From Bdellovibrionales bacterium (GTDB taxonomy: Bacteria; Bdellovibrionota; UBA1018; CAIMNF01): a DNA stretch of 64,000 nucleotides. Below, piece by piece: positions 1 to 64,000 of the stretch. The stretch's first letter is position 1, and every line of letters begins with the position of its first letter. The position numbers and the translations under genes are program-made. The notes under the pieces are model-generated. The model did not search any database, was not told the origin of the DNA, and was given only the letters and a program-made list of their open reading frames with translations. Location of the stretch: assembly GCA_018266375.1 (NCBI GenBank), contig JAFEAO010000001.1, positions 6,800-70,799 of the forward strand. Reading direction: 5' to 3'.

Positions 1-2
1 TC

Positions 3-341
3 GGCCGCGTACCTCGCCCGTGGATCGGCATCATCTCCCGTCAGGTGACGCCAACTCTCGCCTACTCTTACGGCCTCGGACGCGAAAGCGGAATCATCAT
101 CATCAATCTCGTGCAATCGGCCCCAGCCGATCGCTCGGAATTGCAAGTCGGCGATATCATCTATGAGATCGGCGGCAAAAAAATCATCGAGCAACAAGAA
201 GTCGAACGCGCGCTCGCCAAACTCAAACCCACCGACAATGTTGAAATCACCGTCCAGCGAGGCCGCAAAACCATTAAAAAACTCCTCAAACTCGAAGAAT
301 TCCCGCCGCAACTCAATCGCGTACGGGAAGGAGTCATCTAG
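3..341 (+). CDS. C-terminal PDZ-domain end of an HtrA/DegP-family periplasmic serine protease (5' partial, continues upstream of the window)
   Basis: The frame is open from base 3 to a stop at 339-341. Translation ...PRPWIGIISRQVTPTLAYSYGLGRESGIIIINLVQSAPADRSELQVGDIIYEIGGKKI... matches the PDZ signature (SPA..AGL..GDII..ING) of DegP/HtrA C-terminal domains. Confidence 0.55.
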   Translation, partial: GRVPRPWIGIISRQVTPTLAYSYGLGRESGIIIINLVQSAPADRSELQVGDIIYEIGGKKIIEQQEVERALAKLKPTDNVEITVQRGRKTIKKLLKLEEFPPQLNRVREGVI

Positions 342-447
342 TGCCTTGTTGTACCATTTTTTTCAATTTGTACGCAGGGCTTTTTCGTCCATTCAAGGAA
401 GGGCGACGAAGAACTACTAGAGGTAATTCAAGGAGGAGTGACGCGGA

Positions 448-507
448 ATGAACGAAAAAGAACCAGTAAAAATTGAAAAAAATGGTACAACAAGGCACTC
501 ACTATGA
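448..507 (+). CDS. 19-codon upstream ORF (MNEKEPVKIEKNGTTRHSL) with a perfect Shine-Dalgarno; its TGA stop overlaps the ATG of the 504..1157 gene
   Basis: AAGGAGGAG lies at 431-439, 8 nt before ATG 448. The stop TGA at 505-507 overlaps ATG 504-506 (ctATGAaa). Confidence 0.3.
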   Translation: MNEKEPVKIEKNGTTRHSL

Positions 508-1157
508 AAAAATGGGACAAACGCCTTAAACCCACTCAAGCATCGAATTCGAAGAGCTCGCCCCTTCCTCACGATTACCTGAAACTCGTGGAGCAAACCC
601 TCACTCAAGCACTGGAGAAAGGCTTGACTGAGATTAAAAAAATACATCCCATATCGGAATTCTCCGCCGACGGAGCGCTCTTTGGTGATGAAGTGATCAT
701 TGCGATCACTCTCTCGCACGGACCGAACTCGGTTGCTGCCACCACGGTTTACGCCAGCGCGGATTACAATCCAAACGCCGAGCTTCCGGGCTTGGAAGCC
801 ACGCTCAGCTCATGCGTGGAGTCCGCGGGTTCCGTTTTTGATTTCTATTTGGATGTAGAGAATCCGGAGAAAGTCGCGCAAATCGCCAACCAATCTCTGG
901 GCGCTCTCGAAGAAGCCCCTTTCGAGTGGACTAAATCCACTCTTCCGGAAGGCGTGCAGGCTTGGGTCAAAATCGACAAAACCAATCCGAAACTCGAAGA
1001 AGCCGCCGACGATTGGCTCGCGAAGAACGACCCTAACTATAAAGAGCGTGATAAAAAAGACGACGATGACTCGGAAGACTTCTTAAGCGACCGCTTGGAT
1101 GCGATCAAAAAAGCCAAGAGCGGGTCAGGCGGCGATAGCGGCCCAATCCGACATTAA
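504..1157 (+). CDS. Hypothetical acidic protein (217 aa) with no signal peptide and a D/E-rich C-terminus
   Basis: Long ORF with coding-like composition and no recognisable family motif. The start is probably reached by translational coupling from the upstream small ORF, because no SD of its own is visible. Confidence 0.45.
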   Translation: MKKWDKRLKPTQASNSKSSPLPHDYLKLVEQTLTQALEKGLTEIKKIHPISEFSADGALFGDEVIIAITLSHGPNSVAATTVYASADYNPNAELPGLEATLSSCVESAGSVFDFYLDVENPEKVAQIANQSLGALEEAPFEWTKSTLPEGVQAWVKIDKTNPKLEEAADDWLAKNDPNYKERDKKDDDDSEDFLSDRLDAIKKAKSGSGGDSGPIRH

Positions 1158-1160
1158 CAA

Positions 1161-1251
1161 GGTAACGGGTTCCTTTTGGTTGAGGTTTGCGTCATCCTTC
1201 GTGTGTTGAAGATCGAATGACGCAAATCTCAACCAAAAGGAACCCGTTACC
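1161..1251. repeat. 91-nt perfect hairpin: 35-nt arms (one G·U position) and a 21-nt loop, filling the convergent intergenic gap
   Basis: Left arm ggtaacgggttccttttggttgaggtttgcgtcat (1161-1195). Right arm atgacgcaaatctcaaccaaaaggaacccgttacc (1217-1251) is its reverse complement except one G/A position. Stop codons of the flanking convergent genes lie at 1155-1157 and 1253-1255. Confidence 0.85.
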
Positions 1252-1252
1252 T

Positions 1253-2116
1253 CTATTGGAACTGGCCTGTAGCCAAATGATAACGAGTCAGCTGGCCATG
1301 CACGTCCTGGTGAACGACGACCGAGTTAATCACCTTCACGGTGCCCGCGACTCCGATAAATTTTTCGGTGACCTTATTTCGGGTGGCGTCGAATACGACG
1401 AAGTAATTTCCCATCGAAGCGGCGATAACATCTTTACCACGCACTAAGGTGTCCATATCGTTTCGAGCACCTTCATACTTGCTCACGATTTCTCCGTTGG
1501 CGTAACCCACAAAGTAATTTCCGATCAAGGCGCCGGCGATGCTTTCACCCGCAACCACTTTATTGGCATCGCTTGCAACAATGTACTTGGTCTTGATTTC
1601 CTTACCGTCGGTCACGACAAAGTAAGAGCCCATCACCGCGGCAGCCAAGGTTTTCGATGACGTGAGAATCGGCTTATCTTCCCAGCTTCCGATGTATTGA
1701 GTAGTGAGCTTCGAACCGCGAACGGTCACGAAATATCCACCCGCGATGCCCGCAATCAAGTCCTCACTCACCGTGAGCAAGCGCTTCGACATCGGGCCGA
1801 TAAACTTGCTTTCAATCGCGCCCCGATGGAAATACATGAAGTAAGAACCCGCCAGTGCCGCAGCGGATTTCTCGCTGCATTCCACTGCGACTTCATTCGA
1901 TGAAGCTGTTTGGCCGATGTATTTTTCCCACTTTCCTACTCCGTCGGTAACGCGGAAATATCCGTCGGTGTAGTTACAAATCAGCTTGTCGCCGACTTTT
2001 ATCCGCTTGGTTTTAGTTTTGGTACGAGTGATTGCGGTCGTGGTGACCGGAGAAGCTTGAACTCCGGCGGCCGCCATCGCTCCCGCGACTAGGACGAGAG
2101 ACCCAAACTTTTTCAT
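1253..2116 (-). CDS. Secreted repeat protein (287 aa): signal peptide plus about seven repeats of roughly 35-40 aa with core G(S/N)YF-V-x-x-G-x-x-x-x-KYIG
   Basis: N-terminal MKKFGSLVLVAGAMAAAGVQA signal peptide and AAGGA RBS 9 nt upstream of the ATG at 2114-2116. Motifs GSYFMYF, GGYFVTVRG, GSYFVVTDG, GNYFVGYANG and GNYFVVFDA recur periodically. Confidence 0.6.
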   Translation of the reverse strand: MKKFGSLVLVAGAMAAAGVQASPVTTTAITRTKTKTKRIKVGDKLICNYTDGYFRVTDGVGKWEKYIGQTASSNEVAVECSEKSAAALAGSYFMYFHRGAIESKFIGPMSKRLLTVSEDLIAGIAGGYFVTVRGSKLTTQYIGSWEDKPILTSSKTLAAAVMGSYFVVTDGKEIKTKYIVASDANKVVAGESIAGALIGNYFVGYANGEIVSKYEGARNDMDTLVRGKDVIAASMGNYFVVFDATRNKVTEKFIGVAGTVKVINSVVVHQDVHGQLTRYHLATGQFQ

Positions 2117-2119
2117 GGT

Positions 2120-2593
2120 TTAGTATCCTTTGACGTAGCGGTCGCACACCATGTTTTCAGAGGTGACCGAGCCATTTTCTTTAATGTACTTCGCGAGCGC
2201 CGTAAATTTTTCGTTCGGAGACGATGGGGCGTTGTACTGATAGCTAAAGTTGACGGCGAGTTTAATCGTTTTCAGGTAACCGAGTTTGGTACCTGCGATG
2301 TTCTCACCGGTACGACCGACCGAAGTAAAACGGCTGTCGACGTCCGCGGTGTAAACCGTGCTTGAAGAAGTGAGTAGACCTTGAACTTTTTTGAAGGTGG
2401 CGATGGTTTTATTGCGTCCCTTCAGCTTTGGATCGGATGCAATCAAGATCGCAGCGACACGGGTGCCGAGCTTGGGCTGGGTGTTGTTGTAGACCACGAG
2501 CCTTTGTTTGTAGATCAAACCCTCGCAGCGAAAACCGTCCGCGAATGATGTCTGACCAACCCACACGGCTACGAACACAACAAATGCCTTCAT
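2120..2593 (-). CDS. Small secreted hypothetical protein (158 aa), co-transcribed with the downstream repeat protein
   Basis: Internal ATG at 2591-2593 is preceded by GGAGAG and gives MKAFVVFVAVWVGQTSFA (a signal peptide). Its stop lies 3 nt before the start of the 1253..2116 gene. Confidence 0.55.
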   Translation of the reverse strand: MKAFVVFVAVWVGQTSFADGFRCEGLIYKQRLVVYNNTQPKLGTRVAAILIASDPKLKGRNKTIATFKKVQGLLTSSSTVYTADVDSRFTSVGRTGENIAGTKLGYLKTIKLAVNFSYQYNAPSSPNEKFTALAKYIKENGSVTSENMVCDRYVKGY

Positions 2594-2776
2594 CAATCTC
2601 TCCTTTGCAGCCCTCGCTTGGGCCAGAAACTTTTGATGACGCGGAATTAGCATGCGCAGCAACATATATCCAAAAGTTCGACGACGTTACGGAGAAGTTA
2701 AAACAGAGTCGCAATTATTGCCGTAAAATTAACGATTTGAAGAGAAATTAAAAAAAGGCAAATTTACCGCAACGCG

Positions 2777-3565
2777 TTAAAAATCGCCCTCGTCGCCGTC
2801 TTCTGAACCCTTACCACCGATGGATCCAATAAGGGAATCGATCGAATCACCGTCGTAATCCAAATCGTCGATTGACTCATCGAGCTCGAGATCATGAATG
2901 ATCTTCGTGAAGTTTACTTCGGTTGAAAGATCCTGGCGGATAATGTCGATGTATTTATCCGGGTATTTGCTCACCAACTCTTCGATGTACTGGTTGAGCT
3001 TCCCTTCTTTCAGGATCATTTCCTTACGCTTAATCTTTTTCCAATTCTTGATGTAATCAAGACGGCAGTAACCCTTGGTCGTCGCGATGTTTTCGCAGCC
3101 GGCTTCGCGACAAAGCTTCTCACCGGCGGCTTCAGCGGCGCGGATCGCAGCAGCAGACTTTTCTTTGGGTTTGTCAGCAGCGAGTTTTTTAGGTATTTTC
3201 GCGGCTTTGCCTTGTACAAGCGCGACGACCTCTTTCTCGCCTTTGCCTGCTTTACCCTTTTTGCCGGCGGCGACTTTACTCTCAGCAGACGCTGATACAA
3301 CGGCTTTCGTTGCTGTCTTCGTTGTTGCCGCTTTCGTTACCGACGCTTTCGCCGCGCCTTTTGCGACCTTGGTCGGCTTCGTGACTTTTTCAACCTTTGC
3401 TAGCTTAGTGGCTGAAGGGGCCGGCTTCTTCGTCAGCGCCTTTTTAGCAGCTTTCGGAGCCATGGCTTTTGCCAGAGTCTTTTTCAAGGTTTTTACAAGA
3501 CGGGCCATCGGCTTTTTGCCTCGGACGCTCTTGTTTTGACTCGGCTTTTTAGGGGATTTTTTCAT
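2777..3565 (-). CDS. Histone H1-like Lys/Ala-rich DNA-binding protein with a Cys-containing central region and an acidic D/E/G-rich C-terminal tail
   Basis: N-terminal ~170 aa are KA-rich low-complexity (AKKALTKKPAPSATKLAKVEKVTKPTKVAKGAAKA...) like the histone H1 C-terminal tail and bacterial Hc1-type proteins. This is followed by ...CREAGCENIATTKGYCRLDYIKNWKKIKRKE... and a DDLDYDGDSIDSL...EDGDEGDF tail. The start is ambiguous (TTG 3616, ATG 3565 or ATG 3508). Confidence 0.55.
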   Translation of the reverse strand: MKKSPKKPSQNKSVRGKKPMARLVKTLKKTLAKAMAPKAAKKALTKKPAPSATKLAKVEKVTKPTKVAKGAAKASVTKAATTKTATKAVVSASAESKVAAGKKGKAGKGEKEVVALVQGKAAKIPKKLAADKPKEKSAAAIRAAEAAGEKLCREAGCENIATTKGYCRLDYIKNWKKIKRKEMILKEGKLNQYIEELVSKYPDKYIDIIRQDLSTEVNFTKIIHDLELDESIDDLDYDGDSIDSLIGSIGGKGSEDGDEGDF

Positions 3566-3670
3566 TTCTATTTTGGTGCCCGAAACATCATTCAGCGTCA
3601 AGCTTTTTCTTGACAACCGTACGTTTTTAGTCGATTTTAAACGTTCACAATTTTTTGAAAGGTAACGACC

Positions 3671-3874
3671 ATGGCAGTCCCTAAGAAAAAAGCATCACGC
3701 AGCCGCCGCGATATGCGCCGCTATTCAGCAGCTTACGAGCTCGATCCGATTTCTGCGACCACTTGCAAATTTACTCAGACCCAGGTCCGCGCGCACACGA
3801 TTTCAATGAAGGCGCTTAAGGACGGCTCATACGAAGCTGGTAAAAAAACCACTTCTAAATCAGCAGCTCGTTAA
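3671..3874 (+). CDS. rpmF: 50S ribosomal protein L32
   Basis: MAVPKKKASRSRRDMRR... is the canonical L32 N-terminus. It sits at the classic position upstream of the fab genes. Confidence 0.85.
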   Translation: MAVPKKKASRSRRDMRRYSAAYELDPISATTCKFTQTQVRAHTISMKALKDGSYEAGKKTTSKSAAR

Positions 3875-3887
3875 GTATTAGCTCTGC

Positions 3888-4901
3888 ATGAAGGCAGGCT
3901 TTTTTCCAGGTCAGGGCTCTCAAAGTGTCGGGATGGGTAAACTCTTCTACGACGAATTCACGGTCTTCCGTCAAACGATCGAAGAAGCTTCAGATACGCT
4001 TGGCTTTAACTTCAAAAAACTTCTATTCGAAGGACCGGACGGCGATCTCACTTTAACCGAGAACGCTCAACCGGCAATCCTCGCTGTCTCCACCGGATGC
4101 TTCCGCGTGGCGGAAGCCGAAATCGGAATGAAGACCGACGTCAATCTCGGACATTCACTCGGCGAGTATTCGGCGCTCGTGGCATGCGATGCGATCGATT
4201 TCTCGAATGCGATTGCATGGGTTCGCGAACGCGGACTTGCGATGCAAAAAGCGGTGCCGATCGGCGAAGGCACTATGAGCGCGATCTTGGGAGGAGAGGA
4301 CGCCCAGATCGAAACCTGGTGTAAAGAAGCGACCGCTCTGGCTAAATCCGCGCGCGCAGATGGCGCAAAAACTGCGACCGGTGGCGAGTGGTCGGTCACT
4401 TGTTCGGTGGAACCCGCCAACTACAATGCTCAAGGGCAGATCGTCGTCTCGGGTTCGATCGATGCGGTCGCTGCACTCGAAACCCTGATTACCAACTTGA
4501 AAATCCGCGGCGTGATGGCCAAACGCCTCAATGTCAGCGCTCCTTTCCACAGCTCCTTGATGAAACCGGCGCGCGACAAGATGGAATCGATTTTCGCAAC
4601 AGCCACAAAGCCCACCATCCTCGCCACTCCTTACATTCCAAACCGAACCGCCAACATCACTCACGAGCCGGGAGTGATCCATCCCCTGCTCTCAGAACAG
4701 GTCGATCATTCGGTGTTGTGGAAACAAAGCGTGGAAACACTTCTCCAAAGCGGCTGTAAAAAAGCTTTTGAATTCGGCCCAGGCAAAGTCCTGCAAGGTC
4801 TCGCTAAGCGCATCGCTAAAACCGCAGGCGCTGAATTCGAAACCTACCCGATCTACGATCTTGAATCCTTAAAACTCGCCGAGGGAGCGCTAAAATCATG
4901 A
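3888..4901 (+). CDS. fabD: Malonyl-CoA:ACP transacylase
   Basis: GHSLGEYSAL active-site motif and the FAPFHSSLM region. It is about 25 aa longer than E. coli FabD, from an insert around residues 150-175. Confidence 0.9.
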   Translation: MKAGFFPGQGSQSVGMGKLFYDEFTVFRQTIEEASDTLGFNFKKLLFEGPDGDLTLTENAQPAILAVSTGCFRVAEAEIGMKTDVNLGHSLGEYSALVACDAIDFSNAIAWVRERGLAMQKAVPIGEGTMSAILGGEDAQIETWCKEATALAKSARADGAKTATGGEWSVTCSVEPANYNAQGQIVVSGSIDAVAALETLITNLKIRGVMAKRLNVSAPFHSSLMKPARDKMESIFATATKPTILATPYIPNRTANITHEPGVIHPLLSEQVDHSVLWKQSVETLLQSGCKKAFEFGPGKVLQGLAKRIAKTAGAEFETYPIYDLESLKLAEGALKS

Positions 4902-5647
4902 GTCAGTCTGGAACCGTCCGTCCCATCGCACTTGTCACCGGTGCTTCGCGCGGAATCGGCGCAGGTATTGCCCAAAAACTCGGCACGCTCGGATTCCACG
5001 TGATGGTCAATTACGTTTCGAACGAAGCGAAGGCACAAGAAGTGTGCGCCGCCATTACCGCAGCCGGAGGTTCAGCGGAGCCAATGCGTTTTGATGTCTC
5101 GAGCGAGGCGGAGATCGTGAGCGCGTTCGACACGCTCGCTAAGAAAGGCGCGCTCGAAGTTCTCGTCAATAACGCGGGCATCTCCGAAGACGGCCTGATT
5201 TTGCGCATGAAAAAAGAAACCTTGGATCGCACGCTCCAGACAAACTTGGTCAGCGCCGTAATCACCTCTCGCGAAGCCGCAAAACTCATGATGAGAGCGC
5301 GCAGGGGCTCGATCATCAATATCACGTCGGTAGTCGGCGAAATGGGGAACGCTGGACAAGTGGCGTACGCCGCCGCGAAGGCCGGCCTCCATGGCTTAAC
5401 CAAATCCCTTGCTAAAGAACTCGCTTCTCGCTCGATTCGGGTGAATGCGGTTGCCCCCGGATACATTGAGACCGACATGACGGGCGCTCTAACCGACGTA
5501 CAAAAAAAATCCATCACTGACAATATTCCTCTGGGCTCTTTGGGTACACCCCAAGATGTGGCTGAAATTGTTGGTTTTTTGTCAACCAATGGATCCCGTT
5601 ATATCACCGGCCAAATCATTGGGGTGAACGGCGGCCTTTACATTTGA
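4898..5647 (+). CDS. fabG: 3-oxoacyl-ACP reductase (SDR family)
   Basis: TGASRGIG Rossmann motif and YAAAKAG catalytic motif, with NAGI. A 4-nt ATGA overlap with fabD. Confidence 0.9.
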
Positions 5648-5735
5648 GCGGTTCCGCATTACAAATACCGGATCGCCTAATTATTACATAAGGTTAAATA
5701 TTGCGCCGTTAGGCGTTCGTAAAAGGAGATCGCTC

Positions 5736-5984
5736 ATGTCAGCGAATACGGAAGAAAGAGTTCGTTCAATTATTTGTGATCAGCTTGCAGTTGAAGCGGA
5801 TAAAGTAAAACCAGCTGCATCCTTCATCGAAGATCTCGGTGCGGACAGCCTCGACATCGTCGAGCTCGTAATGACCATGGAAGAAGAGTTCGACATGGAC
5901 ATCCCTGATGAAGAAGCTGAAAAAATGAAGACCGTCGGCGACGTTATCAACTACATCAACGCTAAATCCAACGCTAACCACTAG
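5736..5984 (+). CDS. acpP: Acyl carrier protein
   Basis: [20 protein letters not shown] phosphopantetheine-attachment motif, 82 aa, with a good RBS (AAAAGGAG). Confidence 0.9.
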
Positions 5985-6023
5985 TTTTTGAACCGCTAGG
6001 CATTGATCTAAATTTTTAAGAAA

Positions 6024-6055
6024 GCTCGGGAACAACCCCGGGCTTTTGTTGTTTT
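6024..6055 (+). terminator. Rho-independent terminator downstream of acpP
   Basis: gctcggg / aacaac / cccgggc stem-loop (7 bp with one G·U pair) followed by ttttgttgtttt. Confidence 0.6.
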
Positions 6056-6162
6056 ACGTCCTGCCGGATTACGTCTTATCCAAACTGCCTTAATATATGA
6101 AGTTTAAATAATTATATTAAATAAGTTTACAAATAACAATCAGCGCGGTATAACCCGTTGAG

Positions 6163-8028
6163 ATGAAAAAGAGCAATTCGAAAAATTGGGTATTGGGACT
6201 TTCAACGATTGCGGCGATGACAACGGCCATCGCGGGCCTCACCGGGTGCGATCCGGTACCGCGCCGGACGCTTTCCACGGATGAAAAAATCGCCGACATG
6301 TACTGGATCTATTCCCAGTTCGGCGAGAACTACGCACCGCTCGAATTCAAGCAGGACCGCTACAAGTTCAGCTACGACGAACTCAAGAACAAGTATCTCG
6401 AAGACGCGAAAAAAACGACAACCAACGACGAGTTCTACGCTCTCATGATGAAGTTCGTCGCGGAGTTCAAAGATGCACACACTTCGCCGGCTCTCACGAA
6501 CGCCTCGCTCCCGGATCGCGCAAAAGTCGCGTTTCTCGGATTCAACGGCATCCGTAACGAAGACAACTTGCTAGTGAAGAGCCTTCTTCCGACGATCGCC
6601 TCTGACTCCAATTACCCGATCAAAATCGGCGATAAGATCACCGAGATCAATGGCAAGTCACTCAAAGACGCAGTCGACTCCGAGCTGATTCAGTACCGCA
6701 ACTTGGGTTTCGATCAAGCCAACTACACCTATCATTTCAACAAACTCTTTAACCGCGTTTCGACGACGAACGGTCTTCCAAAAGAAACCGAAGTCACGCT
6801 CACGATCGTACGAGAAGGTAAAAAACGCACCGTGATCATGCCATGGGTCGTGAAAGACGTCGTTCAGTTCCAGAAAGAACAAGAAGACGCGACCGCGAAA
6901 AAGAAGACGGCGCCGGCTACGGATCAGGACGATAGGGCGAAGAGCGAAAACTACTTGATGGTTTCTGACGATCAAAAGGCGACCCTCATGAAGTTTAATT
7001 TCTTCGGCTTTGACGGTCGCATGGAAATGCCTTACGACATGGCCAAGAAAATCACCTCTGGTTTTATCAAGAAAATGACCGACACTTTCGTGTTCGTTGA
7101 TTCTTTCGCCGAGTGGCAGGCCGCGGATGCAGCAATACCGGCCGCCCCGAAAGAAGGCCTGGATAAAATCGCCGAAAACCGCAAAGTAATGGATGACGCA
7201 ATATACATCGCGGGATCGAAAACGTTCCCATCTTACGTCGCTCCGGCAACCGTCGTCGACAAGGACGGCAAAGCGACGCAGGAAAAGAAACTCGTCGGTT
7301 ACGTTTACCTCGATACGTTCTCTCCGGATGGAACGACCGAAGCAGTTGTAAAAGAATTTAAAGCGACACTCGCGGCGTTCAAAAACTTAGGCGTTCGCGA
7401 CATCATCATCGACACCATCAACAACGGTGGCGGATCTTTGGAACTCGGCATGCAACTCGCGCAAGCGCTTAGCCCGACCAAGATCGATCAACCGATGATG
7501 CAGTTCCGCTTGAGCGATACTTGGCTCGATGAATTCGACACCAATGCCCGCACTGGCAACGACGAAGCCACTAAAGAATACTCTCGTCGTATGCTCGTCG
7601 AGCTCACCGCCCAAAAGCAAGGCGGCCAGCGCTTGTCTAAGCCTTACTCGGCCGAGACCCTCTATCGCTACCAAATCGAGGCCAACACCGACATCGACAA
7701 CGCATTCCGCGTAAAACTCCTCACGAACGAAATGTGCGCATCGATGTGCGATATGTTCGCCGGCATCATTCAAGATAACAAACTCGGTCAAATCGTCGGT
7801 ACACGCACGATGGGCGCTGGCGGTAACGTCGTCAACCATCAGCAGGCTCCGAACAGCCACATCGACGTCCGCCAGACGGAATCCCTCATGGTTCGCAAAG
7901 ACGGGACTTACGTCGAGAACAACGGCGTAAACGCGGATGTCGCGATCGAAGTCGTTAAATATGCAAAAAACAAATACGACGCCGTCATCGACAAAGCGGT
8001 CGAGTTGATCGTCAAGAAAACGGAGTAG
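6163..8028 (+). CDS. S41-family (C-terminal processing / tail-specific-like) peptidase lipoprotein, 621 aa
   Basis: Lipobox LTGC after MKKSNSKNWVLGLSTIAAMTTAIAG. IIIDTINNGGGSLELG resembles the S41 'DLRNNxGG' motif, and a downstream CDMFAGIIQD...GTRTMGAGG segment resembles the S41 Ser/Lys catalytic region. Assignment is by motif only. Confidence 0.5.
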   Translation: MKKSNSKNWVLGLSTIAAMTTAIAGLTGCDPVPRRTLSTDEKIADMYWIYSQFGENYAPLEFKQDRYKFSYDELKNKYLEDAKKTTTNDEFYALMMKFVAEFKDAHTSPALTNASLPDRAKVAFLGFNGIRNEDNLLVKSLLPTIASDSNYPIKIGDKITEINGKSLKDAVDSELIQYRNLGFDQANYTYHFNKLFNRVSTTNGLPKETEVTLTIVREGKKRTVIMPWVVKDVVQFQKEQEDATAKKKTAPATDQDDRAKSENYLMVSDDQKATLMKFNFFGFDGRMEMPYDMAKKITSGFIKKMTDTFVFVDSFAEWQAADAAIPAAPKEGLDKIAENRKVMDDAIYIAGSKTFPSYVAPATVVDKDGKATQEKKLVGYVYLDTFSPDGTTEAVVKEFKATLAAFKNLGVRDIIIDTINNGGGSLELGMQLAQALSPTKIDQPMMQFRLSDTWLDEFDTNARTGNDEATKEYSRRMLVELTAQKQGGQRLSKPYSAETLYRYQIEANTDIDNAFRVKLLTNEMCASMCDMFAGIIQDNKLGQIVGTRTMGAGGNVVNHQQAPNSHIDVRQTESLMVRKDGTYVENNGVNADVAIEVVKYAKNKYDAVIDKAVELIVKKTE

Positions 8029-8380
8029 CCCGCGAAACCGGGCAATTCCTTTCGTTTTAACGACGCTCGTAACTGAGCGGTGCGTCTCGTGAGAGTCGTA
8101 AGCAACACAGTCACGACCCAACTTTTGCATCCGTGCACGTCCCACACCACGGTTTTAAAATTCAGGCCAGATAAAAACGGAGTTCTCGACGGTACCAAAT
8201 GTCGTCACACCGCTTACAACGGCTTCGTCATAAATGTCGGTGATTCTCACAAGGTCCGATTCGGCCGCAGGTCGAATGATCATATACTTAGAGGATACGG
8301 CGAGATGACGCACGTCTTAACGCGAACGTCCTCCTGACGTTTTCGGTGACAATTTGGCCCATTCGAGGTCTAATACGGGC

Positions 8381-9712
8381 ATGAATCAAGCTCAAAAACA
8401 ACGCGTCGTGGTGACAGGGATCGGCATCCTGTCTCCGGTCGGAAACACGCGCGAAGAAACGTGGAAAAACATCGTCGCCGGTAAAAGCGGAATTCAAAAA
8501 ATCACTCTGTTTGACACGAAAGACTGTGCCGTGAACTTTGCAGGTGAGGTCAAAGGCTTTGACCCGACTGTCACACTCGCGCAGCCACTCTACCCACGCG
8601 GCAAGGATCAGGCCCCCCTCACTCAAGCAGTGAGTGCAAAAGACAAAAAAAAAATGGATCGCTTCATCCACTTCGCCCTCGCTGCGGGCATTGAAGCTTA
8701 CCAAGACTCCGGACTCGACGAGTACCGCAACTCCAGTCAGTGCGACATCAAACCAACCGACATCGGCATCAACATCGGTTGCGGCATGGGCGGCCTCCCG
8801 GGCATCGAAGAAACTTACAGCACACTTCTTGAGAAAGGCTTCCGCCGGATCACACCGTTTTTCATTCCCCAAGTCATTCCGAACTTGGCCGCAGGTCACA
8901 TGAGCATTCTCCTGAACACTCAGAACACAAACCTCTGTTCGGTATCGGCGTGCTCCTCAAGCGCGCACTCGATCGGCGAGTCCACTCGAACGATTCAGCG
9001 AGGGGATGCAAAGATCATGATCGCGGGCGGTACCGAAGCCGTAGTTTGCGCTCTCGGCATCGGCGGGTTCGCAGCCATGCGCGCTCTCTCGACTCGCAAC
9101 GAAGCACCCGAAAAAGCTTCTCGTCCGTTTGATAAGGATCGCGACGGGTTTGTCATGGGCGAAGGCTCGGCAGTGCTCGTGCTTGAAGAATACAATCATG
9201 CAAAAAAGCGCGGTGCCAAGATTTACGGCGAGATCGCGGGTTACGGCGCATCCTCGGACGCGCACCACATCACAGCTCCGCTCGAAGACGGAAACGGCGG
9301 ATTCCGCGCCATGGAACTCGCGCTGAAAGAATCGGGCTTGACCGCGAAAGACGTGGGCTATATCAACGCCCACGGCACCTCGACTCCGCTCGGAGATCCG
9401 CAGGAAGCAAAAGCGACGGCACGCTTGCTCGGCTCGCGCTCGGACCTGCACATCAGCTCCACAAAGTCGATGACCGGTCACTTGCTCGGCGCTGCCGGTG
9501 CAATCGAAGGCGCGTTCACCGCGCTTGCGATCCGCGACGGCATGATCCCCCCAACGATCAACTTAGATAGCTTGGATCCGGATTGCGCGGCTACGGGCCT
9601 CCATTTCACTCCAAACGTCGCAGTCGCCAAAAAAGATTTGAGAGCGGCATTCACCAACAGCTTCGGCTTCGGTGGAACCAACGTCTCGCTCCTCATTAAG
9701 AAAGTAGATTAA
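8381..9712 (+). CDS. fabF: 3-oxoacyl-ACP synthase II
   Basis: MNQAQKQRVVVTGIG N-terminus and active-site region with the conserved Cys and His residues (...ACSSSAHSIGE..., ...HGTSTPLGD..., ...GHLLGAAGA...). Start is chosen at the ATG with GAGGT 10 nt upstream. About 20 aa longer than typical because of an insert before KKKMDRF. Confidence 0.85.
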   Translation: MNQAQKQRVVVTGIGILSPVGNTREETWKNIVAGKSGIQKITLFDTKDCAVNFAGEVKGFDPTVTLAQPLYPRGKDQAPLTQAVSAKDKKKMDRFIHFALAAGIEAYQDSGLDEYRNSSQCDIKPTDIGINIGCGMGGLPGIEETYSTLLEKGFRRITPFFIPQVIPNLAAGHMSILLNTQNTNLCSVSACSSSAHSIGESTRTIQRGDAKIMIAGGTEAVVCALGIGGFAAMRALSTRNEAPEKASRPFDKDRDGFVMGEGSAVLVLEEYNHAKKRGAKIYGEIAGYGASSDAHHITAPLEDGNGGFRAMELALKESGLTAKDVGYINAHGTSTPLGDPQEAKATARLLGSRSDLHISSTKSMTGHLLGAAGAIEGAFTALAIRDGMIPPTINLDSLDPDCAATGLHFTPNVAVAKKDLRAAFTNSFGFGGTNVSLLIKKVD

Positions 9713-9714
9713 TC

Positions 9715-10164
9715 ATGAAGAAACTACTAATCGCAGCTGACCACGCCGGATACCCGCTCAAACAGGGGCTAATCAAACGTGCGGCTGAGATCGGGGTGAC
9801 CTTCGAAGACCTCGGTACACACTCGGCCGATAGCGTGGATTACCCCGATTACGCAAACCTCGCTTGCAACCGTCTGAGCGGCGGTGACGACGACATCGCG
9901 ATCCTCATCTGCGGGAGCGGCATCGGAATCTCGATTGCGGCCAACCGCCACGCTCACATCCGCGCTGCACTCTGCGAGACTGAAAACACAGCCGCCCGCG
10001 CTCGCTCGCACAACCACGCAAACGTGCTGTGCTTGGGCGCTCAAATCGTCAGCGAAGACCTCGCCCTCAAAATGATCAAGACTTTTTTATCCACGCCGAC
10101 CGACAATGGAGAACGCCACCTCCGTCGGATCAAAAAACTTTGTGGCATCGGAGCGAAGAAATGA
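9715..10164 (+). CDS. rpiB: Ribose-5-phosphate isomerase B (RpiB/LacAB family)
   Basis: [16 protein letters not shown]...[14 protein letters not shown], 149 aa. Confidence 0.85.
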
Positions 10165-11441
10165 AACCGAACGGGTTTAAAGCGCCTGCTTTCTCTCAAG
10201 ACCTGAAATCGACCGACCCAAAAGTATTTGAGTCCATTCAAAATGAAAGTCGGCGTGAAGAGGACGGTCTTGAGCTGATCGCTTCGGAGAACTATACTTC
10301 GAAAGCGGTACTGGAAGCACAAGGTTCGATCATGACCAACAAGTACGCCGAAGGCTATCCCGGCAAGCGTTACTACGGCGGGTGCATGTACGTTGACATC
10401 GCCGAGTCACTCGCGATTGAGCGTGCGTGTAACCTCTTCGGAGCCGAAGCCGCGAACGTCCAGCCGCACTCGGGATCAAGCGCCAACATGGGCGTGTACC
10501 TCTCGATCCTTCAACCCGGCGACACTATCCTCGGCATGGATCTCTCGCATGGCGGTCACCTCACTCACGGTAGTCCGGTCAACTTCTCAGGGAAATTGTT
10601 TCGTGCCACTCACTACGGATTAAACATGGAGACGCATCGTCTCGATTACGATATCATTCGCGACACGGCCAAGCGCGAGAAGCCTAAAATGATCGTCGCG
10701 GGCGCAAGCGCATACCCGCGTGTGATCGATTTCGTAAAATTCAAAGAGATCGCGGACGAGGTCGGCGCGAAGCTCGTCGTCGATATGGCCCACATCGCGG
10801 GTCTCGTAGCGGCGGGTCTCCATCCTTCTCCGATCCCGCATGCGGCATACACCACGACGACCACGCACAAAACCTTGCGCGGTCCTCGCGGCGGGATGAT
10901 CTTGTGCTCGCAAGAAAATTTGAAAGCGATCAACTCGCTCATCTTTCCGGGCATTCAAGGCGGACCGCTCATGCACGTGATCGCGGCTAAAGCAGTATCG
11001 TTTCAGGAAGCTCTTCAGCCGGAATTCAAGACTTATCAATCTCGTGTAGTGGAAAACGCAAAGGTGCTTGCGGAGAGCTTGATCGGCGCAGGTTTCGGCC
11101 TCGTCACCGGTGGCACCGACAACCACTTAATGCTCGTCGATCTCACTCAGTCGCTCGATAAAACCGTCACCGGCAAAGAGGCGGAAAGCTGGCTCGACCT
11201 CGCCGGCATCACCGTGAACAAAAACACGGTACCCAACGAGAAACGCTCGCCGTTTATCACGAGTGGGATCCGCATCGGTACTCCGGCGATGACCACTCGC
11301 GGGCTCGGCGTTGGCGAGATGAAAATGGTTGCCCAGTGGATCAAGTTCGCGCTGGAGTCCAAAGGCAATGCCGGCACGCTCGAAAAAATCCGCAGCGAAG
11401 TCAAAGAACTCTGCCAGCTGTTTCCGGTTTACGGACATTAA
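10161..11441 (+). CDS. glyA: Serine hydroxymethyltransferase
   Basis: [20 protein letters not shown] and [16 protein letters not shown], with the PLP-Lys region [14 protein letters not shown]. The start at ATG 10161 overlaps the rpiB stop (ATGA); the longer track ORF is an upstream in-frame extension. Confidence 0.9.
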
Positions 11442-11442
11442 T

Positions 11443-12594
11443 ATGCAGAAGCTTTTCGACCCCACCTTTGAAACCGAAGCGCAAACGCAGATTCGCGAGC
11501 TCGCTCGCAAATTTTCTAAAGACAAGATCCAACCGATCGTCGAGCACGATGAAGAGACCGGCACTTTCCGCCGCGAAATCATTGCAGGCTTAGGCGAACT
11601 CGGCCTGACCGGTATTCCGGTTAAAGAAGAGTACGGCGGAGCAGGACTCGGTTATCAAGAGTATATTGCGGCGGTCGAAGAGCTCGCGGCAGTGAGTTGC
11701 TCGTACGCCATCAGTGTGGCGGTCTCGGGCCTTCCGCAGGTCATTCTCCAAAACTACGGAACCGAAGAGCAAAAAAAGAAGTACATTCCGAAGCTCGCTT
11801 CAGGCGAATGGGTCGGTGCCTTCGGGTTATCTGAACCTTCAAGCGGCTCGGACGCCGCGAGCTTGCGCACGACCGCCACCAAACAAGGCGATCACTATAT
11901 TTTAAACGGCACCAAACTCTGGATCACCCAAGCGGACACCGCGGACGTGCTCATCGTGATGGCCCGTACCGGTGGCGAAGGCTCAAAAGGAGTGTCGAGC
12001 TTTATCGTCGAGCGCGGAACGCCCGGCTACAAAATGGGCAAGAAAGAAAAGAAGATGGCCGCGCATATCGACCACACGATGGAGATCGTGTTCGAAAATG
12101 CGATGATCCCGGCCGTGAATCTCGTCTCGAAAGAAGGTGATGGAATGAAGATCGCCCTCTCCGCTCTCGATAGCGGGCGCATCACCATTGCGGCAACCGC
12201 ACTTGGCCTCGCACGCGCATCAATCGAAGTGGCGGTCCATCACGCCAACATTCGCGAGCAGTTCGGCAAACCGATCTTGGATTTTCAAGGCGTGGGCTTC
12301 ATGCTCGCGGACATGCTGACTCAGTATCAAGCCGCAAAACTCATGGTGCAAAAAGCTGCGTATCTCAAGGACAACGCTCAGCCTTTCGGCCTTGCTGCCG
12401 CGCAGGCTAAGCTTTTTGCAACCGATATGGCCATGCAAGTGACGACCGATGCCGTGCAAGTACTGGGCGGTTCTGGATACACGCAAGAGTTTCCGGTCGA
12501 ACGATACATGCGTGAAGCTAAGATGCTCCAGATCGTCGAAGGAACGAACCAGATTCAACGCTTGGTGATTTCACGTGCAGTACGCGAGCGCTAG
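11443..12594 (+). CDS. Acyl-CoA dehydrogenase (short/medium-chain type)
   Basis: 383 aa from ATG 11443, immediately after the glyA stop. It has ACAD motifs (GxFGLSEPxxGSD, the YxxxxxxxGG C-terminal region, ...QIxEGTNQIQRLVI...). Confidence 0.85.
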   Translation: MQKLFDPTFETEAQTQIRELARKFSKDKIQPIVEHDEETGTFRREIIAGLGELGLTGIPVKEEYGGAGLGYQEYIAAVEELAAVSCSYAISVAVSGLPQVILQNYGTEEQKKKYIPKLASGEWVGAFGLSEPSSGSDAASLRTTATKQGDHYILNGTKLWITQADTADVLIVMARTGGEGSKGVSSFIVERGTPGYKMGKKEKKMAAHIDHTMEIVFENAMIPAVNLVSKEGDGMKIALSALDSGRITIAATALGLARASIEVAVHHANIREQFGKPILDFQGVGFMLADMLTQYQAAKLMVQKAAYLKDNAQPFGLAAAQAKLFATDMAMQVTTDAVQVLGGSGYTQEFPVERYMREAKMLQIVEGTNQIQRLVISRAVRER

Positions 12595-12875
12595 TAGCGG
12601 TCGCAGTCTTTTACTTCAGACTAAAGTAAAAGGTAAACGCGAAGCCGACCACGACTCCTACAAAGATCCTCATTTTTGATATTTTTTTTGCGTTAGAACG
12701 CGCTAAACGACGGGACAAACGTAACAACTTTCTCAGATTAATAGATTTACCCTCACTACCCGCTCCTTAAATTATATCTAAAATTGATAGAATTTTTAGT
12801 AAAAAACGTCGCAAAATACGCACTTTTTTGTTAAAAACCTTTAAATATCAACGAAACCTAGTGTAACGTAAACGC

Positions 12876-14249
12876 ATGTCAATTACCGCAGCCCGCTTTG
12901 GATCCGCACCGGTGATGCTCGATTGGAGCGGCACCCAACCTCTGACCGCCGAAATCAGCGCAGCCAGACGTACGGAGCTGAACGATCATTGGAATCGGTG
13001 TTTGAAAAAACTCCATGAGCGCGTTTCCGGATTTTACGAAGCCGTTCAAACTCCCGAACTTTCTCAGCTGCAGGAGTCGGTCACGCTCGCGAAAGCGTTT
13101 CTAGCACGACCCGAAATCGAACACTGCGTGTTCATCGGCATCGGCGGTAGTAGCTTAGGCCCGATGTGTTTGATCGACTCGCTCAAGCAGCGCGCCAAAA
13201 CCAAGATCCAATTCCACTTTTTTGAAAACCCGGATCCGATCGATTGGAACTACCGGATTAAAAAACTCGATCCGAAGCACACGCTAGTTTGCGTGGTCAC
13301 CAAGTCGGGCACGACGTACGAGACGTTGTCGATCTTCATGCTTGCTTACGATTGGCTCAAACGCGGAGTCGGTCTGATTGAAGCAGCCAAGCAAACCATT
13401 GCGATCACCGATCCGGAGAAGGGCGAGCTCCTGGAATTCGCGCGCAAATACAACATTGCGACTCTCAAGATCGCCCCGAGCGTCGGCGGTCGTTATAGCG
13501 TCTTCACGCCAGTCGGACTCTTTGCAGGCGCGCTCGCCGGTCTCGACATGGAAAAGTTCCTCGCCGGCGGTAAGAAAGCTCGCGATTATTGCGAGAAGGC
13601 TACGGCGGACAAAAACAACTTTCTCTCTTGGGCGTACGCGCTCTCGAGCCTAGGTCAATCGAATCCGATTCACGTGATGATGCCTTACACCACTCCACTC
13701 CGCTTGCTCGCAAACTGGTGGGTTCAGCTCTGGGCGGAGAGCCTCGGTAAAGATGGCAAAGGCTATACGGCGATTCCGTCTCTAGGCGCAATTGATCAGC
13801 ATTCCATGCTACAACTTCTACGCGACGGCCCGAACGATAAAGTCATCTGGTTCGTGAACGTACTCGATTTCGGCATTAAGGCGAACGTTCCGTCGGTCAA
13901 TTTCAAAGTGAAGTCGTTTGACTTGCTCGAGGGCCAAGAACTTGGACAAATTCTGGACACCGAATTCCGCTCGATTCAGCGGGTGATGACCAATCAACGC
14001 CGGCCGCACTTACAACTCCAGCTGGATTCCATCACCGAAGAATCGATCGGCGCGATATTTTTTATCCTGAGCGTCCTCACCGCTTACATGGGCGAAGTGC
14101 TTAAAGTGAATCCATTCGACCAACCCGGTGTCGAAGAAGGCAAAGTTTACATTCGCGATACGCTAATTAAGCGCAAAGAACAAAATCAAGCGGGCGGCAG
14201 CAACGACGATAACAATGCTGTTCATCGCCTCCGTCTCCATCGAGGGTAA
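12876..14249 (+). CDS. pgi: Glucose-6-phosphate isomerase (short-form PGI, 457 aa)
   Basis: FIGIGGSSLGP and VVTKSGTTYET sugar-isomerase motifs. It is preceded by a 281-bp AT-rich intergenic region. Confidence 0.8.
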   Translation: MSITAARFGSAPVMLDWSGTQPLTAEISAARRTELNDHWNRCLKKLHERVSGFYEAVQTPELSQLQESVTLAKAFLARPEIEHCVFIGIGGSSLGPMCLIDSLKQRAKTKIQFHFFENPDPIDWNYRIKKLDPKHTLVCVVTKSGTTYETLSIFMLAYDWLKRGVGLIEAAKQTIAITDPEKGELLEFARKYNIATLKIAPSVGGRYSVFTPVGLFAGALAGLDMEKFLAGGKKARDYCEKATADKNNFLSWAYALSSLGQSNPIHVMMPYTTPLRLLANWWVQLWAESLGKDGKGYTAIPSLGAIDQHSMLQLLRDGPNDKVIWFVNVLDFGIKANVPSVNFKVKSFDLLEGQELGQILDTEFRSIQRVMTNQRRPHLQLQLDSITEESIGAIFFILSVLTAYMGEVLKVNPFDQPGVEEGKVYIRDTLIKRKEQNQAGGSNDDNNAVHRLRLHRG

Positions 14250-14358
14250 ATCGAGTCGGGTTTAGCATACCGGCGGGCACATGAAACCGGGTTCTGCTCG
14301 GCGTCAAATCCGTAAAATGACTTTAAATCGTGTTTAGATTCTTTTACACTTAGAAGCG

Positions 14359-15309
14359 ATGTCGGGCGACGGCGGAAGTAATGGCAACGATGGAAAAAAC
14401 AACGAACGGACTCAGATATTGGGTCTCGATCAGGAAACCATAAATCGCGAGCTACAGAAGGCTAAAGAACAGCCCGCCTGCCTCATCCTGATTCGCGGAA
14501 CCCCTCAAGGTCACCGCTACTTTATCACCGAAGATGAGATGACGATCGGCCGAGATCCGGCGGCCGACATTTCGATCGCCGATCAAACCATTTCTAAAAA
14601 ACACGCCAAGATCATCCGCGAAGGCGCCGTCATCAAGATCGAAGATTTAGGCTCGTCGAACGGAACACTCATCAACGGTAAAAAGCTCGAAGCCGGCAAC
14701 ACCGCTAAACTCGCAAAAGAGGACATGATCAAACTCGGGAACTCGATCGTGAAGTATCTTCCTGCGGGCGAGATCGAGATTATTTTCTACGGCAATTTGA
14801 ACCAAGCGGCGAACACCGATCCGCTCACGAGCATGTTCAATAAAGGTTATTTTTTGGAAGCGATCGATGCCGAGATCAAGCGCGCAAAAGCGCTATCGAC
14901 TCCACTTGCCCTCATCTTTTTCGATCTGGATCACTTCAAGAAGGTCAACGATACTTATGGCCACGATGGCGGTGACTTCGTACTGAAAGAATTTACCAAA
15001 GTGATCAAAAACTCCGGTGCAGTAAAACCGAAAGACGTCTTGGCTCGATACGGCGGCGAAGAGTTTTGCTTACTCATGCCGGGTACGACGATTCAAGATG
15101 CCGCGAAGTACGCCGAAACTCTGCGCGGTAAAACACAAACTCACGCATTTACCTACGAAAACAAGCGTATTCCGATCACCACGAGCCTCGGCGTCGCCGA
15201 GCTGACCTCGGATATGGAAACCGCGACCGACCTCATCAAAGCCGCCGACAAAGTGCTTTACGAGTCCAAACAAGGCGGCCGTAACCGCGTCACCGTCGCG
15301 CAGGCTTAA
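14359..15309 (+). CDS. FHA-domain diguanylate cyclase (FHA-GGDEF)
   Basis: N-terminal FHA signature (MTIGRDPAADISIAD..ISKKHAKI...DLGSSNGTLING). The C-terminal GGDEF domain has the RYGGEEF active site and DLDHFKKVND. Confidence 0.8.
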   Translation: MSGDGGSNGNDGKNNERTQILGLDQETINRELQKAKEQPACLILIRGTPQGHRYFITEDEMTIGRDPAADISIADQTISKKHAKIIREGAVIKIEDLGSSNGTLINGKKLEAGNTAKLAKEDMIKLGNSIVKYLPAGEIEIIFYGNLNQAANTDPLTSMFNKGYFLEAIDAEIKRAKALSTPLALIFFDLDHFKKVNDTYGHDGGDFVLKEFTKVIKNSGAVKPKDVLARYGGEEFCLLMPGTTIQDAAKYAETLRGKTQTHAFTYENKRIPITTSLGVAELTSDMETATDLIKAADKVLYESKQGGRNRVTVAQA

Positions 15310-15340
15310 TCGCTACAAAAGCCGTCAGGTCGAAAAATAA

Positions 15341-15366
15341 AAGGCCCGGGATTTCTCCCAGGCCTT
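15341..15366. terminator. Bidirectional hairpin terminator between convergent genes
   Basis: aaggcccggg/atttct/cccaggcctt stem (9 of 10 bp paired), flanked by aaaaataa upstream and ttttaattttt downstream. This puts a T-tract on the minus strand and a partial one on the plus strand. Confidence 0.5.
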
Positions 15367-15389
15367 CGACGTATTTTAATTTTTGGAAA

Positions 15390-15845
15390 TTAGTTCTTGC
15401 CGCAGTTTACGTCAACGAACTTCACCAAGCGCTCAGTCGCTGCTGAAGTGTTGATGGTTTGCAAAGATCCGCCGATGGTCACTTTAAGTGCGATCGTTTT
15501 GCCTTTCATGTGGCTCACGTAAGCGGTCTTACCCCCGCCGACCGGCGGGATTTGGTGGGCAACGACCACTTGGCCTTTGCTCGACTCAACGATCAAACTT
15601 TGCAATACCGTATCGTTTGGAATGCCTTTCCAAACCACTTTTTTGGTCTTGCCGTTCGCGATATCGCCAACGATCGTGCGAATGGACACGGTACCGTCGC
15701 TACGGATCGTACAGTTTTTGCTCGTGGCGTACATTGGATTCACGGTGCCGCTACGGCTTGAAACACTTAAATAATCGACAACTGGTTCAGCGAAAGCGCT
15801 AGCAGAAATAAAAACGAGGGGCAGGACAGCGATAAGGTTTTTCAT
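15390..15845 (-). CDS. Secreted hypothetical protein (151 aa)
   Basis: Signal peptide MKNLIAVLPLVFISASAFA. No family motif recognised. Confidence 0.5.
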   Translation of the reverse strand: MKNLIAVLPLVFISASAFAEPVVDYLSVSSRSGTVNPMYATSKNCTIRSDGTVSIRTIVGDIANGKTKKVVWKGIPNDTVLQSLIVESSKGQVVVAHQIPPVGGGKTAYVSHMKGKTIALKVTIGGSLQTINTSAATERLVKFVDVNCGKN

Positions 15846-15972
15846 TATTCTTTCTCCATGTAATAAAATTCGGGGTCTGGGGACGCATGGATCGTACTCT
15901 AGCCGGAAAAATAACGCAATGCGTTTATTTATGATTTTGCGTTATTTATGCAGCTCAGGTAGAAACCCAGGC

Positions 15973-17706
15973 ATGCCTCATCATTCGATTCAAGTACTCC
16001 CCCCGCTAATAGCTGAGCGAATCGCTGCGGGAGAGGTCATCGAACGTCCTGCTAGCGTTATCAAGGAACTGGTAGAAAACTCCATCGATGCCGAAGCAAA
16101 ACAGATCGGAGTGTTTTTGCAGGCCGGCGGTACTGAGTGGATCGAAGTGATCGACGATGGCAAAGGCATGACTCGCGAAGATCTCGAACTTTCAGTTTGC
16201 AGACATGCGACGAGTAAAATTCGCGTTTTCGAAGATTTGATGGATCTCCAGAGTCTTGGATTCCGAGGCGAGGCTCTCCCGAGCATCGCTGCTGTGGCCG
16301 AGATGTCGATTGCTTCTCGCCCTTCGACCGACGCGAGTGCCGATACTTTTGAAATCAAAGTCGTGCAAACCGCTTCGGGCCGTGCGACTGCAGCCAAAGT
16401 TGCCAATCAAAATTTCTTGGGAACCAAACACGGCACGCGCATTCAGGTGAAGTCGCTGTTCTCGCAGATTCCCGCGCGCTTGAAATTTTTGAAATCGCCG
16501 AGTTCGGAAGCGTCCGCAGTGCGCGAAATTTTGGAGCGTCTCGCCCTCACCCACCCGTCAATCCGGTTTAAATTCACGAACGATGATCGCGTAGTTTTGG
16601 ATTTACCGTCTGAAGCGATGGAGAGTCGGATCAAGCGTATCCTCGCCGACGGCAATCCATTTGAGATGATTCACTCTCATCTCCCAGGCGCTTGGTCGAT
16701 CGAACTTTACTGGCTGAAAGGTTTAAGCCAAGCGAATACTCGTTCAATGTACCAGATCGTGAATGGTCGCTCGCTCAAAGACCGTATTTTGCAAACGGCT
16801 TTGCTCGCGCCACTCAAGCAATCTTTCTTGCCGGGCAATTTTCCGGCGATGGTGGCCGTCCTGAAGATTCCGCGCGATGAACTCGACGTGAACGTCCATC
16901 CGACAAAGACTGAAATTCGATTCTTGGATTCAAAAAAAATCTTCGCGCTTTGCCACGCGGGTGTACAGGCGTTGCTAGAAGAGTCGCGGCCGCAAAATTT
17001 GTTTCCGTCAAGTGTGGGTTACACCACCCATCCCGAAGTTCACGCTAATACACCTGCGCCAGGATTCCCAATGCAAGGCGAGATAACTTCGGAGCTCCCG
17101 TACAAGAGCAAACCGTTTGGAACTTATCGCGGCACTTTGTTTTCAACTTACTTGGTGTTTGAAGAGGACAATGACTTGATTTTGGTCGACCAGCATGCGG
17201 CTCACGAGCGCATTCGTTACGAAAGGCTCAAAAAATCAATTCTCTCTCGTGATCAAGTTGAGGAGCAGGCACTTCTCGTCCCCGAGATCATCAAACTTTC
17301 GGACGAATCCTTGCGAGCGGTCGCATCCACTCTCCCGGTACTCAAAAACTTGGGTTTCGATGCCGAGACTTTCGGCGAGACCTCGGTCGTGTTCCGCTCC
17401 ATCCCGGCAGTCTGGGGTAATCACGAATTGCCGATCCGTCTTTTTAATTTGCTCGAGCGCCTCCAAAACGTGAGCGAACAAAACGAAAAAGAACTCGTCT
17501 GGGACGAAACACTCTTCGAAAAAATCGCGATGGAAGCCTGCCGCTCTTCTTATAAGGCCGGCGACTGGTTGAGCGAATCAAACGCGATCACGATGACCCA
17601 AAAGCTTCTCGCGTGCGAACATTTCGGCAACTGCCCGCACGGGCGCCCAACTTTGATCCGGATTTCTAAAAACAAGGTCGAAGAATGGTTCCAGCGCAAA
17701 GTCTAA
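15973..17706 (+). CDS. mutL: DNA mismatch repair protein MutL
   Basis: IQVLPPLIAERIAAGEVIERPASVIKELVENSIDA GHKL-ATPase N-terminus, and the C-terminal dimerisation region with the CPHGRP motif. Start is the internal ATG at 15973. Confidence 0.85.
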   Translation: MPHHSIQVLPPLIAERIAAGEVIERPASVIKELVENSIDAEAKQIGVFLQAGGTEWIEVIDDGKGMTREDLELSVCRHATSKIRVFEDLMDLQSLGFRGEALPSIAAVAEMSIASRPSTDASADTFEIKVVQTASGRATAAKVANQNFLGTKHGTRIQVKSLFSQIPARLKFLKSPSSEASAVREILERLALTHPSIRFKFTNDDRVVLDLPSEAMESRIKRILADGNPFEMIHSHLPGAWSIELYWLKGLSQANTRSMYQIVNGRSLKDRILQTALLAPLKQSFLPGNFPAMVAVLKIPRDELDVNVHPTKTEIRFLDSKKIFALCHAGVQALLEESRPQNLFPSSVGYTTHPEVHANTPAPGFPMQGEITSELPYKSKPFGTYRGTLFSTYLVFEEDNDLILVDQHAAHERIRYERLKKSILSRDQVEEQALLVPEIIKLSDESLRAVASTLPVLKNLGFDAETFGETSVVFRSIPAVWGNHELPIRLFNLLERLQNVSEQNEKELVWDETLFEKIAMEACRSSYKAGDWLSESNAITMTQKLLACEHFGNCPHGRPTLIRISKNKVEEWFQRKV

Positions 17707-18635
17707 AAACCATCATCTTGACCGGCCCGACCGCTGTCGGTAAATCGAGTCTTGCGATTGAAATCGCCGAGAAGCTCGCGCCGCGAGTTCGAGTCGAAAT
17801 CATCAACGCCGATTCGGTCTGCTTTTACCGCGAGTTCAATATCGGTTCGGCAAAGCCTACTCCTCAGGAACTCGAGCGAGTTCCGCACCATTTGATCGAC
17901 GTCGCGGATCCGACCGATCACTATCACGCCGGCAAATTTCTTAAGGACTGCGAAAATAAGATGGCGGAGATCCGTGCTCGGGGAGCAGTACCTCTGATCG
18001 TGGGGGGTAGCGGGTTTTACCTCAAATCGCTCCGTCATGGATTATGGAAAGCTCCTCCGACTTCACCCGAGCTCCGCGCTCAGATGGAAGCCATCGAGAC
18101 CGACAAATTATTCGAGAAGCTTATCGCCCGCGATGCGGATCACGCAAAAAAGATCGGCCCGAACGACCGTTATCGAGTGATTCGAGCCCTCGAGATTATC
18201 GAACTGAGTGGCAATCTCCCGAGCGAGCTCGAATCGCAAATGGACAAAGAACCGGACCCGCGATTTTTACTTTGGGTTTTGGAGCGCGACAAAGCCGAAC
18301 TGCAAACCCGTATTCGCGAGCGCGTTCAAATGATGATCGCCCAGGGATGGATCGACGAAACGATTCGGTTGCGCGATTTGTATCCAACATCAAAAACCTT
18401 GCATGCGGTTGGGTATCAACAAGTTCTCGACTTTTTAAATGGCGTGGAACCTGAGGGGCGTAAGACCGAGCCAGGAATTCCAGGTCTGATCGATGAAATT
18501 GATTTAGCTCACCGTCAGCTCGCCAAAACTCAGCGCACATGGCTAAAGGGCCTAAAACCCGATCGCACCTTCGTTCTACCTGGCGACTCAAGTCAGGTCT
18601 TTGACGAGTTCTCGACAATTTCGTCAGGGGCCTGA
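17685..18635 (+). CDS. miaA: tRNA dimethylallyltransferase
   Basis: IILTGPTAVGKSSLAIEIA P-loop, 316 aa. It overlaps the mutL 3' end by 22 nt. Confidence 0.8.
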   Translation: MVPAQSLKTIILTGPTAVGKSSLAIEIAEKLAPRVRVEIINADSVCFYREFNIGSAKPTPQELERVPHHLIDVADPTDHYHAGKFLKDCENKMAEIRARGAVPLIVGGSGFYLKSLRHGLWKAPPTSPELRAQMEAIETDKLFEKLIARDADHAKKIGPNDRYRVIRALEIIELSGNLPSELESQMDKEPDPRFLLWVLERDKAELQTRIRERVQMMIAQGWIDETIRLRDLYPTSKTLHAVGYQQVLDFLNGVEPEGRKTEPGIPGLIDEIDLAHRQLAKTQRTWLKGLKPDRTFVLPGDSSQVFDEFSTISSGA

Positions 18636-18675
18636 CACGATATCAAAATAATCATGAAACAACCTTTATTCGCCG

Positions 18676-19452
18676 ATGAGAATGCGTATGAAGGTGAAAT
18701 CAAAAACCATTTTCCGCATTCCGAAAATTCATCCCGCACTCGCGGTGTGCTTCGCTCTTTGCAGTTTGAGCGCGCACGCGGATGAATTAAAAATTCTTTC
18801 CAACATTCCGGACTCGAGTGTCTTCGAAGTGAAGAGCGCTCCAGGTTCGAATGCTCCTTCTACAAACGCGGACGAAGAAGAAAAAACATTGCTGGGCAAA
18901 ACACCTCATACCATCAGCGATGCGAGTTCTTCAGACGTGCGCGTGATCAAAGTCGAAAAGCCGGGCTACACACCGGTCTATCTTCCGCTCTTCGGGCATT
19001 TCCGCGGCATAACCGTCATCCGTGTCTCCATGAAAAAAATCACCGACTGGATGCCGGAAGACTCCCAGAAAAAATCACAGGATCTCGCCGAGAGAATCGT
19101 CGACGAAATTTTTGCCGTACAAACCTTGCTCGATGCCAAACAGAGCAAGCAGGCGCTCGGGCTAGCTGAAACCCTTCATGCCAAGTACCCGGGCAGCGTC
19201 GCCGCGAACCTCGTCTACGCAAACGCACTTCTTTTAAACGGTGATTTCGGTCGCGCGCGTGGAATGTACATCGGAGCACTCGATCAAATTCCGGATTCGC
19301 GCAAGCAACTAAAAACTACACTCGCGCGAGTTCTCACCAAGCTGTCGGGACAAAAGCCGGTACCGGATGCGTTGGGTACGGCTGCGACTGCGCGAATGCC
19401 GGCATCCACCGTGCTTAAACCCGGCGTCCGCAAGAAAGGAGCGAAGAAATGA
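18676..19452 (+). CDS. Secreted protein with a PEGA-like beta-sandwich motif and a TPR-like helical region (258 aa)
   Basis: Signal peptide ...ALAVCFALCSLSAHA. VRVIKVEKPGYTPVYLPL resembles the PEGA domain. The C-terminal helical segment is ...HAKYPGSVAANLVYANALLLNGDFGRARGMYIGA.... Its stop overlaps the motA-like start (ATGA). Confidence 0.45.
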   Translation: MRMRMKVKSKTIFRIPKIHPALAVCFALCSLSAHADELKILSNIPDSSVFEVKSAPGSNAPSTNADEEEKTLLGKTPHTISDASSSDVRVIKVEKPGYTPVYLPLFGHFRGITVIRVSMKKITDWMPEDSQKKSQDLAERIVDEIFAVQTLLDAKQSKQALGLAETLHAKYPGSVAANLVYANALLLNGDFGRARGMYIGALDQIPDSRKQLKTTLARVLTKLSGQKPVPDALGTAATARMPASTVLKPGVRKKGAKK

Positions 19453-20180
19453 TCACCGTCATCTTAGGGATATTCTTCTCGGCATTCATCATCGTCGCAA
19501 GCTTCCTGCATTCCAAGGCCACGCTCCAAACTTTCTTGAACCCTGAGGGCCTGTTGATCGTGCTCGGCGGCACCTTCTCGATTTTTTTGATGACCGCTCA
19601 CTTCAAGGACGTCAAGCGCCTCACTCGCCTCATCTGGTTCATGGTGTTCAAGAAATCAAGTCGCAAAAAAGATGTGAAGCGGATCTTGAGCGAATGTACC
19701 GAGACCATCGAACGCGGTCGGATGCCTTCCGAAACCGGCCACGAATTCCTGGACCGTGCGCTCACCTGGCTCGGAGCCGGGCTTAAGGGCGAGGCGCTCG
19801 ACAAACTCCTCATCGACGGAGCCAAGCTTGAGATGGAGCGCAACCAACAAGCGATCCAGGTTATTTCAAACCTGGGTAAATACCCGCCCGCGCTCGGGAT
19901 GATCGGGACCGTATTCGGGATCATCGCGATTTTCTCGGGTCTAGGAATAGCTGAAGGGCAGAAGCACCTCGGAGTCAACCTCGCGTTCGCCATGACCGCG
20001 ACTCTTTACGGTTTGATCACATCGAACTTTATTATTACCCCGCTTGCGGAGTTTCTTTCGCAGATCGCCCAACACGACGAGCTCGAGTTATCGATGGTCG
20101 TTGAGACGGTCAAACTCTGGAGCGAAAAGGAAAGTCAGTTCTTTGTCGAAGAGCATCTGGAGCTATACGATGCTTCTTGA
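19449..20180 (+). CDS. MotA/PomA-family 4-TM proton-channel stator protein (243 aa)
   Basis: Four predicted TM segments with a long cytoplasmic loop between TM2 and TM3. Conserved C-terminal channel motifs ...PPALGMIGTVFGIIAIF... and ...AFAMTATLYGLITSNFIITPLAEF.... Confidence 0.7.
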   Translation: MITVILGIFFSAFIIVASFLHSKATLQTFLNPEGLLIVLGGTFSIFLMTAHFKDVKRLTRLIWFMVFKKSSRKKDVKRILSECTETIERGRMPSETGHEFLDRALTWLGAGLKGEALDKLLIDGAKLEMERNQQAIQVISNLGKYPPALGMIGTVFGIIAIFSGLGIAEGQKHLGVNLAFAMTATLYGLITSNFIITPLAEFLSQIAQHDELELSMVVETVKLWSEKESQFFVEEHLELYDAS

Positions 20181-20874
20181 ACGTAAAAAGCGTCATCGCC
20201 AGCACAACGAAGGATCTTGGGCGGTCAGTTATGTCGATATGCTCACTCTCCTTCTTTGTTTTTTCATCATCTTCTTCAATCAAAAGACGATCACCGGCGA
20301 TGACGACAACAGCGTTCTCAAAAAAGTCATGATGTCGATGAACCAGAACAGCCCTGCCCCTGCCGGCAGCGAAAGCGGTGGTGCTAATGGTACTGCCAAT
20401 CAAAAACAAAACGCCGATGTTAAAGAAACCAGCAACATGCTCGAACAGCTCAAAATCGCTTTCGACAAAAAAATCCCGGCTAAGATCAACGCTAACGCAA
20501 AATCGCTTGAAATCGAATACGACGACGTTTCGTTCTTCGATTCGGGTTCGACCAAGATTACTAAAGAAGGCCTCGAGTCCATCGATAAAATGATTCAAGT
20601 GCTCTATCCGTTCCATACGGCGCTTAAGATCACCGTTCAAGGCCATACCGACCCATCCAAAGTCCGCGGTAAACACAATCAGTTCACGGACAACTGGGAG
20701 TTGAGCGTGCTCCGCGCGACGTCGGTGTTGAAAATATTCTTGAAGTCCGGATTTGAACAGCAGTCTCTGTCGGCCGAGGGCTTCGCGGATACGCTCGTCA
20801 GAGAGCCTTCCGCCGAGAATCTCTCCAAGTACCGGAACATTACCCTTAGAATCGAACCGAAGGTGAACCCATGA
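20170..20874 (+). CDS. MotB-family stator protein with C-terminal OmpA-like peptidoglycan-binding domain (234 aa)
   Basis: N-terminal ...GSWAVSYVDMLTLLLCFFIIFF plug/TM region typical of MotB. The C-terminal ...ITVQGHTDPSKV...NWELSVLRATSVLKIF is an OmpA_C-like motif. It overlaps the motA-like 3' end. Confidence 0.7.
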   Translation: MLLERKKRHRQHNEGSWAVSYVDMLTLLLCFFIIFFNQKTITGDDDNSVLKKVMMSMNQNSPAPAGSESGGANGTANQKQNADVKETSNMLEQLKIAFDKKIPAKINANAKSLEIEYDDVSFFDSGSTKITKEGLESIDKMIQVLYPFHTALKITVQGHTDPSKVRGKHNQFTDNWELSVLRATSVLKIFLKSGFEQQSLSAEGFADTLVREPSAENLSKYRNITLRIEPKVNP

Positions 20875-22577
20875 ACTATCGATGCACGACTCTCACGATG
20901 TTGGCTCTACTGATGGCATCCATGATGCCGCAAAAGCAAGCGCAAGCCGCACCGGCCGACGAGCTGCTGGTCAATTCGTACCTTAACGAGCAAGCCGCGC
21001 GCCGGATGGAGCAGATCGTTCCGAAGGGCGAGTACACCATTCACGTCAACGCCATCCTTCGCAAAGCAGACAGCGAAGAGCACATCACTCTCCCTTTTGC
21101 GAGCACTCCGATCACGATGTCCGACGTCGTTGGCAAAGCCGGCGGATTGAATATCGAATCGCTCCTCGGGCGTATTCATCACTACGAAATCGATCTCTCG
21201 CTCACAAAAAACGTTCCGAACTCGGTCAAGGCTATGATGCAAAGTGCGCTTTATCAGCAATTTGCTCTGAAACCCGCGCGCGGAGATAGGCTTAACATAA
21301 TCGACCTTCCGGCGGAGTTCGAGCTACCTTGGATTTACGCTAATCAAGAGGCAAAAACGCGCGACAAAGAAAAGGATAAAGCTGCGTCAAGCGAAACCGA
21401 AGTTACTATGCCTTCCATGCAGTCCATCATCATGGTCGTCGGAGCGGTCGCATTCGCGATTATTCTTCTCGGCATCATCATCAGCTTCGTTTTCAGCCGT
21501 CACTCTAGCCGGATTTCCGAGTCTCTCCGGGAAGCGGCCGATCAAGTTCAAAGCATCGGTCCGACCAATAGCCCGATGGGAGCTTCGGCTCAGACCGCTG
21601 CTCAGGCTGAGAAAATGGAAACCGCGTCTTCGAGCGCGTTCTCGTCTCAAACGAGCCAAGAGTTTTGGGAATCGGTTCCGCCTGCCGCAATCGCGGCTTT
21701 CTGCGTGGACACCGGCGAGTCCAAAATTTACCGCGCGATCCCAGGCCAGCTCCTGAGCGTCGAGCTTCCGAACACTCTCGCCGATCAAGTCAAGACGCTC
21801 CTCCCTCAGGTGTTTTCCGAGCTTCACTTTGACGAGACTCAGGCACTGGTCGACACGGGCACGCTCCGCTCGGTGTTCAAAAAATATCAATCCGACTACA
21901 AAAAACTCGCACAAAACGAACTTGGCGCCGCTCTTCTCAGAATCGGTGTGAAGCAAGTGATGAAAAAGGTGGCGGAGAAAAAAGAAAGCGACACGCTTTT
22001 GATCATGACTCAGTTGACACCGGTTCGTAAAAACGACGTCATCCGTCAGCTTCCGACCGCGATGAAAGTCAAAATCGCCAAACTCACCCTCTCCGTCCGC
22101 CAAAGTCCGGATTGGAGCACACAAGAGAAAGCGATGGTCGAAGAATTTAAAACGATTCGTCCAAAGTTCGATCTCGATGCAGCCGGTGCGATCGAGATGA
22201 TTTCAAAATCACTTCTACAAGCCTCATCGTTCGAAGAAGACGAGCTTCTTTATCAAGAAGCTCAGAATAACCCGAACTTCCCTTACGTGAGTGCTCTCGA
22301 GGCCCTTGATGCGCTGGAATCCATCGAGTGGGAATCGATGAATTTGCAGGAAGTGGCGTTTGCGTTCTTCGGCTACTCGGAGAACGTCGTTGAGAGCGTC
22401 AAAGCAAAGTTCGCGGGTAAAAAACTCGAGTGGTTGCAGAGCTTTCTTAAAAAAGCCGTTCAGCAAAGCTACCTCTTCGATCAAGCCGAGATTCAAAATG
22501 CCCAGCACAACGTAAAAGAACGAGTCAAAGCCAAGAGAAACGTCGGAGCATCGGAGTCTTCCGCGAATGCATCGTAA
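20871..22577 (+). CDS. Bitopic membrane protein (568 aa): signal peptide, ~150-aa periplasmic domain, one TM, ~360-aa cytoplasmic helical domain
   Basis: MNYRCTTLTMLALLMASMMPQKQAQA signal, then TM IIMVVGAVAFAIILLGIIISFVF. The cytoplasmic part is helical with weak FliG-C/MgtE-N-like character (...LTPVRKNDVIRQLPTAMKVKIAKL...). Its ATG overlaps the motB-like stop (ATGA). Confidence 0.45.
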   Translation: MNYRCTTLTMLALLMASMMPQKQAQAAPADELLVNSYLNEQAARRMEQIVPKGEYTIHVNAILRKADSEEHITLPFASTPITMSDVVGKAGGLNIESLLGRIHHYEIDLSLTKNVPNSVKAMMQSALYQQFALKPARGDRLNIIDLPAEFELPWIYANQEAKTRDKEKDKAASSETEVTMPSMQSIIMVVGAVAFAIILLGIIISFVFSRHSSRISESLREAADQVQSIGPTNSPMGASAQTAAQAEKMETASSSAFSSQTSQEFWESVPPAAIAAFCVDTGESKIYRAIPGQLLSVELPNTLADQVKTLLPQVFSELHFDETQALVDTGTLRSVFKKYQSDYKKLAQNELGAALLRIGVKQVMKKVAEKKESDTLLIMTQLTPVRKNDVIRQLPTAMKVKIAKLTLSVRQSPDWSTQEKAMVEEFKTIRPKFDLDAAGAIEMISKSLLQASSFEEDELLYQEAQNNPNFPYVSALEALDALESIEWESMNLQEVAFAFFGYSENVVESVKAKFAGKKLEWLQSFLKKAVQQSYLFDQAEIQNAQHNVKERVKAKRNVGASESSANAS

Positions 22578-23133
22578 GATCTGGGGGGTTGCTGCATTAT
22601 GCAGTTTCCTTCTCGGGGTTTCGACATGGAGTGCCGAGCCGGAGTATCGTAGTTCGGTCGAAATTTTTGTCGGCGGATACTCGCTTCAGTCTTCGAGCGG
22701 CGCCGCTACCGCGATCGGATCGCTACTCGTTAACTACGGGTACAATATCGACAAGCATTTCAGAGCCGGGTTTGCCTATCAAAACATTCTTTCCAGCTCA
22801 ACCGGCCTGGGCTCGTCGGTCTCAGGTTTCGATCTATCCGGGCAATATTGCTTTTTTTCTTGCGTGACCTTGCGGACCGACGCAGCCGCTGTCGCCATCG
22901 TGCAAGAGCACGCTAAATTTGGTTTGGCAGCCGGATTCGGCCTCTCTCAACGCAGCTTTCAACTCGCGACTCAATCTGTCGGTTTTGCCGGGCCAATGTT
23001 TAAAGCGACAGGAAATTACTTTTGGAAAGATCAGATCAAGCTCCTCCTCGGCGTTCAATATTCCAGTCTGGTAAATGGATCAAACTCGCTTAAGTTTATA
23101 ACGTACTCCGTAGGTTTGGGAGTCGATTGGTAG
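22567..23133 (+). CDS. Small outer-membrane beta-barrel protein (188 aa)
   Basis: Signal peptide MHRKIWGVAALCSFLLGVSTWSA, amphipathic beta-strand pattern, and a C-terminal ...GLGVDW aromatic terminus. Confidence 0.5.
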   Translation: MHRKIWGVAALCSFLLGVSTWSAEPEYRSSVEIFVGGYSLQSSSGAATAIGSLLVNYGYNIDKHFRAGFAYQNILSSSTGLGSSVSGFDLSGQYCFFSCVTLRTDAAAVAIVQEHAKFGLAAGFGLSQRSFQLATQSVGFAGPMFKATGNYFWKDQIKLLLGVQYSSLVNGSNSLKFITYSVGLGVDW

Positions 23134-23324
23134 GCCAGAATTAATTCTGCCTCAAAATCCCATAAATGACTTTGATTGCAATCTTTAAATTCAGGTCAAC
23201 ACTGACACACCTGACATTGTTAAATTTCTATTAGATAATAAAAAGAATTATCAGGGGGAATGTCGGTGCCGTGCGGAGCAACCTTTTTTAATCCTTTCCG
23301 CTAATTATGCCGATAAAGAATTGA

Positions 23325-26300
23325 ATGAGAGTACTCTCAGCCATTGCCATTATCATTCTCTCCGGCTGCTCCGGTGTCTCTAACCAAGACATGGGCAATC
23401 TCATCGGCGTTTCGGTCACCGGTAACAATCAACCTACTTCCACCCCGACCGGCATCACTCTCAACATCGTGGGCGGTAATAATCAAACCAGCGCACCAGG
23501 TACGACCTTCACCGATCCGCTTCGCGTGCAACTTCTCGATGACGGCGTTCCGCAGGCAAACAAAAACGTAAACTTCACGGTGACCAACGGCATGGGTATT
23601 TCGTTCAGCGCCTCTGGCGGCGTGACCGACGCCTCCGGCATGGTGCAAACCTATGTCACCGCTTCGAACGCGGGCAACATTACCATTCGTGCGTCTTACC
23701 TCTCTTACGGCGCGGACTTCTCGCTTTCGGTCACCAACCAAAGCAACGCCACTCTTACAAAGATTTCGGGCGACTCACAAACCGCAACGGTCGGCACGGT
23801 CCTCTCACAACCGTTGATCGTTGAAACGCGTGATTCTGGAACCGGCTCACCGCTCTCGAATATTCTCGTGCGTTTTACCGTTTCAGGCGGGAACGGACGC
23901 TTGAACTCCGCTTCAAGCAGTATGACCGTGGCAAGTGATGGTACAGGCCGTGCGTCGGTAAACTTCGAAGTGGGTACGCTTGCCGGTGCAAACACCGTGG
24001 TTGCATCCATCGTGAGCGTCCCTGCTCAAAACACTACTTTTAGCTCGACCGGTACCGTTCCTACCAACAGTGTCATCAACTTCGCACAAAGTACGGTGAC
24101 CGCCGCAACAGGCACGCTTGTCGCCGACGGATCTCAAACGACGACTCTCACCCTTACGACTCGCGATGTATACGGCAACACGATTCCAAGCGGCGGCAAA
24201 ACAGTTGCATTTACCGTGAATACCGGAACACTCCTTGGCTCAGTGAACGATCTAGGCAACGGGACCTACACCCAAATCGTGCGCGCGCCGGTCGCAATGC
24301 CGCCCAATGCGATTAGCGCAAGCGGTACGGTAAACGGAAGCGCTCTCACCAGTACTGCAGCAAACATTTCTCTCCTCTCCGGTTCGATCAGCTTAACGAA
24401 CTCAACCATCACCAGCGCTGCAAGCTCGATGGTGGCCGATGGCATCGCTACCGTACTTGTCACGGTGACGCTTAAAGACTCTCTCGGAAACCAACTCAGC
24501 ACCGGCGGACAAAACGTGGTTCTCACCTCGAGCATGGGCACCTTGATCGGCTCGGTGACCGACGTCGGAAACGGAACCTACACTCAGACATTAAAATCGT
24601 CGAGCTCGACCGGCACTGCAATCGTGTCCGCCACTGTCGGTGGATCGCCGCTCAGCACCTCCAAAAGTATTGCTTTCGTGGCCGGACCGCCGGACGCCAC
24701 CAAAGCGGTGATCGTCGCGAACCCGACTTCATTGCCGCCAAACGGTTCTTCAGCAAGCGTGATCACCGTTCAACTTCGTGACGCCAACAACAATCCATGC
24801 ACCAATGCCACTGGACATACCGTCACCTTGACTAAATCCACGGGTGGAACTTGGATGGGCTCAGGTACCAACGTTGTCGCAGCAACGGACAACGCCGACG
24901 GAACATATTCGGCGATCCTCATCGCCGCAGCAACTCTTGGCAATAGCACGATCACCGGGACCGACAACGCCGCCGTTCTCTCTAAAACGGCAACCGTCTA
25001 CTTTACTAACGGTGCTTACGGTCCGGATGTCAGCAATTCAACCATTCAGGTCATCGGCTCTAACCCGACTGCTGCGGATGGCGTGAGTACTGTTGTCGTT
25101 AAAGTCAGCTTGCGTGATTCTTTCAACAGTCCAATTTTGACGGGCGGGTCGGCCGTCACGATTACTACAAATTCGGGAACGCTTCTGGGTTCGGTCACCG
25201 ACAACGGCGACGGCACTTATCAGCAAACGCTCCGCGCGCCAAGCTCGGCTGCAATCGCTACTGTCGGCGCGAGCGTCGACGGCAACACATTAGTTCGCAC
25301 GGCGAACGTCAGCTTCTATGGTTCGATCAGTTTAACGACTTCAACGATCACCGCCGCTCCGGGATCGATCGTCGCGAACGGAACTTCAACGACCGTACTC
25401 TATCTCAATGCCAAGGATTCAAACGGCACCGAGATTCCGGTTGGAGGTGAAGCCACGATCGTCTTCGGCACTACCGGAGGGACCTTGGTCGGATCCGTTA
25501 CGGATAACGGCAACGGAACTTACTCGCAGGTTTTACGCTCAGCCGCTTCCGCGCTCACCGCAAGTGTTGGCGCAACTCGTTCAGGAGTTCCATTTTCCAA
25601 TACCGTGAACGTCGAATTCTACACTGCCAACAACCGGGCTGGTTTGACGATCGACTGCTCGAACATCGCGACTTATCAAAACACCACGCTACTCGTCGAC
25701 AACGGTACCCTCACGATGAACTCGACCGGTTCGGCCGGCACTTGCCCCTCGTCATTTACTTTTAACGGCATCATTCTCCAAAACAACGCCATCCTCACCC
25801 ACACCGCTGCTACGACGACTCAGGAGTATGGACTCGAGTTGACCGCAAATTACATTACGATCGACGCGACCAGCACGATCGATGTTTCGGCAAAAGGTTA
25901 TCCATTTTCGCCAACTAACAACATGATCCGTACGCAAGGCAACACCGATGTGAGTTCGGGTGCAAGTATGCAGGTCGGCGGCTCGTATGGCGGACAAGGT
26001 GCTTCGAGCAGCGGCGCCGGAACCAACGTCAACCTCACCTACGGTAGCATCTTCGAGCCTTTCGATCTCGGATCGAGCGGAGGACGCTACTCCACTCATC
26101 AATCCGGTTCGGGCGGCGGCAAGGTAAAACTCACCGTTACCGGTCCTTCGGGTATTCTGAACTCCGGATCCATCAAAGCCGAAGGCGGCAAAGTCCCGAA
26201 CACCCAGCTCAGCGGAGCCGGAAGCGGCGGCAGCATCTGGATCAATACCACCAAACTTGCCGGCACCGGCACGATCAACGCCAACGGAGCTGGAACGAAC

Positions 26301-29300
26301 TTCGACGGAACCCTTCGCTACGCGGGCAGTGGCGGGCGGATCGCGATCTATTACGGCGATTTCAGCGATTTAACAAATAACTTCTCGTATCCGACGAACG
26401 CGCTCGCAAATATCACTGCACGAGGCGGGATCGGTGTCGGCAGCTGCGCCGCCGGCGCAGGCACCGTCTATCTGAAGTCGACCGCGCAGACCTACGGTGA
26501 TTTGATCATCGACAACAAAGGTGTCGCGACTTGCACTTCAACGAATGGAACCATCATTAATCAACCTGCAATTCCTACGAACGAAGCCATTACCGCTACT
26601 ACCCTCACCCGCACAAACTCCTTCGGTGACAGCTACAATACCGCCGCATCTCCATATAAAGGCTGGTACGTCGATCCGAATACCACTCAAAACGCGACTC
26701 CGAAAAAATCGGACAATAGTCTTTTCAAAATTACGGGCGCAACCGCGAGCGTCCTCACCACAACCGGCGGCAATATGACTTCGGTCGCGACTGTAGCTGA
26801 CCCGGCAGAGTTAGTATTGGTTTTTGACAATTTCGAACAAGGTGACAAAACTCAAATTTCTGTGGGAAACTTGCGTATCCTCTCCTACGGCGGAGACTTG
26901 CGTTCAACTGACAATATTACCGTTACGCTCACAGATGCCCTTCCACCTAAAGGCATTGAATTTGTCGGAGCCCAAAACATTACTTTCAACCTAAATTCGT
27001 GGACTTTGCCATCATTTTTAAATGAAGACTTTGGAACCGCGAGTTTGACAGTTTCAGGAGGAAACTTTAACTTCGGAACAATTAACGCTAGAAACTTCAT
27101 TGCATCCGCTGCAAATTTGTTCGGCACTAAATTGCGAATAGCGGGAAACGTTAGCTTGAGTTCTGTAAACGCAACTTTTAACCAGCTTAAAGGAAACTTT
27201 GCAATTCAAGCCGACGGGGCGATTGAATTTTTAAATGCTACTACAATCACACAAACAGCTACCACATCTACGGTTGAACATTCCCTGGAAATCTTCGGCT
27301 CAAGTATAAATTTAGCCACTGGCTGCACATTATCTGCAAGAGGTAAAGGCTACCCCTCAGTAGTCGCTACTAAAAATCGTGTTTTTGGAAATGTGGATGC
27401 GACCGTGTCCTGGACAGGAGCTGCAGCCACGGGCGCCGGAGGCACCCATGGAGGTCGAGGAGGCGCTCAAGGAACCACATATTATCCAGCGGAAGTTTGG
27501 GGAAATTATCGTGATCCTTACACATCAGGAGGGAGCGGCGGGACCTCAAATGGATCTTCGGGACCCGGTGGCGGCATTATTCGAATCAGCACATCAGGTG
27601 CGGGGCCAATTACGATTTCCGGAACAGTAGACGCCCGAGCGACAGACGTAAATGCCGACAATGGGGCTGGAGGAAGCATTTATTTGAATGGGGGGCTCGT
27701 AACCGGCTCAGGAACACTCGACGCACGGGGGGGGACGAATTCCGGTGGAATGAACTACATGGGAGGAGGAGGAGGACGAATTGCAGTATATTACACTTCA
27801 TTAGGTGGAAATTTCACTTACCCTACAAACGCGATCGCAAATATTAAAGCCTGGGGTGGCACCTCAAATGCGAATACTTCTTACTGGGCCGCTGCAGGAA
27901 CAATATTTATGAAGGCTTCATCTGAGAACTATGGACGGCTGATTGTGAATAATAATAATAGCCCATTAGTTGATTCGAGCGGGCGCCGAACTGTCATCAA
28001 TTTTCCGGCCATAGTATCCAGTTCGGGATTGGTTTACGATTCCGGCACAGACACAACAACATTGACGTCCGTCGGTACCTTCAATGAACGTTATGGCCCT
28101 TCAAATGCGTATATTGGCATGTATCTTAATCCGAATACTGCCCAAAATGCCACAACAGCAATTCAGGATGATGCTTTATTTCCAATTATCGGCCAAACTG
28201 CGAACACGTTGATCGCACAAGGAAACGCAACAAGCGTGGGAACTTCTGGAAACATTTTTCAGCTTAATTCAAAACTGGATGAACTAAGAGTAATTGGAAA
28301 AGGAATTTTAGAAATCAATAACGGTGTGATCCTAACTAATAACCTTGTCGTGATCAATGGGCAAATCGGCGGCACAGGATCAGTCGAAGTCGCTCAACCT
28401 TCTTTGTCGGATTTAACCCTCACTCCAAATGGCGGGACAGTTCGGCTAAACGGCCTCAGCAATATTGGCATACTGAATTTGCTACCCGGTACTTACATTG
28501 TTCCATCGGGTGGGACGATTTCCACCAACGGCAATTTAACTATGTCTGGCGCAACGATCTCGGGATCAAATATCAATTATAATGTGATAGGCGACTTCAC
28601 AGCCACTTCATCGACTCTCGGGACAATTGGAACCATCACGACAACGGGAGATATGAATCTTACTTCGACAACGGGTACGGCCAATGGAAACATCTCGATC
28701 GGGGGGGCGTCGGTCCTAAGCGGAGCAACTCTGGCCCAGACTACGGGTAATTTCAGTGTCGGGACCAATCTCACGGTAGGACCAGTCAGTACACTCACCC
28801 AATCACAATACAACGCGACACTCACTGTGCCCGGCAATTTTTTCATCACCACAAACTCATCTGTTACAGCAAATTATCCTACTATCGCCGGAAACCTGAG
28901 TGTAGACCAAGTTTCAACTCTCTCTAGCGGCAATGCCGTACTGACTCCATTTACGACCTACAACACTGTTTCAAATTTAAACGTGACCGGAGATACCACC
29001 GTTACAAATGGTTCTACAATTTATTCAAACGTTACAAATTCGACGACTGAGTACTACCTCTATTTAACGACTACAAACTTAAATATTGATAATACCTCGT
29101 CCATCAGCGCAGACAACCGCGGCTATCGAAACGTCGTCTACAGAACATTCAGAAGTCTCGGAAACACCGACTACCTCCCAATGAACAGCGCAGGAACAGG
29201 CTACCTAACTACTTCTGAAACGGCGTCCGCAGGAGCTTATGGCGGTGCTGGTGGCGGCGCCGGCGGGCCTCATCGATCCAATCGCCCTTATGGTTCGTTT

Positions 29301-30272
29301 TATAATCCGATTTATTTAGGATCGAGCGGATCATGTTGGGGCGCAAGTGCGGGTTGTCCCGATGCGGCAGGCGGTGCGGTCCGGTTAAAGGTTCCGGGCA
29401 CAGCAACCATTAACGGAATCATCACCGCAGGCGGATCACAACAAAGCCAATCGGCCGGATCAGGAGGCAGCATCTACCTTGATGTCGGGACACTCACGGG
29501 GACGGGTACCGGGATCATTCGAGCAAACGGACCGCAGACTGCGACCGTGTATGGTGGAGGGGGAGGCGGAAGAATCGCTATTTACTACAATACATTTGGC
29601 GGACAATATGCCACTCCATCGACTTTAATCAGTAGTCTTCAGGCCTACGGTGGCAACCCCAGTGGAACAGCTGACGCCCGTGGAAGCGCTGGAACGATTT
29701 ACCTGAAAGCAAGTTCGCAAACATACGGTGATCTGATCATTAACAATAACGGAGCCGACAGCAATTTGACGACCTATTTCTTTCCGTTGGGATATGCCAC
29801 GCCGACATCGTCAGTTGTGACTTCGACTACTCTCACATCGCCCCTTGGTTTTTACAACTTGTACGGAGTTCTTGATTTTTTCAAAGGTTACTTCTTGAAT
29901 CCAAACGTTGCGCAAAACGCGACTGCCAAACTATCTGACGATACCGTGTTTTCAGTGACTGGCAATGATAACGCCACTTTAACTACCGCAACGACTGGCA
30001 TGGACAGCATCGCGAGCGCCGGTAACACCTTTGCTCTGCAGTTGATTTTTGATAACTTGGAAATCCGAAATCGTGGCAAATTGAATGCCACAGCTGTCAA
30101 CGTCCGTGTTTTGGACGGTGACCTTGGTTCAAACAACACTACCACCTTCTCGCAGGATGGGGGTCTATGGGGCCGCACTGTTGATCTCGGCCCGGGTGTG
30201 ACCTGGAGCAATACAGCCAACGCATCCGGCACCATCACCACAAAGTGCGCCGCGAACTTTCCTTGTCCTTAA
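23325..30272 (+). CDS. Giant surface lipoprotein (2315 aa): N-terminal Big-like (invasin/intimin-type Ig) domain array, then three diverged copies of a ~480-600-aa Gly-rich beta-helix-like module
   Basis: Lipobox ILSGCSG. At least five Ig-like repeats share (T/S)GTL(L/I/V)GSVTD(N/V/L)GNGTY(T/S/Q)Q(T/I/V)L(R/K). A three-fold module carries the motifs GSGG...RIA(I/V)YY...FxYPTNAxANIxAxGG, AGAGT(V/I)YLK(S/A)(T/S)xQTYGDLII(D/N)N, Y(V/L/F)(D/N)PNT(T/A)QNAT and D(N/D)xxF..(T/I)G. Confidence 0.8.
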   Translation: MRVLSAIAIIILSGCSGVSNQDMGNLIGVSVTGNNQPTSTPTGITLNIVGGNNQTSAPGTTFTDPLRVQLLDDGVPQANKNVNFTVTNGMGISFSASGGVTDASGMVQTYVTASNAGNITIRASYLSYGADFSLSVTNQSNATLTKISGDSQTATVGTVLSQPLIVETRDSGTGSPLSNILVRFTVSGGNGRLNSASSSMTVASDGTGRASVNFEVGTLAGANTVVASIVSVPAQNTTFSSTGTVPTNSVINFAQSTVTAATGTLVADGSQTTTLTLTTRDVYGNTIPSGGKTVAFTVNTGTLLGSVNDLGNGTYTQIVRAPVAMPPNAISASGTVNGSALTSTAANISLLSGSISLTNSTITSAASSMVADGIATVLVTVTLKDSLGNQLSTGGQNVVLTSSMGTLIGSVTDVGNGTYTQTLKSSSSTGTAIVSATVGGSPLSTSKSIAFVAGPPDATKAVIVANPTSLPPNGSSASVITVQLRDANNNPCTNATGHTVTLTKSTGGTWMGSGTNVVAATDNADGTYSAILIAAATLGNSTITGTDNAAVLSKTATVYFTNGAYGPDVSNSTIQVIGSNPTAADGVSTVVVKVSLRDSFNSPILTGGSAVTITTNSGTLLGSVTDNGDGTYQQTLRAPSSAAIATVGASVDGNTLVRTANVSFYGSISLTTSTITAAPGSIVANGTSTTVLYLNAKDSNGTEIPVGGEATIVFGTTGGTLVGSVTDNGNGTYSQVLRSAASALTASVGATRSGVPFSNTVNVEFYTANNRAGLTIDCSNIATYQNTTLLVDNGTLTMNSTGSAGTCPSSFTFNGIILQNNAILTHTAATTTQEYGLELTANYITIDATSTIDVSAKGYPFSPTNNMIRTQGNTDVSSGASMQVGGSYGGQGASSSGAGTNVNLTYGSIFEPFDLGSSGGRYSTHQSGSGGGKVKLTVTGPSGILNSGSIKAEGGKVPNTQLSGAGSGGSIWINTTKLAGTGTINANGAGTNFDGTLRYAGSGGRIAIYYGDFSDLTNNFSYPTNALANITARGGIGVGSCAAGAGTVYLKSTAQTYGDLIIDNKGVATCTSTNGTIINQPAIPTNEAITATTLTRTNSFGDSYNTAASPYKGWYVDPNTTQNATPKKSDNSLFKITGATASVLTTTGGNMTSVATVADPAELVLVFDNFEQGDKTQISVGNLRILSYGGDLRSTDNITVTLTDALPPKGIEFVGAQNITFNLNSWTLPSFLNEDFGTASLTVSGGNFNFGTINARNFIASAANLFGTKLRIAGNVSLSSVNATFNQLKGNFAIQADGAIEFLNATTITQTATTSTVEHSLEIFGSSINLATGCTLSARGKGYPSVVATKNRVFGNVDATVSWTGAAATGAGGTHGGRGGAQGTTYYPAEVWGNYRDPYTSGGSGGTSNGSSGPGGGIIRISTSGAGPITISGTVDARATDVNADNGAGGSIYLNGGLVTGSGTLDARGGTNSGGMNYMGGGGGRIAVYYTSLGGNFTYPTNAIANIKAWGGTSNANTSYWAAAGTIFMKASSENYGRLIVNNNNSPLVDSSGRRTVINFPAIVSSSGLVYDSGTDTTTLTSVGTFNERYGPSNAYIGMYLNPNTAQNATTAIQDDALFPIIGQTANTLIAQGNATSVGTSGNIFQLNSKLDELRVIGKGILEINNGVILTNNLVVINGQIGGTGSVEVAQPSLSDLTLTPNGGTVRLNGLSNIGILNLLPGTYIVPSGGTISTNGNLTMSGATISGSNINYNVIGDFTATSSTLGTIGTITTTGDMNLTSTTGTANGNISIGGASVLSGATLAQTTGNFSVGTNLTVGPVSTLTQSQYNATLTVPGNFFITTNSSVTANYPTIAGNLSVDQVSTLSSGNAVLTPFTTYNTVSNLNVTGDTTVTNGSTIYSNVTNSTTEYYLYLTTTNLNIDNTSSISADNRGYRNVVYRTFRSLGNTDYLPMNSAGTGYLTTSETASAGAYGGAGGGAGGPHRSNRPYGSFYNPIYLGSSGSCWGASAGCPDAAGGAVRLKVPGTATINGIITAGGSQQSQSAGSGGSIYLDVGTLTGTGTGIIRANGPQTATVYGGGGGGRIAIYYNTFGGQYATPSTLISSLQAYGGNPSGTADARGSAGTIYLKASSQTYGDLIINNNGADSNLTTYFFPLGYATPTSSVVTSTTLTSPLGFYNLYGVLDFFKGYFLNPNVAQNATAKLSDDTVFSVTGNDNATLTTATTGMDSIASAGNTFALQLIFDNLEIRNRGKLNATAVNVRVLDGDLGSNNTTTFSQDGGLWGRTVDLGPGVTWSNTANASGTITTKCAANFPCP

Positions 30273-30391
30273 AAGCGCATAAAATAGCTTTCATGCCTTC
30301 ACAATAGAAAAACTGATTACCCTTCATCACCAAAGATTAGACGACCAAAAACACCCCTTAAGTTAACCTAAATAATGAGGGGCAGCATTAT

Positions 30392-31330
30392 ATGGCGCGT
30401 GGCAGTAATATTTGGTTAAATGGTAAAATCCTTCCGGCAGAAGAGGCAAAATTAAGCCTTTTCTCTCACGTAATTCATTACGGTACCGGAGCGTTCGAAG
30501 GCATTCGCGCGTATAAGCAAAAAGCCGGCGGCGGAGCAATTTTCCGTCTTCGCGAACACATGGAACGTCTCGAAGACTCCATCAAAATTATGGGATTCGA
30601 CATCGGTTTCTCGGTCGAAGAACTCATGCAAGCCGCCATCGACGTTTGCAAAGCCAACAACTTCGAAGAATGCTACCTCCGCCCGATCGCATTCATCGGC
30701 GACGGACCACTCGGCGTCTTTCCGGGATTGACTCCAAAAATCGAAGTCGCGATCCTCACTTGGGAGTGGGGCTCCTACCTCGGCGACAAAGGCATCAATG
30801 AAGGCGCGAAACTCATGACTTCCACCTTTGCTCGTCCGCAAGTCAATAGCGTCCTCTCCAAAGGTAAAGTCTCCGGTCAGTATGTGATGGGTGTCGCTGC
30901 TAAACGCGAAGCGATTCAAGCCGGATTCGACGAGGCTCTTATGCTCGACGTCGATGGTTTCATGACCGAAGGTACCGGCGAAAACCTTTTCATCATCAGC
31001 GGTGGCAAAGTAAAGACCACCCCACTCACCTCGATTTTGAACGGCATCACTCGCAACACCGTCATGCAAATGATCGAAAAGCGGGGTCTCAAACTCGAAG
31101 AGCAACGTTTTACTCGCGATGAGTTGTGGGTTGCCGACGAAGTATTCCTGACCGGGACTGCCGCCGAAATCACACCGGTATCCGAAGTCGATCGCCGTAA
31201 GATCGGCCGTGGCCCGAAAGCCGGTAAACCCGGCGAAGTGTCACTCATGCTTCAACGCGATTACAATAAACTCGTGCGCGGCGAACTCGTGAGCGAGTTT
31301 CCAAAACACTGGTTGACGCTCATTAAATAA
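30392..31330 (+). CDS. ilvE: Branched-chain amino acid aminotransferase (class IV)
   Basis: ...HVIHYGTGAFEGIRAYK... and ...EVFLTGTAAEITPV..., with the conserved Lys region. 312 aa. Confidence 0.85.
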   Translation: MARGSNIWLNGKILPAEEAKLSLFSHVIHYGTGAFEGIRAYKQKAGGGAIFRLREHMERLEDSIKIMGFDIGFSVEELMQAAIDVCKANNFEECYLRPIAFIGDGPLGVFPGLTPKIEVAILTWEWGSYLGDKGINEGAKLMTSTFARPQVNSVLSKGKVSGQYVMGVAAKREAIQAGFDEALMLDVDGFMTEGTGENLFIISGGKVKTTPLTSILNGITRNTVMQMIEKRGLKLEEQRFTRDELWVADEVFLTGTAAEITPVSEVDRRKIGRGPKAGKPGEVSLMLQRDYNKLVRGELVSEFPKHWLTLIK

Positions 31331-31346
31331 CTTACACTCGGGGTAA

Positions 31347-32042
31347 GTGACTTCACCTTTCGAGATCTTCTTTGAAGATCAACATCTCATCGTTTTGTCC
31401 AAAGCGCCGGGCGTCTTAAGCCAAGGCGATGTCTCAGGCGACCAGAACCTCGTCGACCTTTTACGCGCGCATTTCGGCCGGAGTTACGTGGGAACGCTCC
31501 ACCGCCTCGATCGCAACACGAGCGGCCTCATGGTTTTTGCAAAACGCAGTAAGGCGGCTGAGCGCCTCACCTCCGCGCTCCAAAACGGAGAGCTCATCCG
31601 CAAGTATCACGCACTCTTGTGGGGAGAACTGAAAACAAAATCCCCGGAGCCGATGCGACTTGAGCACTGGCTTCTCAAAAACGAAAAAACAAACGAGACA
31701 AAAATCGTAGCGCCCAAAGTGAACGGCGCAAAACAAGCCCTGCTCCACCTGCAACCTCTCAAAACTTTCGCTCATCCGAAGACCGGTGACCTCATCACTT
31801 CGGCCGAATTTACGCTTGAAACAGGCCGAAGCCACCAAATCCGCGCACAAACCAACGCTATCGGTCACCCATTAATCGGAGACCATAAGTACGGTAACGC
31901 CAAAAGTTTGGCACTCTTTTCCCGCCCAGCTCTCCATTCTTGCTTCCTATCGTTTCCACACCCGATGTCCAAAGAATGGATGACGTTTGAGCAGCGTTAT
32001 TATGCTGACATGATTGAAAATTTTTCAACTGCGCTTGAATAA
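31347..32042 (+). CDS. RluA-family RNA pseudouridine synthase
   Basis: HRLDRNTSGLMVFAK catalytic-Asp motif and ...GRSHQIRAQ... motif III. Confidence 0.8.
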   Translation: MTSPFEIFFEDQHLIVLSKAPGVLSQGDVSGDQNLVDLLRAHFGRSYVGTLHRLDRNTSGLMVFAKRSKAAERLTSALQNGELIRKYHALLWGELKTKSPEPMRLEHWLLKNEKTNETKIVAPKVNGAKQALLHLQPLKTFAHPKTGDLITSAEFTLETGRSHQIRAQTNAIGHPLIGDHKYGNAKSLALFSRPALHSCFLSFPHPMSKEWMTFEQRYYADMIENFSTALE

Positions 32043-32069
32043 GTTTTCGCCCACGTTACCCTATTAAGG

Positions 32070-33428
32070 ATGGGCTCTTGGGCTTTTAAATTCTTTATTT
32101 TCCTTGTGTTCTCCTCATGCAACGCTTTTGCGACGGTCGGAACTTTGGTCGATTACAAATCGATCGACAGTCGGTCTATCGGAAGCATCGGACTCGATAC
32201 TTCGAGCTTTATGTATAAGGCCAAAGGCCGCGATACTTCAGCCACAACTTTCGAAGCCTCTCTCGGAGGACAATTCGACACCGCGATTTTACACGGCGTC
32301 GGCTCCGCCCAGTTTTTTACATTCGTAAATAATTCACCCCAACTCGGATTCGAAGCACCCGAGCTCTACCTCTCGACTCAAAAGAATCTTCTCGATGCCC
32401 ACACCATCACCGTCGGCCGCCGGAAGTTCGAATGGTCGAAGGTCGACAAAGAATGGAACATGATGAGCCTCTGGTCGCCGCGTTTTACCTGGGATCAAAT
32501 CTACCCTGAGACCATCGGGATGACCGGGCTTTTTTACACGTACGAAACGCCCCGCTTTAAATTTATGGCGTTCGGTTCGCCGATCGCGATTCCGGAGCGC
32601 GGTACCCCGATCTCCGAAGAAAACGGCAACATCGTTTCTCCCAATCCATTTTGGAATCCGCTTCCAAGCCAACTCAGCGTCCAAGGCGCACCGACGCAAA
32701 TCAACTACACCCTCCTCATGCCGGCGCTTCAGGATATTCTTTTGCGTCCGAACTTTGCCGTTCGCGGATACTACGATCTCGGCGAAGGCTTTTGGTTGAG
32801 CGCGAACGCAGGGGTGCTTCCAGTCAACATGACTCAGCTCGCGGCCGAGCCGTATTATTACCATGGCAACATCAACGTGAACATCCGCCCTCAGTTCCCG
32901 ATGCGTAACCTCTACACCGCCGAGTTTGGCTACAATGACTCCAGTAAACTTTGGAACGCGTGGATGTCCGTCAGTTACGAAAAACCCTTCAACTTCGAAA
33001 ACAACCGCAACTGGTTGAATCCGGTGATCACTCCGACTTCGGTCGTGAGCTTGGGCACCGACTTTCAAGTCACCAATAACTTCCGTTTCGACGGTGCGAT
33101 CTTGTTCGTGCGCGAGCAGGAGTTTGTCCGCGACTCAAGCCTTCCGAACATCAACGTCGATCTTCCGACCCGCTACCCGCTTAAGCAGGGCATCAAAGCG
33201 GCAGGCACCTGGTCGTTCAGCGACACAAACGAAGCCACCGTGGCTTGGATTCAAGATCTCGTGCAATCATCAAACTTCGTCTCTTTCGATTTACAGCACA
33301 AAATTTTCAGCGCGAATATGTCCATCGGCGGGGGTGCTGATCTCATGCTTGCGAATACAAACAAGGGTTGGGTCGGGCAATATTACGGGGATGACCGACT
33401 TCGAGGTTGGCTAAAGTATGCGTTCTAA
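32070..33428 (+). CDS. Outer-membrane beta-barrel protein, hypothetical (452 aa)
   Basis: Signal peptide MGSWAFKFFIFLVFSSCNAFA, aromatic-rich alternating pattern, and a C-terminal ...GWLKYAF terminal Phe. Confidence 0.5.
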   Translation: MGSWAFKFFIFLVFSSCNAFATVGTLVDYKSIDSRSIGSIGLDTSSFMYKAKGRDTSATTFEASLGGQFDTAILHGVGSAQFFTFVNNSPQLGFEAPELYLSTQKNLLDAHTITVGRRKFEWSKVDKEWNMMSLWSPRFTWDQIYPETIGMTGLFYTYETPRFKFMAFGSPIAIPERGTPISEENGNIVSPNPFWNPLPSQLSVQGAPTQINYTLLMPALQDILLRPNFAVRGYYDLGEGFWLSANAGVLPVNMTQLAAEPYYYHGNINVNIRPQFPMRNLYTAEFGYNDSSKLWNAWMSVSYEKPFNFENNRNWLNPVITPTSVVSLGTDFQVTNNFRFDGAILFVREQEFVRDSSLPNINVDLPTRYPLKQGIKAAGTWSFSDTNEATVAWIQDLVQSSNFVSFDLQHKIFSANMSIGGGADLMLANTNKGWVGQYYGDDRLRGWLKYAF

Positions 33429-35736
33429 AATTCTTTCCTACATTTCGGTCTTGAGCCTCTGCCTTAGCGGCTGCGGTCTTTTAGGCAATAAAGACGCTCC
33501 CGAGGCAAAGTCAAACGTGAGCGCGACCGGATGCTTGAACGAATCCAAAGACTTGATCGGTCGTTACGTCGGGGGCAGAATGACCCAGACCGAATGGAAA
33601 TCCGCTTTCGACTGTATTAACAAATCCCTCGATTTCTTCACCGACTTCGTCCGCGGATCGGGCGTCGACTCTTACACGCAAGGCGACATGTACGAACTCG
33701 TAACCAAGTTTTTGATCACGAACGGCAAAGTCCGTCCCGATCTCATGCGCGGGGCCTTTAACCTGAAGATGGCTCTCTTCGGCGGTGACGCAAAAGAATT
33801 CAAAAAAGACGAAGTGGAAGTCCTGAAGCGCTCTCTCACTCGGCTTCATGATATTACCAGTGACCTCATTCCTTATCTGCAACTCCGCCAGAATCCGAAT
33901 GCGGATCTGAACCAAATCCTTGAAATGGTTCCGGCCTTCAAACGCGCCGGCGACCAACTCGCGGACTTCATGAACACGCTGCCGACCAACATCATGAGTT
34001 CGGACGCGATGGATTTGCTCTTTAATGAACTCACCTACACCCTGGGCCTCTCTCAAGTCGATAACTTGGGCGAAAAGGTGTCGGTCGCGAAATGGCTTTT
34101 GTTCAACACCCGCCGAGACGCGTTCGAGCCCTATGACTGGGCACAGATCTTCCGCGATGCCTTCGGCTTAGGCGGTATCTTGCTCGCTCTTAAAACCGCG
34201 GGTGCTCCTGCCGAAGTTTGCGCTGACCCCAACAACTCCGAGCCTAAATGCAAGGTGTTCCAGCGTTTAGGCGAAGACTACCGTTACCGCGAATTCTTCT
34301 GGGAACTTCTCCAGCAAGCGAAACCTTACTTCACCGATGCCCTGAAACGCCATAACGGCTCGGTTCCGCTTCCCATCTTCGATCACATCGTCGACAACCT
34401 TCCCAAAGGCATGCTCGATAGCGTGCCAAAACCAGTACTGAAGAACGTGATCCGTCCGATGGTGATGCGCCTCATCGGTTCTGAGAGCGAAATCGGTTTT
34501 GACAACCGTACCATCGACAACCTCTACGGCCTCGTTGAGAACGTCGTGAAGGATTTAGGCCTCCTCGATCGATTCTACGAGAGAACCGGGCTGAATCCGG
34601 ATAGCGTCACGGTGGCAAACTTCAATACTACCATTAAACAATACGAGGGAAGCCTCTCCGGCGACGATCTCCGCCGATTCCAAACGATTGAAACTGCGTT
34701 GACCGAGCAACCTGCCCTCATGCAGCCGGACGGATTTATCAAATACGTTCCAAATCTCGGTTACTCGCTCACTCAGCACCGCGTGGTGCTCGCGTTCCGC
34801 AACTTGGTGAACTTCATCCACGTCGGTTACGGAAGCGGTTCCGATCACTTTCTCGAAAACGATTTTACCCAGTTCTTCGCCGACTACACCGAGCTTTGCT
34901 ACGCATTTAAGTTGATCGACATCACCGTCGCGGATTTCGGCAAAAAACGTTTCTCGGATCTCGATCTCTTTACCGCGAAAAGTAACGGCGACGCAAAAGC
35001 CCAGATCCCAGAAATAGTGACCTACGCGCTCACTCTCGTGTCATCAGGCAAAATGACTACGAAAATGAAAAAGGAAATCGACGCCGCTTGTCCGCTCAGT
35101 AACGGCATGGACAACATGGACACGTATTGGGTGGACGGTGATTGTTTCCGCCGTCAGTACAATGAGCGCCTCGAGTATTGGCTCGATAACTTCCCGCGCT
35201 TTAAAGCCTATTGGGTCAACCTCGGTCCGACCGACAAAGCCAAGGCCATGAAGTGGCTCGAGCACGGTGCCCGTCGTAACGGCTACACCGGCGACCTGAA
35301 CCAGCCGCAAATGGACTGGTTCGGCGCCTTCGACTTCCAAGCGATGGCGACAGTGATCCATTATACCGAAGCCCTGTTTACTCGCTTCGACGGCAATATC
35401 AACGAGACTCTGAGCAAGTCCGAGGTCAACAACGCGTTTGACCTCTTTAAAAACCTGATTCAGAGAAAAGCAAAAGACGTCGCCAACACCGACATCTCAA
35501 GTAACTACATCTTGAAGGCGGTGTTTTCGTACATCGTGCGATACCGCTCGATGCCGGTCCTGAGCTTAAGTCAGTTGGGTAACACCGCGCAATTCGTGTG
35601 GTGGCTCGCCGTTTACTCGCTTCCGACGACAAACTATTCGGCCGACCGTATCGGCGTTTTCAACATCGTCTGTCAACTTGCATTACCGGATTCAGATGAC
35701 CAGAAAAAACGCACAAAAGACATCTGCGCACCATAA
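33418..35736 (+). CDS. Large lipoprotein, hypothetical (772 aa), with one canonical EF-hand-like Ca-binding loop
   Basis: Lipobox LSGCGLL. The DGNINETLSKSE segment is a 12-residue EF-hand loop (DxNxNxxxxxxE). No other family recognised. It overlaps the preceding OMP gene by 11 nt. Confidence 0.5.
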   Translation: MRSKILSYISVLSLCLSGCGLLGNKDAPEAKSNVSATGCLNESKDLIGRYVGGRMTQTEWKSAFDCINKSLDFFTDFVRGSGVDSYTQGDMYELVTKFLITNGKVRPDLMRGAFNLKMALFGGDAKEFKKDEVEVLKRSLTRLHDITSDLIPYLQLRQNPNADLNQILEMVPAFKRAGDQLADFMNTLPTNIMSSDAMDLLFNELTYTLGLSQVDNLGEKVSVAKWLLFNTRRDAFEPYDWAQIFRDAFGLGGILLALKTAGAPAEVCADPNNSEPKCKVFQRLGEDYRYREFFWELLQQAKPYFTDALKRHNGSVPLPIFDHIVDNLPKGMLDSVPKPVLKNVIRPMVMRLIGSESEIGFDNRTIDNLYGLVENVVKDLGLLDRFYERTGLNPDSVTVANFNTTIKQYEGSLSGDDLRRFQTIETALTEQPALMQPDGFIKYVPNLGYSLTQHRVVLAFRNLVNFIHVGYGSGSDHFLENDFTQFFADYTELCYAFKLIDITVADFGKKRFSDLDLFTAKSNGDAKAQIPEIVTYALTLVSSGKMTTKMKKEIDAACPLSNGMDNMDTYWVDGDCFRRQYNERLEYWLDNFPRFKAYWVNLGPTDKAKAMKWLEHGARRNGYTGDLNQPQMDWFGAFDFQAMATVIHYTEALFTRFDGNINETLSKSEVNNAFDLFKNLIQRKAKDVANTDISSNYILKAVFSYIVRYRSMPVLSLSQLGNTAQFVWWLAVYSLPTTNYSADRIGVFNIVCQLALPDSDDQKKRTKDICAP

Positions 35737-37623
35737 ATGACTGGCCCCGAGCACTCGATCCAGATCACTCGTCTTAAGATTCAAGGCACTCGCACCCCTT
35801 TTTCGGAACGGTTTGACGACGTCTACTTTGCCGAAGACTCGGGCATCGAAGAATCTCGCTATGTGTACCTGGAAGGGGTTGATCTGGCTTCACGCCTCTC
35901 TGTTAATCCTGTGCACACGATCGGTGAAATCGGGTTCGGCGTCGGGCTTAATTTTTTGCTCACGCTTCAATTTTTTAAGAGCGCCGCGAAGAGCACGCAA
36001 AAACTCTTCTACTTCTCGGCCGAGCAGTTCCCCGTCCATAAAAACGATCTGGTGGCGTTATATGCGCTTTATCCCGAACTGGCACAAGAATCCCACGAGC
36101 TTTTAGTTCAATACCCGGTACTGACTCCGGGCGTGCACACTCTGAGATTTTGCGAAGGACGGATCGTTCTGTATCTCCTGATCGGGTCGGCCGAACAGAT
36201 GTTTGCCAATATCGATACGCCGATTCAGTCCTGGTACTGGGACGGCTTCGCGCCCACTAAAAATCCAGATGCGTTTTCAGAAACGCTGTTTCAAACGCTG
36301 TCCGCGGTTTCGGCGCCGCGCGCGCGCGGCGCTAGCTTTACCTCGGCCGGTTGGGTGCGCCGAGGTTTAGAGAAAGCGGGTTTCAAAATCGAAAAACGTT
36401 GTGGGTTTGGAAGAAAGCGCGAATGCATTCGCGGCGATCTCGTTCGAGAAAAGACACTCGCGCCGAAGACACCCGCTTGGTTCTCCGGGGAGAAGCTAAA
36501 ACTCGCCGATCCTGCACACGATTCGATCGCAGTCGCCGGGGCCGGGCTTGCGGGCTCGGCCATAGCACGCGTTCTGGCCGACCGCGGATTCAAAGTTACC
36601 GTCTATGATCCGAACGGGATTGCGACTCGAGCCTCTGGCAATCGCGCCGGGTTGTTTAATGTCCAAATTAGCCGACTTCCAAACCCGATCAGCCGATTTG
36701 CGCAGGCGGCGCTCGTGCAGTTTTTGCAAGAAGTTACAAATTACGATTTGACCGTTGATTACGGCATTCTCCGCAACGACTCCGGAGATCTCCAGGCATT
36801 TCAAAATTCTCAGTATCCCGAAGACTTTTATAGCCTACGCGACGACGGACTCTTTTTACCCCGGTGCGGGTTTTTGAATCCGGCCGAACTTTGCAAAATG
36901 CGCCTTACTCACCCAAATATCACCGTCGTCGCGCAAGGTCTGCCCGAAAAGTCCGAGGCCTCGCATGTCATCTATGCTCAAGGCGCGGACCTGAAACTTG
37001 CGGATTCGATCCATCATCCGGTCTTAGATCAATTTCCGGTGAGACCGATCCGCGGACAGGTGCTTGAGCTTAAATCCACCGAAAAATCCACGGAGATCCA
37101 GACCGCTCGGGTGTTTCATGGATACGTGACACCACTCCGTCCGGAGATCACCGGCTACGCCGTCCATATACTCGGCGCCACCTATCAGGCAAAAAACATC
37201 GCGTCTAACCAAGAAGAAATCGATCGCAACTTCCTCATGAGTGAAGCGCGTCGCTCCTGGCCCGGAGAGTTCGCGAATCTCGAAGCCGCAAACGTCGTCC
37301 GCAGCCGCGAAGGGTTCCGGCTCTCGACTCCGGATAAGCTCCCGTTGATCGGCCCGCTCGCCGATCCGCGGTGGTTAAAGACAAACTACGAACGGGCACT
37401 CAAAGGGACACGAGGCGCTGCGGTTCCGCCGCTGGAGGTCCGGCCGGGAGAGTGGTGTTTATTGGGTTTGGGCTCGAGAGGAATCACGTTCTCATGCCTG
37501 GGCGCTCAAATTCTGGCAAGCGTCATGACTGGGGAACCGCTTCCAATCGAACTCGATCTCTGGTCTCACCTGCATCCGGCGCGATTTTTTATCAGAAACC
37601 TGCGCAAAAATGAGCCCATTTGA
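35737..37623 (+). CDS. mnmC: Bifunctional tRNA 5-methylaminomethyl-2-thiouridine biosynthesis protein MnmC (methyltransferase + FAD-dependent oxidase)
   Basis: N-terminal ...FSERFDDVYFAEDSGIEESRYVYLEG...IGEIGFGVGLNFL (MnmC_N methyltransferase domain). C-terminal ...IAVAGAGLAGSAIARVLADRGFKVTVYD (FAD/DAO fold). The ATG directly follows the TAA of the lipoprotein gene. Confidence 0.8.
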   Translation: MTGPEHSIQITRLKIQGTRTPFSERFDDVYFAEDSGIEESRYVYLEGVDLASRLSVNPVHTIGEIGFGVGLNFLLTLQFFKSAAKSTQKLFYFSAEQFPVHKNDLVALYALYPELAQESHELLVQYPVLTPGVHTLRFCEGRIVLYLLIGSAEQMFANIDTPIQSWYWDGFAPTKNPDAFSETLFQTLSAVSAPRARGASFTSAGWVRRGLEKAGFKIEKRCGFGRKRECIRGDLVREKTLAPKTPAWFSGEKLKLADPAHDSIAVAGAGLAGSAIARVLADRGFKVTVYDPNGIATRASGNRAGLFNVQISRLPNPISRFAQAALVQFLQEVTNYDLTVDYGILRNDSGDLQAFQNSQYPEDFYSLRDDGLFLPRCGFLNPAELCKMRLTHPNITVVAQGLPEKSEASHVIYAQGADLKLADSIHHPVLDQFPVRPIRGQVLELKSTEKSTEIQTARVFHGYVTPLRPEITGYAVHILGATYQAKNIASNQEEIDRNFLMSEARRSWPGEFANLEAANVVRSREGFRLSTPDKLPLIGPLADPRWLKTNYERALKGTRGAAVPPLEVRPGEWCLLGLGSRGITFSCLGAQILASVMTGEPLPIELDLWSHLHPARFFIRNLRKNEPI

Positions 37624-37638
37624 GGTAAATTAGGGTTC

Positions 37639-38409
37639 ATGCAGCCCGTCTCCGCGCTTCTCATCATCAAGAACGAAGAACAATACATCGAACGCGCGCT
37701 TGCATCCGTCGCTTGGTGCGATGAAATCGTGGTGATCGACGCCATGAGTACCGACCGCACCAAAGAGATCTGTATTCGCAAAGATACTCCTTGGGCGAAA
37801 ACAGTAAGATTCATCGAACGACCATGGCTCGGTTTTGCCGGCCAACGCAATTTCGCGCTTGCACAGGCGAGCCACGAGTGGGTGTTTTTCTTGGACGGCG
37901 ACGAAGCTTGCTCTCCCGGCCTCGAAACCGCGATCAAACAAGTGCTCGCGGAAAACCCGAAGAAGCAGTTCAAAATCCGCCGGCAAGAATACTTCCTGAA
38001 AAAGCCGATTCATCACGGGATTTGGAACCCCTCGACCCCAATCCGTTTGTTTCCGAAGTCCGGAGTGAAGTTTATCGGCGAAGTCCATGAGGGCGTCGCG
38101 AGTCGCTGGGAAACCGGGCTTATCGATGCGCCAATCCTCCACGTCGAGGATCTGAGGATTGAGCGTTTTTTGAACAAGCTCAACCACTACACGACCCTCC
38201 AAGCCCAAGCCGATTACGATTCTGGCCACCGGACCAGTGTCCTTCGGATTCTTTTATCGTTTCCCGCCATGTTTTATAAAAACTACTTCTATTACGGCGC
38301 TTACAAGGACGGGGTCCATGGAGTGATCATCTCTATATTAGAGGGGGTTTCCCGCACCGTCCGCCACCTCAAGATCTGGCAGATCACCCAGGTCTCAAAA
38401 TTAAACTAA
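37639..38409 (+). CDS. Family-2 glycosyltransferase (LPS-core/cell-envelope type)
   Basis: VSALLIIKNEEQYIERALASVAWCDEIVVIDAMSTDRT is the GT-A N-terminal signature. Confidence 0.7.
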   Translation: MQPVSALLIIKNEEQYIERALASVAWCDEIVVIDAMSTDRTKEICIRKDTPWAKTVRFIERPWLGFAGQRNFALAQASHEWVFFLDGDEACSPGLETAIKQVLAENPKKQFKIRRQEYFLKKPIHHGIWNPSTPIRLFPKSGVKFIGEVHEGVASRWETGLIDAPILHVEDLRIERFLNKLNHYTTLQAQADYDSGHRTSVLRILLSFPAMFYKNYFYYGAYKDGVHGVIISILEGVSRTVRHLKIWQITQVSKLN

Positions 38410-38449
38410 ATTAGTGTAATTTAACGAAAACACAGATTGTTAAAAATAC

Positions 38450-38478
38450 TTGACACATACAGTCAAATCATTTACCAT
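38450..38478 (+). promoter_or_regulatory. Candidate sigma70-type promoter (TTGACA, 17 nt, TACCAT) for the downstream 11-gene operon
   Basis: TTGACA at 38450-38455, a 17-nt spacer and TACCAT at 38473-38478. This leaves a ~235-nt leader that contains an 8+8 palindrome acgcattg-ca-caatgcgt at 38610-38627. Confidence 0.35.
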
Positions 38479-38714
38479 TTAAGTAACAGAGTAAAACTGT
38501 CAACTTTGGTCGTGGATGACCATTATAGGTGCAGGTATGAATTCACGGATGAAAAAGCAGGTCGCACGTCGTTTTTATCTTTCTCCATCCATTTGTAACC
38601 TCTTGATAACGCATTGCACAATGCGTCAAAAGTCCTTTTCCTACTTAATCCAAGTGACCGGAAAGCCGATAGGTATCCGTACCACTCGCAGTGGCTCAAC
38701 CAGGAGACTGAAAG

Positions 38715-39578
38715 ATGAATAAGTTCATGAAAACAGCGGCAATACTCCTCGTCCTCGCCTTCGTCACGTTTACCGTGTATCGCTTAGGAACTAAAAAATC
38801 GGGTGACGTGTCCACGACCGAAGTCACGCAACTCAACGCTCAAAAAGATGCAAACGGCAATCTCGTTGATCAAAACGGCCACGAGATGGCCGGCGTCGAC
38901 ACCAACGCGGGTGCAGTGAACGCAACTTCGGGCAATGGCGGCGAGCAAAATACTCAAAGCACCGAGAACGGCGAAAAGGGCGATGCCGTTCCTAAAGTCA
39001 AATTCGGCGCGGCTCAAGCCCCGAAAGCGGAAGGCTCATTGAGCGACAAGCTCAATCAACCTACCTTTACTCAGACCAAGCCCGAGAGCAACTGCTTTTC
39101 GTTTGAATACAAACACGAAAAAGAAGCGTTAAACAAAGACATCGAAGACTTCTTGGATTACTCGAACGCATTCCCGATCTTTCACGACAAAGTGACTGAA
39201 AAATCGATCTGCGTGAAAGTGAACGACAAAGCGGTTCCTTTCAAAGTTTCAAAATACAAAAATCAAAAAGAAATCGTCGTCGGATCGGTTGTCGGTCCGG
39301 AAGCGACGATCAAAGTCTCTTACTGCGTGAACACCAGCAAGTGTAAAGAAGCTTGCGCGGTGAAATCGAACCGTTTCATGGACGATTTAATGTCCGACAC
39401 GGGTGACGAAAACGAATTTAAAGAGTCTTGGGGAGACGCTAAAGCACAAAAGAAAGCCCTTCAAGCGGGCGTAAAAGAATTCAGAAAAGTGGCCAGCGAA
39501 AACCGCGATTTGCAAAAGCAGTCGACGATTCGCAGCTGGGACACGGTTCAGAAAAACGAATGGGTCTGTAATAAGTAA
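38715..39578 (+). CDS. Membrane-anchored/secreted Cys-containing hypothetical protein (287 aa), first gene of the operon
   Basis: N-terminal hydrophobic anchor MNKFMKTAAILLVLAFVTFTVY, a Gly/Asn/Gln-rich linker and six Cys in the C-terminal half. RBS AGGAG. Confidence 0.5.
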   Translation: MNKFMKTAAILLVLAFVTFTVYRLGTKKSGDVSTTEVTQLNAQKDANGNLVDQNGHEMAGVDTNAGAVNATSGNGGEQNTQSTENGEKGDAVPKVKFGAAQAPKAEGSLSDKLNQPTFTQTKPESNCFSFEYKHEKEALNKDIEDFLDYSNAFPIFHDKVTEKSICVKVNDKAVPFKVSKYKNQKEIVVGSVVGPEATIKVSYCVNTSKCKEACAVKSNRFMDDLMSDTGDENEFKESWGDAKAQKKALQAGVKEFRKVASENRDLQKQSTIRSWDTVQKNEWVCNK

Positions 39579-39602
39579 TCTAAGGAATAAGGAGAAACTA
39601 AA

Positions 39603-40259
39603 ATGGGAATTTTTGAATTTATCAGAGACAATTTTTTGCACGTCGTACCGATCTTGGTAGCGGGTTTTATCGCCGTGGCGATCATCTTCGAGCGTGCTCA
39701 AACCCTTTTCAAAACCTATACTCTTCCGGCAAAAGACGCGTTCTTCGACAAAGCGCGCGAATTGGTTTCGAAAGGTCAAATGAACGAAGCTTTGGCTCTT
39801 TGCCAGCAATTCTCGGGTAAGCCGACAGCGGAGATCGTGAAAGTCGCGATCGAACGCGCTCACCAGCCGGAAGAATTGATCATGAACTCGGTCGAACTGA
39901 CTCGTAACAAGTACGCCGAACTCATTCAGAAACGCACGAGCTACCTTGCTACGATTGCAAACGTCGCCACCCTCCTCGGCCTCTTGGGTACCATCGCCGG
40001 TCTGATCGAATCATTCGCGGCCGTGGGTCACGCCGATGCTCAGCAAAAAGCGCAACTCCTCGCGAACGGTATTTCAACCGCGATGAACGCGACGATGCTG
40101 GGCCTGGGTGTTGCCGTCCCCTGCATGATCGTATTCAGCTTCTATATCAATAAAGCAAACCGTTTGGTTGCCGAGCTTGAATCAGCCGGCTTGATGGCTT
40201 TGGACTCGATTATGGTTTGCAGCCTTAATCAGAACCAAAACGATCGGAGAGTGTCATGA
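39603..40259 (+). CDS. TolQ/ExbB/AglR-type 3-TM proton channel protein
   Basis: Three TM segments. MotA_ExbB C-terminal signature ...LLGLLGTIAGLIESF... and ...ANGISTAMNATMLGLGVAVPCMIVFSF.... RBS AAGGAGA. Confidence 0.8.
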   Translation: MGIFEFIRDNFLHVVPILVAGFIAVAIIFERAQTLFKTYTLPAKDAFFDKARELVSKGQMNEALALCQQFSGKPTAEIVKVAIERAHQPEELIMNSVELTRNKYAELIQKRTSYLATIANVATLLGLLGTIAGLIESFAAVGHADAQQKAQLLANGISTAMNATMLGLGVAVPCMIVFSFYINKANRLVAELESAGLMALDSIMVCSLNQNQNDRRVS

Positions 40260-40699
40260 GTGCCAATTTTGGCAGCTCCAGTGATGGGGAAGTCGAGTTA
40301 AACATCACTCCCATCATTGACTGTTTTACCGTGTTAATCACGTTCTTGCTCGCATCGGCAAGCTTCATCAGTATCGGTTTCTTCGAAGCCTATACTCCTG
40401 GAACCAGCGTCGATCCGGGACAAACCGAACCCGACACCGAAGCGATCGTAAAGATCAAGTCGAACTCGATCGCGGAGTTTCAGGTTAAAGGCAAAAAGAA
40501 CTTAACTTTGCATTTCGATATGAAGCAAAAAGACGCTCTTAACGGACTCGACGAAGAGCTTAAAAAACTTCACGACGAAAAGCTCAACATGAACAATGTC
40601 CTCGTCAGCGCGGACGACGATGTCGACTACAAGGTTTTGGCTGATCTGATGAGCCACCTGAACGAATCGCAGTTCCCTGTCGTGGTGGGAGATTTCTAA
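40256..40699 (+). CDS. ExbD/TolR/AglQ-S-type single-TM protein (147 aa)
   Basis: ...ELNITPIIDCFTVLITFLL... is the ExbD/TolR N-terminal TM signature. ATGA overlap with the upstream gene, RBS GGAGAG. Confidence 0.75.
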   Translation: MSANFGSSSDGEVELNITPIIDCFTVLITFLLASASFISIGFFEAYTPGTSVDPGQTEPDTEAIVKIKSNSIAEFQVKGKKNLTLHFDMKQKDALNGLDEELKKLHDEKLNMNNVLVSADDDVDYKVLADLMSHLNESQFPVVVGDF

Positions 40700-41220
40700 T
40701 GTTTCACCGTAAAAGAAAGCTCTTTGGACGCAAAAAGAAAGGTGGTGGGGACGGTCAAGTGGCCCTTCAGATCACTTCGATGGCGGATATTTTCACGATC
40801 CTCCTCGTCTTCTTGCTCAAAGGTCTGGCTACAGACGCACTCCAAATCTCGCCTTCAAGCGGGACCGTGCTTCCAAACGGTATTCGCACGAGCCCACTCA
40901 ATGAAGTCGCTCTCCAGGTCGAAGTCTCCAAAGATGGGATTTTGATCGAGAAGGAATTCTTGATGCCGCTCAACGAAGGCCGCTTAACTCATAAAGATCT
41001 TGGCAAAGACGGTTTCATCACCGTCATGAACGAAAGATTAACCAAGGAACGTGATAGACAGAAGTTGATCGCGCAAGCAAACGACACCGTGAAAATCGAC
41101 TCACGCGCAATCATCATGTCTGACCAGAGCGTTCCGTTCGCAACCATGAAACCTGTTCTCCGTACCCTGGCCTCTCAAGGCTACTCTGAGATCAAGTTCG
41201 CGGTGGTGAAAGAAAACTAG
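40699..41220 (+). CDS. Second ExbD/TolR-type single-TM protein (173 aa)
   Basis: ...LQITSMADIFTILLVFLL... signature. TAATG junction with the upstream gene. Confidence 0.7.
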   Translation: MFHRKRKLFGRKKKGGGDGQVALQITSMADIFTILLVFLLKGLATDALQISPSSGTVLPNGIRTSPLNEVALQVEVSKDGILIEKEFLMPLNEGRLTHKDLGKDGFITVMNERLTKERDRQKLIAQANDTVKIDSRAIIMSDQSVPFATMKPVLRTLASQGYSEIKFAVVKEN

Positions 41221-41234
41221 AAGGAGAAGTTGCG

Positions 41235-44200
41235 ATGAGCACGAAGCTGATCTCAACATTACGCTTTATAATCCTGGGTTGGATGATGTACTCCCTCTCT
41301 TATGCGGAGGAAGCGCAAGTCCGCAGCAAAACGGCGAAACTGACCGATATGGCTGCTTTGTCCGTTCAGGATCGCTCGATCAACAAGCTCAAATCATTGC
41401 TCTCGCAATACCGCGGTACCCCGCGCGAGCCTGAGTTCTTGGTTCGTTTGGCCGACCTTTATATGGAGCGTTCGGGCATCAGCTTCCGTATTTCGGAAGG
41501 TGCGGCAACCAAGAAGACTCACCTCTATAAAGAATCGTTGAAAGAAAGCGTGAAGATCTTCTCCGAGATCATCGCAAAATATCCTTACTACGTCGGTACT
41601 CCGATGGCGCACTTCAAGCGCGGCAAGGCTTACAAAGAACTCGCTCAAATCAAAAACGCGAAAACCGACTATTTGTGGTTGGATTCTCACGCGCAAGACT
41701 TCGAATATCTCGACTCGGTGTTGATCGACCTCGCCGATTTCGCGCAAGATGCCGCTCAACATCAAGAAGCTCTCGGTTATCTGGGTAAAGTCGAAAAGAT
41801 GATCGGAAGCGATTACTATCCGCTCGCCCTGCACCGCTCGGCTTGGAGCCATTTCAACCTCGCTAACTTCCAACAAGCGCACGACTATTTGAAACGCGAG
41901 ATCGGTTACTACTTCGAAAGCACAAAAGACCAAAAAGAAGCGGGTTCGGGAGCTGAAGTTGCGTTCTTGGAAGCGGCTTTCAACGATCTCGCGCTCTTCT
42001 ACTTCGAATCGATCAACAAAAAATCTTCATTCGCGACTCCGGACAAGGCGATCGCCCTCTTCGACAAACTCGACGAGAGCAAAGATCGCAAGTATTTCGG
42101 TCCAACCGCGGCTCGTTTCGCGCGTCTTTTGAAGGCTTACACCCTGGTTCCGGAAATGAACCAAGTTAATAAGATCATGATCAGCGATTACGTCAAGACC
42201 CCGGAAACCGCCGACATCGCGATGCTCGTGTTCCAATTCCACGCTGAACGCCGTGAGTACAACCTCCTCCCGGCCGCTCTCGCCGACTTAAACAAAGTCC
42301 GTGCTGGCGTAAAAAGCAAGGATCTCGATAGCAAAGTCGAGAGTGCCGTTTCAGGAGCTTTGACCAACTTGCACAAACTCGTGATTAAAAACAAACTTGC
42401 CACCGAACGCAATACCCTCTTCCGTCCGTTGATTGCGCTTACCGAATCGGTATCCGAACTCCTCGGCAACGAAAACTCGACCGCCTTGATGGCAAACTAC
42501 TCGTTGGCCGAGACTTCATTCGAACTCGGCGAGTACGAGCGCGCGACTCAAAAGTACGTCGATCTCCTCGATCCGAAATATGCAAAAACTCTCGAAGCCA
42601 AAAAGATCACTCGTCCGAACCTGGCGCTCCGCCTGCTCTCTTCACGCTATCGCGAGCTCAAGAAAGACAAATTGGTTCCAGAAAAGCTCACCATCCGAGC
42701 ATTGAACACAAAAGTCAGTCCCGCACCAAAAGACCAAATCAAGAAGATGAACGATTGGATCGCTTGGGTCGATCAATTTACCCAAGAAATCTCGAAAAGT
42801 ACGCCGGTTGAAGACAAACTCTCTTACTGGGCGTTCAATCTCGAAGCGAATAAGCTCACTTACGAATACATCGACCAACAACGAGCTCTCACTCGCCTCG
42901 AAGAGTTTTCTTACAAACACGCCGACACCGACGAGGGCAACGTCTCGATCACCATCGTGCTCGACACCTTGGCCAAGTCCGAAGACTCGATCCGCCTCTA
43001 CGACGTGACTCAAAAAGTGCTTGCGGTCAAAAACTGGAAGAGCAAGGGTTTCTTGGAAAAAGTCGCCGAGCAAAGCGCCGACTCCCACCTGAAAATCACT
43101 CTCAAAGTCGAAAAGCCGGAAGAAATCTTAGCACGCACCAAAGAGTGCCAAAGCAAGTTCAAGAACTCCAAAGTCAGCCAAGAATGCTTGATCATCGAGG
43201 CAAAAACCGAGCTTAAACTCCAGCAGTACGAGAAAGCCGATAAAGAATTCACGACTCTCATGAGCCAGGTCAAGGATGCCAACAAAGTGCAACCGATCCT
43301 CCTCATGCGCTCGGATGCCCGCAACAAACTCGGCCGTTTGGATGATTCGGTTCATGACCTCTTCCAATATCAAACCATGACCGAGTTCAAGGATGCCGAC
43401 ATCACCCAAACCATCCTTCAACACTATTGGTTCAAGCGCGACACTCAGCACCTCGACGCTCTTTTGAAAAACCCGAAAGTATGTGCCGGTAAAAACGCCG
43501 AAGCATGCGAACAGTATCAGGTCGTCCGAGTACTCGAAGAAGGCGACTCGAAAATAAACTACCAAAAGATCTTCAAGAACACCACACACGGGGACAAGGG
43601 CCTCGTAACGGTTTGGGCGCTGACCGCGCTTCAAACCCCGAAGAAGCTCCCGTTCCAAGACCGACTGGTGCTCTTGAACCGTTTGGCGACTTCTTGGGAA
43701 CACCTGAACCCGCTCTTGCAAGTGCACCTCTTGCCGACGCTTCAAACTCGCGTAAAAGACACGCTTGAATCGATTCAAGTATCCGCTCCGGGGATTGCTC
43801 CATTGACCGAAGATACCGCGACCATCGAACGCCGCATGAAACTCATGCAAGAAATCGACGCTACTTTCGCCAAAGTCATGAAGCTCCCTTGGCTTGAAAT
43901 CAAGATCAAAGGCGCAAACGAGCTCGGAATCATCTATGAACGCTTGGTCCGTGACCTCCGCGGCATCAACACCCCGGAAGACCTTTTGAAACCGTTCGTG
44001 AACAAGTCGAAAGAAATCAACAACGCGATCCAACAGCTTCAAGCGATGGCAATCAACTATACCGGCGTATCCGTTCAGCAGGTTGCTGTCGCACCTGGCA
44101 AGAGCGGTAAAGCCGTCCCTTCCCGCGCTCCGGCAAGCGCGACCAAGGCTCAGAACCAGGAAGTAGCGGTCAAAAACCAACTTCTCTCGAAAGAAGTTGA

Positions 44201-44453
44201 GAACACCATCCCGGCAAACCTTTGGGGTGAGTGGAAAAACGGCGTGGAACACAAACGCCGCGACTACCTCTTTTACCTGGTATCCGTTACGGAAACCGCT
44301 AACCCTGAATTCAAAAACATCAGTCCTGTCGTCAAAGGCATGGTGCTCTTGTTTGCGGATGCCCCGGCAGAAGCATACGAGCTCGTCAAGAACGCTCCGG
44401 AGACTCCGTTCAAAGCAACCGTTCTTACTCAATTTCAAGGAGTGAAGCCATGA
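41235..44453 (+). CDS. Large periplasmic TPR-repeat protein (1072 aa), GltD/AgmU-like by size and context
   Basis: Signal peptide MSTKLISTLRFIILGWMMYSLSYA, helical repeat (TPR-like) composition throughout, RBS AAGGAGA. Confidence 0.65.
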   Translation: MSTKLISTLRFIILGWMMYSLSYAEEAQVRSKTAKLTDMAALSVQDRSINKLKSLLSQYRGTPREPEFLVRLADLYMERSGISFRISEGAATKKTHLYKESLKESVKIFSEIIAKYPYYVGTPMAHFKRGKAYKELAQIKNAKTDYLWLDSHAQDFEYLDSVLIDLADFAQDAAQHQEALGYLGKVEKMIGSDYYPLALHRSAWSHFNLANFQQAHDYLKREIGYYFESTKDQKEAGSGAEVAFLEAAFNDLALFYFESINKKSSFATPDKAIALFDKLDESKDRKYFGPTAARFARLLKAYTLVPEMNQVNKIMISDYVKTPETADIAMLVFQFHAERREYNLLPAALADLNKVRAGVKSKDLDSKVESAVSGALTNLHKLVIKNKLATERNTLFRPLIALTESVSELLGNENSTALMANYSLAETSFELGEYERATQKYVDLLDPKYAKTLEAKKITRPNLALRLLSSRYRELKKDKLVPEKLTIRALNTKVSPAPKDQIKKMNDWIAWVDQFTQEISKSTPVEDKLSYWAFNLEANKLTYEYIDQQRALTRLEEFSYKHADTDEGNVSITIVLDTLAKSEDSIRLYDVTQKVLAVKNWKSKGFLEKVAEQSADSHLKITLKVEKPEEILARTKECQSKFKNSKVSQECLIIEAKTELKLQQYEKADKEFTTLMSQVKDANKVQPILLMRSDARNKLGRLDDSVHDLFQYQTMTEFKDADITQTILQHYWFKRDTQHLDALLKNPKVCAGKNAEACEQYQVVRVLEEGDSKINYQKIFKNTTHGDKGLVTVWALTALQTPKKLPFQDRLVLLNRLATSWEHLNPLLQVHLLPTLQTRVKDTLESIQVSAPGIAPLTEDTATIERRMKLMQEIDATFAKVMKLPWLEIKIKGANELGIIYERLVRDLRGINTPEDLLKPFVNKSKEINNAIQQLQAMAINYTGVSVQQVAVAPGKSGKAVPSRAPASATKAQNQEVAVKNQLLSKEVENTIPANLWGEWKNGVEHKRRDYLFYLVSVTETANPEFKNISPVVKGMVLLFADAPAEAYELVKNAPETPFKATVLTQFQGVKP

Positions 44454-44695
44454 AATGGATTTTAATCGTCGGCATGATGTTGATCACTTCAGAGGTCCAG
44501 GCGCAGAACAGCAAGCGCTCGACCGTACTCAATTTTGAAGACGAGATGGTGGAAGGGATCAACCGGAAACCTCTCGATTCCGTGAACCAGATCAGTGAAC
44601 GGAATAAAAAAGGAAAATCCCACCTCTACAAAAAACGCGCCGGTTTCGCTGACCGCGACCAAATCCTCATGAATGAGTTGAGGCTGCAACCATGA
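44450..44695 (+). CDS. Small secreted protein (81 aa)
   Basis: RBS AGGAGTG, signal peptide MKWILIVGMMLITSEVQA, ATGA overlaps on both sides. Confidence 0.45.
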   Translation: MKWILIVGMMLITSEVQAQNSKRSTVLNFEDEMVEGINRKPLDSVNQISERNKKGKSHLYKKRAGFADRDQILMNELRLQP

Positions 44696-45891
44696 AGATC
44701 CATTTCAATAAGCACGAGTTCTTTGTTCAGTACTTCTACGGAAAACGGACTTCCGATATTCCGCAGAGTGAACGTTGGGATGGCGAAAGCCCGTTGGCAC
44801 TCGGCCACCCTGCCCGTTTCATTCTTCAGAGACGCGGTTCAAGGATTTTTATCCGCGACATGACCGAACCATTGGGCGTGAAACGCCCTTTGAGCAATTT
44901 CGATCTGACTCCGGATCAATACAATCAAAAGATCGCGATCGGCAATCTTGGCCGCGAAAGCTTGCTCATCCGTCCGATCTTCCAGACGAAGCCGGCCAGC
45001 ATCGAGAAGGCCCGCCTCATGCCGAAAGTCCCGCTTGCTGAAACGGCGGTCGCGGCGATCGAAGACACGCTTTTCAACAAGAACCTGAAAATAGTCGGCA
45101 GTGTCTGCGCTGCCCTCTTCTTGGCCGTGTTCGTGAGCAACATGATGCAACCCGATGTTCAAACGGACGAAGATTTGATTCCGAAGAAATTCGCGAAAAT
45201 CATCATGACCAAGCCGAAAGAAAAGATGAGCCAGCCCAGCTCCGGCGGCGCGGCTGCAAGCCAGGCCCAAGCAAAAGCGGTGGCTCGTGCGATGCAATCA
45301 AAGACCGTTCAAAAGAGCTTGAAAGCGATCTTGAAAGGCGGCTTGGCTAAGTACTCGGTGATGAATACGGGACGCGCGATCCAGAGCTTGTCTCAAAAAA
45401 TCGTATCGAACAACAACGTCACCGGTGCGGGCCTTCAAAACAAAGCGTCCGATATCCTGGCGGGCAGCCGGGTCGGTACTTTCCAAATCGGCAGCGAAAA
45501 CGGTTACGGTTCCGGCAACGGCGTGAACGTCAAGGGTCAAGGTAACGGTCAGTTCGAAATCGGTTTGAACACCAACGAAGCGTCGGTGGATGAAGGCTTG
45601 ACCCGCGAAGAGGTCGCGAAAGTCATCCACAGCCACATGAACGACATCCGTTACTGCTATGAAACCGGTATCTTAAAAGATCCGTCTTTGGCGGGTAAGG
45701 CTTTGATCGATTTTAAAATCAACCCGGAGGGAGCCGTTCCAAACGCGAAGGTGGGTGAGATGACCCTTTCTGACCGTTCGGTCGGAAGCTGTCTCATCAG
45801 CAAACTTCAAACTTGGAAATTCCCTAAACCACGCGGCGGAGTTCACGTAGCAGTGAGCTATCCGTTCGTATTCAAGAGCTTATCGAGGTAA
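44692..45891 (+). CDS. Single-TM protein with Gly-rich periplasmic linker and C-terminal TonB-C-like domain (GltG/PglI-AgmX-like), 399 aa
   Basis: ~110-aa cytoplasmic N-domain, TM IVGSVCAALFLAVFVSNMM, then GSGNGVNVKGQGNG. C-terminal ...IRYCYETGILKDPSLAGKALIDFKINPEGAVPNAKV...SVGSCLISKLQTWKFP... follows the TonB_C pattern (the xGxVxVxFxIxxxGxV...W.F.P beta fold). Confidence 0.55.
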   Translation: MKIHFNKHEFFVQYFYGKRTSDIPQSERWDGESPLALGHPARFILQRRGSRIFIRDMTEPLGVKRPLSNFDLTPDQYNQKIAIGNLGRESLLIRPIFQTKPASIEKARLMPKVPLAETAVAAIEDTLFNKNLKIVGSVCAALFLAVFVSNMMQPDVQTDEDLIPKKFAKIIMTKPKEKMSQPSSGGAAASQAQAKAVARAMQSKTVQKSLKAILKGGLAKYSVMNTGRAIQSLSQKIVSNNNVTGAGLQNKASDILAGSRVGTFQIGSENGYGSGNGVNVKGQGNGQFEIGLNTNEASVDEGLTREEVAKVIHSHMNDIRYCYETGILKDPSLAGKALIDFKINPEGAVPNAKVGEMTLSDRSVGSCLISKLQTWKFPKPRGGVHVAVSYPFVFKSLSR

Positions 45892-45896
45892 TCATC

Positions 45897-47690
45897 ATGA
45901 AACTGATCACGCTATCGGCATTGATGCTGGTTGTAAACGCCCACGCTGGGGACTTTCGGTCGATCAGCGAACGTGGCTCCGTCTCTGTTAAACAAGGTTG
46001 CCAATCCGGCGAACGCTGGACCATCGGCGGAACCTCGAACCCGAAATGGTTGGACCGTTTCCACGACTTCACCAGCGGCAAAATCACTCCGGTAAGCGGT
46101 TTCGCCGAAGCTGTGTCATTGAAACGCATCAGCGCGCTTCTCAAGAAATCCGATTTCGAACGCGACTTCTCGGAATATTGGGTCGGCCGCATCCTGTACG
46201 AGATGAAACTCGATCCGTTGGCGCACCAAGTGTTCGAATCCGTCCTTGAAAACACCGACCAACAAGAAATTAAGAAAGCCGCTTTCGTCTGCATGGCGAT
46301 GATCCAACACCGTAGCCCGGATTGGAAAGCGCCTGCCGACAAAGTTGAATGGGGCGCGTTTGACCTCACCGCGGACGATGCGGATGCGATCTACACCGCC
46401 TCCCTCACACGTCCGACCAAAAATACTTGGTTGCTCCCGGCCGGCTATCGCGATTTCTACAAAGGCGTACAAGCGATGAAAGATCGCAAGTACACCGAAG
46501 CGCACGAGCATCTTACCAAGTTCATCGCTTACCTCGATGCTCCGAAGGTCGTGACGCGCTTAGAGAGATATCGCGACGTTGCTCACATCATGCTGGGCCG
46601 CGCGCTTTACTCGACCGCTCACTTCAAAGAAGCGACTCTCGAGTTTCAAAAAGTCAAAAAGACATCGAACATGCAGATCGAGACATTGAGCAACTTGAGC
46701 TGGGCGTACCTGCTTCAAGAAGACTTCGATGCTTCGCTCGGGATCTCATTGCAGTTGCGTACCGGCAACTTGCGTAACGCTTTCGCGCCTGAAACCCAAA
46801 TGGTGGCTGCGATGGCGCTGAACGAACTTTGCATGTATCAAGACTCCATTCGTGAAGTTCAAACTTTCATTAACGACTACGGCACAAGCTTCAAATGGCT
46901 CTCCGCGAACCAAAAGAACAAAGAGATCTACGCCGAGCTTTTGAAATACTTCAAAAAGCAAAGCACGGTTCCGACTAAGGTCGCTACCGAGTGGATGAAG
47001 AGCCCTCAATACATCAGCCGTCAGGAAGAGATCAACCGTCTGATCGAACACCCGAGAAAAATGGTGGAATGGCACCAAAAGGGTTATCAGGAACAGATCA
47101 AGATCACCAACGACTTTATCGCTAAAAGCATGAAGTTCGTTGCCGACGTCAAGCAAGCCAAAATCAGACAGAAACCGGGTGACGATGAGATGCCCGAGAA
47201 GCTCGCGATTCAGTATCTTAACATGAAGCGCGACCTCCGCCGCCTCACCCGCTACTACCGTGCTTCCAAAATCTGGAAAAACCTGACTCGTAACTACGAG
47301 AAGCGCATTCCGGGCTATCGCATGATGGTCGTCAACAACATCAACGCCGACCTTCAAAAAACCAATAAGTCGATGCTCATGACCCTCAACATGGTCCGTG
47401 AGAATATGGACTTGATCGAAGTCGAGATCTACAACGGCGCGAGCCAAGACTTGGTTTGGAAGGAAGCTCACCCCGACTACGAGAAGGTGTCGGCTGAGAT
47501 CGAAACCCCGGAACAAGAAGTCGCGAACTCGACGGTTTGGAAATGGGGGCGCTTTCTCGCCTCTGACGTTGAAAACGCCGAGGTCTGGGAAGATGAAGTC
47601 GGTACCCTGAAGGCCGATATCTCCAACCAATGCGATAAGAAAGACCGTTATTTGAAAGTTAAATTGACCACAAGAAGGACGAAGTCATGA
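45897..47690 (+). CDS. Secreted TPR-like protein (597 aa), GltE/AglT-like by size and context
   Basis: Signal peptide MKLITLSALMLVVNAHA, helical repeats, RBS GAGGT. Confidence 0.55.
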   Translation: MKLITLSALMLVVNAHAGDFRSISERGSVSVKQGCQSGERWTIGGTSNPKWLDRFHDFTSGKITPVSGFAEAVSLKRISALLKKSDFERDFSEYWVGRILYEMKLDPLAHQVFESVLENTDQQEIKKAAFVCMAMIQHRSPDWKAPADKVEWGAFDLTADDADAIYTASLTRPTKNTWLLPAGYRDFYKGVQAMKDRKYTEAHEHLTKFIAYLDAPKVVTRLERYRDVAHIMLGRALYSTAHFKEATLEFQKVKKTSNMQIETLSNLSWAYLLQEDFDASLGISLQLRTGNLRNAFAPETQMVAAMALNELCMYQDSIREVQTFINDYGTSFKWLSANQKNKEIYAELLKYFKKQSTVPTKVATEWMKSPQYISRQEEINRLIEHPRKMVEWHQKGYQEQIKITNDFIAKSMKFVADVKQAKIRQKPGDDEMPEKLAIQYLNMKRDLRRLTRYYRASKIWKNLTRNYEKRIPGYRMMVVNNINADLQKTNKSMLMTLNMVRENMDLIEVEIYNGASQDLVWKEAHPDYEKVSAEIETPEQEVANSTVWKWGRFLASDVENAEVWEDEVGTLKADISNQCDKKDRYLKVKLTTRRTKS

Positions 47691-48151
47691 AGACGTCGGA
47701 ACGCTACTACCTATTCAAAGGCGGCCAACTCTTCGGGCCGATCGTGCAGGAGAAACTTGAAACCCTGCGTAAAACCGGAGAGATCCTCCGTTACTCGTGG
47801 ATCATGAATGAGTCGGATCAGAGCTGGGAACCGGTCGATACCAAACCTAAAGAAAACCCATTTACGGCGACGAAGACGACTTTAAAGTCCCGCGACTTCT
47901 CTGGCGCGTTCATTTTCGCCAAGAATCCCTATTTGGGTGAAGTTAAAGGAATACACTCTTTCGGTGTAGAACTTTTTATCGACGGTCATAAAATCGCCGG
48001 CCTTCAGCCCAATACCGTGTTACAATTGAACCTAGCAGACGAGACTCACGATCAGGCCATCAATACCGAGGTGGTCTTTCAACAAGCTGAAGAGCAGGCC
48101 AATGGAGTACTATTGCGCTTCGGCTGGGTCCAGGGTCCCGCGCAGCTGTAA
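47687..48151 (+). CDS. Cytoplasmic GYF-like (DUF4339-type) domain protein with a beta-rich C-terminal half (154 aa)
   Basis: YYLFKGGQLFGPIVQEKLETLRKTGEILRYSWIMNESDQSWEPV fits the DUF4339/GYF-like pattern (WYY..NGQ.GP...EL..L...G.I...TLVW..G...W.P). The C-terminal ~80 aa are beta-strand-like, possibly PilZ-like. Confidence 0.45.
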   Translation: MKTSERYYLFKGGQLFGPIVQEKLETLRKTGEILRYSWIMNESDQSWEPVDTKPKENPFTATKTTLKSRDFSGAFIFAKNPYLGEVKGIHSFGVELFIDGHKIAGLQPNTVLQLNLADETHDQAINTEVVFQQAEEQANGVLLRFGWVQGPAQL

Positions 48152-48181
48152 TTATTAACGAACCAAAGTAGGAGGTTGACC

Positions 48182-49009
48182 ATGAAGGTCCATCGCATTG
48201 CTTTACTGCCCGTCTCAATCCTAGTTTTAATGCTCTGTCAAAACGCATTCGGCGCGGACAAGAAAAAGAAAGTTGCAGCACCCGCTCCCGTAGCAGCCGC
48301 AACCGCTCCGACCAGGGATGCAGCCGCCGCTGCCGCAGCTAACGAAAAAGCCGCGGAAGAAGGCGAAAGCGTCGACGTCAGCAAGATCACCGAAAAATAC
48401 TGGGCCCAAGGCAAAGAGACCGAGCTCGGCGTAGTTCAAAACCGCAAGTACACGAGCGCAGGTCGTTTCGAACTCGAGGGTTTTTTCGGTACGATCTCGA
48501 GCGACCCGATGTTGACCGTGCACCACTTCGGTGGGTCGCTCGGTTATCACTTCGATCAATATTTTAGTTTGCATGCGATCGCATGGCGCTCGATCGCGAA
48601 AGGTTCGGACGCATTGGCCGCATTCGATGCGCTGAACTCAGGCACGAACGCGAACACCAACCTTCCGTCGGGATTCTACGGCTTACAGGCCAATTACAAC
48701 ATCCTCTACGGCAAGGCGTCTCTCGTCGGTAAGGCGATTATCTACGTCGATATCTTCGTGCTCGGCGGCTTGGGCATCACCGGAACCGAAACCGGGAACT
48801 ACTTCACTCCGTTCCTCGGCCTCGGACAGAAAATTCACTTGAACAAGTACATGGCGCTCTCGCTCGACTACCGAGTCATGCGCTACAACGAGACCATCAA
48901 GTACAAAAGTCCGGGAACGCTTCCTGTAACCCACTCGGTGGGTGACGTCGCGGGCGATCGTGCGAATACGACCGACGTCGTGACCTTGGGCATAAGTTTC
49001 TTTTACTAA
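48182..49009 (+). CDS. Outer-membrane beta-barrel protein (276 aa), last gene of the operon
   Basis: Perfect RBS AGGAGG 6 nt upstream, signal peptide MKVHRIALLPVSILVLMLCQNAFG, Ala-rich linker, beta-barrel pattern and a C-terminal ...LGISFFY terminus. Confidence 0.6.
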   Translation: MKVHRIALLPVSILVLMLCQNAFGADKKKKVAAPAPVAAATAPTRDAAAAAAANEKAAEEGESVDVSKITEKYWAQGKETELGVVQNRKYTSAGRFELEGFFGTISSDPMLTVHHFGGSLGYHFDQYFSLHAIAWRSIAKGSDALAAFDALNSGTNANTNLPSGFYGLQANYNILYGKASLVGKAIIYVDIFVLGGLGITGTETGNYFTPFLGLGQKIHLNKYMALSLDYRVMRYNETIKYKSPGTLPVTHSVGDVAGDRANTTDVVTLGISFFY

Positions 49010-49076
49010 GGAGCCTGCAGACCCAGCGTTTTTTACTTGTAGACGATGAAGTTAACGTCGCACCGACGGGCGCGAA

Positions 49077-49820
49077 TCAAGACTTCTTGCTGATGCGGTA
49101 ACCGGCGCCGTAAACGGTTTGGAAATTGCCGTCGAATGCGGAGACTTTTTTACGCAACGAAGTGACGTGCGCATCGATCAAACGGTCGTTTTTATTTTGG
49201 TCTCCCCAGACGACGTCCATGATATCTTTACGGGAAACCACGGTACCCGCTCTCGCCATCAAAAGTTGGAGAATGCCGAACTCGCTCGGACTCAAGTCGA
49301 TCGCGCGGCCGTCGACATTGACTTCGCGGCTCTGCACGTTGAGCGTGAGATTACCCAAGATCAGTACCATCTCGGAAACTTTGCCGAGCTCGCGTGCGCG
49401 CTTCAATTTTGATCGCAAACGAGTGAGGAGCTCTTCGATTTCGAAAGGTTTGGAAATAAAATCATCGGCACCGCTGTTGAAAGCACGGATACGTTCAAAA
49501 CTGGTGTTTGCCGCGGTCAACATCAATACAGGAATGTGTTTTGTTTCCGGCATTTGCCTCAACTGATCGCAAGCGGCGACGCCGTCGAGTTTCGGCATCA
49601 TGATGTCCATGAGAATGAGATCCGGACGAATTTTTTTTGCGAGTTCGACGGCTTCGCGTCCGGTGGATCCCAGCGTCACTTGAAAGTGATCGGTAAGAAA
49701 TTCTTTCAAAAGCACACGAATTTGCGGCTCATCGTCGATTACGAGAAGCTTCGGCAAATTAGATGACCTTTGTGTATTTGGTGCTGCTGTATTCACGATT
49801 TCGTTCATGAACTCTCTCAT
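49077..49820 (-). CDS. OmpR/PhoB-family response regulator (receiver + winged-helix) with no adjacent histidine kinase
   Basis: ...KLLVIDDEPQIR...DLILMDIMMPKLDG... receiver domain. ...LTLNVQSREVNVDGRAIDLSPSEFGILQLLM...GAGYRI trans_reg_C domain. Confidence 0.8.
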   Translation of the reverse strand: MREFMNEIVNTAAPNTQRSSNLPKLLVIDDEPQIRVLLKEFLTDHFQVTLGSTGREAVELAKKIRPDLILMDIMMPKLDGVAACDQLRQMPETKHIPVLMLTAANTSFERIRAFNSGADDFISKPFEIEELLTRLRSKLKRARELGKVSEMVLILGNLTLNVQSREVNVDGRAIDLSPSEFGILQLLMARAGTVVSRKDIMDVVWGDQNKNDRLIDAHVTSLRKKVSAFDGNFQTVYGAGYRISKKS

Positions 49821-49912
49821 CTAAATTTCTATCGGAAATCGTAACTCAAGACAAGCCCCAAAAGAGCTATTCATCATCTCCAGCTCACCGCCGAACCGAG
49901 ACAAAGTGAAAA

Positions 49913-50311
49913 TTATTTCATACCTGCTTTTTGCCGAATAATCAGGTCGATCTGCTTCTGCGCGGAAGCAGGCGGAGTTTTCTCCACGCCTCGGTCGAAA
50001 TACTTAACGGAGCGCAACTTGGTGTCTTCGCCGTAATACAACCAAAGCCCTTCTTTACGTCCCTCATCAAATTGGCCTTCGAGCGCGATCGTTCCGGTGG
50101 TTTTATAGGCCTGTGTAAACTTGCCGTGGTTGAGCATTTTGTGCCCTGAAAACTCCTTTTGCTCGCAGCGCTTGTCTCCGGTGATCTTCGGATTCCAAGT
50201 GATGTCCCCGCCTTCTGAGCAGGGTTTATGGATCGCGCAACCGCCGATCAGCAGAGTCAAATACAGTGACAATAAAGTGACGTGATGGCCGCGCAAAACG
50301 GTTCGATTCAT
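49913..50311 (-). CDS. Small lipoprotein with MORN/YwqK-like repeats (133 aa)
   Basis: MNRTVLRGHHVTLLSLYLTLLIGGCAI lipobox. HGKFTQAYKTTGTIALEGQFDEGRKEGLWLYYGEDTKLRSVKYF resembles MORN-variant / YwqK-type repeats. Confidence 0.5.
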   Translation of the reverse strand: MNRTVLRGHHVTLLSLYLTLLIGGCAIHKPCSEGGDITWNPKITGDKRCEQKEFSGHKMLNHGKFTQAYKTTGTIALEGQFDEGRKEGLWLYYGEDTKLRSVKYFDRGVEKTPPASAQKQIDLIIRQKAGMK

Positions 50312-50321
50312 AAATATTATA

Positions 50322-52214
50322 TTAGCGCACTTTAAGAGCCTTACGCACGAAATTTGGATCGACGTCAGTGCGGGGTACCGAAAACTCGAACCAACCGCGG
50401 ACATCCTGATCAAGACCGATACCGAGCATGAAATTGTAAACCGCTTTGCGCAATCCCTTGCCCAGGCCGTCATGATCGACACCGGTCGGATCGACAAATT
50501 CTAAATCGTTCTCGGCGAACTCGATATTTTTGTCACGCAAAATCTTAATCCCGTAATCATCGGGCGAGAGCCCCACCGGAGAATGAGCGGTGGCCGAAAA
50601 CCGGTGCCAAAAAGCGGAAGTTAAACATCCGGCTTCGAACAATTGTCTTACGCGTTCCAAACTATCGATGGTTTCCTGCACGGTCTCGGTTGGAACCCCG
50701 TACATCAAATAAGCGTGCACAAGTACGTTCGAATCACGAAAGTTTTTAGTCACTCGCGCCACCTGCTCGACGGTGACGCCTTTTTTCATCATTTTTAAAA
50801 GGCGATCCGATGCGACTTCCAAACCGCCCGACACCGCGACACAGCCAGCGTCACTCATTCTCTCGGTCAGCTCGGCGCTAAAGGTTTTCTCGAAGCGAAT
50901 ATTGCCCCACCAACTGAAACTTAATTTTTGTTCGATCAGCTCTCTCGAAAGCTCTTTCAAAACTGCCGGCGGTGCCGCTTCGTCGACGAAGTGAAACCCG
51001 CTCGAACCGGTTTCATCGCTGAGCTTTTTCATCCGCTCTACCGTGAGTTTGACCGGAGAAATTTCGTATCGCTTGATGTAATCGAGACTCACATCGCAGA
51101 AACTGCACTGATGCCAATAGCAGCCATGCGCGAGCATCAGCTTGTTCCAATAAAGGTCGGACCAATACCGATGCATCGGATTCAGCATCTCGACCATCGA
51201 AAGATAATCGTGAATCCTGAGTCCGTCCGTGGTCGGCAGGCCGGTCTGAAGTTGCGGAATATCGTGCTCGTCCGGGGAATTGCAGTACTCGATGAGGGCC
51301 TTTGATTTTTCGGAAAGCAGGAACGTTCGGAGCAAACTGTCACGTTCGCGCTTTCCGGACCAAAACTCGAGCAAACACTCCAGAGGCCTCTCACCGTCAT
51401 CGAGGGTGATCGCGTCCACGAACTCGAACAACCGCGCATCCTTGAGCTGCCTGAGCTCGGTATTGACGTAGCCTCCACCCATCGCGATTTTCAAACTGCG
51501 ATTTTTCGATGCGGCCCATTCCCGCGCCGAGTTCGCGATCTTCAACGCACCCAGTACGCAACCCGGAAAAGGCACGGTCAATAAAAGGACATCCGGCTGC
51601 ACCTGATCCAAAGTTTCTTGTGTCATCTCCTTGAGCAAGCCGGTTAAAAGTGCAGCTGGGTTTTCTTTCTTAATCTCATCATATAACGCGTCAAACTTTG
51701 CCTGACTGGCCGCTAATTTCTCGCCATAGCGCGATAAAAAGAAGTAAGAATCCACTCCTTCAGTCACAACATCGGTTAAATCATCGATGTAGAGACTCGC
51801 TAAGTGCTTGGCTTGATCCTGCACTCCCATCGATCCGAACGCCCATTGCAAATCTACGGCATCGACGGATTGAAATCTCGGGCCCTCCGGAAGAAGCGTA
51901 CGTGCCGCAATTCGGTGAGCGAGCGCTGGATCCTTGGCCTGGAGGAAGCGAATCGCGGGATCAACGGTTTTTTGATAATCGTCGAAACTTTCGAGGAAGA
52001 ATTCAATACGGTCTGATTTTTGCTCCAACGCCGAAACCGTTTCGCGAACCCGCGCAAGACCAGGCGGCGAAAATAATCGAAGAACGAGTTCCAAACCCAA
52101 GTCGCGCTGCTCGGCGTTGATCCCGCGCGAACGCAAGAAGCCCGTGATGAACGTCGTCGATGGGTACGGCGTGTTCACTTGGACGAGCGGTGGAATGATC
52201 GATAAAACCTTCAT
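50322..52214 (-). CDS. B12-binding-domain radical SAM protein (630 aa) with atypical CX4CX2C cluster motif
   Basis: N-terminal Rossmann-like B12-binding-type region (MKVLSIIPPLVQVNTPYPS...), GCYWHQCSFC in the radical-SAM core position, and a downstream ...SGGLEVASDRLLKMMKKG... (GGE-like SAM-binding) motif. Confidence 0.65.
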   Translation of the reverse strand: MKVLSIIPPLVQVNTPYPSTTFITGFLRSRGINAEQRDLGLELVLRLFSPPGLARVRETVSALEQKSDRIEFFLESFDDYQKTVDPAIRFLQAKDPALAHRIAARTLLPEGPRFQSVDAVDLQWAFGSMGVQDQAKHLASLYIDDLTDVVTEGVDSYFFLSRYGEKLAASQAKFDALYDEIKKENPAALLTGLLKEMTQETLDQVQPDVLLLTVPFPGCVLGALKIANSAREWAASKNRSLKIAMGGGYVNTELRQLKDARLFEFVDAITLDDGERPLECLLEFWSGKRERDSLLRTFLLSEKSKALIEYCNSPDEHDIPQLQTGLPTTDGLRIHDYLSMVEMLNPMHRYWSDLYWNKLMLAHGCYWHQCSFCDVSLDYIKRYEISPVKLTVERMKKLSDETGSSGFHFVDEAAPPAVLKELSRELIEQKLSFSWWGNIRFEKTFSAELTERMSDAGCVAVSGGLEVASDRLLKMMKKGVTVEQVARVTKNFRDSNVLVHAYLMYGVPTETVQETIDSLERVRQLFEAGCLTSAFWHRFSATAHSPVGLSPDDYGIKILRDKNIEFAENDLEFVDPTGVDHDGLGKGLRKAVYNFMLGIGLDQDVRGWFEFSVPRTDVDPNFVRKALKVR

Positions 52215-52228
52215 GCTTCGCCCCTGCC

Positions 52229-53023
52229 TTATTTGCGTTCCATCACGAAATGACTGATTCGGTAGATGCCTTGGCCCTTCGGAGCCGGATGATCGCTGCT
52301 GACGGTGTGAATGAATACGTTCATGGTCTTCGGACTGAACACGCTGGCCATCGCGACCAAATTTTTCGGTTCGTTCTCAAAACTCGCGACAACTTCGCCG
52401 AAGCCCATGATCGTCGCCGCCGCCTTGGACTTAAATTCCAAGTCGTCGATGTGACGCTTTGGCTTGAGAATGAGGCGCGAACGCTCCTGCTCGATCGGAA
52501 ACTCGTGCTGTTTGAGTTGATCGAAGGTACCAAACGACATGAGCGGCACGTCCCGACCGGTAAGATACACGATCTTCGCGCCGCGTTCGTAGAGCTCTTG
52601 CACGAACTTCACGGCGCCGTCGGTCGGTTCGTCGTGAACCATATAGTCGTTGCTGAAAAACCGGTCGCGCCAGAATTTTTTTGCATCCTTGAACGACTCG
52701 GAATGCGGAGCCGTCTCAGGATCGATCTTCTTGGCGTCCCAAACATCTTGAAGCGAATATTTCATGTCGTCGGGCTTCAAAGTCTTTAGCGCTTTTACCG
52801 TATCCGAATATTGCTGAGTCGACGGATGCGTGATCCATTCCTGCAAAATCTCGTAAGAGCGCCGGGAAACATCAAACAAAGTGGAGTCCAGGTCGAACAC
52901 GACGACCGGGAGTTTGCCTTCTTTTTTAACGAGATCAACTCGCCTCAATACTTCACTAAGAACAGCGGCGTCCTTCATGTCCTGGAACTCGGTTCTCTTG
53001 ATCCACTCGTCGCGAATAAACAT
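52229..53023 (-). CDS. HAD-superfamily hydrolase (264 aa)
   Basis: VVFDLDSTLFD motif I (DxDxT) and ...KIVYLTGRD... (motif II/III region). Confidence 0.6.
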   Translation of the reverse strand: MFIRDEWIKRTEFQDMKDAAVLSEVLRRVDLVKKEGKLPVVVFDLDSTLFDVSRRSYEILQEWITHPSTQQYSDTVKALKTLKPDDMKYSLQDVWDAKKIDPETAPHSESFKDAKKFWRDRFFSNDYMVHDEPTDGAVKFVQELYERGAKIVYLTGRDVPLMSFGTFDQLKQHEFPIEQERSRLILKPKRHIDDLEFKSKAAATIMGFGEVVASFENEPKNLVAMASVFSPKTMNVFIHTVSSDHPAPKGQGIYRISHFVMERK

Positions 53024-53040
53024 GACTGCTCTTATAGATC

Positions 53041-54738
53041 CTACCTAAAGCTCTCGACCGGACGATATCTCACTCGCTTCGGAGTCAGAGCCTCGGCGCC
53101 CAAGCGGCGTTTCTTGTCTTCTTCGTAATCCTGGTAGTTACCCTCGAAGAATACGACGTTCGAGTCGCCTTCGAACGCGATGATGTGAGTCGCGATGCGG
53201 TTCAAGAACCAGCGATCGTGCGAGATCACCATCGCGGTACCCGCGAAGTTCGAGAGCGCTTCTTCGAGCGCGCGCAAGGTGTTGACGTCGAGATCGTTGG
53301 TCGGCTCGTCGAGCATGAGGACGTTCGCGCCCGATTTCAAAATCTTTGCCAAATGGAGACGGTTACGCTCCCCACCTGAGAGTACGCCGACCATTTTTTG
53401 CTGGTCCGAACCGCTGAAATTAAAGCGCGCGCAGTAGCTGCGCGAAGGCACTTCGCGGTTACCGACCATCACGACTTCGTTTTTTCCGTCGGAGATTTCT
53501 TCCCACACGGTCCAGTTCGGATTCAACGCATCGCGAGATTGATCAACATACGCAAGCTTCACGGTGTCGCCAGTGCGGATCGTGCCGCTATCCGGTTTTT
53601 CCTGGCCGGTGAGCATGCGGAAGAGCGTGGTTTTGCCCGCGCCGTTCCCGCCGATAATACCGATGATCGCGCCCGCGGGAATTTTAAAGCTCAAGTCCTT
53701 GAAAAGCACTTTGTCGCCGAATGCTTTGGAAATATTATCCGCTTCAAACACCACTTGACCCAGGCGTGGGCCTGCAGGAATGAAAATCTCCATCTCCTCG
53801 TCGCGTTTTGCGGCGTTTTGGTTTTCCGCGAGCATTTGCTCGTAGGCTTGAACGCGCGCTTTTGATTTAGCCTGACGCGCGCGAGGAGACATCGAAATCC
53901 ACTCGAGTTCGCGAGCCAATGTTTTTTGGCGTTTTGATTCTTGCTTCTCTTCTTGCGCGAGGCGCGCTTGTTTTTGCGCAAGCCATGAAGAATAATTGCC
54001 TTCCCAAGGTATCCCATGACCGCGATCGAGTTCCAAGATCCAGCCCGCGATGTTGTCCAAGAAGTAACGATCGTGAGTGACCGCAATGACCGTACCTTCG
54101 TACTTTTGAAGGAACGTCTCCAGCCAACCCACCGATTCCGCGTCCAAATGGTTGGTCGGCTCGTCCAGGAGCAACACGTCCGGACGTTGAATGAGGAGAC
54201 GGCACATCGCCACGCGACGGCGTTCACCACCCGATAAATTTTTAACGTTCGCGTCAGGCGGAGGACAACGAAGCGCTTCCATCGACACTTCAAGCTTACG
54301 ATCGATATCCCAACCGTCCTTGGCTTCGATCCGCTCTTGAACCTTTGCTTGCTCCTCGAGGAGGTCGTTCATTTTATCCGGATCGAGATCCGGATCAGCA
54401 AAGGCAGCTCCGATTTCTTCGAAGCGCTTCAGGTCGCGGCCAAGCTCACCCGTACCTTCCATCACGATCTCGCGTACGGTTTTAGTTGGGTCGAGTTCCG
54501 GCTCTTGCTTCAAGTAACCGAAGGTGATTCCATCTGACGGGAGCACTTCGCCGTTCACGTTTTTTTCTTCGCCCGCGATGATTTTCATCAGCGTTGACTT
54601 ACCCGCTCCGTTCAGACCCAAGATGCCGATCTTCGCGCCGTAAAAAAACGAAAGCGAAATATCCCGAAGCACCTGCTTGTTGGGCGGATATATCTTGGAG
54701 ACGCGACTCATCGAGAACGCAAACTTGGGTTTTGCCAT
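53041..54738 (-). CDS. ettA: ABC-F family ATPase, energy-dependent translational throttle EttA-like
   Basis: MAKPKFAFSMSRVSKIYPPNKQVLRDISLSFFYGAKIGILGLNGAGKSTL closely parallels the EttA N-terminus. Two ABC cassettes (LSGGERRR and LSGGERNR signatures), 565 aa. Confidence 0.85.
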   Translation of the reverse strand: MAKPKFAFSMSRVSKIYPPNKQVLRDISLSFFYGAKIGILGLNGAGKSTLMKIIAGEEKNVNGEVLPSDGITFGYLKQEPELDPTKTVREIVMEGTGELGRDLKRFEEIGAAFADPDLDPDKMNDLLEEQAKVQERIEAKDGWDIDRKLEVSMEALRCPPPDANVKNLSGGERRRVAMCRLLIQRPDVLLLDEPTNHLDAESVGWLETFLQKYEGTVIAVTHDRYFLDNIAGWILELDRGHGIPWEGNYSSWLAQKQARLAQEEKQESKRQKTLARELEWISMSPRARQAKSKARVQAYEQMLAENQNAAKRDEEMEIFIPAGPRLGQVVFEADNISKAFGDKVLFKDLSFKIPAGAIIGIIGGNGAGKTTLFRMLTGQEKPDSGTIRTGDTVKLAYVDQSRDALNPNWTVWEEISDGKNEVVMVGNREVPSRSYCARFNFSGSDQQKMVGVLSGGERNRLHLAKILKSGANVLMLDEPTNDLDVNTLRALEEALSNFAGTAMVISHDRWFLNRIATHIIAFEGDSNVVFFEGNYQDYEEDKKRRLGAEALTPKRVRYRPVESFR

Positions 54739-54768
54739 AATAATTTCCTAGCGGTTGTTCGCTGAGCG

Positions 54769-55494
54769 TTAAATGTACCAAATTAAGCGCACAAGCGCAA
54801 TTTGCGGGAGCGGAAGCTTTGAAATCCGGCCCATCGCGTCCGAAGCGTCCACATAGGGATCCGTCGGATCGGCCGCACTCTGATCCGCATTGACGGTCAC
54901 GTTCCCCCAGGAAATGGGCGAAAGTTGAGCGCCGAGATCGACGCCGATTGAAACATTCTCACTGAGCGGCCACTGTCCACCGACAATCAGGCCAAAAAAC
55001 ACGGTATTGAGACTGAGACCCGCGGAGGATGCAAGCGGCGCCTCCCCGTCCGACTTGTAACTTGAAATGTCGGCATTGAATCCGACATGACGATATCCAA
55101 ATTCAATCCCAATCAAAAACCAATCCGACCAAGGGTGGTAACGAACGCCGACCATGGCCGTCCAATCGTTTAGAATCCGGTTATTGCCGAAACTCAAACG
55201 GAAGTAACCGCCTTCCACAAAAAAGCTGAGATCCGGATCAAATGAAGGAATCGCTTCAAGCCCGACCGACAACGGCTGCGGAACCGTGATCGCAGTGACC
55301 ACGCCCAAGCGATATTGATCGTTACCGATCGAAGTTTTGTACGGAGTCTCGAGCGTGTTTTTGGCCGCCGCGGTCGGAACTTGCTCCTCCGGCACGGACC
55401 TTGGCCGCGGTTGAAGCCCGCGGTCCGATGGCGTGACGTCAGACGCCTGTGCGCATAGACCCGCGAGTAATGCCAGCACCACCCATCCCTTCAT
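54769..55494 (-). CDS. Secreted, probably outer-membrane beta-barrel-like hypothetical protein
   Basis: Signal peptide MKGWVVLALLAGLCAQA and a beta-strand-rich, aromatic-rich body. The start is chosen at the internal ATG. Confidence 0.4.
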   Translation of the reverse strand: MKGWVVLALLAGLCAQASDVTPSDRGLQPRPRSVPEEQVPTAAAKNTLETPYKTSIGNDQYRLGVVTAITVPQPLSVGLEAIPSFDPDLSFFVEGGYFRLSFGNNRILNDWTAMVGVRYHPWSDWFLIGIEFGYRHVGFNADISSYKSDGEAPLASSAGLSLNTVFFGLIVGGQWPLSENVSIGVDLGAQLSPISWGNVTVNADQSAADPTDPYVDASDAMGRISKLPLPQIALVRLIWYI

Positions 55495-56933
55495 GGCACG
55501 ACCTTCACCGGATTTGAAATCACCCACTGATACCGCTGAGACGCGTACTTTTTGCTGAAGATGAGGTCAAACAGATGCAGCGGATACATATAGACGTGCA
55601 TCCGGTAGTGACCCGCGGCCGGATTATTGTAAACGATTTGCTCCCCACCCTTTGCCAATGCGACGACCGATTCGTTCCCGGATGCATCAATGTAATGGAG
55701 CTCGCCTTCGATGAACGGTTGATTGCGCGGGTTCATAAAAAAGGAAGACGAATGCGCTGTCGGAACAGTTGCGATGATCGAAGCCATCTGCCCGCCCACG
55801 GTGAGGGTACCGCCCATCTCGACGATGGTTCCGTTTTGATTTCCGTAAAAATCGAGACCCGCCGGAGTGCCGATCCCTTCGAGCGCGAAGTAGACCCGTC
55901 CCGCTTGAATCGCCGCTTTAATGGTCGTGCTGTCGTCGGCTGTCGTGAGCACGAGGTTGGACATGAATCTCGTCATCCGGCGATGGCCGTCGAGGCGCTC
56001 TCCGTCTGACGCTTTTTGCGGGAAAACGTTTTCGTGCGAATCGAGTCCGCCGAGACCGGTGACTTGCATCCCACCTGCGAGAAGCGCATTCCAACGCTGC
56101 ATATATACCGGCGCAAATTGCACGAACTCCATGAAAAAGAAATCGGCATTGAGCTGATTGAACGGATCGACCAGATAATTCAAAAATTTTGCAATATGCT
56201 CGAAAGGCGCGAGGCCAAGCCACTTTTTACGCAACTTCGGATCGATATTGGCATGGACGTTGTAGATCTCGATAAATTTAGGCGCGATGCTTTGAATCGT
56301 CGTGAGATCGCGGCTCTCAGTGTGCGGAACTCCAACCAGCGCGTTTGATAGGGTTTCAAGTTGGGCACGCTCAGTAGACGACTCTCCTCCATAGATTGCT
56401 TGTCGAGTGGCAATCACCGGCGAAGCGTGATGCTCCATCCCGAGCGCAAGCAAGCGGCCTTCGAGGCCCGGAGCCATCGCCGATTTAAAACCGTCCGAGC
56501 AATTGATCTGAGTCGCGATGGGCTCCGCGGAGCCATTGTAAAGAATCGTATCCCCTGCTTCCGCCAGCACGAGTTGCGGAAATTCGTAGTCAGCTAAATG
56601 CGAAACGTGATCGGTGAGGAACGCGAGGTTGACGTGATTGGTGCAGAATGCTTTTTTGATGTCATGAAGGCAGTCGGTATTGGGATTACCTGCATCATCA
56701 AGTCCTTTGCTGTCGCAAGCGTCAAAGCTGTAAGGACTATGAAAATGCGTTTGCACGCGCGCGAAGTGAAGCCCGCGTACTGTTCCGAGTGCCGTCGTAT
56801 CGACAAGTCCCGGGCTCGGATCTTTGCGAGCGCAAGAACTCGCCATGGCCGTTAAAGCTGCAACCCAAATGATCAATGATGCCGTGCGTTTATTTTTACT
56901 CACCCCTGGAATCCTTGATCTGCACACTACCAC
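55491..56933 (-). CDS. Secreted metal-dependent phosphoesterase-like protein (PHP-like motif), 480 aa
   Basis: ...HFARVQTHFHSPYSFDA... resembles the PHP/CehA-type His-x-His metal site. N-terminal hydrophobic signal with a GTG start. Assignment is weak. Confidence 0.35.
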   Translation of the reverse strand: MVVCRSRIPGVSKNKRTASLIIWVAALTAMASSCARKDPSPGLVDTTALGTVRGLHFARVQTHFHSPYSFDACDSKGLDDAGNPNTDCLHDIKKAFCTNHVNLAFLTDHVSHLADYEFPQLVLAEAGDTILYNGSAEPIATQINCSDGFKSAMAPGLEGRLLALGMEHHASPVIATRQAIYGGESSTERAQLETLSNALVGVPHTESRDLTTIQSIAPKFIEIYNVHANIDPKLRKKWLGLAPFEHIAKFLNYLVDPFNQLNADFFFMEFVQFAPVYMQRWNALLAGGMQVTGLGGLDSHENVFPQKASDGERLDGHRRMTRFMSNLVLTTADDSTTIKAAIQAGRVYFALEGIGTPAGLDFYGNQNGTIVEMGGTLTVGGQMASIIATVPTAHSSSFFMNPRNQPFIEGELHYIDASGNESVVALAKGGEQIVYNNPAAGHYRMHVYMYPLHLFDLIFSKKYASQRYQWVISNPVKVVP

Positions 56934-57146
56934 CTGATTTTGGGCCCGTCATCCCGTTTTTTCGTATAATCCACTATGATTTCGATGAATTAGCCCTCTT
57001 TAGGTTCTCCCATCCGCCGCCGATAAGGATTTAAGGCCAAGGACTTACGTTGGCGATCACCCCAAACTCTCTGTTGCCACTGGACGGTAAGCACAGTTTG
57101 AAACGAGCTACTCACACTTGAAACGTGGGAGTGATTCGAGGACAAC

Positions 57147-57824
57147 ATGCTGATCCCGTTTCGCGCATTTTTATTCGTCATCGCTTTGGTCACTGGCGTG
57201 ATCACCTCATACACCGTGTTCGCCGAAGAACTCGTGTTTGACCGTCTCGACGGTCATGGTCCGTCGGGCAAACGCGTCGACGTCATCGAGTGGGAAGGTA
57301 ACCTCGAAGTTCACGTTTATCCGAAGGGCTCATTGAAAGGTTTGAGCGTAAAACTCGACGATCGCGAAAAGGGCAAGAAAGTGATGGTCATCGGTTATCG
57401 TTTCGACGCGGATAAAAACGCGCATCCACTCGTCCGTCGCGCGATCTTGGGTGTGCCGTTCAACGCAAATTTGAAAGCGTTTATCGACAGGTCCGAGCCC
57501 GAATTCGACAAACTCGCGATCTCGAACAACGGCCTCGCCAAGCCTTGGGAAAATTACCAGCTCGATCCGGCCGTGAAGCAATGGTACCCTGATGGTGTGG
57601 AAGACAGGAACGAAGAGAACAACGCGCAACCTTTCTTGGGCAGCAAATCGATTCCGGAAAACAACACTCGACCGGCGAACACCGTTCGTACGACCGGCGA
57701 CACCGTAAAAGGCCAGCAGCGCGCTCCGGCGTCCGTGATTTCTGACGACGATTTCGGTGATATGCGTGAAACCGATCAAAAAGCCCAAGACAAGGAAGGC
57801 CGGATTAAAAACTTCTCGTGGTAA
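57147..57824 (+). CDS. Secreted hypothetical protein (225 aa)
   Basis: N-terminal hydrophobic signal MLIPFRAFLFVIALVTGVITSYTVFA. No family motif. Confidence 0.45.
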   Translation: MLIPFRAFLFVIALVTGVITSYTVFAEELVFDRLDGHGPSGKRVDVIEWEGNLEVHVYPKGSLKGLSVKLDDREKGKKVMVIGYRFDADKNAHPLVRRAILGVPFNANLKAFIDRSEPEFDKLAISNNGLAKPWENYQLDPAVKQWYPDGVEDRNEENNAQPFLGSKSIPENNTRPANTVRTTGDTVKGQQRAPASVISDDDFGDMRETDQKAQDKEGRIKNFSW

Positions 57825-58348
57825 TCGAAACCGAAAGACTGCGCCTTCGTCCGATGACCGTGAACGACGCTGCGTTCATGCTCGCCCTCATGAATGAACC
57901 GATCTATCACCAAAATATCGGCGACCGGGGATTGCGCACGGTTGAAGACGCTCGCAAATACATCCAAGAAAAAATCATCGCCGGCGCCGCTAAAAACGGA
58001 TTCGGAATCGGCATCGTTGAAATCCTCGATTTGGACAATGATGACGACGAAGCACCCGGCGAAGTGGTCGGTATCTGCGGACTGGTAAAACGCGATCACC
58101 TTCCGGCGGTCGATATCGCTTTTGCCTTCGCTGCAAATCATCGCGGACAAGGTTATGCGACCGAAGCGGCAAGCGCGGTACTTGATTATGCACGCCTCCG
58201 ACTCAAGCTCAAAACCATTGCAGGCGTCGTCAATCCGACGAACAAATCGTCGATCAAAGTTTTGGAAAAGCTCGGTTTGAAATTCAAAAACAAAGTCACG
58301 CTTCCGGGTGAGGCTGCGGCGATCGATTACTACGAACGCAACCTTTAA
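57818..58348 (+). CDS. GNAT-family N-acetyltransferase (RimJ/RimL-like)
   Basis: ETERLRLRPMTVNDAAFMLALMNEP N-terminus and the ...NHRGQGYATEA... acetyl-CoA-binding motif. GTG start overlaps the upstream stop. Confidence 0.7.
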   Translation: MVIETERLRLRPMTVNDAAFMLALMNEPIYHQNIGDRGLRTVEDARKYIQEKIIAGAAKNGFGIGIVEILDLDNDDDEAPGEVVGICGLVKRDHLPAVDIAFAFAANHRGQGYATEAASAVLDYARLRLKLKTIAGVVNPTNKSSIKVLEKLGLKFKNKVTLPGEAAAIDYYERNL

Positions 58349-58438
58349 ACATTCACGCGGTTAAACAATAATCATTTAAAGTAACAGTTCCTGATCAAAA
58401 AATTGGGCGCTCCGCCTTTGCAGTGATACAATTCGCGC

Positions 58439-60100
58439 ATGCCGCGCTCCGACCTTAATCAGTCAGTTGCATCCCTCCTCCTCTGCTCGTTTCTCACGAG
58501 TCCCGCGCACGCGATGTGTGATTCAAATGACTGGACCGTGCAACCGACCGTTCAAAAACTTTCCGAAATGCCTTTCGACCGATACGTTCAGAAACGCTGG
58601 CAGCTCGACATCGATGAAATCGACCGTCGGTTCGCTCAAATCGGGGAAAAACCCGCGGGGGTGTCGCTTGCGGCGGACCTCGACCCGAAGATGGAGTACG
58701 TCAACGTATGGGAACGAGATAACGGCATTACCGCTCGGCAAATCAAGGAACGCAAATTGTGGCTCGCTTACCTCGACCGCGCAGCCGCTCGCAGGTTGGC
58801 CGCTAAGGTTCAAAAACACGATTTGAGCCATGCCCTATTCAACCAAAAAGGCGATCCATTGCCTTGGCTCTCTCAGGGCGACGGTCCGGCTTACCGGTCG
58901 TTGAACGAGAATACGGAAGCCCTTTATCAGCTAAAACTGGGCCAGCGCCAGGAAGCGTTGAAATACTACAATCCGGTCGACGGACTCATTTTTAAAGCGG
59001 ATGGAACGTTCGAAACCAAATTAAAAGACGGCAAAGATCTGAACACCGCTAAACAAGATGCCGACTGGCTCGCGGAGAAATCACTCAAAGACACTGTCGA
59101 TCTTTGGGAAGAAATCGGCGGAATCCACTTTCATACCGCTATGCTCGACCACGCGGCACTCGAAAACGCTTACCAGATGGAATTGCGCTTTTCGAACAAC
59201 ATCGAAACCGCGGACGCGATCAAGTACCGGACCGCCGCCGACAAGATCAAGCTCTATGTGCGCAAAAACGCGTGGGATGCCGAAGGCAAATACCTGAAAT
59301 CGACCTTAACGGTCAATCCGAAGCTCGGCTTCCGAGTCAAGGAACCACTCGACATCGCGGTCATAATCGGCTGGTTGCACACTCGGAATTATATCGATCC
59401 GTCCCGCGCAATTTACAGCGGCACCGACGATATGATGCTCGCGACGATGGCCACGCTTGAAAGCAGATTCGAGCAAAACTACGTGATCAACAAACAAGAC
59501 TTCGTGACAAAAAAATCCAATCAAGGTGCGGTCTTCCTCGGTCGTTACACCTGGGATCCGTTTCACGGTGGAAACTCGTGGGCTCTAGCCAACTACATCG
59601 CCGCGCAATTTTATACGGTCGACGCGGAGTTAATCTTAGGCGGCGCTCCCGTTAAGATTAACGCGATCAACCGGGGGTTCTTCGCACGTTTGCTCGGTGT
59701 CGAGCTCACCAATCCTAAAATTGCGGTTGGCACACCGGTTCAGAACGGATTCCGGAATGAAGTGGTGAACGCGATGAAAAAAAAGGGCGAAGCGTACCTT
59801 CGCCTCATGCAACGCGTGACTCCGGATGACGGAATTTTCCACGAACAAATCGCGCGCGGCTACGTCCCGGACGACAAAGGATATCCGTGGGCGGACGAGT
59901 ACCGCAAGTTGATCGGCTTAGCGTGGGATAAATCCCACGTTCCGGTCGTCGATAAGGACCTGCCGATCATGCTCGGAGCCCGAAACCTACTTTGGAACAA
60001 TTACGAAGAAGAAGTGTCTTTCGAAGATATCGCCCGTCTCAATCGGAAGATGCAAAACCGCGCTGAACTCGAACAAAAAGCCAAACAAAGACGCCATTGA
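58439..60100 (+). CDS. Secreted GH15-like (glucoamylase/glucodextranase superfamily) (alpha/alpha)6-barrel protein, 553 aa
   Basis: GRYTWDPFHGGNSWALANYIAAQFY parallels the GH15 'GRYPED.Y.GGNPW.L.T' motif. Signal peptide ...LLCSFLTSPAHA. Confidence 0.5.
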   Translation: MPRSDLNQSVASLLLCSFLTSPAHAMCDSNDWTVQPTVQKLSEMPFDRYVQKRWQLDIDEIDRRFAQIGEKPAGVSLAADLDPKMEYVNVWERDNGITARQIKERKLWLAYLDRAAARRLAAKVQKHDLSHALFNQKGDPLPWLSQGDGPAYRSLNENTEALYQLKLGQRQEALKYYNPVDGLIFKADGTFETKLKDGKDLNTAKQDADWLAEKSLKDTVDLWEEIGGIHFHTAMLDHAALENAYQMELRFSNNIETADAIKYRTAADKIKLYVRKNAWDAEGKYLKSTLTVNPKLGFRVKEPLDIAVIIGWLHTRNYIDPSRAIYSGTDDMMLATMATLESRFEQNYVINKQDFVTKKSNQGAVFLGRYTWDPFHGGNSWALANYIAAQFYTVDAELILGGAPVKINAINRGFFARLLGVELTNPKIAVGTPVQNGFRNEVVNAMKKKGEAYLRLMQRVTPDDGIFHEQIARGYVPDDKGYPWADEYRKLIGLAWDKSHVPVVDKDLPIMLGARNLLWNNYEEEVSFEDIARLNRKMQNRAELEQKAKQRRH

Positions 60101-60113
60101 AAAACTTCATAAT

Positions 60114-60677
60114 TTAAATCGCCGTGACTTCGATCACTTCCGGAACAAGTTCTTTAAGCTTTGTTTCGATACCCATTTTGAGGGTCATCGAAGAGCTCGG
60201 ACAACCCGAGCAAGCGCCTTGCATGTGCAAATAGGCAACACCGTCTTCGAATCGGTCGAGGGTCACGTCGCCACCGTCCATCGCCACTGCCGGACGAATT
60301 TCATCGTCCAAAAACTTTTGAATACGTCGCTCGACTTCAGAGGCATTTTGACTTCCGAGCTTGTTGGTCTCTTCTTCGTTCACGACCATCTCGCCCGCGG
60401 TGAGGTGGGATTCGATCAACTCGGACGCGCTCTTGTGCACGAGATCCCAATCACCGTCTTCAGTCTTGGTCACGGTGACGAAATCACGACCGATCATGAC
60501 GCCCGAGATTCCCACGATTTTAAGGAGCTTCGTCGCGAGTGGCGAGCGCGCTTCGGCGTCCGCGAGGTTGGTAAAGTTAGCCGCGCCCTTATCGAGGAGC
60601 TTGCGATTGACCGAATACTTCAAAGTATTCGGGTTTGGGGTGAATTCGAGGGATACGTAGACCGCAGATTGTTCCAT
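60114..60677 (-). CDS. NfuA/NifU-like Fe-S cluster carrier protein
   Basis: C-terminal Nfu domain ...HMQGACSGCPSSSMTLKMGIE... (CxxC), 187 aa. Confidence 0.7.
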   Translation of the reverse strand: MEQSAVYVSLEFTPNPNTLKYSVNRKLLDKGAANFTNLADAEARSPLATKLLKIVGISGVMIGRDFVTVTKTEDGDWDLVHKSASELIESHLTAGEMVVNEEETNKLGSQNASEVERRIQKFLDDEIRPAVAMDGGDVTLDRFEDGVAYLHMQGACSGCPSSSMTLKMGIETKLKELVPEVIEVTAI

Positions 60678-60779
60678 GAGATAAATCTATACTAAAAAGT
60701 ATGGTTTTTCAACTCTGAGACGTGTCCGGGCTTAAAATCCCCTATTTTTGTGCCAGAAACGAGGGTATCTTCCTAAGAT

Positions 60780-62183
60780 ATGGAATTCATACCCACGATT
60801 CTCTCTGGCGGCGCCGGCACCCGTCTTTGGCCGGTCTCCCGGACCAAGTTTCCTAAACAATTTTGCGATATTTTCAATTCCAGCCTCTTCCAGATGACTC
60901 TCGACCGTCTCTCGAAGCTCGGCTCCCCTTGGGTGGTGACCAACGAAGGCCTGAAGGTCCTGACCGAAACCGCGCTTCGGAATTCCGCCATTCCGGTGGA
61001 ACAAGCTCTGTTCGAGCCGAAAGCCAATAACACCGCGCCTGCGATTGCCTTCCTTTGCAAAGTGCTTCAACAACAAGGAAAGCAAAAATCCGTTGTGGGG
61101 ATTTTTCCGTCCGACCACCTGGTCGACAATGCCAAAAACTTTGAAGCGGCGGTAAAACTCGGAATCGAGTGCGCGCAAAAAGGCCAGGTCGTCACGCTCG
61201 GAATCAAGCCGACTTACCCGGCGACCGGCTACGGTTACATCGAGATCACCAAAGATGTTTTTAAAACTTCGGGTGGTTTGAGCGCGCAACCGACCAAGGG
61301 CTTCCGTGAGAAACCGAACTTCGATACTGCCGAAAACTTCATCGCGGCCGGAAATTTTTTCTGGAACGCGGGGATGTTTATCTTCGAAGCGGCAACCATG
61401 ATCGAACATTTCAAAAAGTGGATGCCGGATCTGTGGGCCGTGATCGACACGCTTGCGCCGAATTTCAATAATCTAAAAGAAGTCTACGCCCGTTGCCCGT
61501 CCCAGAGTATCGACTACGGCATCATGGAAAAAATCAAAGAACAGGTTTGTATCCCGTGCGATCTTGGCTGGAGCGACGTCGGATCCTGGGATGAGATCGC
61601 GAAACTCAAACCGTCGGCACCGAAAACCGAAGTGGACTCCTACCGAAATTACGTATTTTCCGAATCGGCTTCAATCGGCGATAAAGTCGTTGGCTTCATC
61701 GATGTCACCGATTTGATCGTGATCGACACGGTGGACGCGCTCCTGATCACGAAGCGAGACTCTTCTCAGAAAGTGAAAACCCTTTTAGAGATCATTTTGA
61801 AATCGGGTCCGGGCCGTGCGGGTAAACTCGCGGCCGAGCACCCGTTTGAAATCCGTCCTTGGGGCCGCTTCGAAGTTTTGCGCGACACCGACGGATTTAA
61901 ATCAAAAATCATCCAGGTCAATCCGGGCCAACAGCTATCTTATCAAAGCCATGCTAAGCGCGCCGAACACTGGGTGATCGTCAAAGGCAACCCGGAAGTC
62001 ACTCTCGACGACGTCGTTCATCAACTTAAACCCGGCGAAAACATCTACATCCCACAAGGCGCCAAACACCGTATCCGTAATCCGGACAAAAAAGAAATCG
62101 TGGAGTTCGTCGAAGTCCAGGTCGGCACCTACTTCGGAGAGGACGACATCGTCCGCTACCAAGACGATTACAAACGCGTATAG
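60780..62183 (+). CDS. manC: Mannose-1-phosphate guanylyltransferase / mannose-6-phosphate isomerase (bifunctional, cupin C-terminus)
   Basis: MEFIPTILSGGAGTRLWPVSR nucleotidyltransferase N-terminus and a C-terminal cupin region ...KRAEHWVIVKGNPEVTL...GENIYIPQGAKHRIRN. Confidence 0.85.
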   Translation: MEFIPTILSGGAGTRLWPVSRTKFPKQFCDIFNSSLFQMTLDRLSKLGSPWVVTNEGLKVLTETALRNSAIPVEQALFEPKANNTAPAIAFLCKVLQQQGKQKSVVGIFPSDHLVDNAKNFEAAVKLGIECAQKGQVVTLGIKPTYPATGYGYIEITKDVFKTSGGLSAQPTKGFREKPNFDTAENFIAAGNFFWNAGMFIFEAATMIEHFKKWMPDLWAVIDTLAPNFNNLKEVYARCPSQSIDYGIMEKIKEQVCIPCDLGWSDVGSWDEIAKLKPSAPKTEVDSYRNYVFSESASIGDKVVGFIDVTDLIVIDTVDALLITKRDSSQKVKTLLEIILKSGPGRAGKLAAEHPFEIRPWGRFEVLRDTDGFKSKIIQVNPGQQLSYQSHAKRAEHWVIVKGNPEVTLDDVVHQLKPGENIYIPQGAKHRIRNPDKKEIVEFVEVQVGTYFGEDDIVRYQDDYKRV

Positions 62184-62205
62184 AAGGTAACGGGTGCATT
62201 ACGGT

Positions 62206-63150
62206 TTAGATCTTCGCGAAATACTCGTGTGTGAGCTTTAAGCCCTCGGCAAGCTGCACCCTTGGTTCCCAATTGAGGAGTCGTTGTGCGGTCGTGATGT
62301 CGGGCTTGCGTTGCTTTGGGTCGTCGCTCGGCAAAGGCCTGAACGTCATCTGGAGCGCTTTGCCCGTGAGCTTCTCGATCTCTTTGGCAAGTTCGAGAAT
62401 GGTGAACTCGTTCGGGTTACCCAAGTTCACCGGCTGATTGTAATCCACATCCATCAAGCGAATTACGCCTTCAATGAGATCACTCACGTATTGGAAGCTA
62501 CGAGTTTGTTTGCCGTCACCGTAGATCGTGAACTCCTGCCCGCGAATCGCCTGCATGAGGAGGTTCGTGACCACGCGGCCATCTTCCGGATCCATCTTCG
62601 GCCCGTACGTGTTGAAGATACGGATCACACGCACGTCGAGTTTTTTGGCGCGATGGTAGGCGTAAGTGATCGCCTCTCCGTAACGTTTGCCTTCGTCGTA
62701 GATGGAGCGCACACCGATCGGATTGACATTACCCCAGTAACTCTCGGTTTGCGGATGCACGAGCGGATCGCCGTACACTTCGGACGTCGAAGAATAGAAA
62801 AACTTGGCGCGAGATGCATGCGCGAAATCGAGAAGATGGCGAGTCCCCTCGCCATTGACGAGCATGGTCTCAATCGGAATCGCGAAATACTTAGGTGGAG
62901 ACGCCGGAGACGCGAAGTGCATCACCCAATCAAACTTCATACGCGATACCGGACACGCGATCGGAAAGGGCTTTGAAATATCGTGTTCTAGGAAATCAAA
63001 GTCCTTATTGGTCTTGAGACCATCGAGATTGATGGAGCGGCCGGTACAAAAATTGTCGATGCCTAAAACAAAGTGTCCGTGCGCCGTAAGTTCGGTCGCG
63101 AGATGGGATCCAATAAAGCCGGCTGCGCCCGTCAGTAAGATATTGGCCAT
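62206..63150 (-). CDS. UDP-glucuronate decarboxylase (UXS-type SDR; UDP-xylose synthase)
   Basis: ILLTGAAGFIGSHL Rossmann motif, the YxxxK region (...YDEGKRYGE...), 314 aa, with overall UXS-like spacing. Confidence 0.75.
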   Translation of the reverse strand: MANILLTGAAGFIGSHLATELTAHGHFVLGIDNFCTGRSINLDGLKTNKDFDFLEHDISKPFPIACPVSRMKFDWVMHFASPASPPKYFAIPIETMLVNGEGTRHLLDFAHASRAKFFYSSTSEVYGDPLVHPQTESYWGNVNPIGVRSIYDEGKRYGEAITYAYHRAKKLDVRVIRIFNTYGPKMDPEDGRVVTNLLMQAIRGQEFTIYGDGKQTRSFQYVSDLIEGVIRLMDVDYNQPVNLGNPNEFTILELAKEIEKLTGKALQMTFRPLPSDDPKQRKPDITTAQRLLNWEPRVQLAEGLKLTHEYFAKI

Positions 63151-63153
63151 GGT

Positions 63154-64000
63154 TTAGGAGGATCTCCCAAGGATCGTGGTTTTTAAGCCGAGCTTTTGAA
63201 GCTTTGCTTGCTCGAAGAGACCTCGTCCGTCGAGGATAAACTTGTTTCTCATCGCACTTGCGGCTTCGTCAAACGCGAGGCTCGCAAATTCTGGCCATTC
63301 GGTAATCAAGCAAACAGCATCGGATTCCTGGAACACTTCCATCGCGCCATTTGCATACTCGATCTCGAGGCCCTTCCACTCTTTCTGAGCGCGTTCCATC
63401 GCGACCGGATCGTAAACCACGACCTTTGCGCCGCGCTCGATCAGCTTTTGTACAATCTCGTACGCCGGAGCATCACGAAGGTCATCAGTGAAAGGCTTAA
63501 ACGCGAGACCGAGAATCCCGATCTTCTTGCCTTTTAAAATTTTAAGCTCGTTCATCAGGATATCGACGACGCGAATGCGCTGACGAGAGTTGACGTCTTT
63601 TGCCGCTTTCGAGATCGGCATATTGAGGCCGTACTCTTGTCCGGTAGCAATGAGCGCCGCCGTATCTTTACCGAAGCATGATCCGCCCCAGCCAATGCCC
63701 GCTTGTAAAAAGCGGTTACCTATCCGCGAATCAAGGCCGATGCCTTTGGCGATGTGAGTGATGTCCGCTCCAACCTTTTCAGAAAGCTCGGCGATCTCGT
63801 TGATGAAAGAAATCTTCAGAGCCAGAAACGCGTTTGCTGCGTACTTGATGAGCTCGGCTGACTGAAGATCCGAAGCCAAAAAATGTACGGATTTAAAGCC
63901 TTCCGGACGCATCAAAAAACCAGGAGCCAGAAACGTTTGCTCGATGAGGGGTTTGTAGAGATCGCGAAGCACTTCGACCGCCTTCGGATCGTCCGCGCCA
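63154..64000 (-). CDS. ugd: UDP-glucose 6-dehydrogenase (N-terminal part lies beyond the window end; 3' partial in window coordinates)
   Basis: ...GWGGSCFGKDTAALIATGQEYG... is the UDPG/GDP-mannose dehydrogenase catalytic-Cys motif, plus a C-terminal UDP-binding domain. The frame is open to the window edge. Confidence 0.8.
   Translation of the reverse strand, partial: GADDPKAVEVLRDLYKPLIEQTFLAPGFLMRPEGFKSVHFLASDLQSAELIKYAANAFLALKISFINEIAELSEKVGADITHIAKGIGLDSRIGNRFLQAGIGWGGSCFGKDTAALIATGQEYGLNMPISKAAKDVNSRQRIRVVDILMNELKILKGKKIGILGLAFKPFTDDLRDAPAYEIVQKLIERGAKVVVYDPVAMERAQKEWKGLEIEYANGAMEVFQESDAVCLITEWPEFASLAFDEAASAMRNKFILDGRGLFEQAKLQKLGLKTTILGRSS

Follow-up and report, generated by a model that had tools for sequence, protein, structure and literature searches.

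The trans-envelope gliding system of Myxococcus xanthus couples an AglRQS motor, composed of a TolQ-like channel and two different TolR-like partners, to a set of Glt proteins. These include a large TPR scaffold, GltF (identical to CglF; PMC4488436), GltC, outer-membrane barrels, a cytoplasmic-side GYF module on membrane-bound GltJ beside a zinc ribbon, and GltG, a protein of ∼650 residues with two FHA domains, a TM helix, a linker and a TonB-CTD-like domain. The genes are distributed over three loci (the AglRQS motor; G1, gltD-J; and G2, gltK-B-A-C), and mature GltD and GltE start at a Cys. A paralogous M. xanthus machine, Nfs, performs non-motility work, and core complexes also occur in non-gliders (PMC3169522). 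Four such operons are present in Bdellovibrio bacteriovorus HD100 (PMC3169522 suppl.; PMC2797640). The HD100 operons were assigned gene by gene to AglR/Q/S and GltD/F/G/B/C (PMC3169522 suppl.), and the "tonB-like/agl" operons Bd0412-0420, Bd1473-1483 and Bd2368-2377 were described as "expanded core complexes" by Luciano et al. 2011. B. bacteriovorus glides, and its aglQ-like gene bd1480 is surface-induced (PMC9140294). The HD100 clusters show stage-specific abundance, in the early bdelloplast and at exit (PMC12546842), and a 2026 review describes the Bdellovibrio gliding machinery as still unidentified (PMC13104615).

Here, a window of 64,000 nucleotides from an uncultured Bdellovibrio relative was analyzed and found to contain a tightly packed operon of ten co-directional genes (Table 1). 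A sequence-only reading of the same DNA had counted eleven, but itself named just ten proteins; a 68-residue ORF at 38516-38722, the sole candidate for an eleventh gene, is absent from public gene calls and has no conserved counterpart at any of 85 related loci. The SD sites and ATGA/TAATG junctions that had been described were confirmed: adjacent genes overlap by 4, 1, 4, 4 and 4 nt or are separated by 24, 14, 5 and 24 nt, and every start has a GGAG-type SD ahead of it. For gene 10, the ATG at 48182, which lies 6 nt past AGGAGG, is more likely to be the start codon than the upstream TTG.

Table 1. Features of the ten-gene operon (38715-49009) and its upstream region
Feature	Position	Strand	Length (aa)	Assignment
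Candidate promoter	38450-38478	+		sigma-70-type, TTGACA-17-TACCAT, consensus match only
Gene 1	38715-39578	+	287	membrane-anchored six-Cys protein, no family annotation
Gene 2	39603-40259	+	218	AglR-like proton channel, TolQ/ExbB/MotA family, three TM
Gene 3	40256-40699	+	147	AglQ-like TolR/ExbD-type subunit, one TM with Asp22
Gene 4	40699-41220	+	173	AglS-like second TolR/ExbD-type subunit, one TM with Asp30
Gene 5	41235-44453	+	1072	GltD-position periplasmic scaffold, secreted, all-helical, TPR-rich
Gene 6	44450-44695	+	81	GltF (CglF)-like small secreted protein, signal peptide
Gene 7	44692-45891	+	399	GltG-like force transducer, FHA-like/TM/linker/TonB-CTD-like
Gene 8	45897-47690	+	597	GltC-like periplasmic TPR connector, signal peptide
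Gene 9	47687-48151	+	154	cytoplasmic adaptor, N-terminal GYF_2 and C-terminal PilZ-fold beta-barrel
Gene 10	48182-49009 (ATG) or 48176-49009 (TTG)	+	275 or 277	GltA/GltB-type outer-membrane beta-barrel

The candidate promoter lies ∼240 nt upstream of gene 1. A single promoter-like match was present in 38300-49200, compared with a mean of 6.1 in shuffled sequences, and terminator-like sites occurred at chance level (20 observed, 18.4 expected). The 305-nt leader gave no Rfam match, and no conservation of it was found at the DNA level in relatives. The flanking genes encode MnmC-like, GT2, OmpR-type regulator and radical-SAM proteins; as had been stated, genes for TolB/Pal, a TonB-dependent receptor or flagella are absent from the flanks. 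Within the operon of this 64-kb window, none of GltE, GltH, GltI, GltJ, GltK, CglB, AglZ or MglA was found.

The predicted topologies agree with those described earlier: an anchor on the first protein, three TM segments in the channel, and one each in the ExbD-like and 399-residue proteins. Signal peptides were predicted on the 1072-, 81-, 597- and 275-residue proteins, a lipobox was found on none of the secreted proteins, and the 154-residue protein had neither a predicted TM segment nor a predicted signal peptide.

The identification of gene 2 as a TolQ/ExbB-type channel was upheld by its match to PF01618 MotA_ExbB (2.8e-25, 88.9 bits) and by TM segments at residues 11-29, 117-135 and 164-182. 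The protein carries the conserved motifs LGLLGTIAGL and NATMLGLG, is 47-80% identical to orthologues in related loci, and has TolQ (8odt, 51 bits) followed by ExbB as its closest solved structures. Its scores against the TolQ and ExbB equivalogs were 67 bits (cutoff 221) and 48.8 bits (cutoff 206), respectively. Genes 3 and 4 both matched PF02472 ExbD (6.2e-14 and 2e-11) and encode the two ExbD/TolR-type proteins that had been proposed. The membrane Asp22 of gene 3 is conserved in at least 90% of 46 orthologues, as is Asp30 of gene 4 at the same level (at least 90%); gene 3 scored 40.1 bits against the TolR equivalog (cutoff 127), and the two paralogues share just 24% identity. The names AglQ and AglS were given by gene order, following the supplementary table of Luciano et al. 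The basic N-terminal tail of gene 4, MFHRKRKLFGRKKKGG, would fit the AglS tail described in PMC11761067.

In the gene 7 product, a cytoplasmic FHA-like beta-sandwich is followed by a TM helix, a periplasmic linker rich in Gly, Ala, Ser and Gln, and an AgmX/PglI C-terminal domain, the last scoring 103.1 bits against NF033768 (cutoff 40). GltG was the best NCBIfam family (gliding_GltG, 2.4e-36), with residues 184-396 aligned to positions 435-647 of the 650-position model at 125.5 bits, under the equivalog cutoff of 650. In the AF2 model, a beta domain (residues 9-96, pLDDT 82-90), a TM helix (123-151) and a C-terminal domain (300-395, pLDDT ∼90) were resolved. Foldseek matched the structure to the TonB C-terminal domain 6sly (E 2.3e-3, probability 1.0), with further matches to 6fip, FusB (7zc8) and TolA; similarity to an FHA structure, 6ccd, was weak (E 0.27, probability 0.87). 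The C-terminal core residues are conserved, and TonB_C was present in 19 of 32 family members. The match of gene 7 itself to the TonB C-terminal model fell under cutoff, and its TM helix contains no His, unlike the TonB/TolA motif. The earlier description of a single-TM, GltG-like protein with a Gly-rich linker and a TonB-C-like C terminus is supported by both the AgmX/PglI match and the TonB-CTD fold. The adjacent gene 6 had been taken for a small GltF. It has a signal peptide and matched NF033764 gliding_CglF at 3.7e-4 (20.5 bits, under the cutoff of 90); 40 of 67 family members matched the same model (best 1.2e-5), in agreement with the GltF assignment of Bd1477 (82 residues), which occupies the same slot in HD100 (PMC3169522 suppl.).

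Gene 5 was correctly recognized as a periplasmic TPR protein: its product has a signal peptide, and YbgF-type TPR matches were obtained for 41 of 42 family members (best 1.1e-31), with weak TPR, YbgF/CpoB and BamD-type matches for the window copy. No Glt model was matched by any of the 42 members, and the GltD label is positional, resting on position, size and TPR content. In related loci, the gene always lies between the AglS-like gene and the GltF/GltG-like genes. The corresponding HD100 slot (Bd0417, 987 residues; Bd1478, 1237; Bd2374, 996) was assigned to MXAN_4870 GltD by Luciano et al. (PMC3169522 suppl.).

By contrast, the proposal that the 597-residue TPR protein is GltE (AglT) was rejected. 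The gene 8 product matched NF033756 gliding_GltC at 2.3e-10 (residues 222-353 against model positions 320-454 of 622), all 63 family members matched this model (best 4.7e-21), and no GltE model was among the matches listed. Its HD100 counterparts Bd0413, Bd1474 and Bd2369 were likewise assigned to MXAN_2541, which is GltC, by Luciano et al. (PMC3169522 suppl.). The outer-membrane beta-barrel call for gene 10 was verified by a signal peptide and a TIGR04565 OMP_myx_plus score of 71.6 bits (cutoff 60), a model matched by 73 of 73 family members (best 3e-32). A conserved periplasmic N-terminal extension precedes the barrel, with the conserved motif IKEKYWA..G....GVVQNR.Y, and the HD100 counterparts Bd0414, Bd1475 and Bd2370 were assigned to MXAN_2539 GltB (PMC3169522 suppl.).

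Gene 9 had been described as a GYF/DUF4339-like cytoplasmic protein; the GYF domain is present and weakly matches the GYF structure of GltJ, but the C-terminal half adopts a PilZ beta-barrel fold, as in the motility regulators YcgR and MotI/DgrA. Given that both RxxxR and [D/N]xSxxG are absent from the PilZ-fold domain, canonical c-di-GMP binding appears unlikely. A PilZ gene, Bd1482, also lies within an HD100 gliding operon, at its 5′ end (PMC3271064); unlike Bd1482 and the PilZ-domain motility regulators, gene 9 is fused to GYF and placed at the 3′ side of its operon. No report of a GYF and PilZ combination was found in the literature searched.

The "Cys-rich" membrane-anchored protein encoded by gene 1 was substantiated by six cysteines, Cys127, 166, 204, 210, 214 and 285, each conserved at 94-100% in 32 orthologues. 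At the N terminus, a TM-like segment (residues 4-22) forms either a membrane anchor or a signal sequence; it is followed by a variable low-complexity linker and a conserved C-terminal domain of ∼170 residues that contains the cysteines and is presumably periplasmic. Neither the window copy nor family members matched Pfam or NCBIfam. Only 234 of 1.84 billion proteins searched, counted as representatives, matched at E ≤ 1e-3, and 8 of 10 distant members sampled were unnamed or "hypothetical"; the JGI name "enhancing lycopene biosynthesis protein 2" on one relative looks like an automatic misannotation. In related loci, gene 1 always heads the cluster.

The same ten genes are collinear, at 20-80% identity, in many MAG contigs from Bdellovibrionota, Oligoflexia and Bacteriovoracaceae. 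Dozens of divergent contigs keep all ten together in order, and such an arrangement is far beyond chance. The relatives compared were MAGs only, and likeness to Myxococcus and HD100 was judged from profile models, gene order and published assignments. Two gene orders were observed in uncultured Bdellovibrionota: arrangement I, that of the window, and arrangement II, which is the exact HD100 order and is held by most related MAG loci. In many arrangement-II loci, an ORF of ∼515-590 residues separates gene 1 from the channel gene; the operon described here lacks it. Several MAGs have at least two paralogous clusters each, and both orders coexist in one MAG (loci L018 and L063); loci with arrangement I form a paralogue lineage of their own.

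The observations cover which genes are present, the domains that they encode, and the topology and conservation of the products. Membership of the Agl-Glt machine family is well supported, and the reading of the locus as an AglRQS-like motor with a Glt-type core is backed by curated HMMs and structure prediction as well as by synteny and published work. Given that every equivalog-level Glt score is far under its curated cutoff, the proteins are distant homologues rather than equivalogs. The HD100 clusters, each likewise one operon with about 10-11 genes, have the same parts list as the locus, namely AglR, AglQ, AglS, GltD, GltG and GltC together with a small GltF and a GltB-type barrel, but no GltE, and protein sizes are similar (376-488 and 399 residues for GltG, 987-1237 and 1072 for GltD, 82 and 81 for GltF, in HD100 and the window, respectively). 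The barrel gene is last, after the GltC and GYF-PilZ genes, whereas in HD100 it lies between GltG and GltC. Shared with M. xanthus are the TolQ-like channel with its two TolR-like partners, the domain order of GltG, the TPR scaffold, GltF, GltC, barrels and a cytoplasmic-side GYF module. However, the genes form one operon rather than three loci, GltE, GltH, GltI, GltJ, GltK and CglB are missing from the cluster, GltG is shorter with one FHA-like domain, the GYF domain is soluble and fused to a PilZ fold, and the secreted proteins lack a lipobox. Because operons of this type had been described from Bdellovibrio before, this is a new example and not a new kind of system. The compact Glt-type cluster previously mentioned for Bdellovibrio-like bacteria is indeed published, and the suggested alternative of an undescribed proton-motive-force machine is not needed (PMC2797640, PMC3169522).

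A canonical Tol-Pal (TolQRA-TolB-Pal-CpoB) envelope-integrity system or ExbBD-TonB nutrient-uptake energizer is highly improbable. The MotA_ExbB and ExbD superfamilies, the solved relatives of the channel, the single-pass transducer with its TonB/TolA-type C-terminal fold and the YbgF/CpoB-type repeats of the large TPR proteins are all shared with those systems, and homologues carry the name "energy transducer TonB" or "TolA" in some sources. This identity is nevertheless effectively refuted by equivalog scores for TolQ, TolR, ExbB and ExbD three- to ten-fold under cutoffs and by the gene context: two distinct TolR-type genes, partners specific to Glt systems (GltC, GltF and OMP_myx_plus), and the lack of a nearby tolB, pal or TonB-dependent receptor gene. 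The transducer, moreover, lacks the His-containing SHLS-type TM motif and scores well over cutoff for AgmX/PglI but under it for the TonB C-terminal model. It is just as hard to credit that the cluster is a functionless paralogue, decaying or silent. The multiplicity of paralogues per genome and the degenerate PilZ nucleotide-binding motifs would be compatible with decay, but every one of the ten ORFs is intact, SD sites and translational coupling are in place, the catalytic Asp residues, six cysteines and C-terminal core are conserved, and synteny with relatives, at 50-80% identity, extends over the locus and into its flanks.

A less readily dismissed, though still rather unlikely, explanation is that Agl-Glt hardware serves an output other than locomotion, as a proton-driven surface or envelope conveyor like the M. 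xanthus Agl-Nfs machine that moves spore-coat polymer. Possible tasks include moving adhesins or polymers, envelope remodelling and handling of the prey interface during predation. Several paralogous clusters per genome occur in the phylum, four of them in HD100, and therefore not all need be gliding motors; duplicated M. xanthus clusters do not stand in for the motility genes, and sporulation is driven by one of them (PMC3169522; PMC3858216). The window's order belongs to a separate paralogue lineage that can reside alongside the other order, none of the fetched arrangement-I loci carries a Bdellovibrio genus label, and HD100 Bd0411-0421 peaks inside prey, where "gliding" is mere speculation (PMC12546842). 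Against this, the operon has no cargo, polymer-synthesis or adhesin gene, the GT2 neighbour lies 305 nt away with a promoter-like site in between, and the available expression data track surface contact and gliding exit (PMC9140294, PMC12546842).

We therefore favour, as the probable reading, one complete Agl-Glt-type trans-envelope force-transmission machine, an "expanded core complex" with a likely gliding-type output. Subunit contacts, stoichiometry, energy source and output are inferred, with the contact scheme taken from the M. xanthus structural model (PMC11761067), and the earlier caution that a gliding role is inferred only was correct and still stands. In this machine, a TolQ-like AglR pentamer would house a heterodimer of the AglQ- and AglS-like subunits, whose proton-binding membrane Asp residues would allow the pair to turn proton flow into motion. 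The motor would act on the GltG-like protein through its TM helix and membrane-proximal FHA-like domain, and the long periplasmic linker and TonB-CTD-like head would engage the GltD-position scaffold, which the GltF-like protein and GltC-like connector may join to the GltA/B-type barrel. The soluble GYF-PilZ protein is a probable cytoplasmic adaptor or regulatory input, comparable to the Myxococcus GltJ GYF module, and the six-Cys protein may be an additional periplasmic subunit. The most likely output would be gliding-type motion, in which the cell moves along a surface that may be abiotic or may be the prey envelope during entry, residence or exit.

The operon consists of ten consecutive genes, and publicly available gene calls made independently for an identical Logan contig contain the same ten. 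Successive genes are separated by overlaps of 4, 1, 4, 4 and 4 nt and gaps of 24, 14, 5 and 24 nt, and a GGAG-type Shine-Dalgarno site lies upstream of each of the ten starts, so that the tightly coupled, co-directional arrangement described in the sequence-only reading was borne out. The last gene probably begins at the ATG at 48182. Eleven genes had originally been counted; given that the same account named ten proteins, this number was a miscount. A 68-aa ORF overlapping the start of gene 1 was considered as an eleventh gene and rejected, being conserved in none of the relatives and absent from the public calls. A single sigma-70-like promoter match was found in the whole 10.9-kb stretch, terminator-like hairpins occurred there at chance frequency, and base composition was even throughout the window. 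Reported cGAMP control of gliding genes prompted a search of the 305-nt leader for riboswitches and known RNAs. Here, no Rfam match was obtained at E ≤ 1 and no DNA-level conservation was detected in relatives; likewise, no Rfam family reached its gathering score on either strand of the 64-kb window.

Coordinates of the operon and of neighboring features within the window
Feature	Coordinates	Strand	Length
Operon, ten ORFs in order	38715-49009	+	287, 218, 147, 173, 1072, 81, 399, 597, 154, 277/275 aa
Leader	38410-38714		305 nt
Sigma-70-like promoter match	38450-38478
Rejected eleventh ORF	38516-38722	+	68 aa
Surface adhesin candidate	23325-30272	+	2315 aa
OmpR-type response regulator	49077-49820	-
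ORF, no Pfam match	33418-35736	+	772 aa
ORF, no Pfam match	32070-33428	+	452 aa
ORF, no Pfam match	20871-22577	+	568 aa
ORF, no Pfam match	55491-56933	-	480 aa

The motor genes follow directly on gene 1. Gene 2 encodes a MotA/TolQ/ExbB-family channel (PF01618, 88.9 bits) with three transmembrane segments, in which the glycine-threonine motifs of TM2/TM3 are conserved. Genes 3 and 4 encode two distinct ExbD/TolR-family proteins (PF02472; 24% mutual identity), each with a single transmembrane helix bearing an Asp (D22 and D30, respectively) with a conservation of at least 90% across 46 orthologues. The channel and its two partners are of the types originally proposed. The solved structures nearest to the gene 2 channel were TolQ, followed by ExbB; its equivalog scores were 67 for TolQ (cutoff of 221) and 48.8 for ExbB (cutoff of 206), and scores against the TolQ, TolR, ExbB and ExbD equivalog models were three- to ten-fold under the cutoffs. 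The AglR/AglQ/AglS pattern consists of a TolQ-like channel accompanied by two different TolR-like proteins (PMC3169522; PMC11761067). Judged by sequence, the gene 2 product is a predicted AglR, a three-transmembrane channel of the family but no equivalog of TolQ or ExbB, and the adjacent TolR/ExbD types, with a membrane Asp in each, are the predicted AglQ and AglS.

The 399-aa protein contains an AgmX/PglI C-terminal domain (NF033768, 103.1 bits versus a cutoff of 40), and among NCBIfam families it matches GltG best (2.4e-36), with residues 184-396 aligned to positions 435-647 of the 650 in the model. The aligned region spans the M. xanthus segment predicted to wrap GltD, together with the TonB-CTD-like head (PMC11761067). 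Topology prediction gave one transmembrane segment (134-152). In an AlphaFold2 model based on 32 homologues, three elements were confident: an N-terminal β-sandwich (9-96), a transmembrane helix (123-151) and a C-terminal domain (300-395). In Foldseek searches, the last of these grouped with the C-terminal domains of TonB, FusB and TolA (probability about 1.0), and the β-sandwich gave a weak match to the FHA structure 6ccd (E 0.27, probability 0.87); 1 of 32 family members has a Pfam FHA domain. The architecture is shared with M. xanthus GltG, except that the 399-aa protein has a single putative FHA-like domain and a linker that is shorter. The combination of AgmX/PglI and TonB-CTD features with a single transmembrane segment, in both sequence and model, argues for a GltG-type transducer, and the TonB-C-like C terminus first proposed on inspection is borne out by the Foldseek matches. 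An identical protein in an NCBI MAG, encoded on a 279-kb contig, is annotated 'AgmX/PglI C-terminal domain-containing protein [Bdellovibrionales bacterium]'.

For the periplasmic and outer-membrane parts, whole orthologue families were scanned, and the outcome was much clearer than with the single window copies. The curated GltC model NF033756 was matched by 63/63 members of the 597-aa family (best 4.7e-21; window copy 2.3e-10), and the GltE model was not among the matches listed for these members. Given that the window copy scores 39.9 bits against the GltC equivalog cutoff of 450, it is a distant homologue; the homology is clear, and the protein is predicted to be the periplasmic TPR connector GltC. 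The name GltE, assigned in the sequence-only reading, is ruled out by the 63/63 GltC matches and the lack of a listed GltE match. The family scans and the slot table of Luciano et al. thus replace it with GltC; in that table, three operons of B. bacteriovorus HD100 have AglR-AglQ-AglS-GltD-(GltF)-GltG-GltB-GltC in the same slots (PMC3169522 suppl.). GltE is missing from three of the four HD100 clusters, and the window operon likewise lacks it.

The 81-aa protein matched the CglF model NF033764 weakly (20.5 bits versus a cutoff of 90), and matches to this model were obtained for 40 of 67 orthologues. CglF is GltF (PMC4488436), and the protein has the size and slot of HD100 Bd1477 (PMC3169522 suppl.). 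The product of the last gene scored 71.6 bits against TIGR04565 (OMP_myx_plus, cutoff of 60), a model matched by 73/73 family members; this match, together with the slot of the HD100 GltB homologues, points to a GltA/GltB-type β-barrel. The sole matches of the 1072-aa protein, and of 41 out of 42 relatives, were to TPRs of the YbgF/CpoB and BamD type, and no NCBIfam Glt model matched any of the 42 members of this family. The label GltD therefore rests on size, secretion signal, helical repeats and invariant position, all compatible with GltD, a periplasmic TPR protein of ∼1000-1200 aa that is homologous to MXAN_4870 and encoded beside gltG. A scan of a genome collection with the single 1072-aa protein returned no match.

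Two further products lie outside this set. The 154-aa protein had been described as GYF-like; the GYF domain is present, and a second, PilZ-fold domain had been missed. The latter lacks the RxxxR and [D/N]xSxxG motifs, and canonical c-di-GMP binding was rejected on these grounds. In M. xanthus, the GYF domain of GltJ recruits AglZ and aids focal-adhesion assembly (PMC11135422), and Bdellovibrio is without GltJ (PMC3169522). By analogy, a soluble, operon-encoded GYF adaptor could plausibly substitute for GltJ. The gene 1 product consists of an N-terminal anchor followed by a variable linker and a domain of ∼170 aa, in which six cysteines are conserved at 94-100%. Its family matched no Pfam or NCBIfam family, has 234 representatives among 1.84 billion proteins and carried an informative name in 0 of 10 sampled members. 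Kinship with GltJ or CglE was dismissed: the matches of 17-18 bits covered the transmembrane helix and disordered linker of GltJ alone and were judged compositional. Neither the six-Cys nor the GYF-PilZ-fold protein is discussed in the cited literature on these operons.

The ten proteins were compared by tblastn with 85 fetched loci. An alignment-based scan returned 80 loci, all MAG-labelled except two (isolates FG-1 and FG-2), with no named cultured species and neither B. bacteriovorus nor Myxococcus among them. In MAGs of the Bdellovibrionota, Oligoflexia and Bacteriovoracaceae, the ten-gene set is collinear and occurs in two orders: that of the window, with the barrel gene last, and a commoner one, identical to that of HD100, in which the barrel gene lies between those for GltG and GltC. 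In trees of four genes, the window-order loci formed a single clade, and both orders were present in one MAG (loci L018 and L063). No window-order locus among the 80 carried a Bdellovibrio genus label in named-genome records. Close relatives share MnmC-like and GT2 genes upstream and an OmpR-type regulator and a radical-SAM gene downstream, and the locus is therefore chromosomal and stable.

Several variants were observed among the related loci. Many of those with the HD100 order (L019, L020, L022, L026, L029, L037, L041, L043 and others) contain an extra ORF of ∼515-590 aa between the six-Cys and channel genes, at about 2-4.7 kb in locus coordinates; it is missing from the window type and gave no match in a Pfam scan. 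Complete Agl-Glt-type clusters were found under two non-Bdellovibrionota names, 'Nitrosovibrio sp. Nv4' (L015; CALPVV020000017.1, 34 kb) and 'Lysobacteraceae bacterium' (L026; JAGTJX010000003.1, a 982-kb contig), implying mis-binning, mislabelling or transfer. Loci L005, L050 and L079 represent a divergent paralogous type with a longer GltG-like protein (about 570 aa), where tblastn detected neither the small GltF-like protein nor the GYF-PilZ protein; in L005, a 113-aa ORF occupies the GltF slot and the first gene encodes 442 aa.

The window itself also encodes a giant intimin/invasin-like surface adhesin candidate, located 8 kb upstream of the operon, in which Invasin_D3 matched five stretches (2.6e-72) and Big_1 matched three. 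The OmpR-type gene (Response_reg and Trans_reg_C), which runs towards the end of the operon from the opposite strand, is a possible local regulator; it is kept in the related loci L002 and L003 and is followed in L003 by a PAS histidine kinase. Four other ORFs of considerable size in the window had no Pfam match at E ≤ 1e-3, of which the 772-aa gene also lies upstream of the operon in L003.

At equivalog level, GltG scored 125.5 bits against a cutoff of 650, and the GltC and GltF scores also fell below theirs; the three proteins are thus distant family members and not equivalogs of those in the M. xanthus machine. GltE, GltH, GltI, GltJ, GltK, CglB and AglZ are not encoded in the operon, no paralogues of its ten proteins were found elsewhere in the 64-kb window, and Pfam scans of ten flanking ORFs detected no matching domains. 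Consistent with this content, Bdellovibrio has been reported to lack GltH, I, J and K (PMC3169522). Identity as a canonical Tol-Pal or ExbBD-TonB system was rejected because the TolQ, TolR, ExbB and ExbD equivalog models all scored far under cutoff, tonB_Cterm was likewise below its own (16.5 versus 27.1) and no partner genes, whether tolB/pal or TonB-dependent receptor, occur in the operon flanks, as had been noted at the outset.

Assignment of the operon to the Agl-Glt family of machines is well supported and very probable. This part of the sequence-only reading stands; its gene count, its GltE label and its description of the 154-aa protein as GYF alone do not. Granted this assignment, gliding-type movement would be a fairly likely output by analogy, the main rival being an Nfs-like, non-locomotory surface conveyor. 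The lower rating for gliding follows from a mixed literature. B. bacteriovorus glides, and an aglQ homologue of this species is induced on surfaces and controlled by cGAMP (PMC9140294). The HD100 clusters differ in their peak, either in the early bdelloplast or at exit (PMC12546842), the gliding machinery of Bdellovibrio is still formally unidentified (PMC13104615), and Myxococcus paralogues of the machine perform non-motility work (PMC3169522).

The locus is nothing categorically new. Its ten-gene set is kept throughout the phylum, where it occurs in two or more gene orders and as several paralogues per genome, and the added value is modest: conserved GYF-PilZ-fold and six-Cys accessory proteins and a distinct gene-order lineage. 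It is a tentative and rather doubtful proposal that the two accessory proteins are undescribed Agl-Glt subunits of Bdellovibrionota, that GYF-PilZ replaces the GltJ switch module and that the barrel-last order marks a separate paralogue lineage. If so, GYF-PilZ would link the motor with polarity or nucleotide-signalling proteins and do so without binding c-di-GMP in the canonical way, and the barrel-last lineage would have its own stage-specific role in uncultured predators. The resulting parts list is cleaner than the Myxococcus-centered one, with GltC in place of GltE and a soluble GYF adaptor in place of GltJ, and names specific proteins as candidates for two elements that are still missing in predatory bacteria, the cytoplasmic link and the regulatory input. 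Agl-Glt-like operons are prime candidates for Bdellovibrio gliding and possibly for movement into, within and out of prey.

Follow-up and report, generated by a model that had tools for sequence, protein, structure and literature searches.

The 630-aa protein encoded on the minus strand of the window, i. e. the complete stretch of 64,000 nucleotides of Bdellovibrionales DNA analysed here, is a member of a large, strongly conserved and uncharacterised radical SAM family of the class-B type. The evidence is probably best explained by an enzyme that acts on its own, with neighbours that reflect lineage-specific synteny rather than a four-gene pathway. The locus itself is ordinary; the enzyme family represented in it is interesting and unstudied. 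According to the ORF list, four genes encoding a HAD hydrolase, the radical SAM enzyme, a small lipoprotein and an OmpR-type regulator follow each other in the same direction on the minus strand. The preliminary description had called this a tail-to-head run of four genes with gaps of 14 to 92 nt; the arrangement is correct, and the range is nearly exact because we measured 14 nt between the HAD and the radical SAM genes, 10 nt between the latter and the lipoprotein gene, and 92 nt between the lipoprotein and the response regulator genes. The HAD gene is not the first of the run, however: the gene directly upstream, 17 nt from the HAD start, encodes EttA, and beyond it two further genes extend the same-strand run to position 56933. 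The minus strand from 48.9 to 55 kb showed no terminator-like site in its intergenic regions. The features are as follows:

49077-49820, minus strand: response regulator, 247 aa (ORF).
49913-50311, minus strand: lipoprotein, 132 aa, with the ATG at 50311 as the real start.
50322-52214 (stop codon included), minus strand: radical SAM enzyme, 630 aa (ORF).
50580-51146, minus strand: residues 357-545 of the enzyme, radical SAM partial barrel (PF04055; alternating strands and helices in the model).
51096-51122, minus strand: CX4CX2C [4Fe-4S]-binding loop, C365-Y-W-H-Q-C370-S-F-C373 (translation and alignments).
51255-51599, minus strand: residues 206-320, Rossmann strands 3-5 and beta-hairpin, predicted cobalamin site (AF2 model and conservation).
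51600-52082, minus strand: residues 45-205, all-helical insertion between Rossmann strands 2 and 3 (AF2 model).
52083-52214, minus strand: residues 1-44, Rossmann strands 1-2 (2-7, 33-38) and helix 18-29 (AF2 model).
52229-53023, minus strand: HAD hydrolase, 264 aa (ORF).
53041-54738, minus strand: EttA, an ABC-F translational throttle (NF008775, 942 bits at a cut-off of 599).

The radical SAM assignment of the 630-aa protein was borne out by PF04055 (Radical_SAM), which aligns to residues 363-521 with 51.3 bits at a cut-off of 29.5. Moreover, the protein is 100% identical to the NCBI entry "MAG: radical SAM protein [Bdellovibrionales bacterium]". Translation of positions 51084-51137 (minus strand) gives MLAHGCYWHQCSFCDVSL; the Cys triad reads GCYWHQCSFC, and C365, C370 and C373 form a CX4CX2C motif. 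This motif is invariant in an alignment of 76 homologues with 56-100% identity, and all of the roughly 140 representatives in which the site is covered, with identities as low as about 32%, have GCYWxxCxFCD. Among 99 sequences reaching down to the same level (about 32%), C365, Y366, C370, F372 and C373 are conserved to at least 97%. Thus, the spacing noted at the outset is genuine and not an artefact of translation. The family is not claimed by any curated family: neither the window protein, with the PhpK family as its best NCBIfam match (78 bits at a cut-off of 600), nor any of ten distant relatives reached an NCBIfam cut-off. Methyltransferase activity would be plausible. The family is large, with more than 8000 matches, 572 clusters at 50% identity (E<1e-30) and members in at least 592 GTDB species, and it is spread over many phyla; the loci outside the phylum of the window, more than 110 in number, share no recurrent gene neighbour. 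Copies are also carried by megaplasmids, one of them in Parabacteroides distasonis. Many of the hosts are aerobes.

The AlphaFold (AF2) model of the enzyme (pLDDT 91.7, pTM 0.91) agrees with the earlier proposal of a B12-binding-type Rossmann N-terminus joined to a radical SAM core. It predicts a Rossmann domain of five strands (2-7, 33-38, 209-213, 242-246 and 268-270) and a hairpin (297-300/308-311), interrupted by a helical insertion of about 160 residues and followed by the radical SAM barrel. In the model, helices 39-205 separate strand 33-38 from strand 209-213; P109 and Y163 are examples of residues in the insertion that are conserved in the family. In the barrel, the GGE position is occupied by H408-x-x-D411-E412. 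The top Foldseek matches are TsrM, MgmA, OxsB, TokK and CysS (E 1e-13 to 1e-10), and AprD4 and MiaB are also among the structural matches. In the N-terminal half, P215, F216, G246 and G247 alone reach a family-wide conservation of at least 97%, and the two pairs fall at the cobalamin-contact loop positions of TsrM, OxsB and TokK. In these three enzymes, the cobalamin domain consists of five strands and a hairpin, and the loop after strand 3 lies under the cobalt (PMC13331322). The PF02310 profile was absent from the 630-aa protein even at E<=10; in homologues it reached at most 31.6 bits at a cut-off of 32.1, and these sub-threshold matches map to the segment of residues 206-320. TIGR03975, too, aligns over this segment, from residue 191 onwards.

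From this we infer how such an enzyme would work. C365, C370 and C373 would hold a [4Fe-4S] cluster, and reductive cleavage of SAM would yield a 5'-deoxyadenosyl radical that takes a hydrogen atom from the substrate. The predicted cobalamin would sit on the Rossmann domain, above the P215-F216 loop and the G246-G247 turn, which are conserved, and may either donate a methyl group or, as has been suggested for OxsB, keep hold of a radical intermediate. Methyl delivery is the commonest outcome for class-B enzymes. Since the gene is solitary and the protein family acidic (median pI 5.9, a weak argument), the probable substrate is a small molecule, lipid or protein common in cells, and would be neither RNA nor the product of a dedicated gene cluster.

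The neighbouring genes encode proteins of recognisable type. The 264-aa HAD protein is a cytoplasmic superfamily phosphatase that is distantly related to class B/C acid phosphatases. It scores above the cut-offs of PF03767 (35.3 bits) and PF00702 (30.6 bits), carries the motif DLDST with D44, D46, T48, T155 and K187 invariant, and matches e(P4)/class C acid phosphatases in PDB profile searches (E 2e-7). The best structural matches of its AF2 model (pLDDT 96) are generic HAD folds, and there is weak similarity to LNS2/lipin-type proteins and the phosphatidic-acid-binding Nir2. The family is small and clade-restricted (359 clusters), and no radical SAM gene was found alongside distant HAD homologues. 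The lipoprotein has a hydrophobic signal followed by the invariant Cys25; C31 and C49 are invariant as well. Its family is also clade-restricted, with only 44 clusters in a database of 5.8 billion sequences. The initial MORN/YwqK-like label is backed only by weak MORN_2 matches in 15 of 36 homologues and by one JGI name; the window copy itself gave no Pfam match even at E<=10. The response regulator has Response_reg (103 bits) and Trans_reg_C (73 bits) domains, both above cut-off, and reached no cut-off of the NCBIfam equivalogs (PhoB, 183 versus 296). As described before, it lacks a cognate kinase nearby: a search of the large ORFs from 36 to 64 kb of the window brought up no histidine kinase. 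In locus L098 of the same clade, however, a PAS-HisKA-HATPase kinase is encoded directly upstream of the regulator orthologue, and we therefore conclude that the window regulator is what remains of an ordinary two-component module.

The distribution of these neighbours is telling. They are kept solely in a Bdellovibrionales-like clade with 61-100% identity of the radical SAM enzyme, where the synteny spans a whole block of 10-15 kb including EttA and opposite-strand OMP and TPR genes. Since the entire block is syntenic, adjacency within the clade is functionally little informative. EttA adjoins the HAD gene in L081, L083, L084, L093, L095 and L096, and the order HAD, radical SAM, (lipoprotein), regulator recurs in relatives with 61-73% identity. 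In L084 the HAD and radical SAM genes overlap by 4 nt, whereas in about half of the clade loci (L092, L093, L095 and L096) opposite-strand genes break this junction. In view of the overlap in L084 and the 14-nt gap in the window, the HAD and radical SAM genes may be co-transcribed and have some functional link within the clade. Outside it, neither the HAD nor the lipoprotein gene was present near the radical SAM gene in any of 80 genome loci with 52-56% identity, other Bdellovibrionota included, or in any of about 40 metagenome loci with 30-47% identity. A census of the immediate neighbours outside the clade revealed 110 Pfam families for 112 upstream genes and 93 for 111 downstream genes, and no enrichment of phosphatases or regulators. 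Scattered nucleotide-related neighbours were seen: NupC-type transporters in five loci, one dCTP-deaminase-like gene and a 5'-nucleotidase gene in P. distasonis. We conclude that the association with EttA, the HAD phosphatase, the MORN-like lipoprotein and the OmpR-type regulator is lineage-specific synteny of the Bdellovibrionales-like clade.

These data bear on the idea, put forward in the preliminary description, that the four genes form one self-regulated operon for a modified, e. g. C-methylated, lipid or metabolite, the HAD protein dephosphorylating a substrate or product. The shared direction, the short gaps, the lack of a terminator-like site, the recurring gene order and the likeness of the HAD protein to LNS2/lipin-type proteins and Nir2 would all fit. 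Nevertheless, we consider this idea very unlikely, as the co-conservation does not extend beyond the one clade, phosphatases and regulators are not enriched in the census, and, inside the clade, the HAD-radical SAM junction is interrupted, the regulator is absent from L084 and has its own kinase in L098, and the unrelated EttA, OMP and TPR flanks are conserved equally well. A narrower linkage would be that within the clade only the radical SAM enzyme and the MORN-like lipoprotein cooperate, e. g. if the product is directed to the envelope and the lipoprotein handles or senses it, while HAD, EttA and the regulator are bystanders. The lipoprotein gene starts 4-10 nt after, or overlaps, the radical SAM stop in the window, L092, L094 and L095, and it follows directly in L084, L091 and L098; the pairing is seen at both 61% and about 70% identity despite different other downstream genes, and many of the 44 lipoprotein clusters stem from contigs that agree in length with contigs carrying the radical SAM gene. 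The lipoprotein is thus the only neighbour with a hint of real coupling, in two sub-lineages. Yet we judge such cooperation unlikely, given that about half of the clade (L081, L083, L093, L096, L097 and L100-L102) and all loci outside it lack the gene, and that it is not obvious how an Fe-S enzyme of the cytoplasm would interact directly with a lipoprotein that is exported.

Two other alternatives concern the chemistry of the enzyme. AprD4, which has a similar N-terminal domain, is not known to need cobalamin, and the Rossmann domain might likewise be a relic that serves structure or substrate binding, like that of AprD4 or the MiaB N-terminal domain, in an enzyme restricted to 5'-deoxyadenosyl radical chemistry such as dehydration, C-C bond formation or thiolation. 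In favour of this, both proteins turn up in the structural search, AprD4 ranks second in the PDB profile search, PF02310 stays below threshold throughout the family, the 160-aa insertion could reshape the cofactor face, and there are many aerobes among the hosts. It is made rather doubtful by the best-conserved residues of the N-terminal half, which lie exactly on the cobalamin-contact loops of TsrM, OxsB and TokK, by the hairpin predicted after strand 5, which is typical of class 1 cobalamin radical SAM enzymes, and by the fact that all five top structural matches bind cobalamin. Alternatively, the enzyme could be OxsB-like, a cobalamin radical SAM enzyme that does not methylate but catalyses the rearrangement of a nucleotide or of some other phosphorylated small molecule, with the HAD protein trimming the product as does OxsA, the phosphohydrolase partner of OxsB (PMC13331322). 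OxsB does not appear in phmmer or profile searches at E<=10, TsrM and MgmA give better structural scores, the extra N-terminal domain of OxsB is missing and the insertion sits inside the Rossmann fold instead, phosphohydrolase neighbours are not enriched family-wide, and the HAD partner is limited to one clade. This makes the idea highly improbable, in spite of the common CX4CX2C motif, the xDE (V410-D411-E412) at the GGE position, the rank of OxsB among the top structural matches, the nucleotidase-type class C acid phosphatases as closest solved relatives of the HAD protein, and the scattered nucleotide-related genes elsewhere in the family. We thus favour the stand-alone class-B-type enzyme.

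A comparison with known systems puts both proteins into perspective. The HAD protein shares with class B/C acid phosphatases (AphA and the e(P4) 5'-nucleotidase) the HAD core with its DxDxT, T and K motifs and an above-threshold PF03767 match; it differs in being cytoplasmic, without signal peptide or lipobox, in scoring 25 bits on TIGR01533 at a cut-off of 216, and in having FENEPKN as motif IV, for which GDxxxD is canonical. The radical SAM enzyme resembles the class 1 cobalamin enzymes TsrM, TokK, CysS and OxsB in its N-terminal five-stranded Rossmann domain with hairpin, its partial barrel and its C-terminal domain, and its NCBIfam matches, weak throughout, are all to families of class B, namely PhpK, the RiPP C-methyltransferase family, BchE, HpnJ and BzaD. 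It differs from them in having 13-17% identity to any solved member, with no curated cut-off reached, in the helical insertion of about 160 residues that splits the Rossmann fold, in its CX4CX2C spacing (CX3CX2C in TsrM and TokK), and in belonging to a family of solitary genes in many phyla rather than to a natural-product cluster. Of all solved structures, the one that matches best in sequence (E 1e-4, family profile, residues 398-524 of the barrel) is the methyl-coenzyme M reductase glutamine C-methyltransferase of the MgmA/MJ0865 type (PDB 9ccb), which is also a high structural match. However, this alignment covers the second half of the barrel only, TIGR04014 scores 30.5 bits at a cut-off of 360, and MgmA is archaeal and linked to methanogenesis whereas the family described here is bacterial and widespread. 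Finally, the enzyme shares the CX4CX2C motif, an acidic xDE at the GGE position and the cobalamin-type Rossmann domain with the ring-contraction enzymes OxsB and AlsB of oxetanocin and albucidin formation, and in this clade the adjacent phosphohydrolase gene loosely recalls OxsA. Homology to OxsB and AlsB is undetectable at the sequence level, the separate N-terminal domain of OxsB is missing, and the neighbour is a HAD rather than an HD-domain enzyme and is not conserved with the family. Still, OxsB, with its own CX4CX2C motif (PMC9204698), is the precedent for the spacing seen in this family.

The radical SAM enzyme of the window is part of a dense row of minus-strand genes. The four genes of the preliminary description, encoding a HAD hydrolase, the radical SAM enzyme, a lipoprotein and an OmpR-type response regulator, are borne out by the ORF list, and the gaps between them, claimed to be 14 to 92 nt, were measured as 14 nt (HAD/radical SAM), 10 nt (radical SAM/lipoprotein) and 92 nt (lipoprotein/regulator). 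The gene for the ABC-F translational throttle EttA ends only 17 nt upstream of the HAD gene, and since this gene and two others further upstream are encoded on the same strand up to position 56933, the run consists of seven genes rather than four:

49077-49820, minus strand, response regulator (ORF list)
49913-50311, minus strand, lipoprotein (ORF list; true ATG at 50311)
50322-52214, minus strand, radical SAM enzyme (ORF list)
52229-53023, minus strand, HAD hydrolase (ORF list)
53041-54738, minus strand, EttA (NF008775, 942 bits, cut-off 599)
54769-55527, minus strand, DUF3575-like outer-membrane protein, co-directional, preceding EttA
55491-56933, minus strand, 480-aa protein without Pfam match, co-directional, preceding EttA

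A consensus scan found no terminator-like sites in the minus-strand intergenic gaps between 48.9 and 55 kb, and the run may therefore be co-transcribed. The window has a G+C content of about 51%; no tRNA genes were detected in positions 1-64000, and no Rfam matches, including riboswitches, reached the gathering threshold across the 64 kb.

The 630-aa radical SAM protein is 100% identical to the NCBI entry 'MAG: radical SAM protein [Bdellovibrionales bacterium]', and it passes the radical SAM model PF04055 with 51.3 bits (cut-off 29.5) at residues 363-521. Direct translation of window 51084-51137 gives MLAHGCYWHQCSFCDVSL, and this confirms the CX4CX2C spacing of the cluster cysteines (C365, C370 and C373), which differs from the CX3CX2C loop of the superfamily. 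The three cysteines are invariant in the homologues: the motif is unchanged in 24 and in 76 homologues (56-100% identity), and all listed representatives covering the site, some with as little as about 32% identity, carry GCY[WH]xxCxFC. Thus, the cluster motif is firmly established as a hallmark of the family, and the concern that it might be a translation artefact can be set aside. In an alignment of 99 sequences, residues conserved to at least 97% were P215, F216, G246 and G247 in the N-terminal half, G364, C365, Y366, C370, F372, C373 and L377 around the cluster, and H408, D411, A413, R440, G457, G464, E466, K478 and R523 further on. No informative fused domain was found in longer family members. 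The family is acidic (median pI 5.9), which speaks weakly against an RNA substrate.

An AlphaFold2 model of the enzyme, built on a 76-sequence alignment, was obtained with high confidence (pLDDT 91.7, pTM 0.91). It predicts the following elements:

residues 2-7 and 33-38, Rossmann strands with a helix between them
residues 39-205, all-helical segment
residues 209-213, 242-246 and 268-270, Rossmann strands
residues 297-300/308-311, beta-hairpin
residues 357-540, partial barrel of alternating strands and helices
after the barrel, C-terminal domain

According to the model, the enzyme has the partial (beta/alpha)6 barrel of the radical SAM superfamily, preceded by a five-stranded Rossmann fold and a hairpin, and the Rossmann fold is interrupted by an insertion of about 160 aa. 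A five-stranded Rossmann domain with a C-terminal hairpin is exactly the feature used in a review from 2025 to delimit the 'class 1' enzymes among cobalamin radical SAM proteins (PMC13331322). Foldseek searches of the PDB with the model bear out the fold class: the top matches are the cobalamin radical SAM enzymes TsrM (1.2e-13), MgmA (1.9e-12), OxsB (3.3e-12), TokK (2.7e-10) and CysS (3.5e-10), followed by AprD4 and MiaB, and the model is also paired with many radical SAM barrels. [quoted passage not shown] In the family studied here, this loop bears the invariant P215-F216, and the turn after strand 4 the invariant G246-G247. In the model, these conserved residues lie on the loops that solved enzymes use for contacts to cobalamin, which lends indirect support to cobalamin binding. 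The B12-binding Pfam model itself (PF02310) gave no match to the window enzyme at E<=10 and never exceeded its threshold in relatives (best score 31.6 bits, threshold 32.1; precomputed matches are labeled 'weak' or 'faint'). The N-terminal B12-binding-type domain that had been proposed stands as a predicted Rossmann fold with hairpin, but not as a PF02310 match.

In the close clade, i.e. the Bdellovibrionales-like relatives, the order EttA, HAD, radical SAM enzyme, lipoprotein (not always present) and regulator recurs at 61-73% identity, together with convergent genes for an outer-membrane protein, a 154-aa protein and a TPR protein and with the upstream gene for the 480-aa protein, and the entire block of 10-15 kb is syntenic. 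The conserved plus-strand block that converges on the response regulator may encode an envelope or gliding-type complex; the same six-gene block is present in two of the homologous loci (L081 and L083). In the window, it comprises:

41235-49009, plus strand, 1072-aa and 399-aa proteins without Pfam matches and 154-aa protein
within 41235-49009, plus strand, 597-aa TPR protein, weakly similar to the gliding motility protein GltC (E 2e-10)
within 41235-49009, plus strand, beta-barrel protein matching TIGR04565 (OMP_myx_plus)

Further away on the plus strand, a bifunctional MnmC-type gene (Methyltransf_30 and DAO; 35737-37623) is located about 13 kb from the radical SAM gene; in L084, an MnmC-type gene (6719-8554, minus strand) is only about 1 kb away. 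On the other side, the region 58439-63972 contains a sugar-nucleotide/polysaccharide set consisting of a GH15 glucoamylase-like gene, ManC (GDP-mannose pyrophosphorylase/isomerase), a GDP-mannose 4,6-dehydratase/epimerase-type gene and a UDP-glucose/GDP-mannose dehydrogenase.

The tight arrangement in the window might suggest a dedicated operon, and the preliminary description had indeed proposed a small self-regulated pathway made up of the four genes. Such an operon is not maintained even within the close clade. Opposite-strand genes, among them those for a solute-binding protein, a GLUG-motif protein and a glutaminase-like protein, part the HAD and radical SAM genes in L092, L093, L095 and L096, and about 570 nt lie between the two in L094. 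The adjacency of EttA and HAD is retained in relatives more often than that of HAD and the radical SAM enzyme. The lipoprotein gene, present in the window and in L084, L091, L092, L094, L095 and L098, is absent from L081, L083, L093, L096, L097 and L100-L102, about half of the clade loci; L084 is devoid of the regulator; and L098 (69% identity of the radical SAM enzyme) has a 512-aa PAS-HisKA-HATPase kinase (7281-8819, plus strand) between lipoprotein and regulator that overlaps the start of the latter. Outside the clade, the association disappears: tblastn detected neither the HAD nor the lipoprotein gene in 80 genome loci with 52-56% identity, seven from Bdellovibrionota included, and both were likewise missing from about 40 metagenome loci with 30-47% identity. 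A Pfam census of the immediate neighbours outside the close clade revealed 110 families among 112 upstream genes (DUF455 being the most frequent, with five members) and 93 families among 111 downstream genes (PseudoU_synth_2, five members). Taken together, the observed genes and their enzymological reading stand, whereas the pathway fails the check for co-conservation in relatives that the preliminary description itself had set, and a pathway annotation for the apparent operon is unwarranted, which is the more modest, practical message for this locus.

A phosphohydrolase as general partner of the family was considered as well. This idea is based on the HAD gene in the window, an HD_5 gene in L090, a histidine phosphatase gene in Aureibacter and a SpoIIE gene in Vitreoscilla, each adjoining the radical SAM gene; however, phosphohydrolases are not enriched among the 112 upstream and 111 downstream neighbours. 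Nor did a conserved operon partner emerge in distant clades: when the ORFs of the 80 genome and 42 metagenome loci were clustered, no cluster was present in more than eight loci, and the recurring neighbours (AsmA/DUF748, NupC, MCP and GGDEF-EAL) are sporadic. As its neighbours in the window are absent outside the clade and no recurrent neighbour takes their place, the solitary nature of the radical SAM gene is well established.

The properties of the accompanying proteins are as follows. The HAD protein is a phosphatase of the HAD superfamily, as had been claimed: motifs I to III, PF00702 and PF03767 (both over cut-off) and the fold agree. Its catalytic residues D44, D46 and T48 (DxDxT), T155 and K187 are invariant. 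While the usual HAD phosphatases have an acidic GDxxxD motif IV, residues 215-221 read FENEPKN, an unusual metal-binding loop in which N217 and N221 never vary and E216 and E218 hardly do. Among proteins of solved structure, class C acid phosphatases/e(P4) are nearest (E 2e-7), and the AlphaFold2 model (pLDDT 96) best matches generic HAD folds. The family is small (359 clusters), and homologues at 38-43% identity occur in unrelated contexts, adjoining neither the radical SAM gene nor EttA. The lipoprotein, identical to the hypothetical protein JST80_00245, belongs to a family of only 44 clusters with an invariant lipobox cysteine and two further invariant cysteines. MORN_2 (PF07661) was weakly matched by 15 of 36 homologues at E<=1 (best 8e-4) and not by the window copy at E<=10; one JGI annotation of the family says YwqK, and a profile search of the PDB returned nothing significant. 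The regulator is of the OmpR/PhoB type, with its receiver (103 bits) and Trans_reg_C (73 bits) domains both over cut-off, and it is an orthologue of no named regulator (PhoB, 183 bits, cut-off 296). The large ORFs at 36-64 kb yielded no histidine kinase, in agreement with its description as an orphan. Because L098 keeps a kinase at the start of the regulator gene, the regulator looks like the survivor of a two-component pair, and was probably orphaned by loss of the kinase.

The radical SAM family is very large, belongs to no curated family, has no studied member and occurs as a lone gene. When 1.84 billion cluster representatives were scanned exhaustively with HMMER, 572 or more clusters (50% identity) matched with E<1e-30, and at least 592 GTDB species are confirmed to carry the family, among them Burkholderiales, Neisseriales, Marinomonas, Shewanella, Planctomycetaceae, Acidobacteriota and Bdellovibrionota. 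Oceanospirillales, Bacteroidota and Planctomycetota are likewise among its hosts. Copies are present on megaplasmids of Ideonella, Vitreoscilla, Aureibacter, Fulvitalea and Parabacteroides distasonis, and the identity between phyla is about 55%. A literature search retrieved no paper on the family. One metagenome contig (L127) carries two tandem paralogues of 614 and 612 aa (3153-4997 and 5001-6830, plus strand). In P. distasonis (L159; NZ_OY725823.1, 209881-211761), the gene for the 44%-identical member WP_011966460.1 is located 18 nt downstream of yihA/ysxC; as a cultivable human gut anaerobe, this species is convenient for genetic work on the family. Translation-related genes are found near several members (EttA in the window, yihA in P. 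distasonis, pseudouridine synthases as five of the 111 downstream neighbours), a recurrence too weak to interpret.

What is shown is confined to the cluster motif, the fold class and the solitary genomic setting, whereas cofactor use, chemistry and substrate are inferred: the enzyme probably acts by radical SAM chemistry with the help of cobalamin, on a common substrate other than RNA. Methyl transfer is the single most likely chemistry, with a chance that falls somewhat short of even. Some other cobalamin-assisted radical chemistry seems unlikely, and a cobalamin-independent reaction less likely again. It is tempting to speculate, as a tentative and rather doubtful proposal, that the GCYWxxCxFCD family performs an as yet undescribed reaction, in which one enzyme, assisted by cobalamin, modifies a molecule present in all cells (a lipid, a cofactor or a housekeeping protein) by radical chemistry, and that it combines an OxsB-type enlarged cluster loop with a helical domain for substrate binding, inserted into a cobalamin-binding Rossmann fold.

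How does this family relate to the known class B enzymes? The claim of a class-B-type enzyme with a non-canonical CX4CX2C motif is supported by the motif, the model and the structural matches. The window enzyme reached the cut-off of no NCBIfam model; its strongest scores were all for class B families, i.e. PhpK (TIGR04479, 77.9, cut-off 600), RiPP C-methyltransferases (TIGR03975, 63.5, cut-off 282) and the ladderane-type family (TIGR04072, 54.8, cut-off 360). An assignment to a curated class B family, BchE, HpnJ and BzaD included, was rejected since the enzyme and ten distant members remained under every cut-off. Sequence kinship to the solved enzymes is limited to weak barrel matches to MgmA, AprD4 and Elp3. 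The CX4CX2C spacing has already been documented for OxsB (PMC9204698), and RadicalSAM.org lists one cluster with this spacing (PMC9477430). The enzyme thus shares the cluster motif of OxsB; however, OxsB has an extra N-terminal domain of its own in a four-domain architecture, and the model contains no separate domain of this kind. Membership in the OxsB/AlsB group was discarded, as OxsB was not retrieved from the PDB by either phmmer or the family profile (thresholds E<=1 and E<=10). As judged from the model, the family joins the CX4CX2C loop, a rare variant already known from OxsB, with an inserted helical domain. Once its substrate is identified, cobalamin radical chemistry would gain a new reaction, probably of a housekeeping kind. 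The class B enzymes studied so far are mostly encoded in antibiotic, phosphonate or cofactor clusters, and these clusters reveal their substrates; the single-gene family described here differs from them in this respect.
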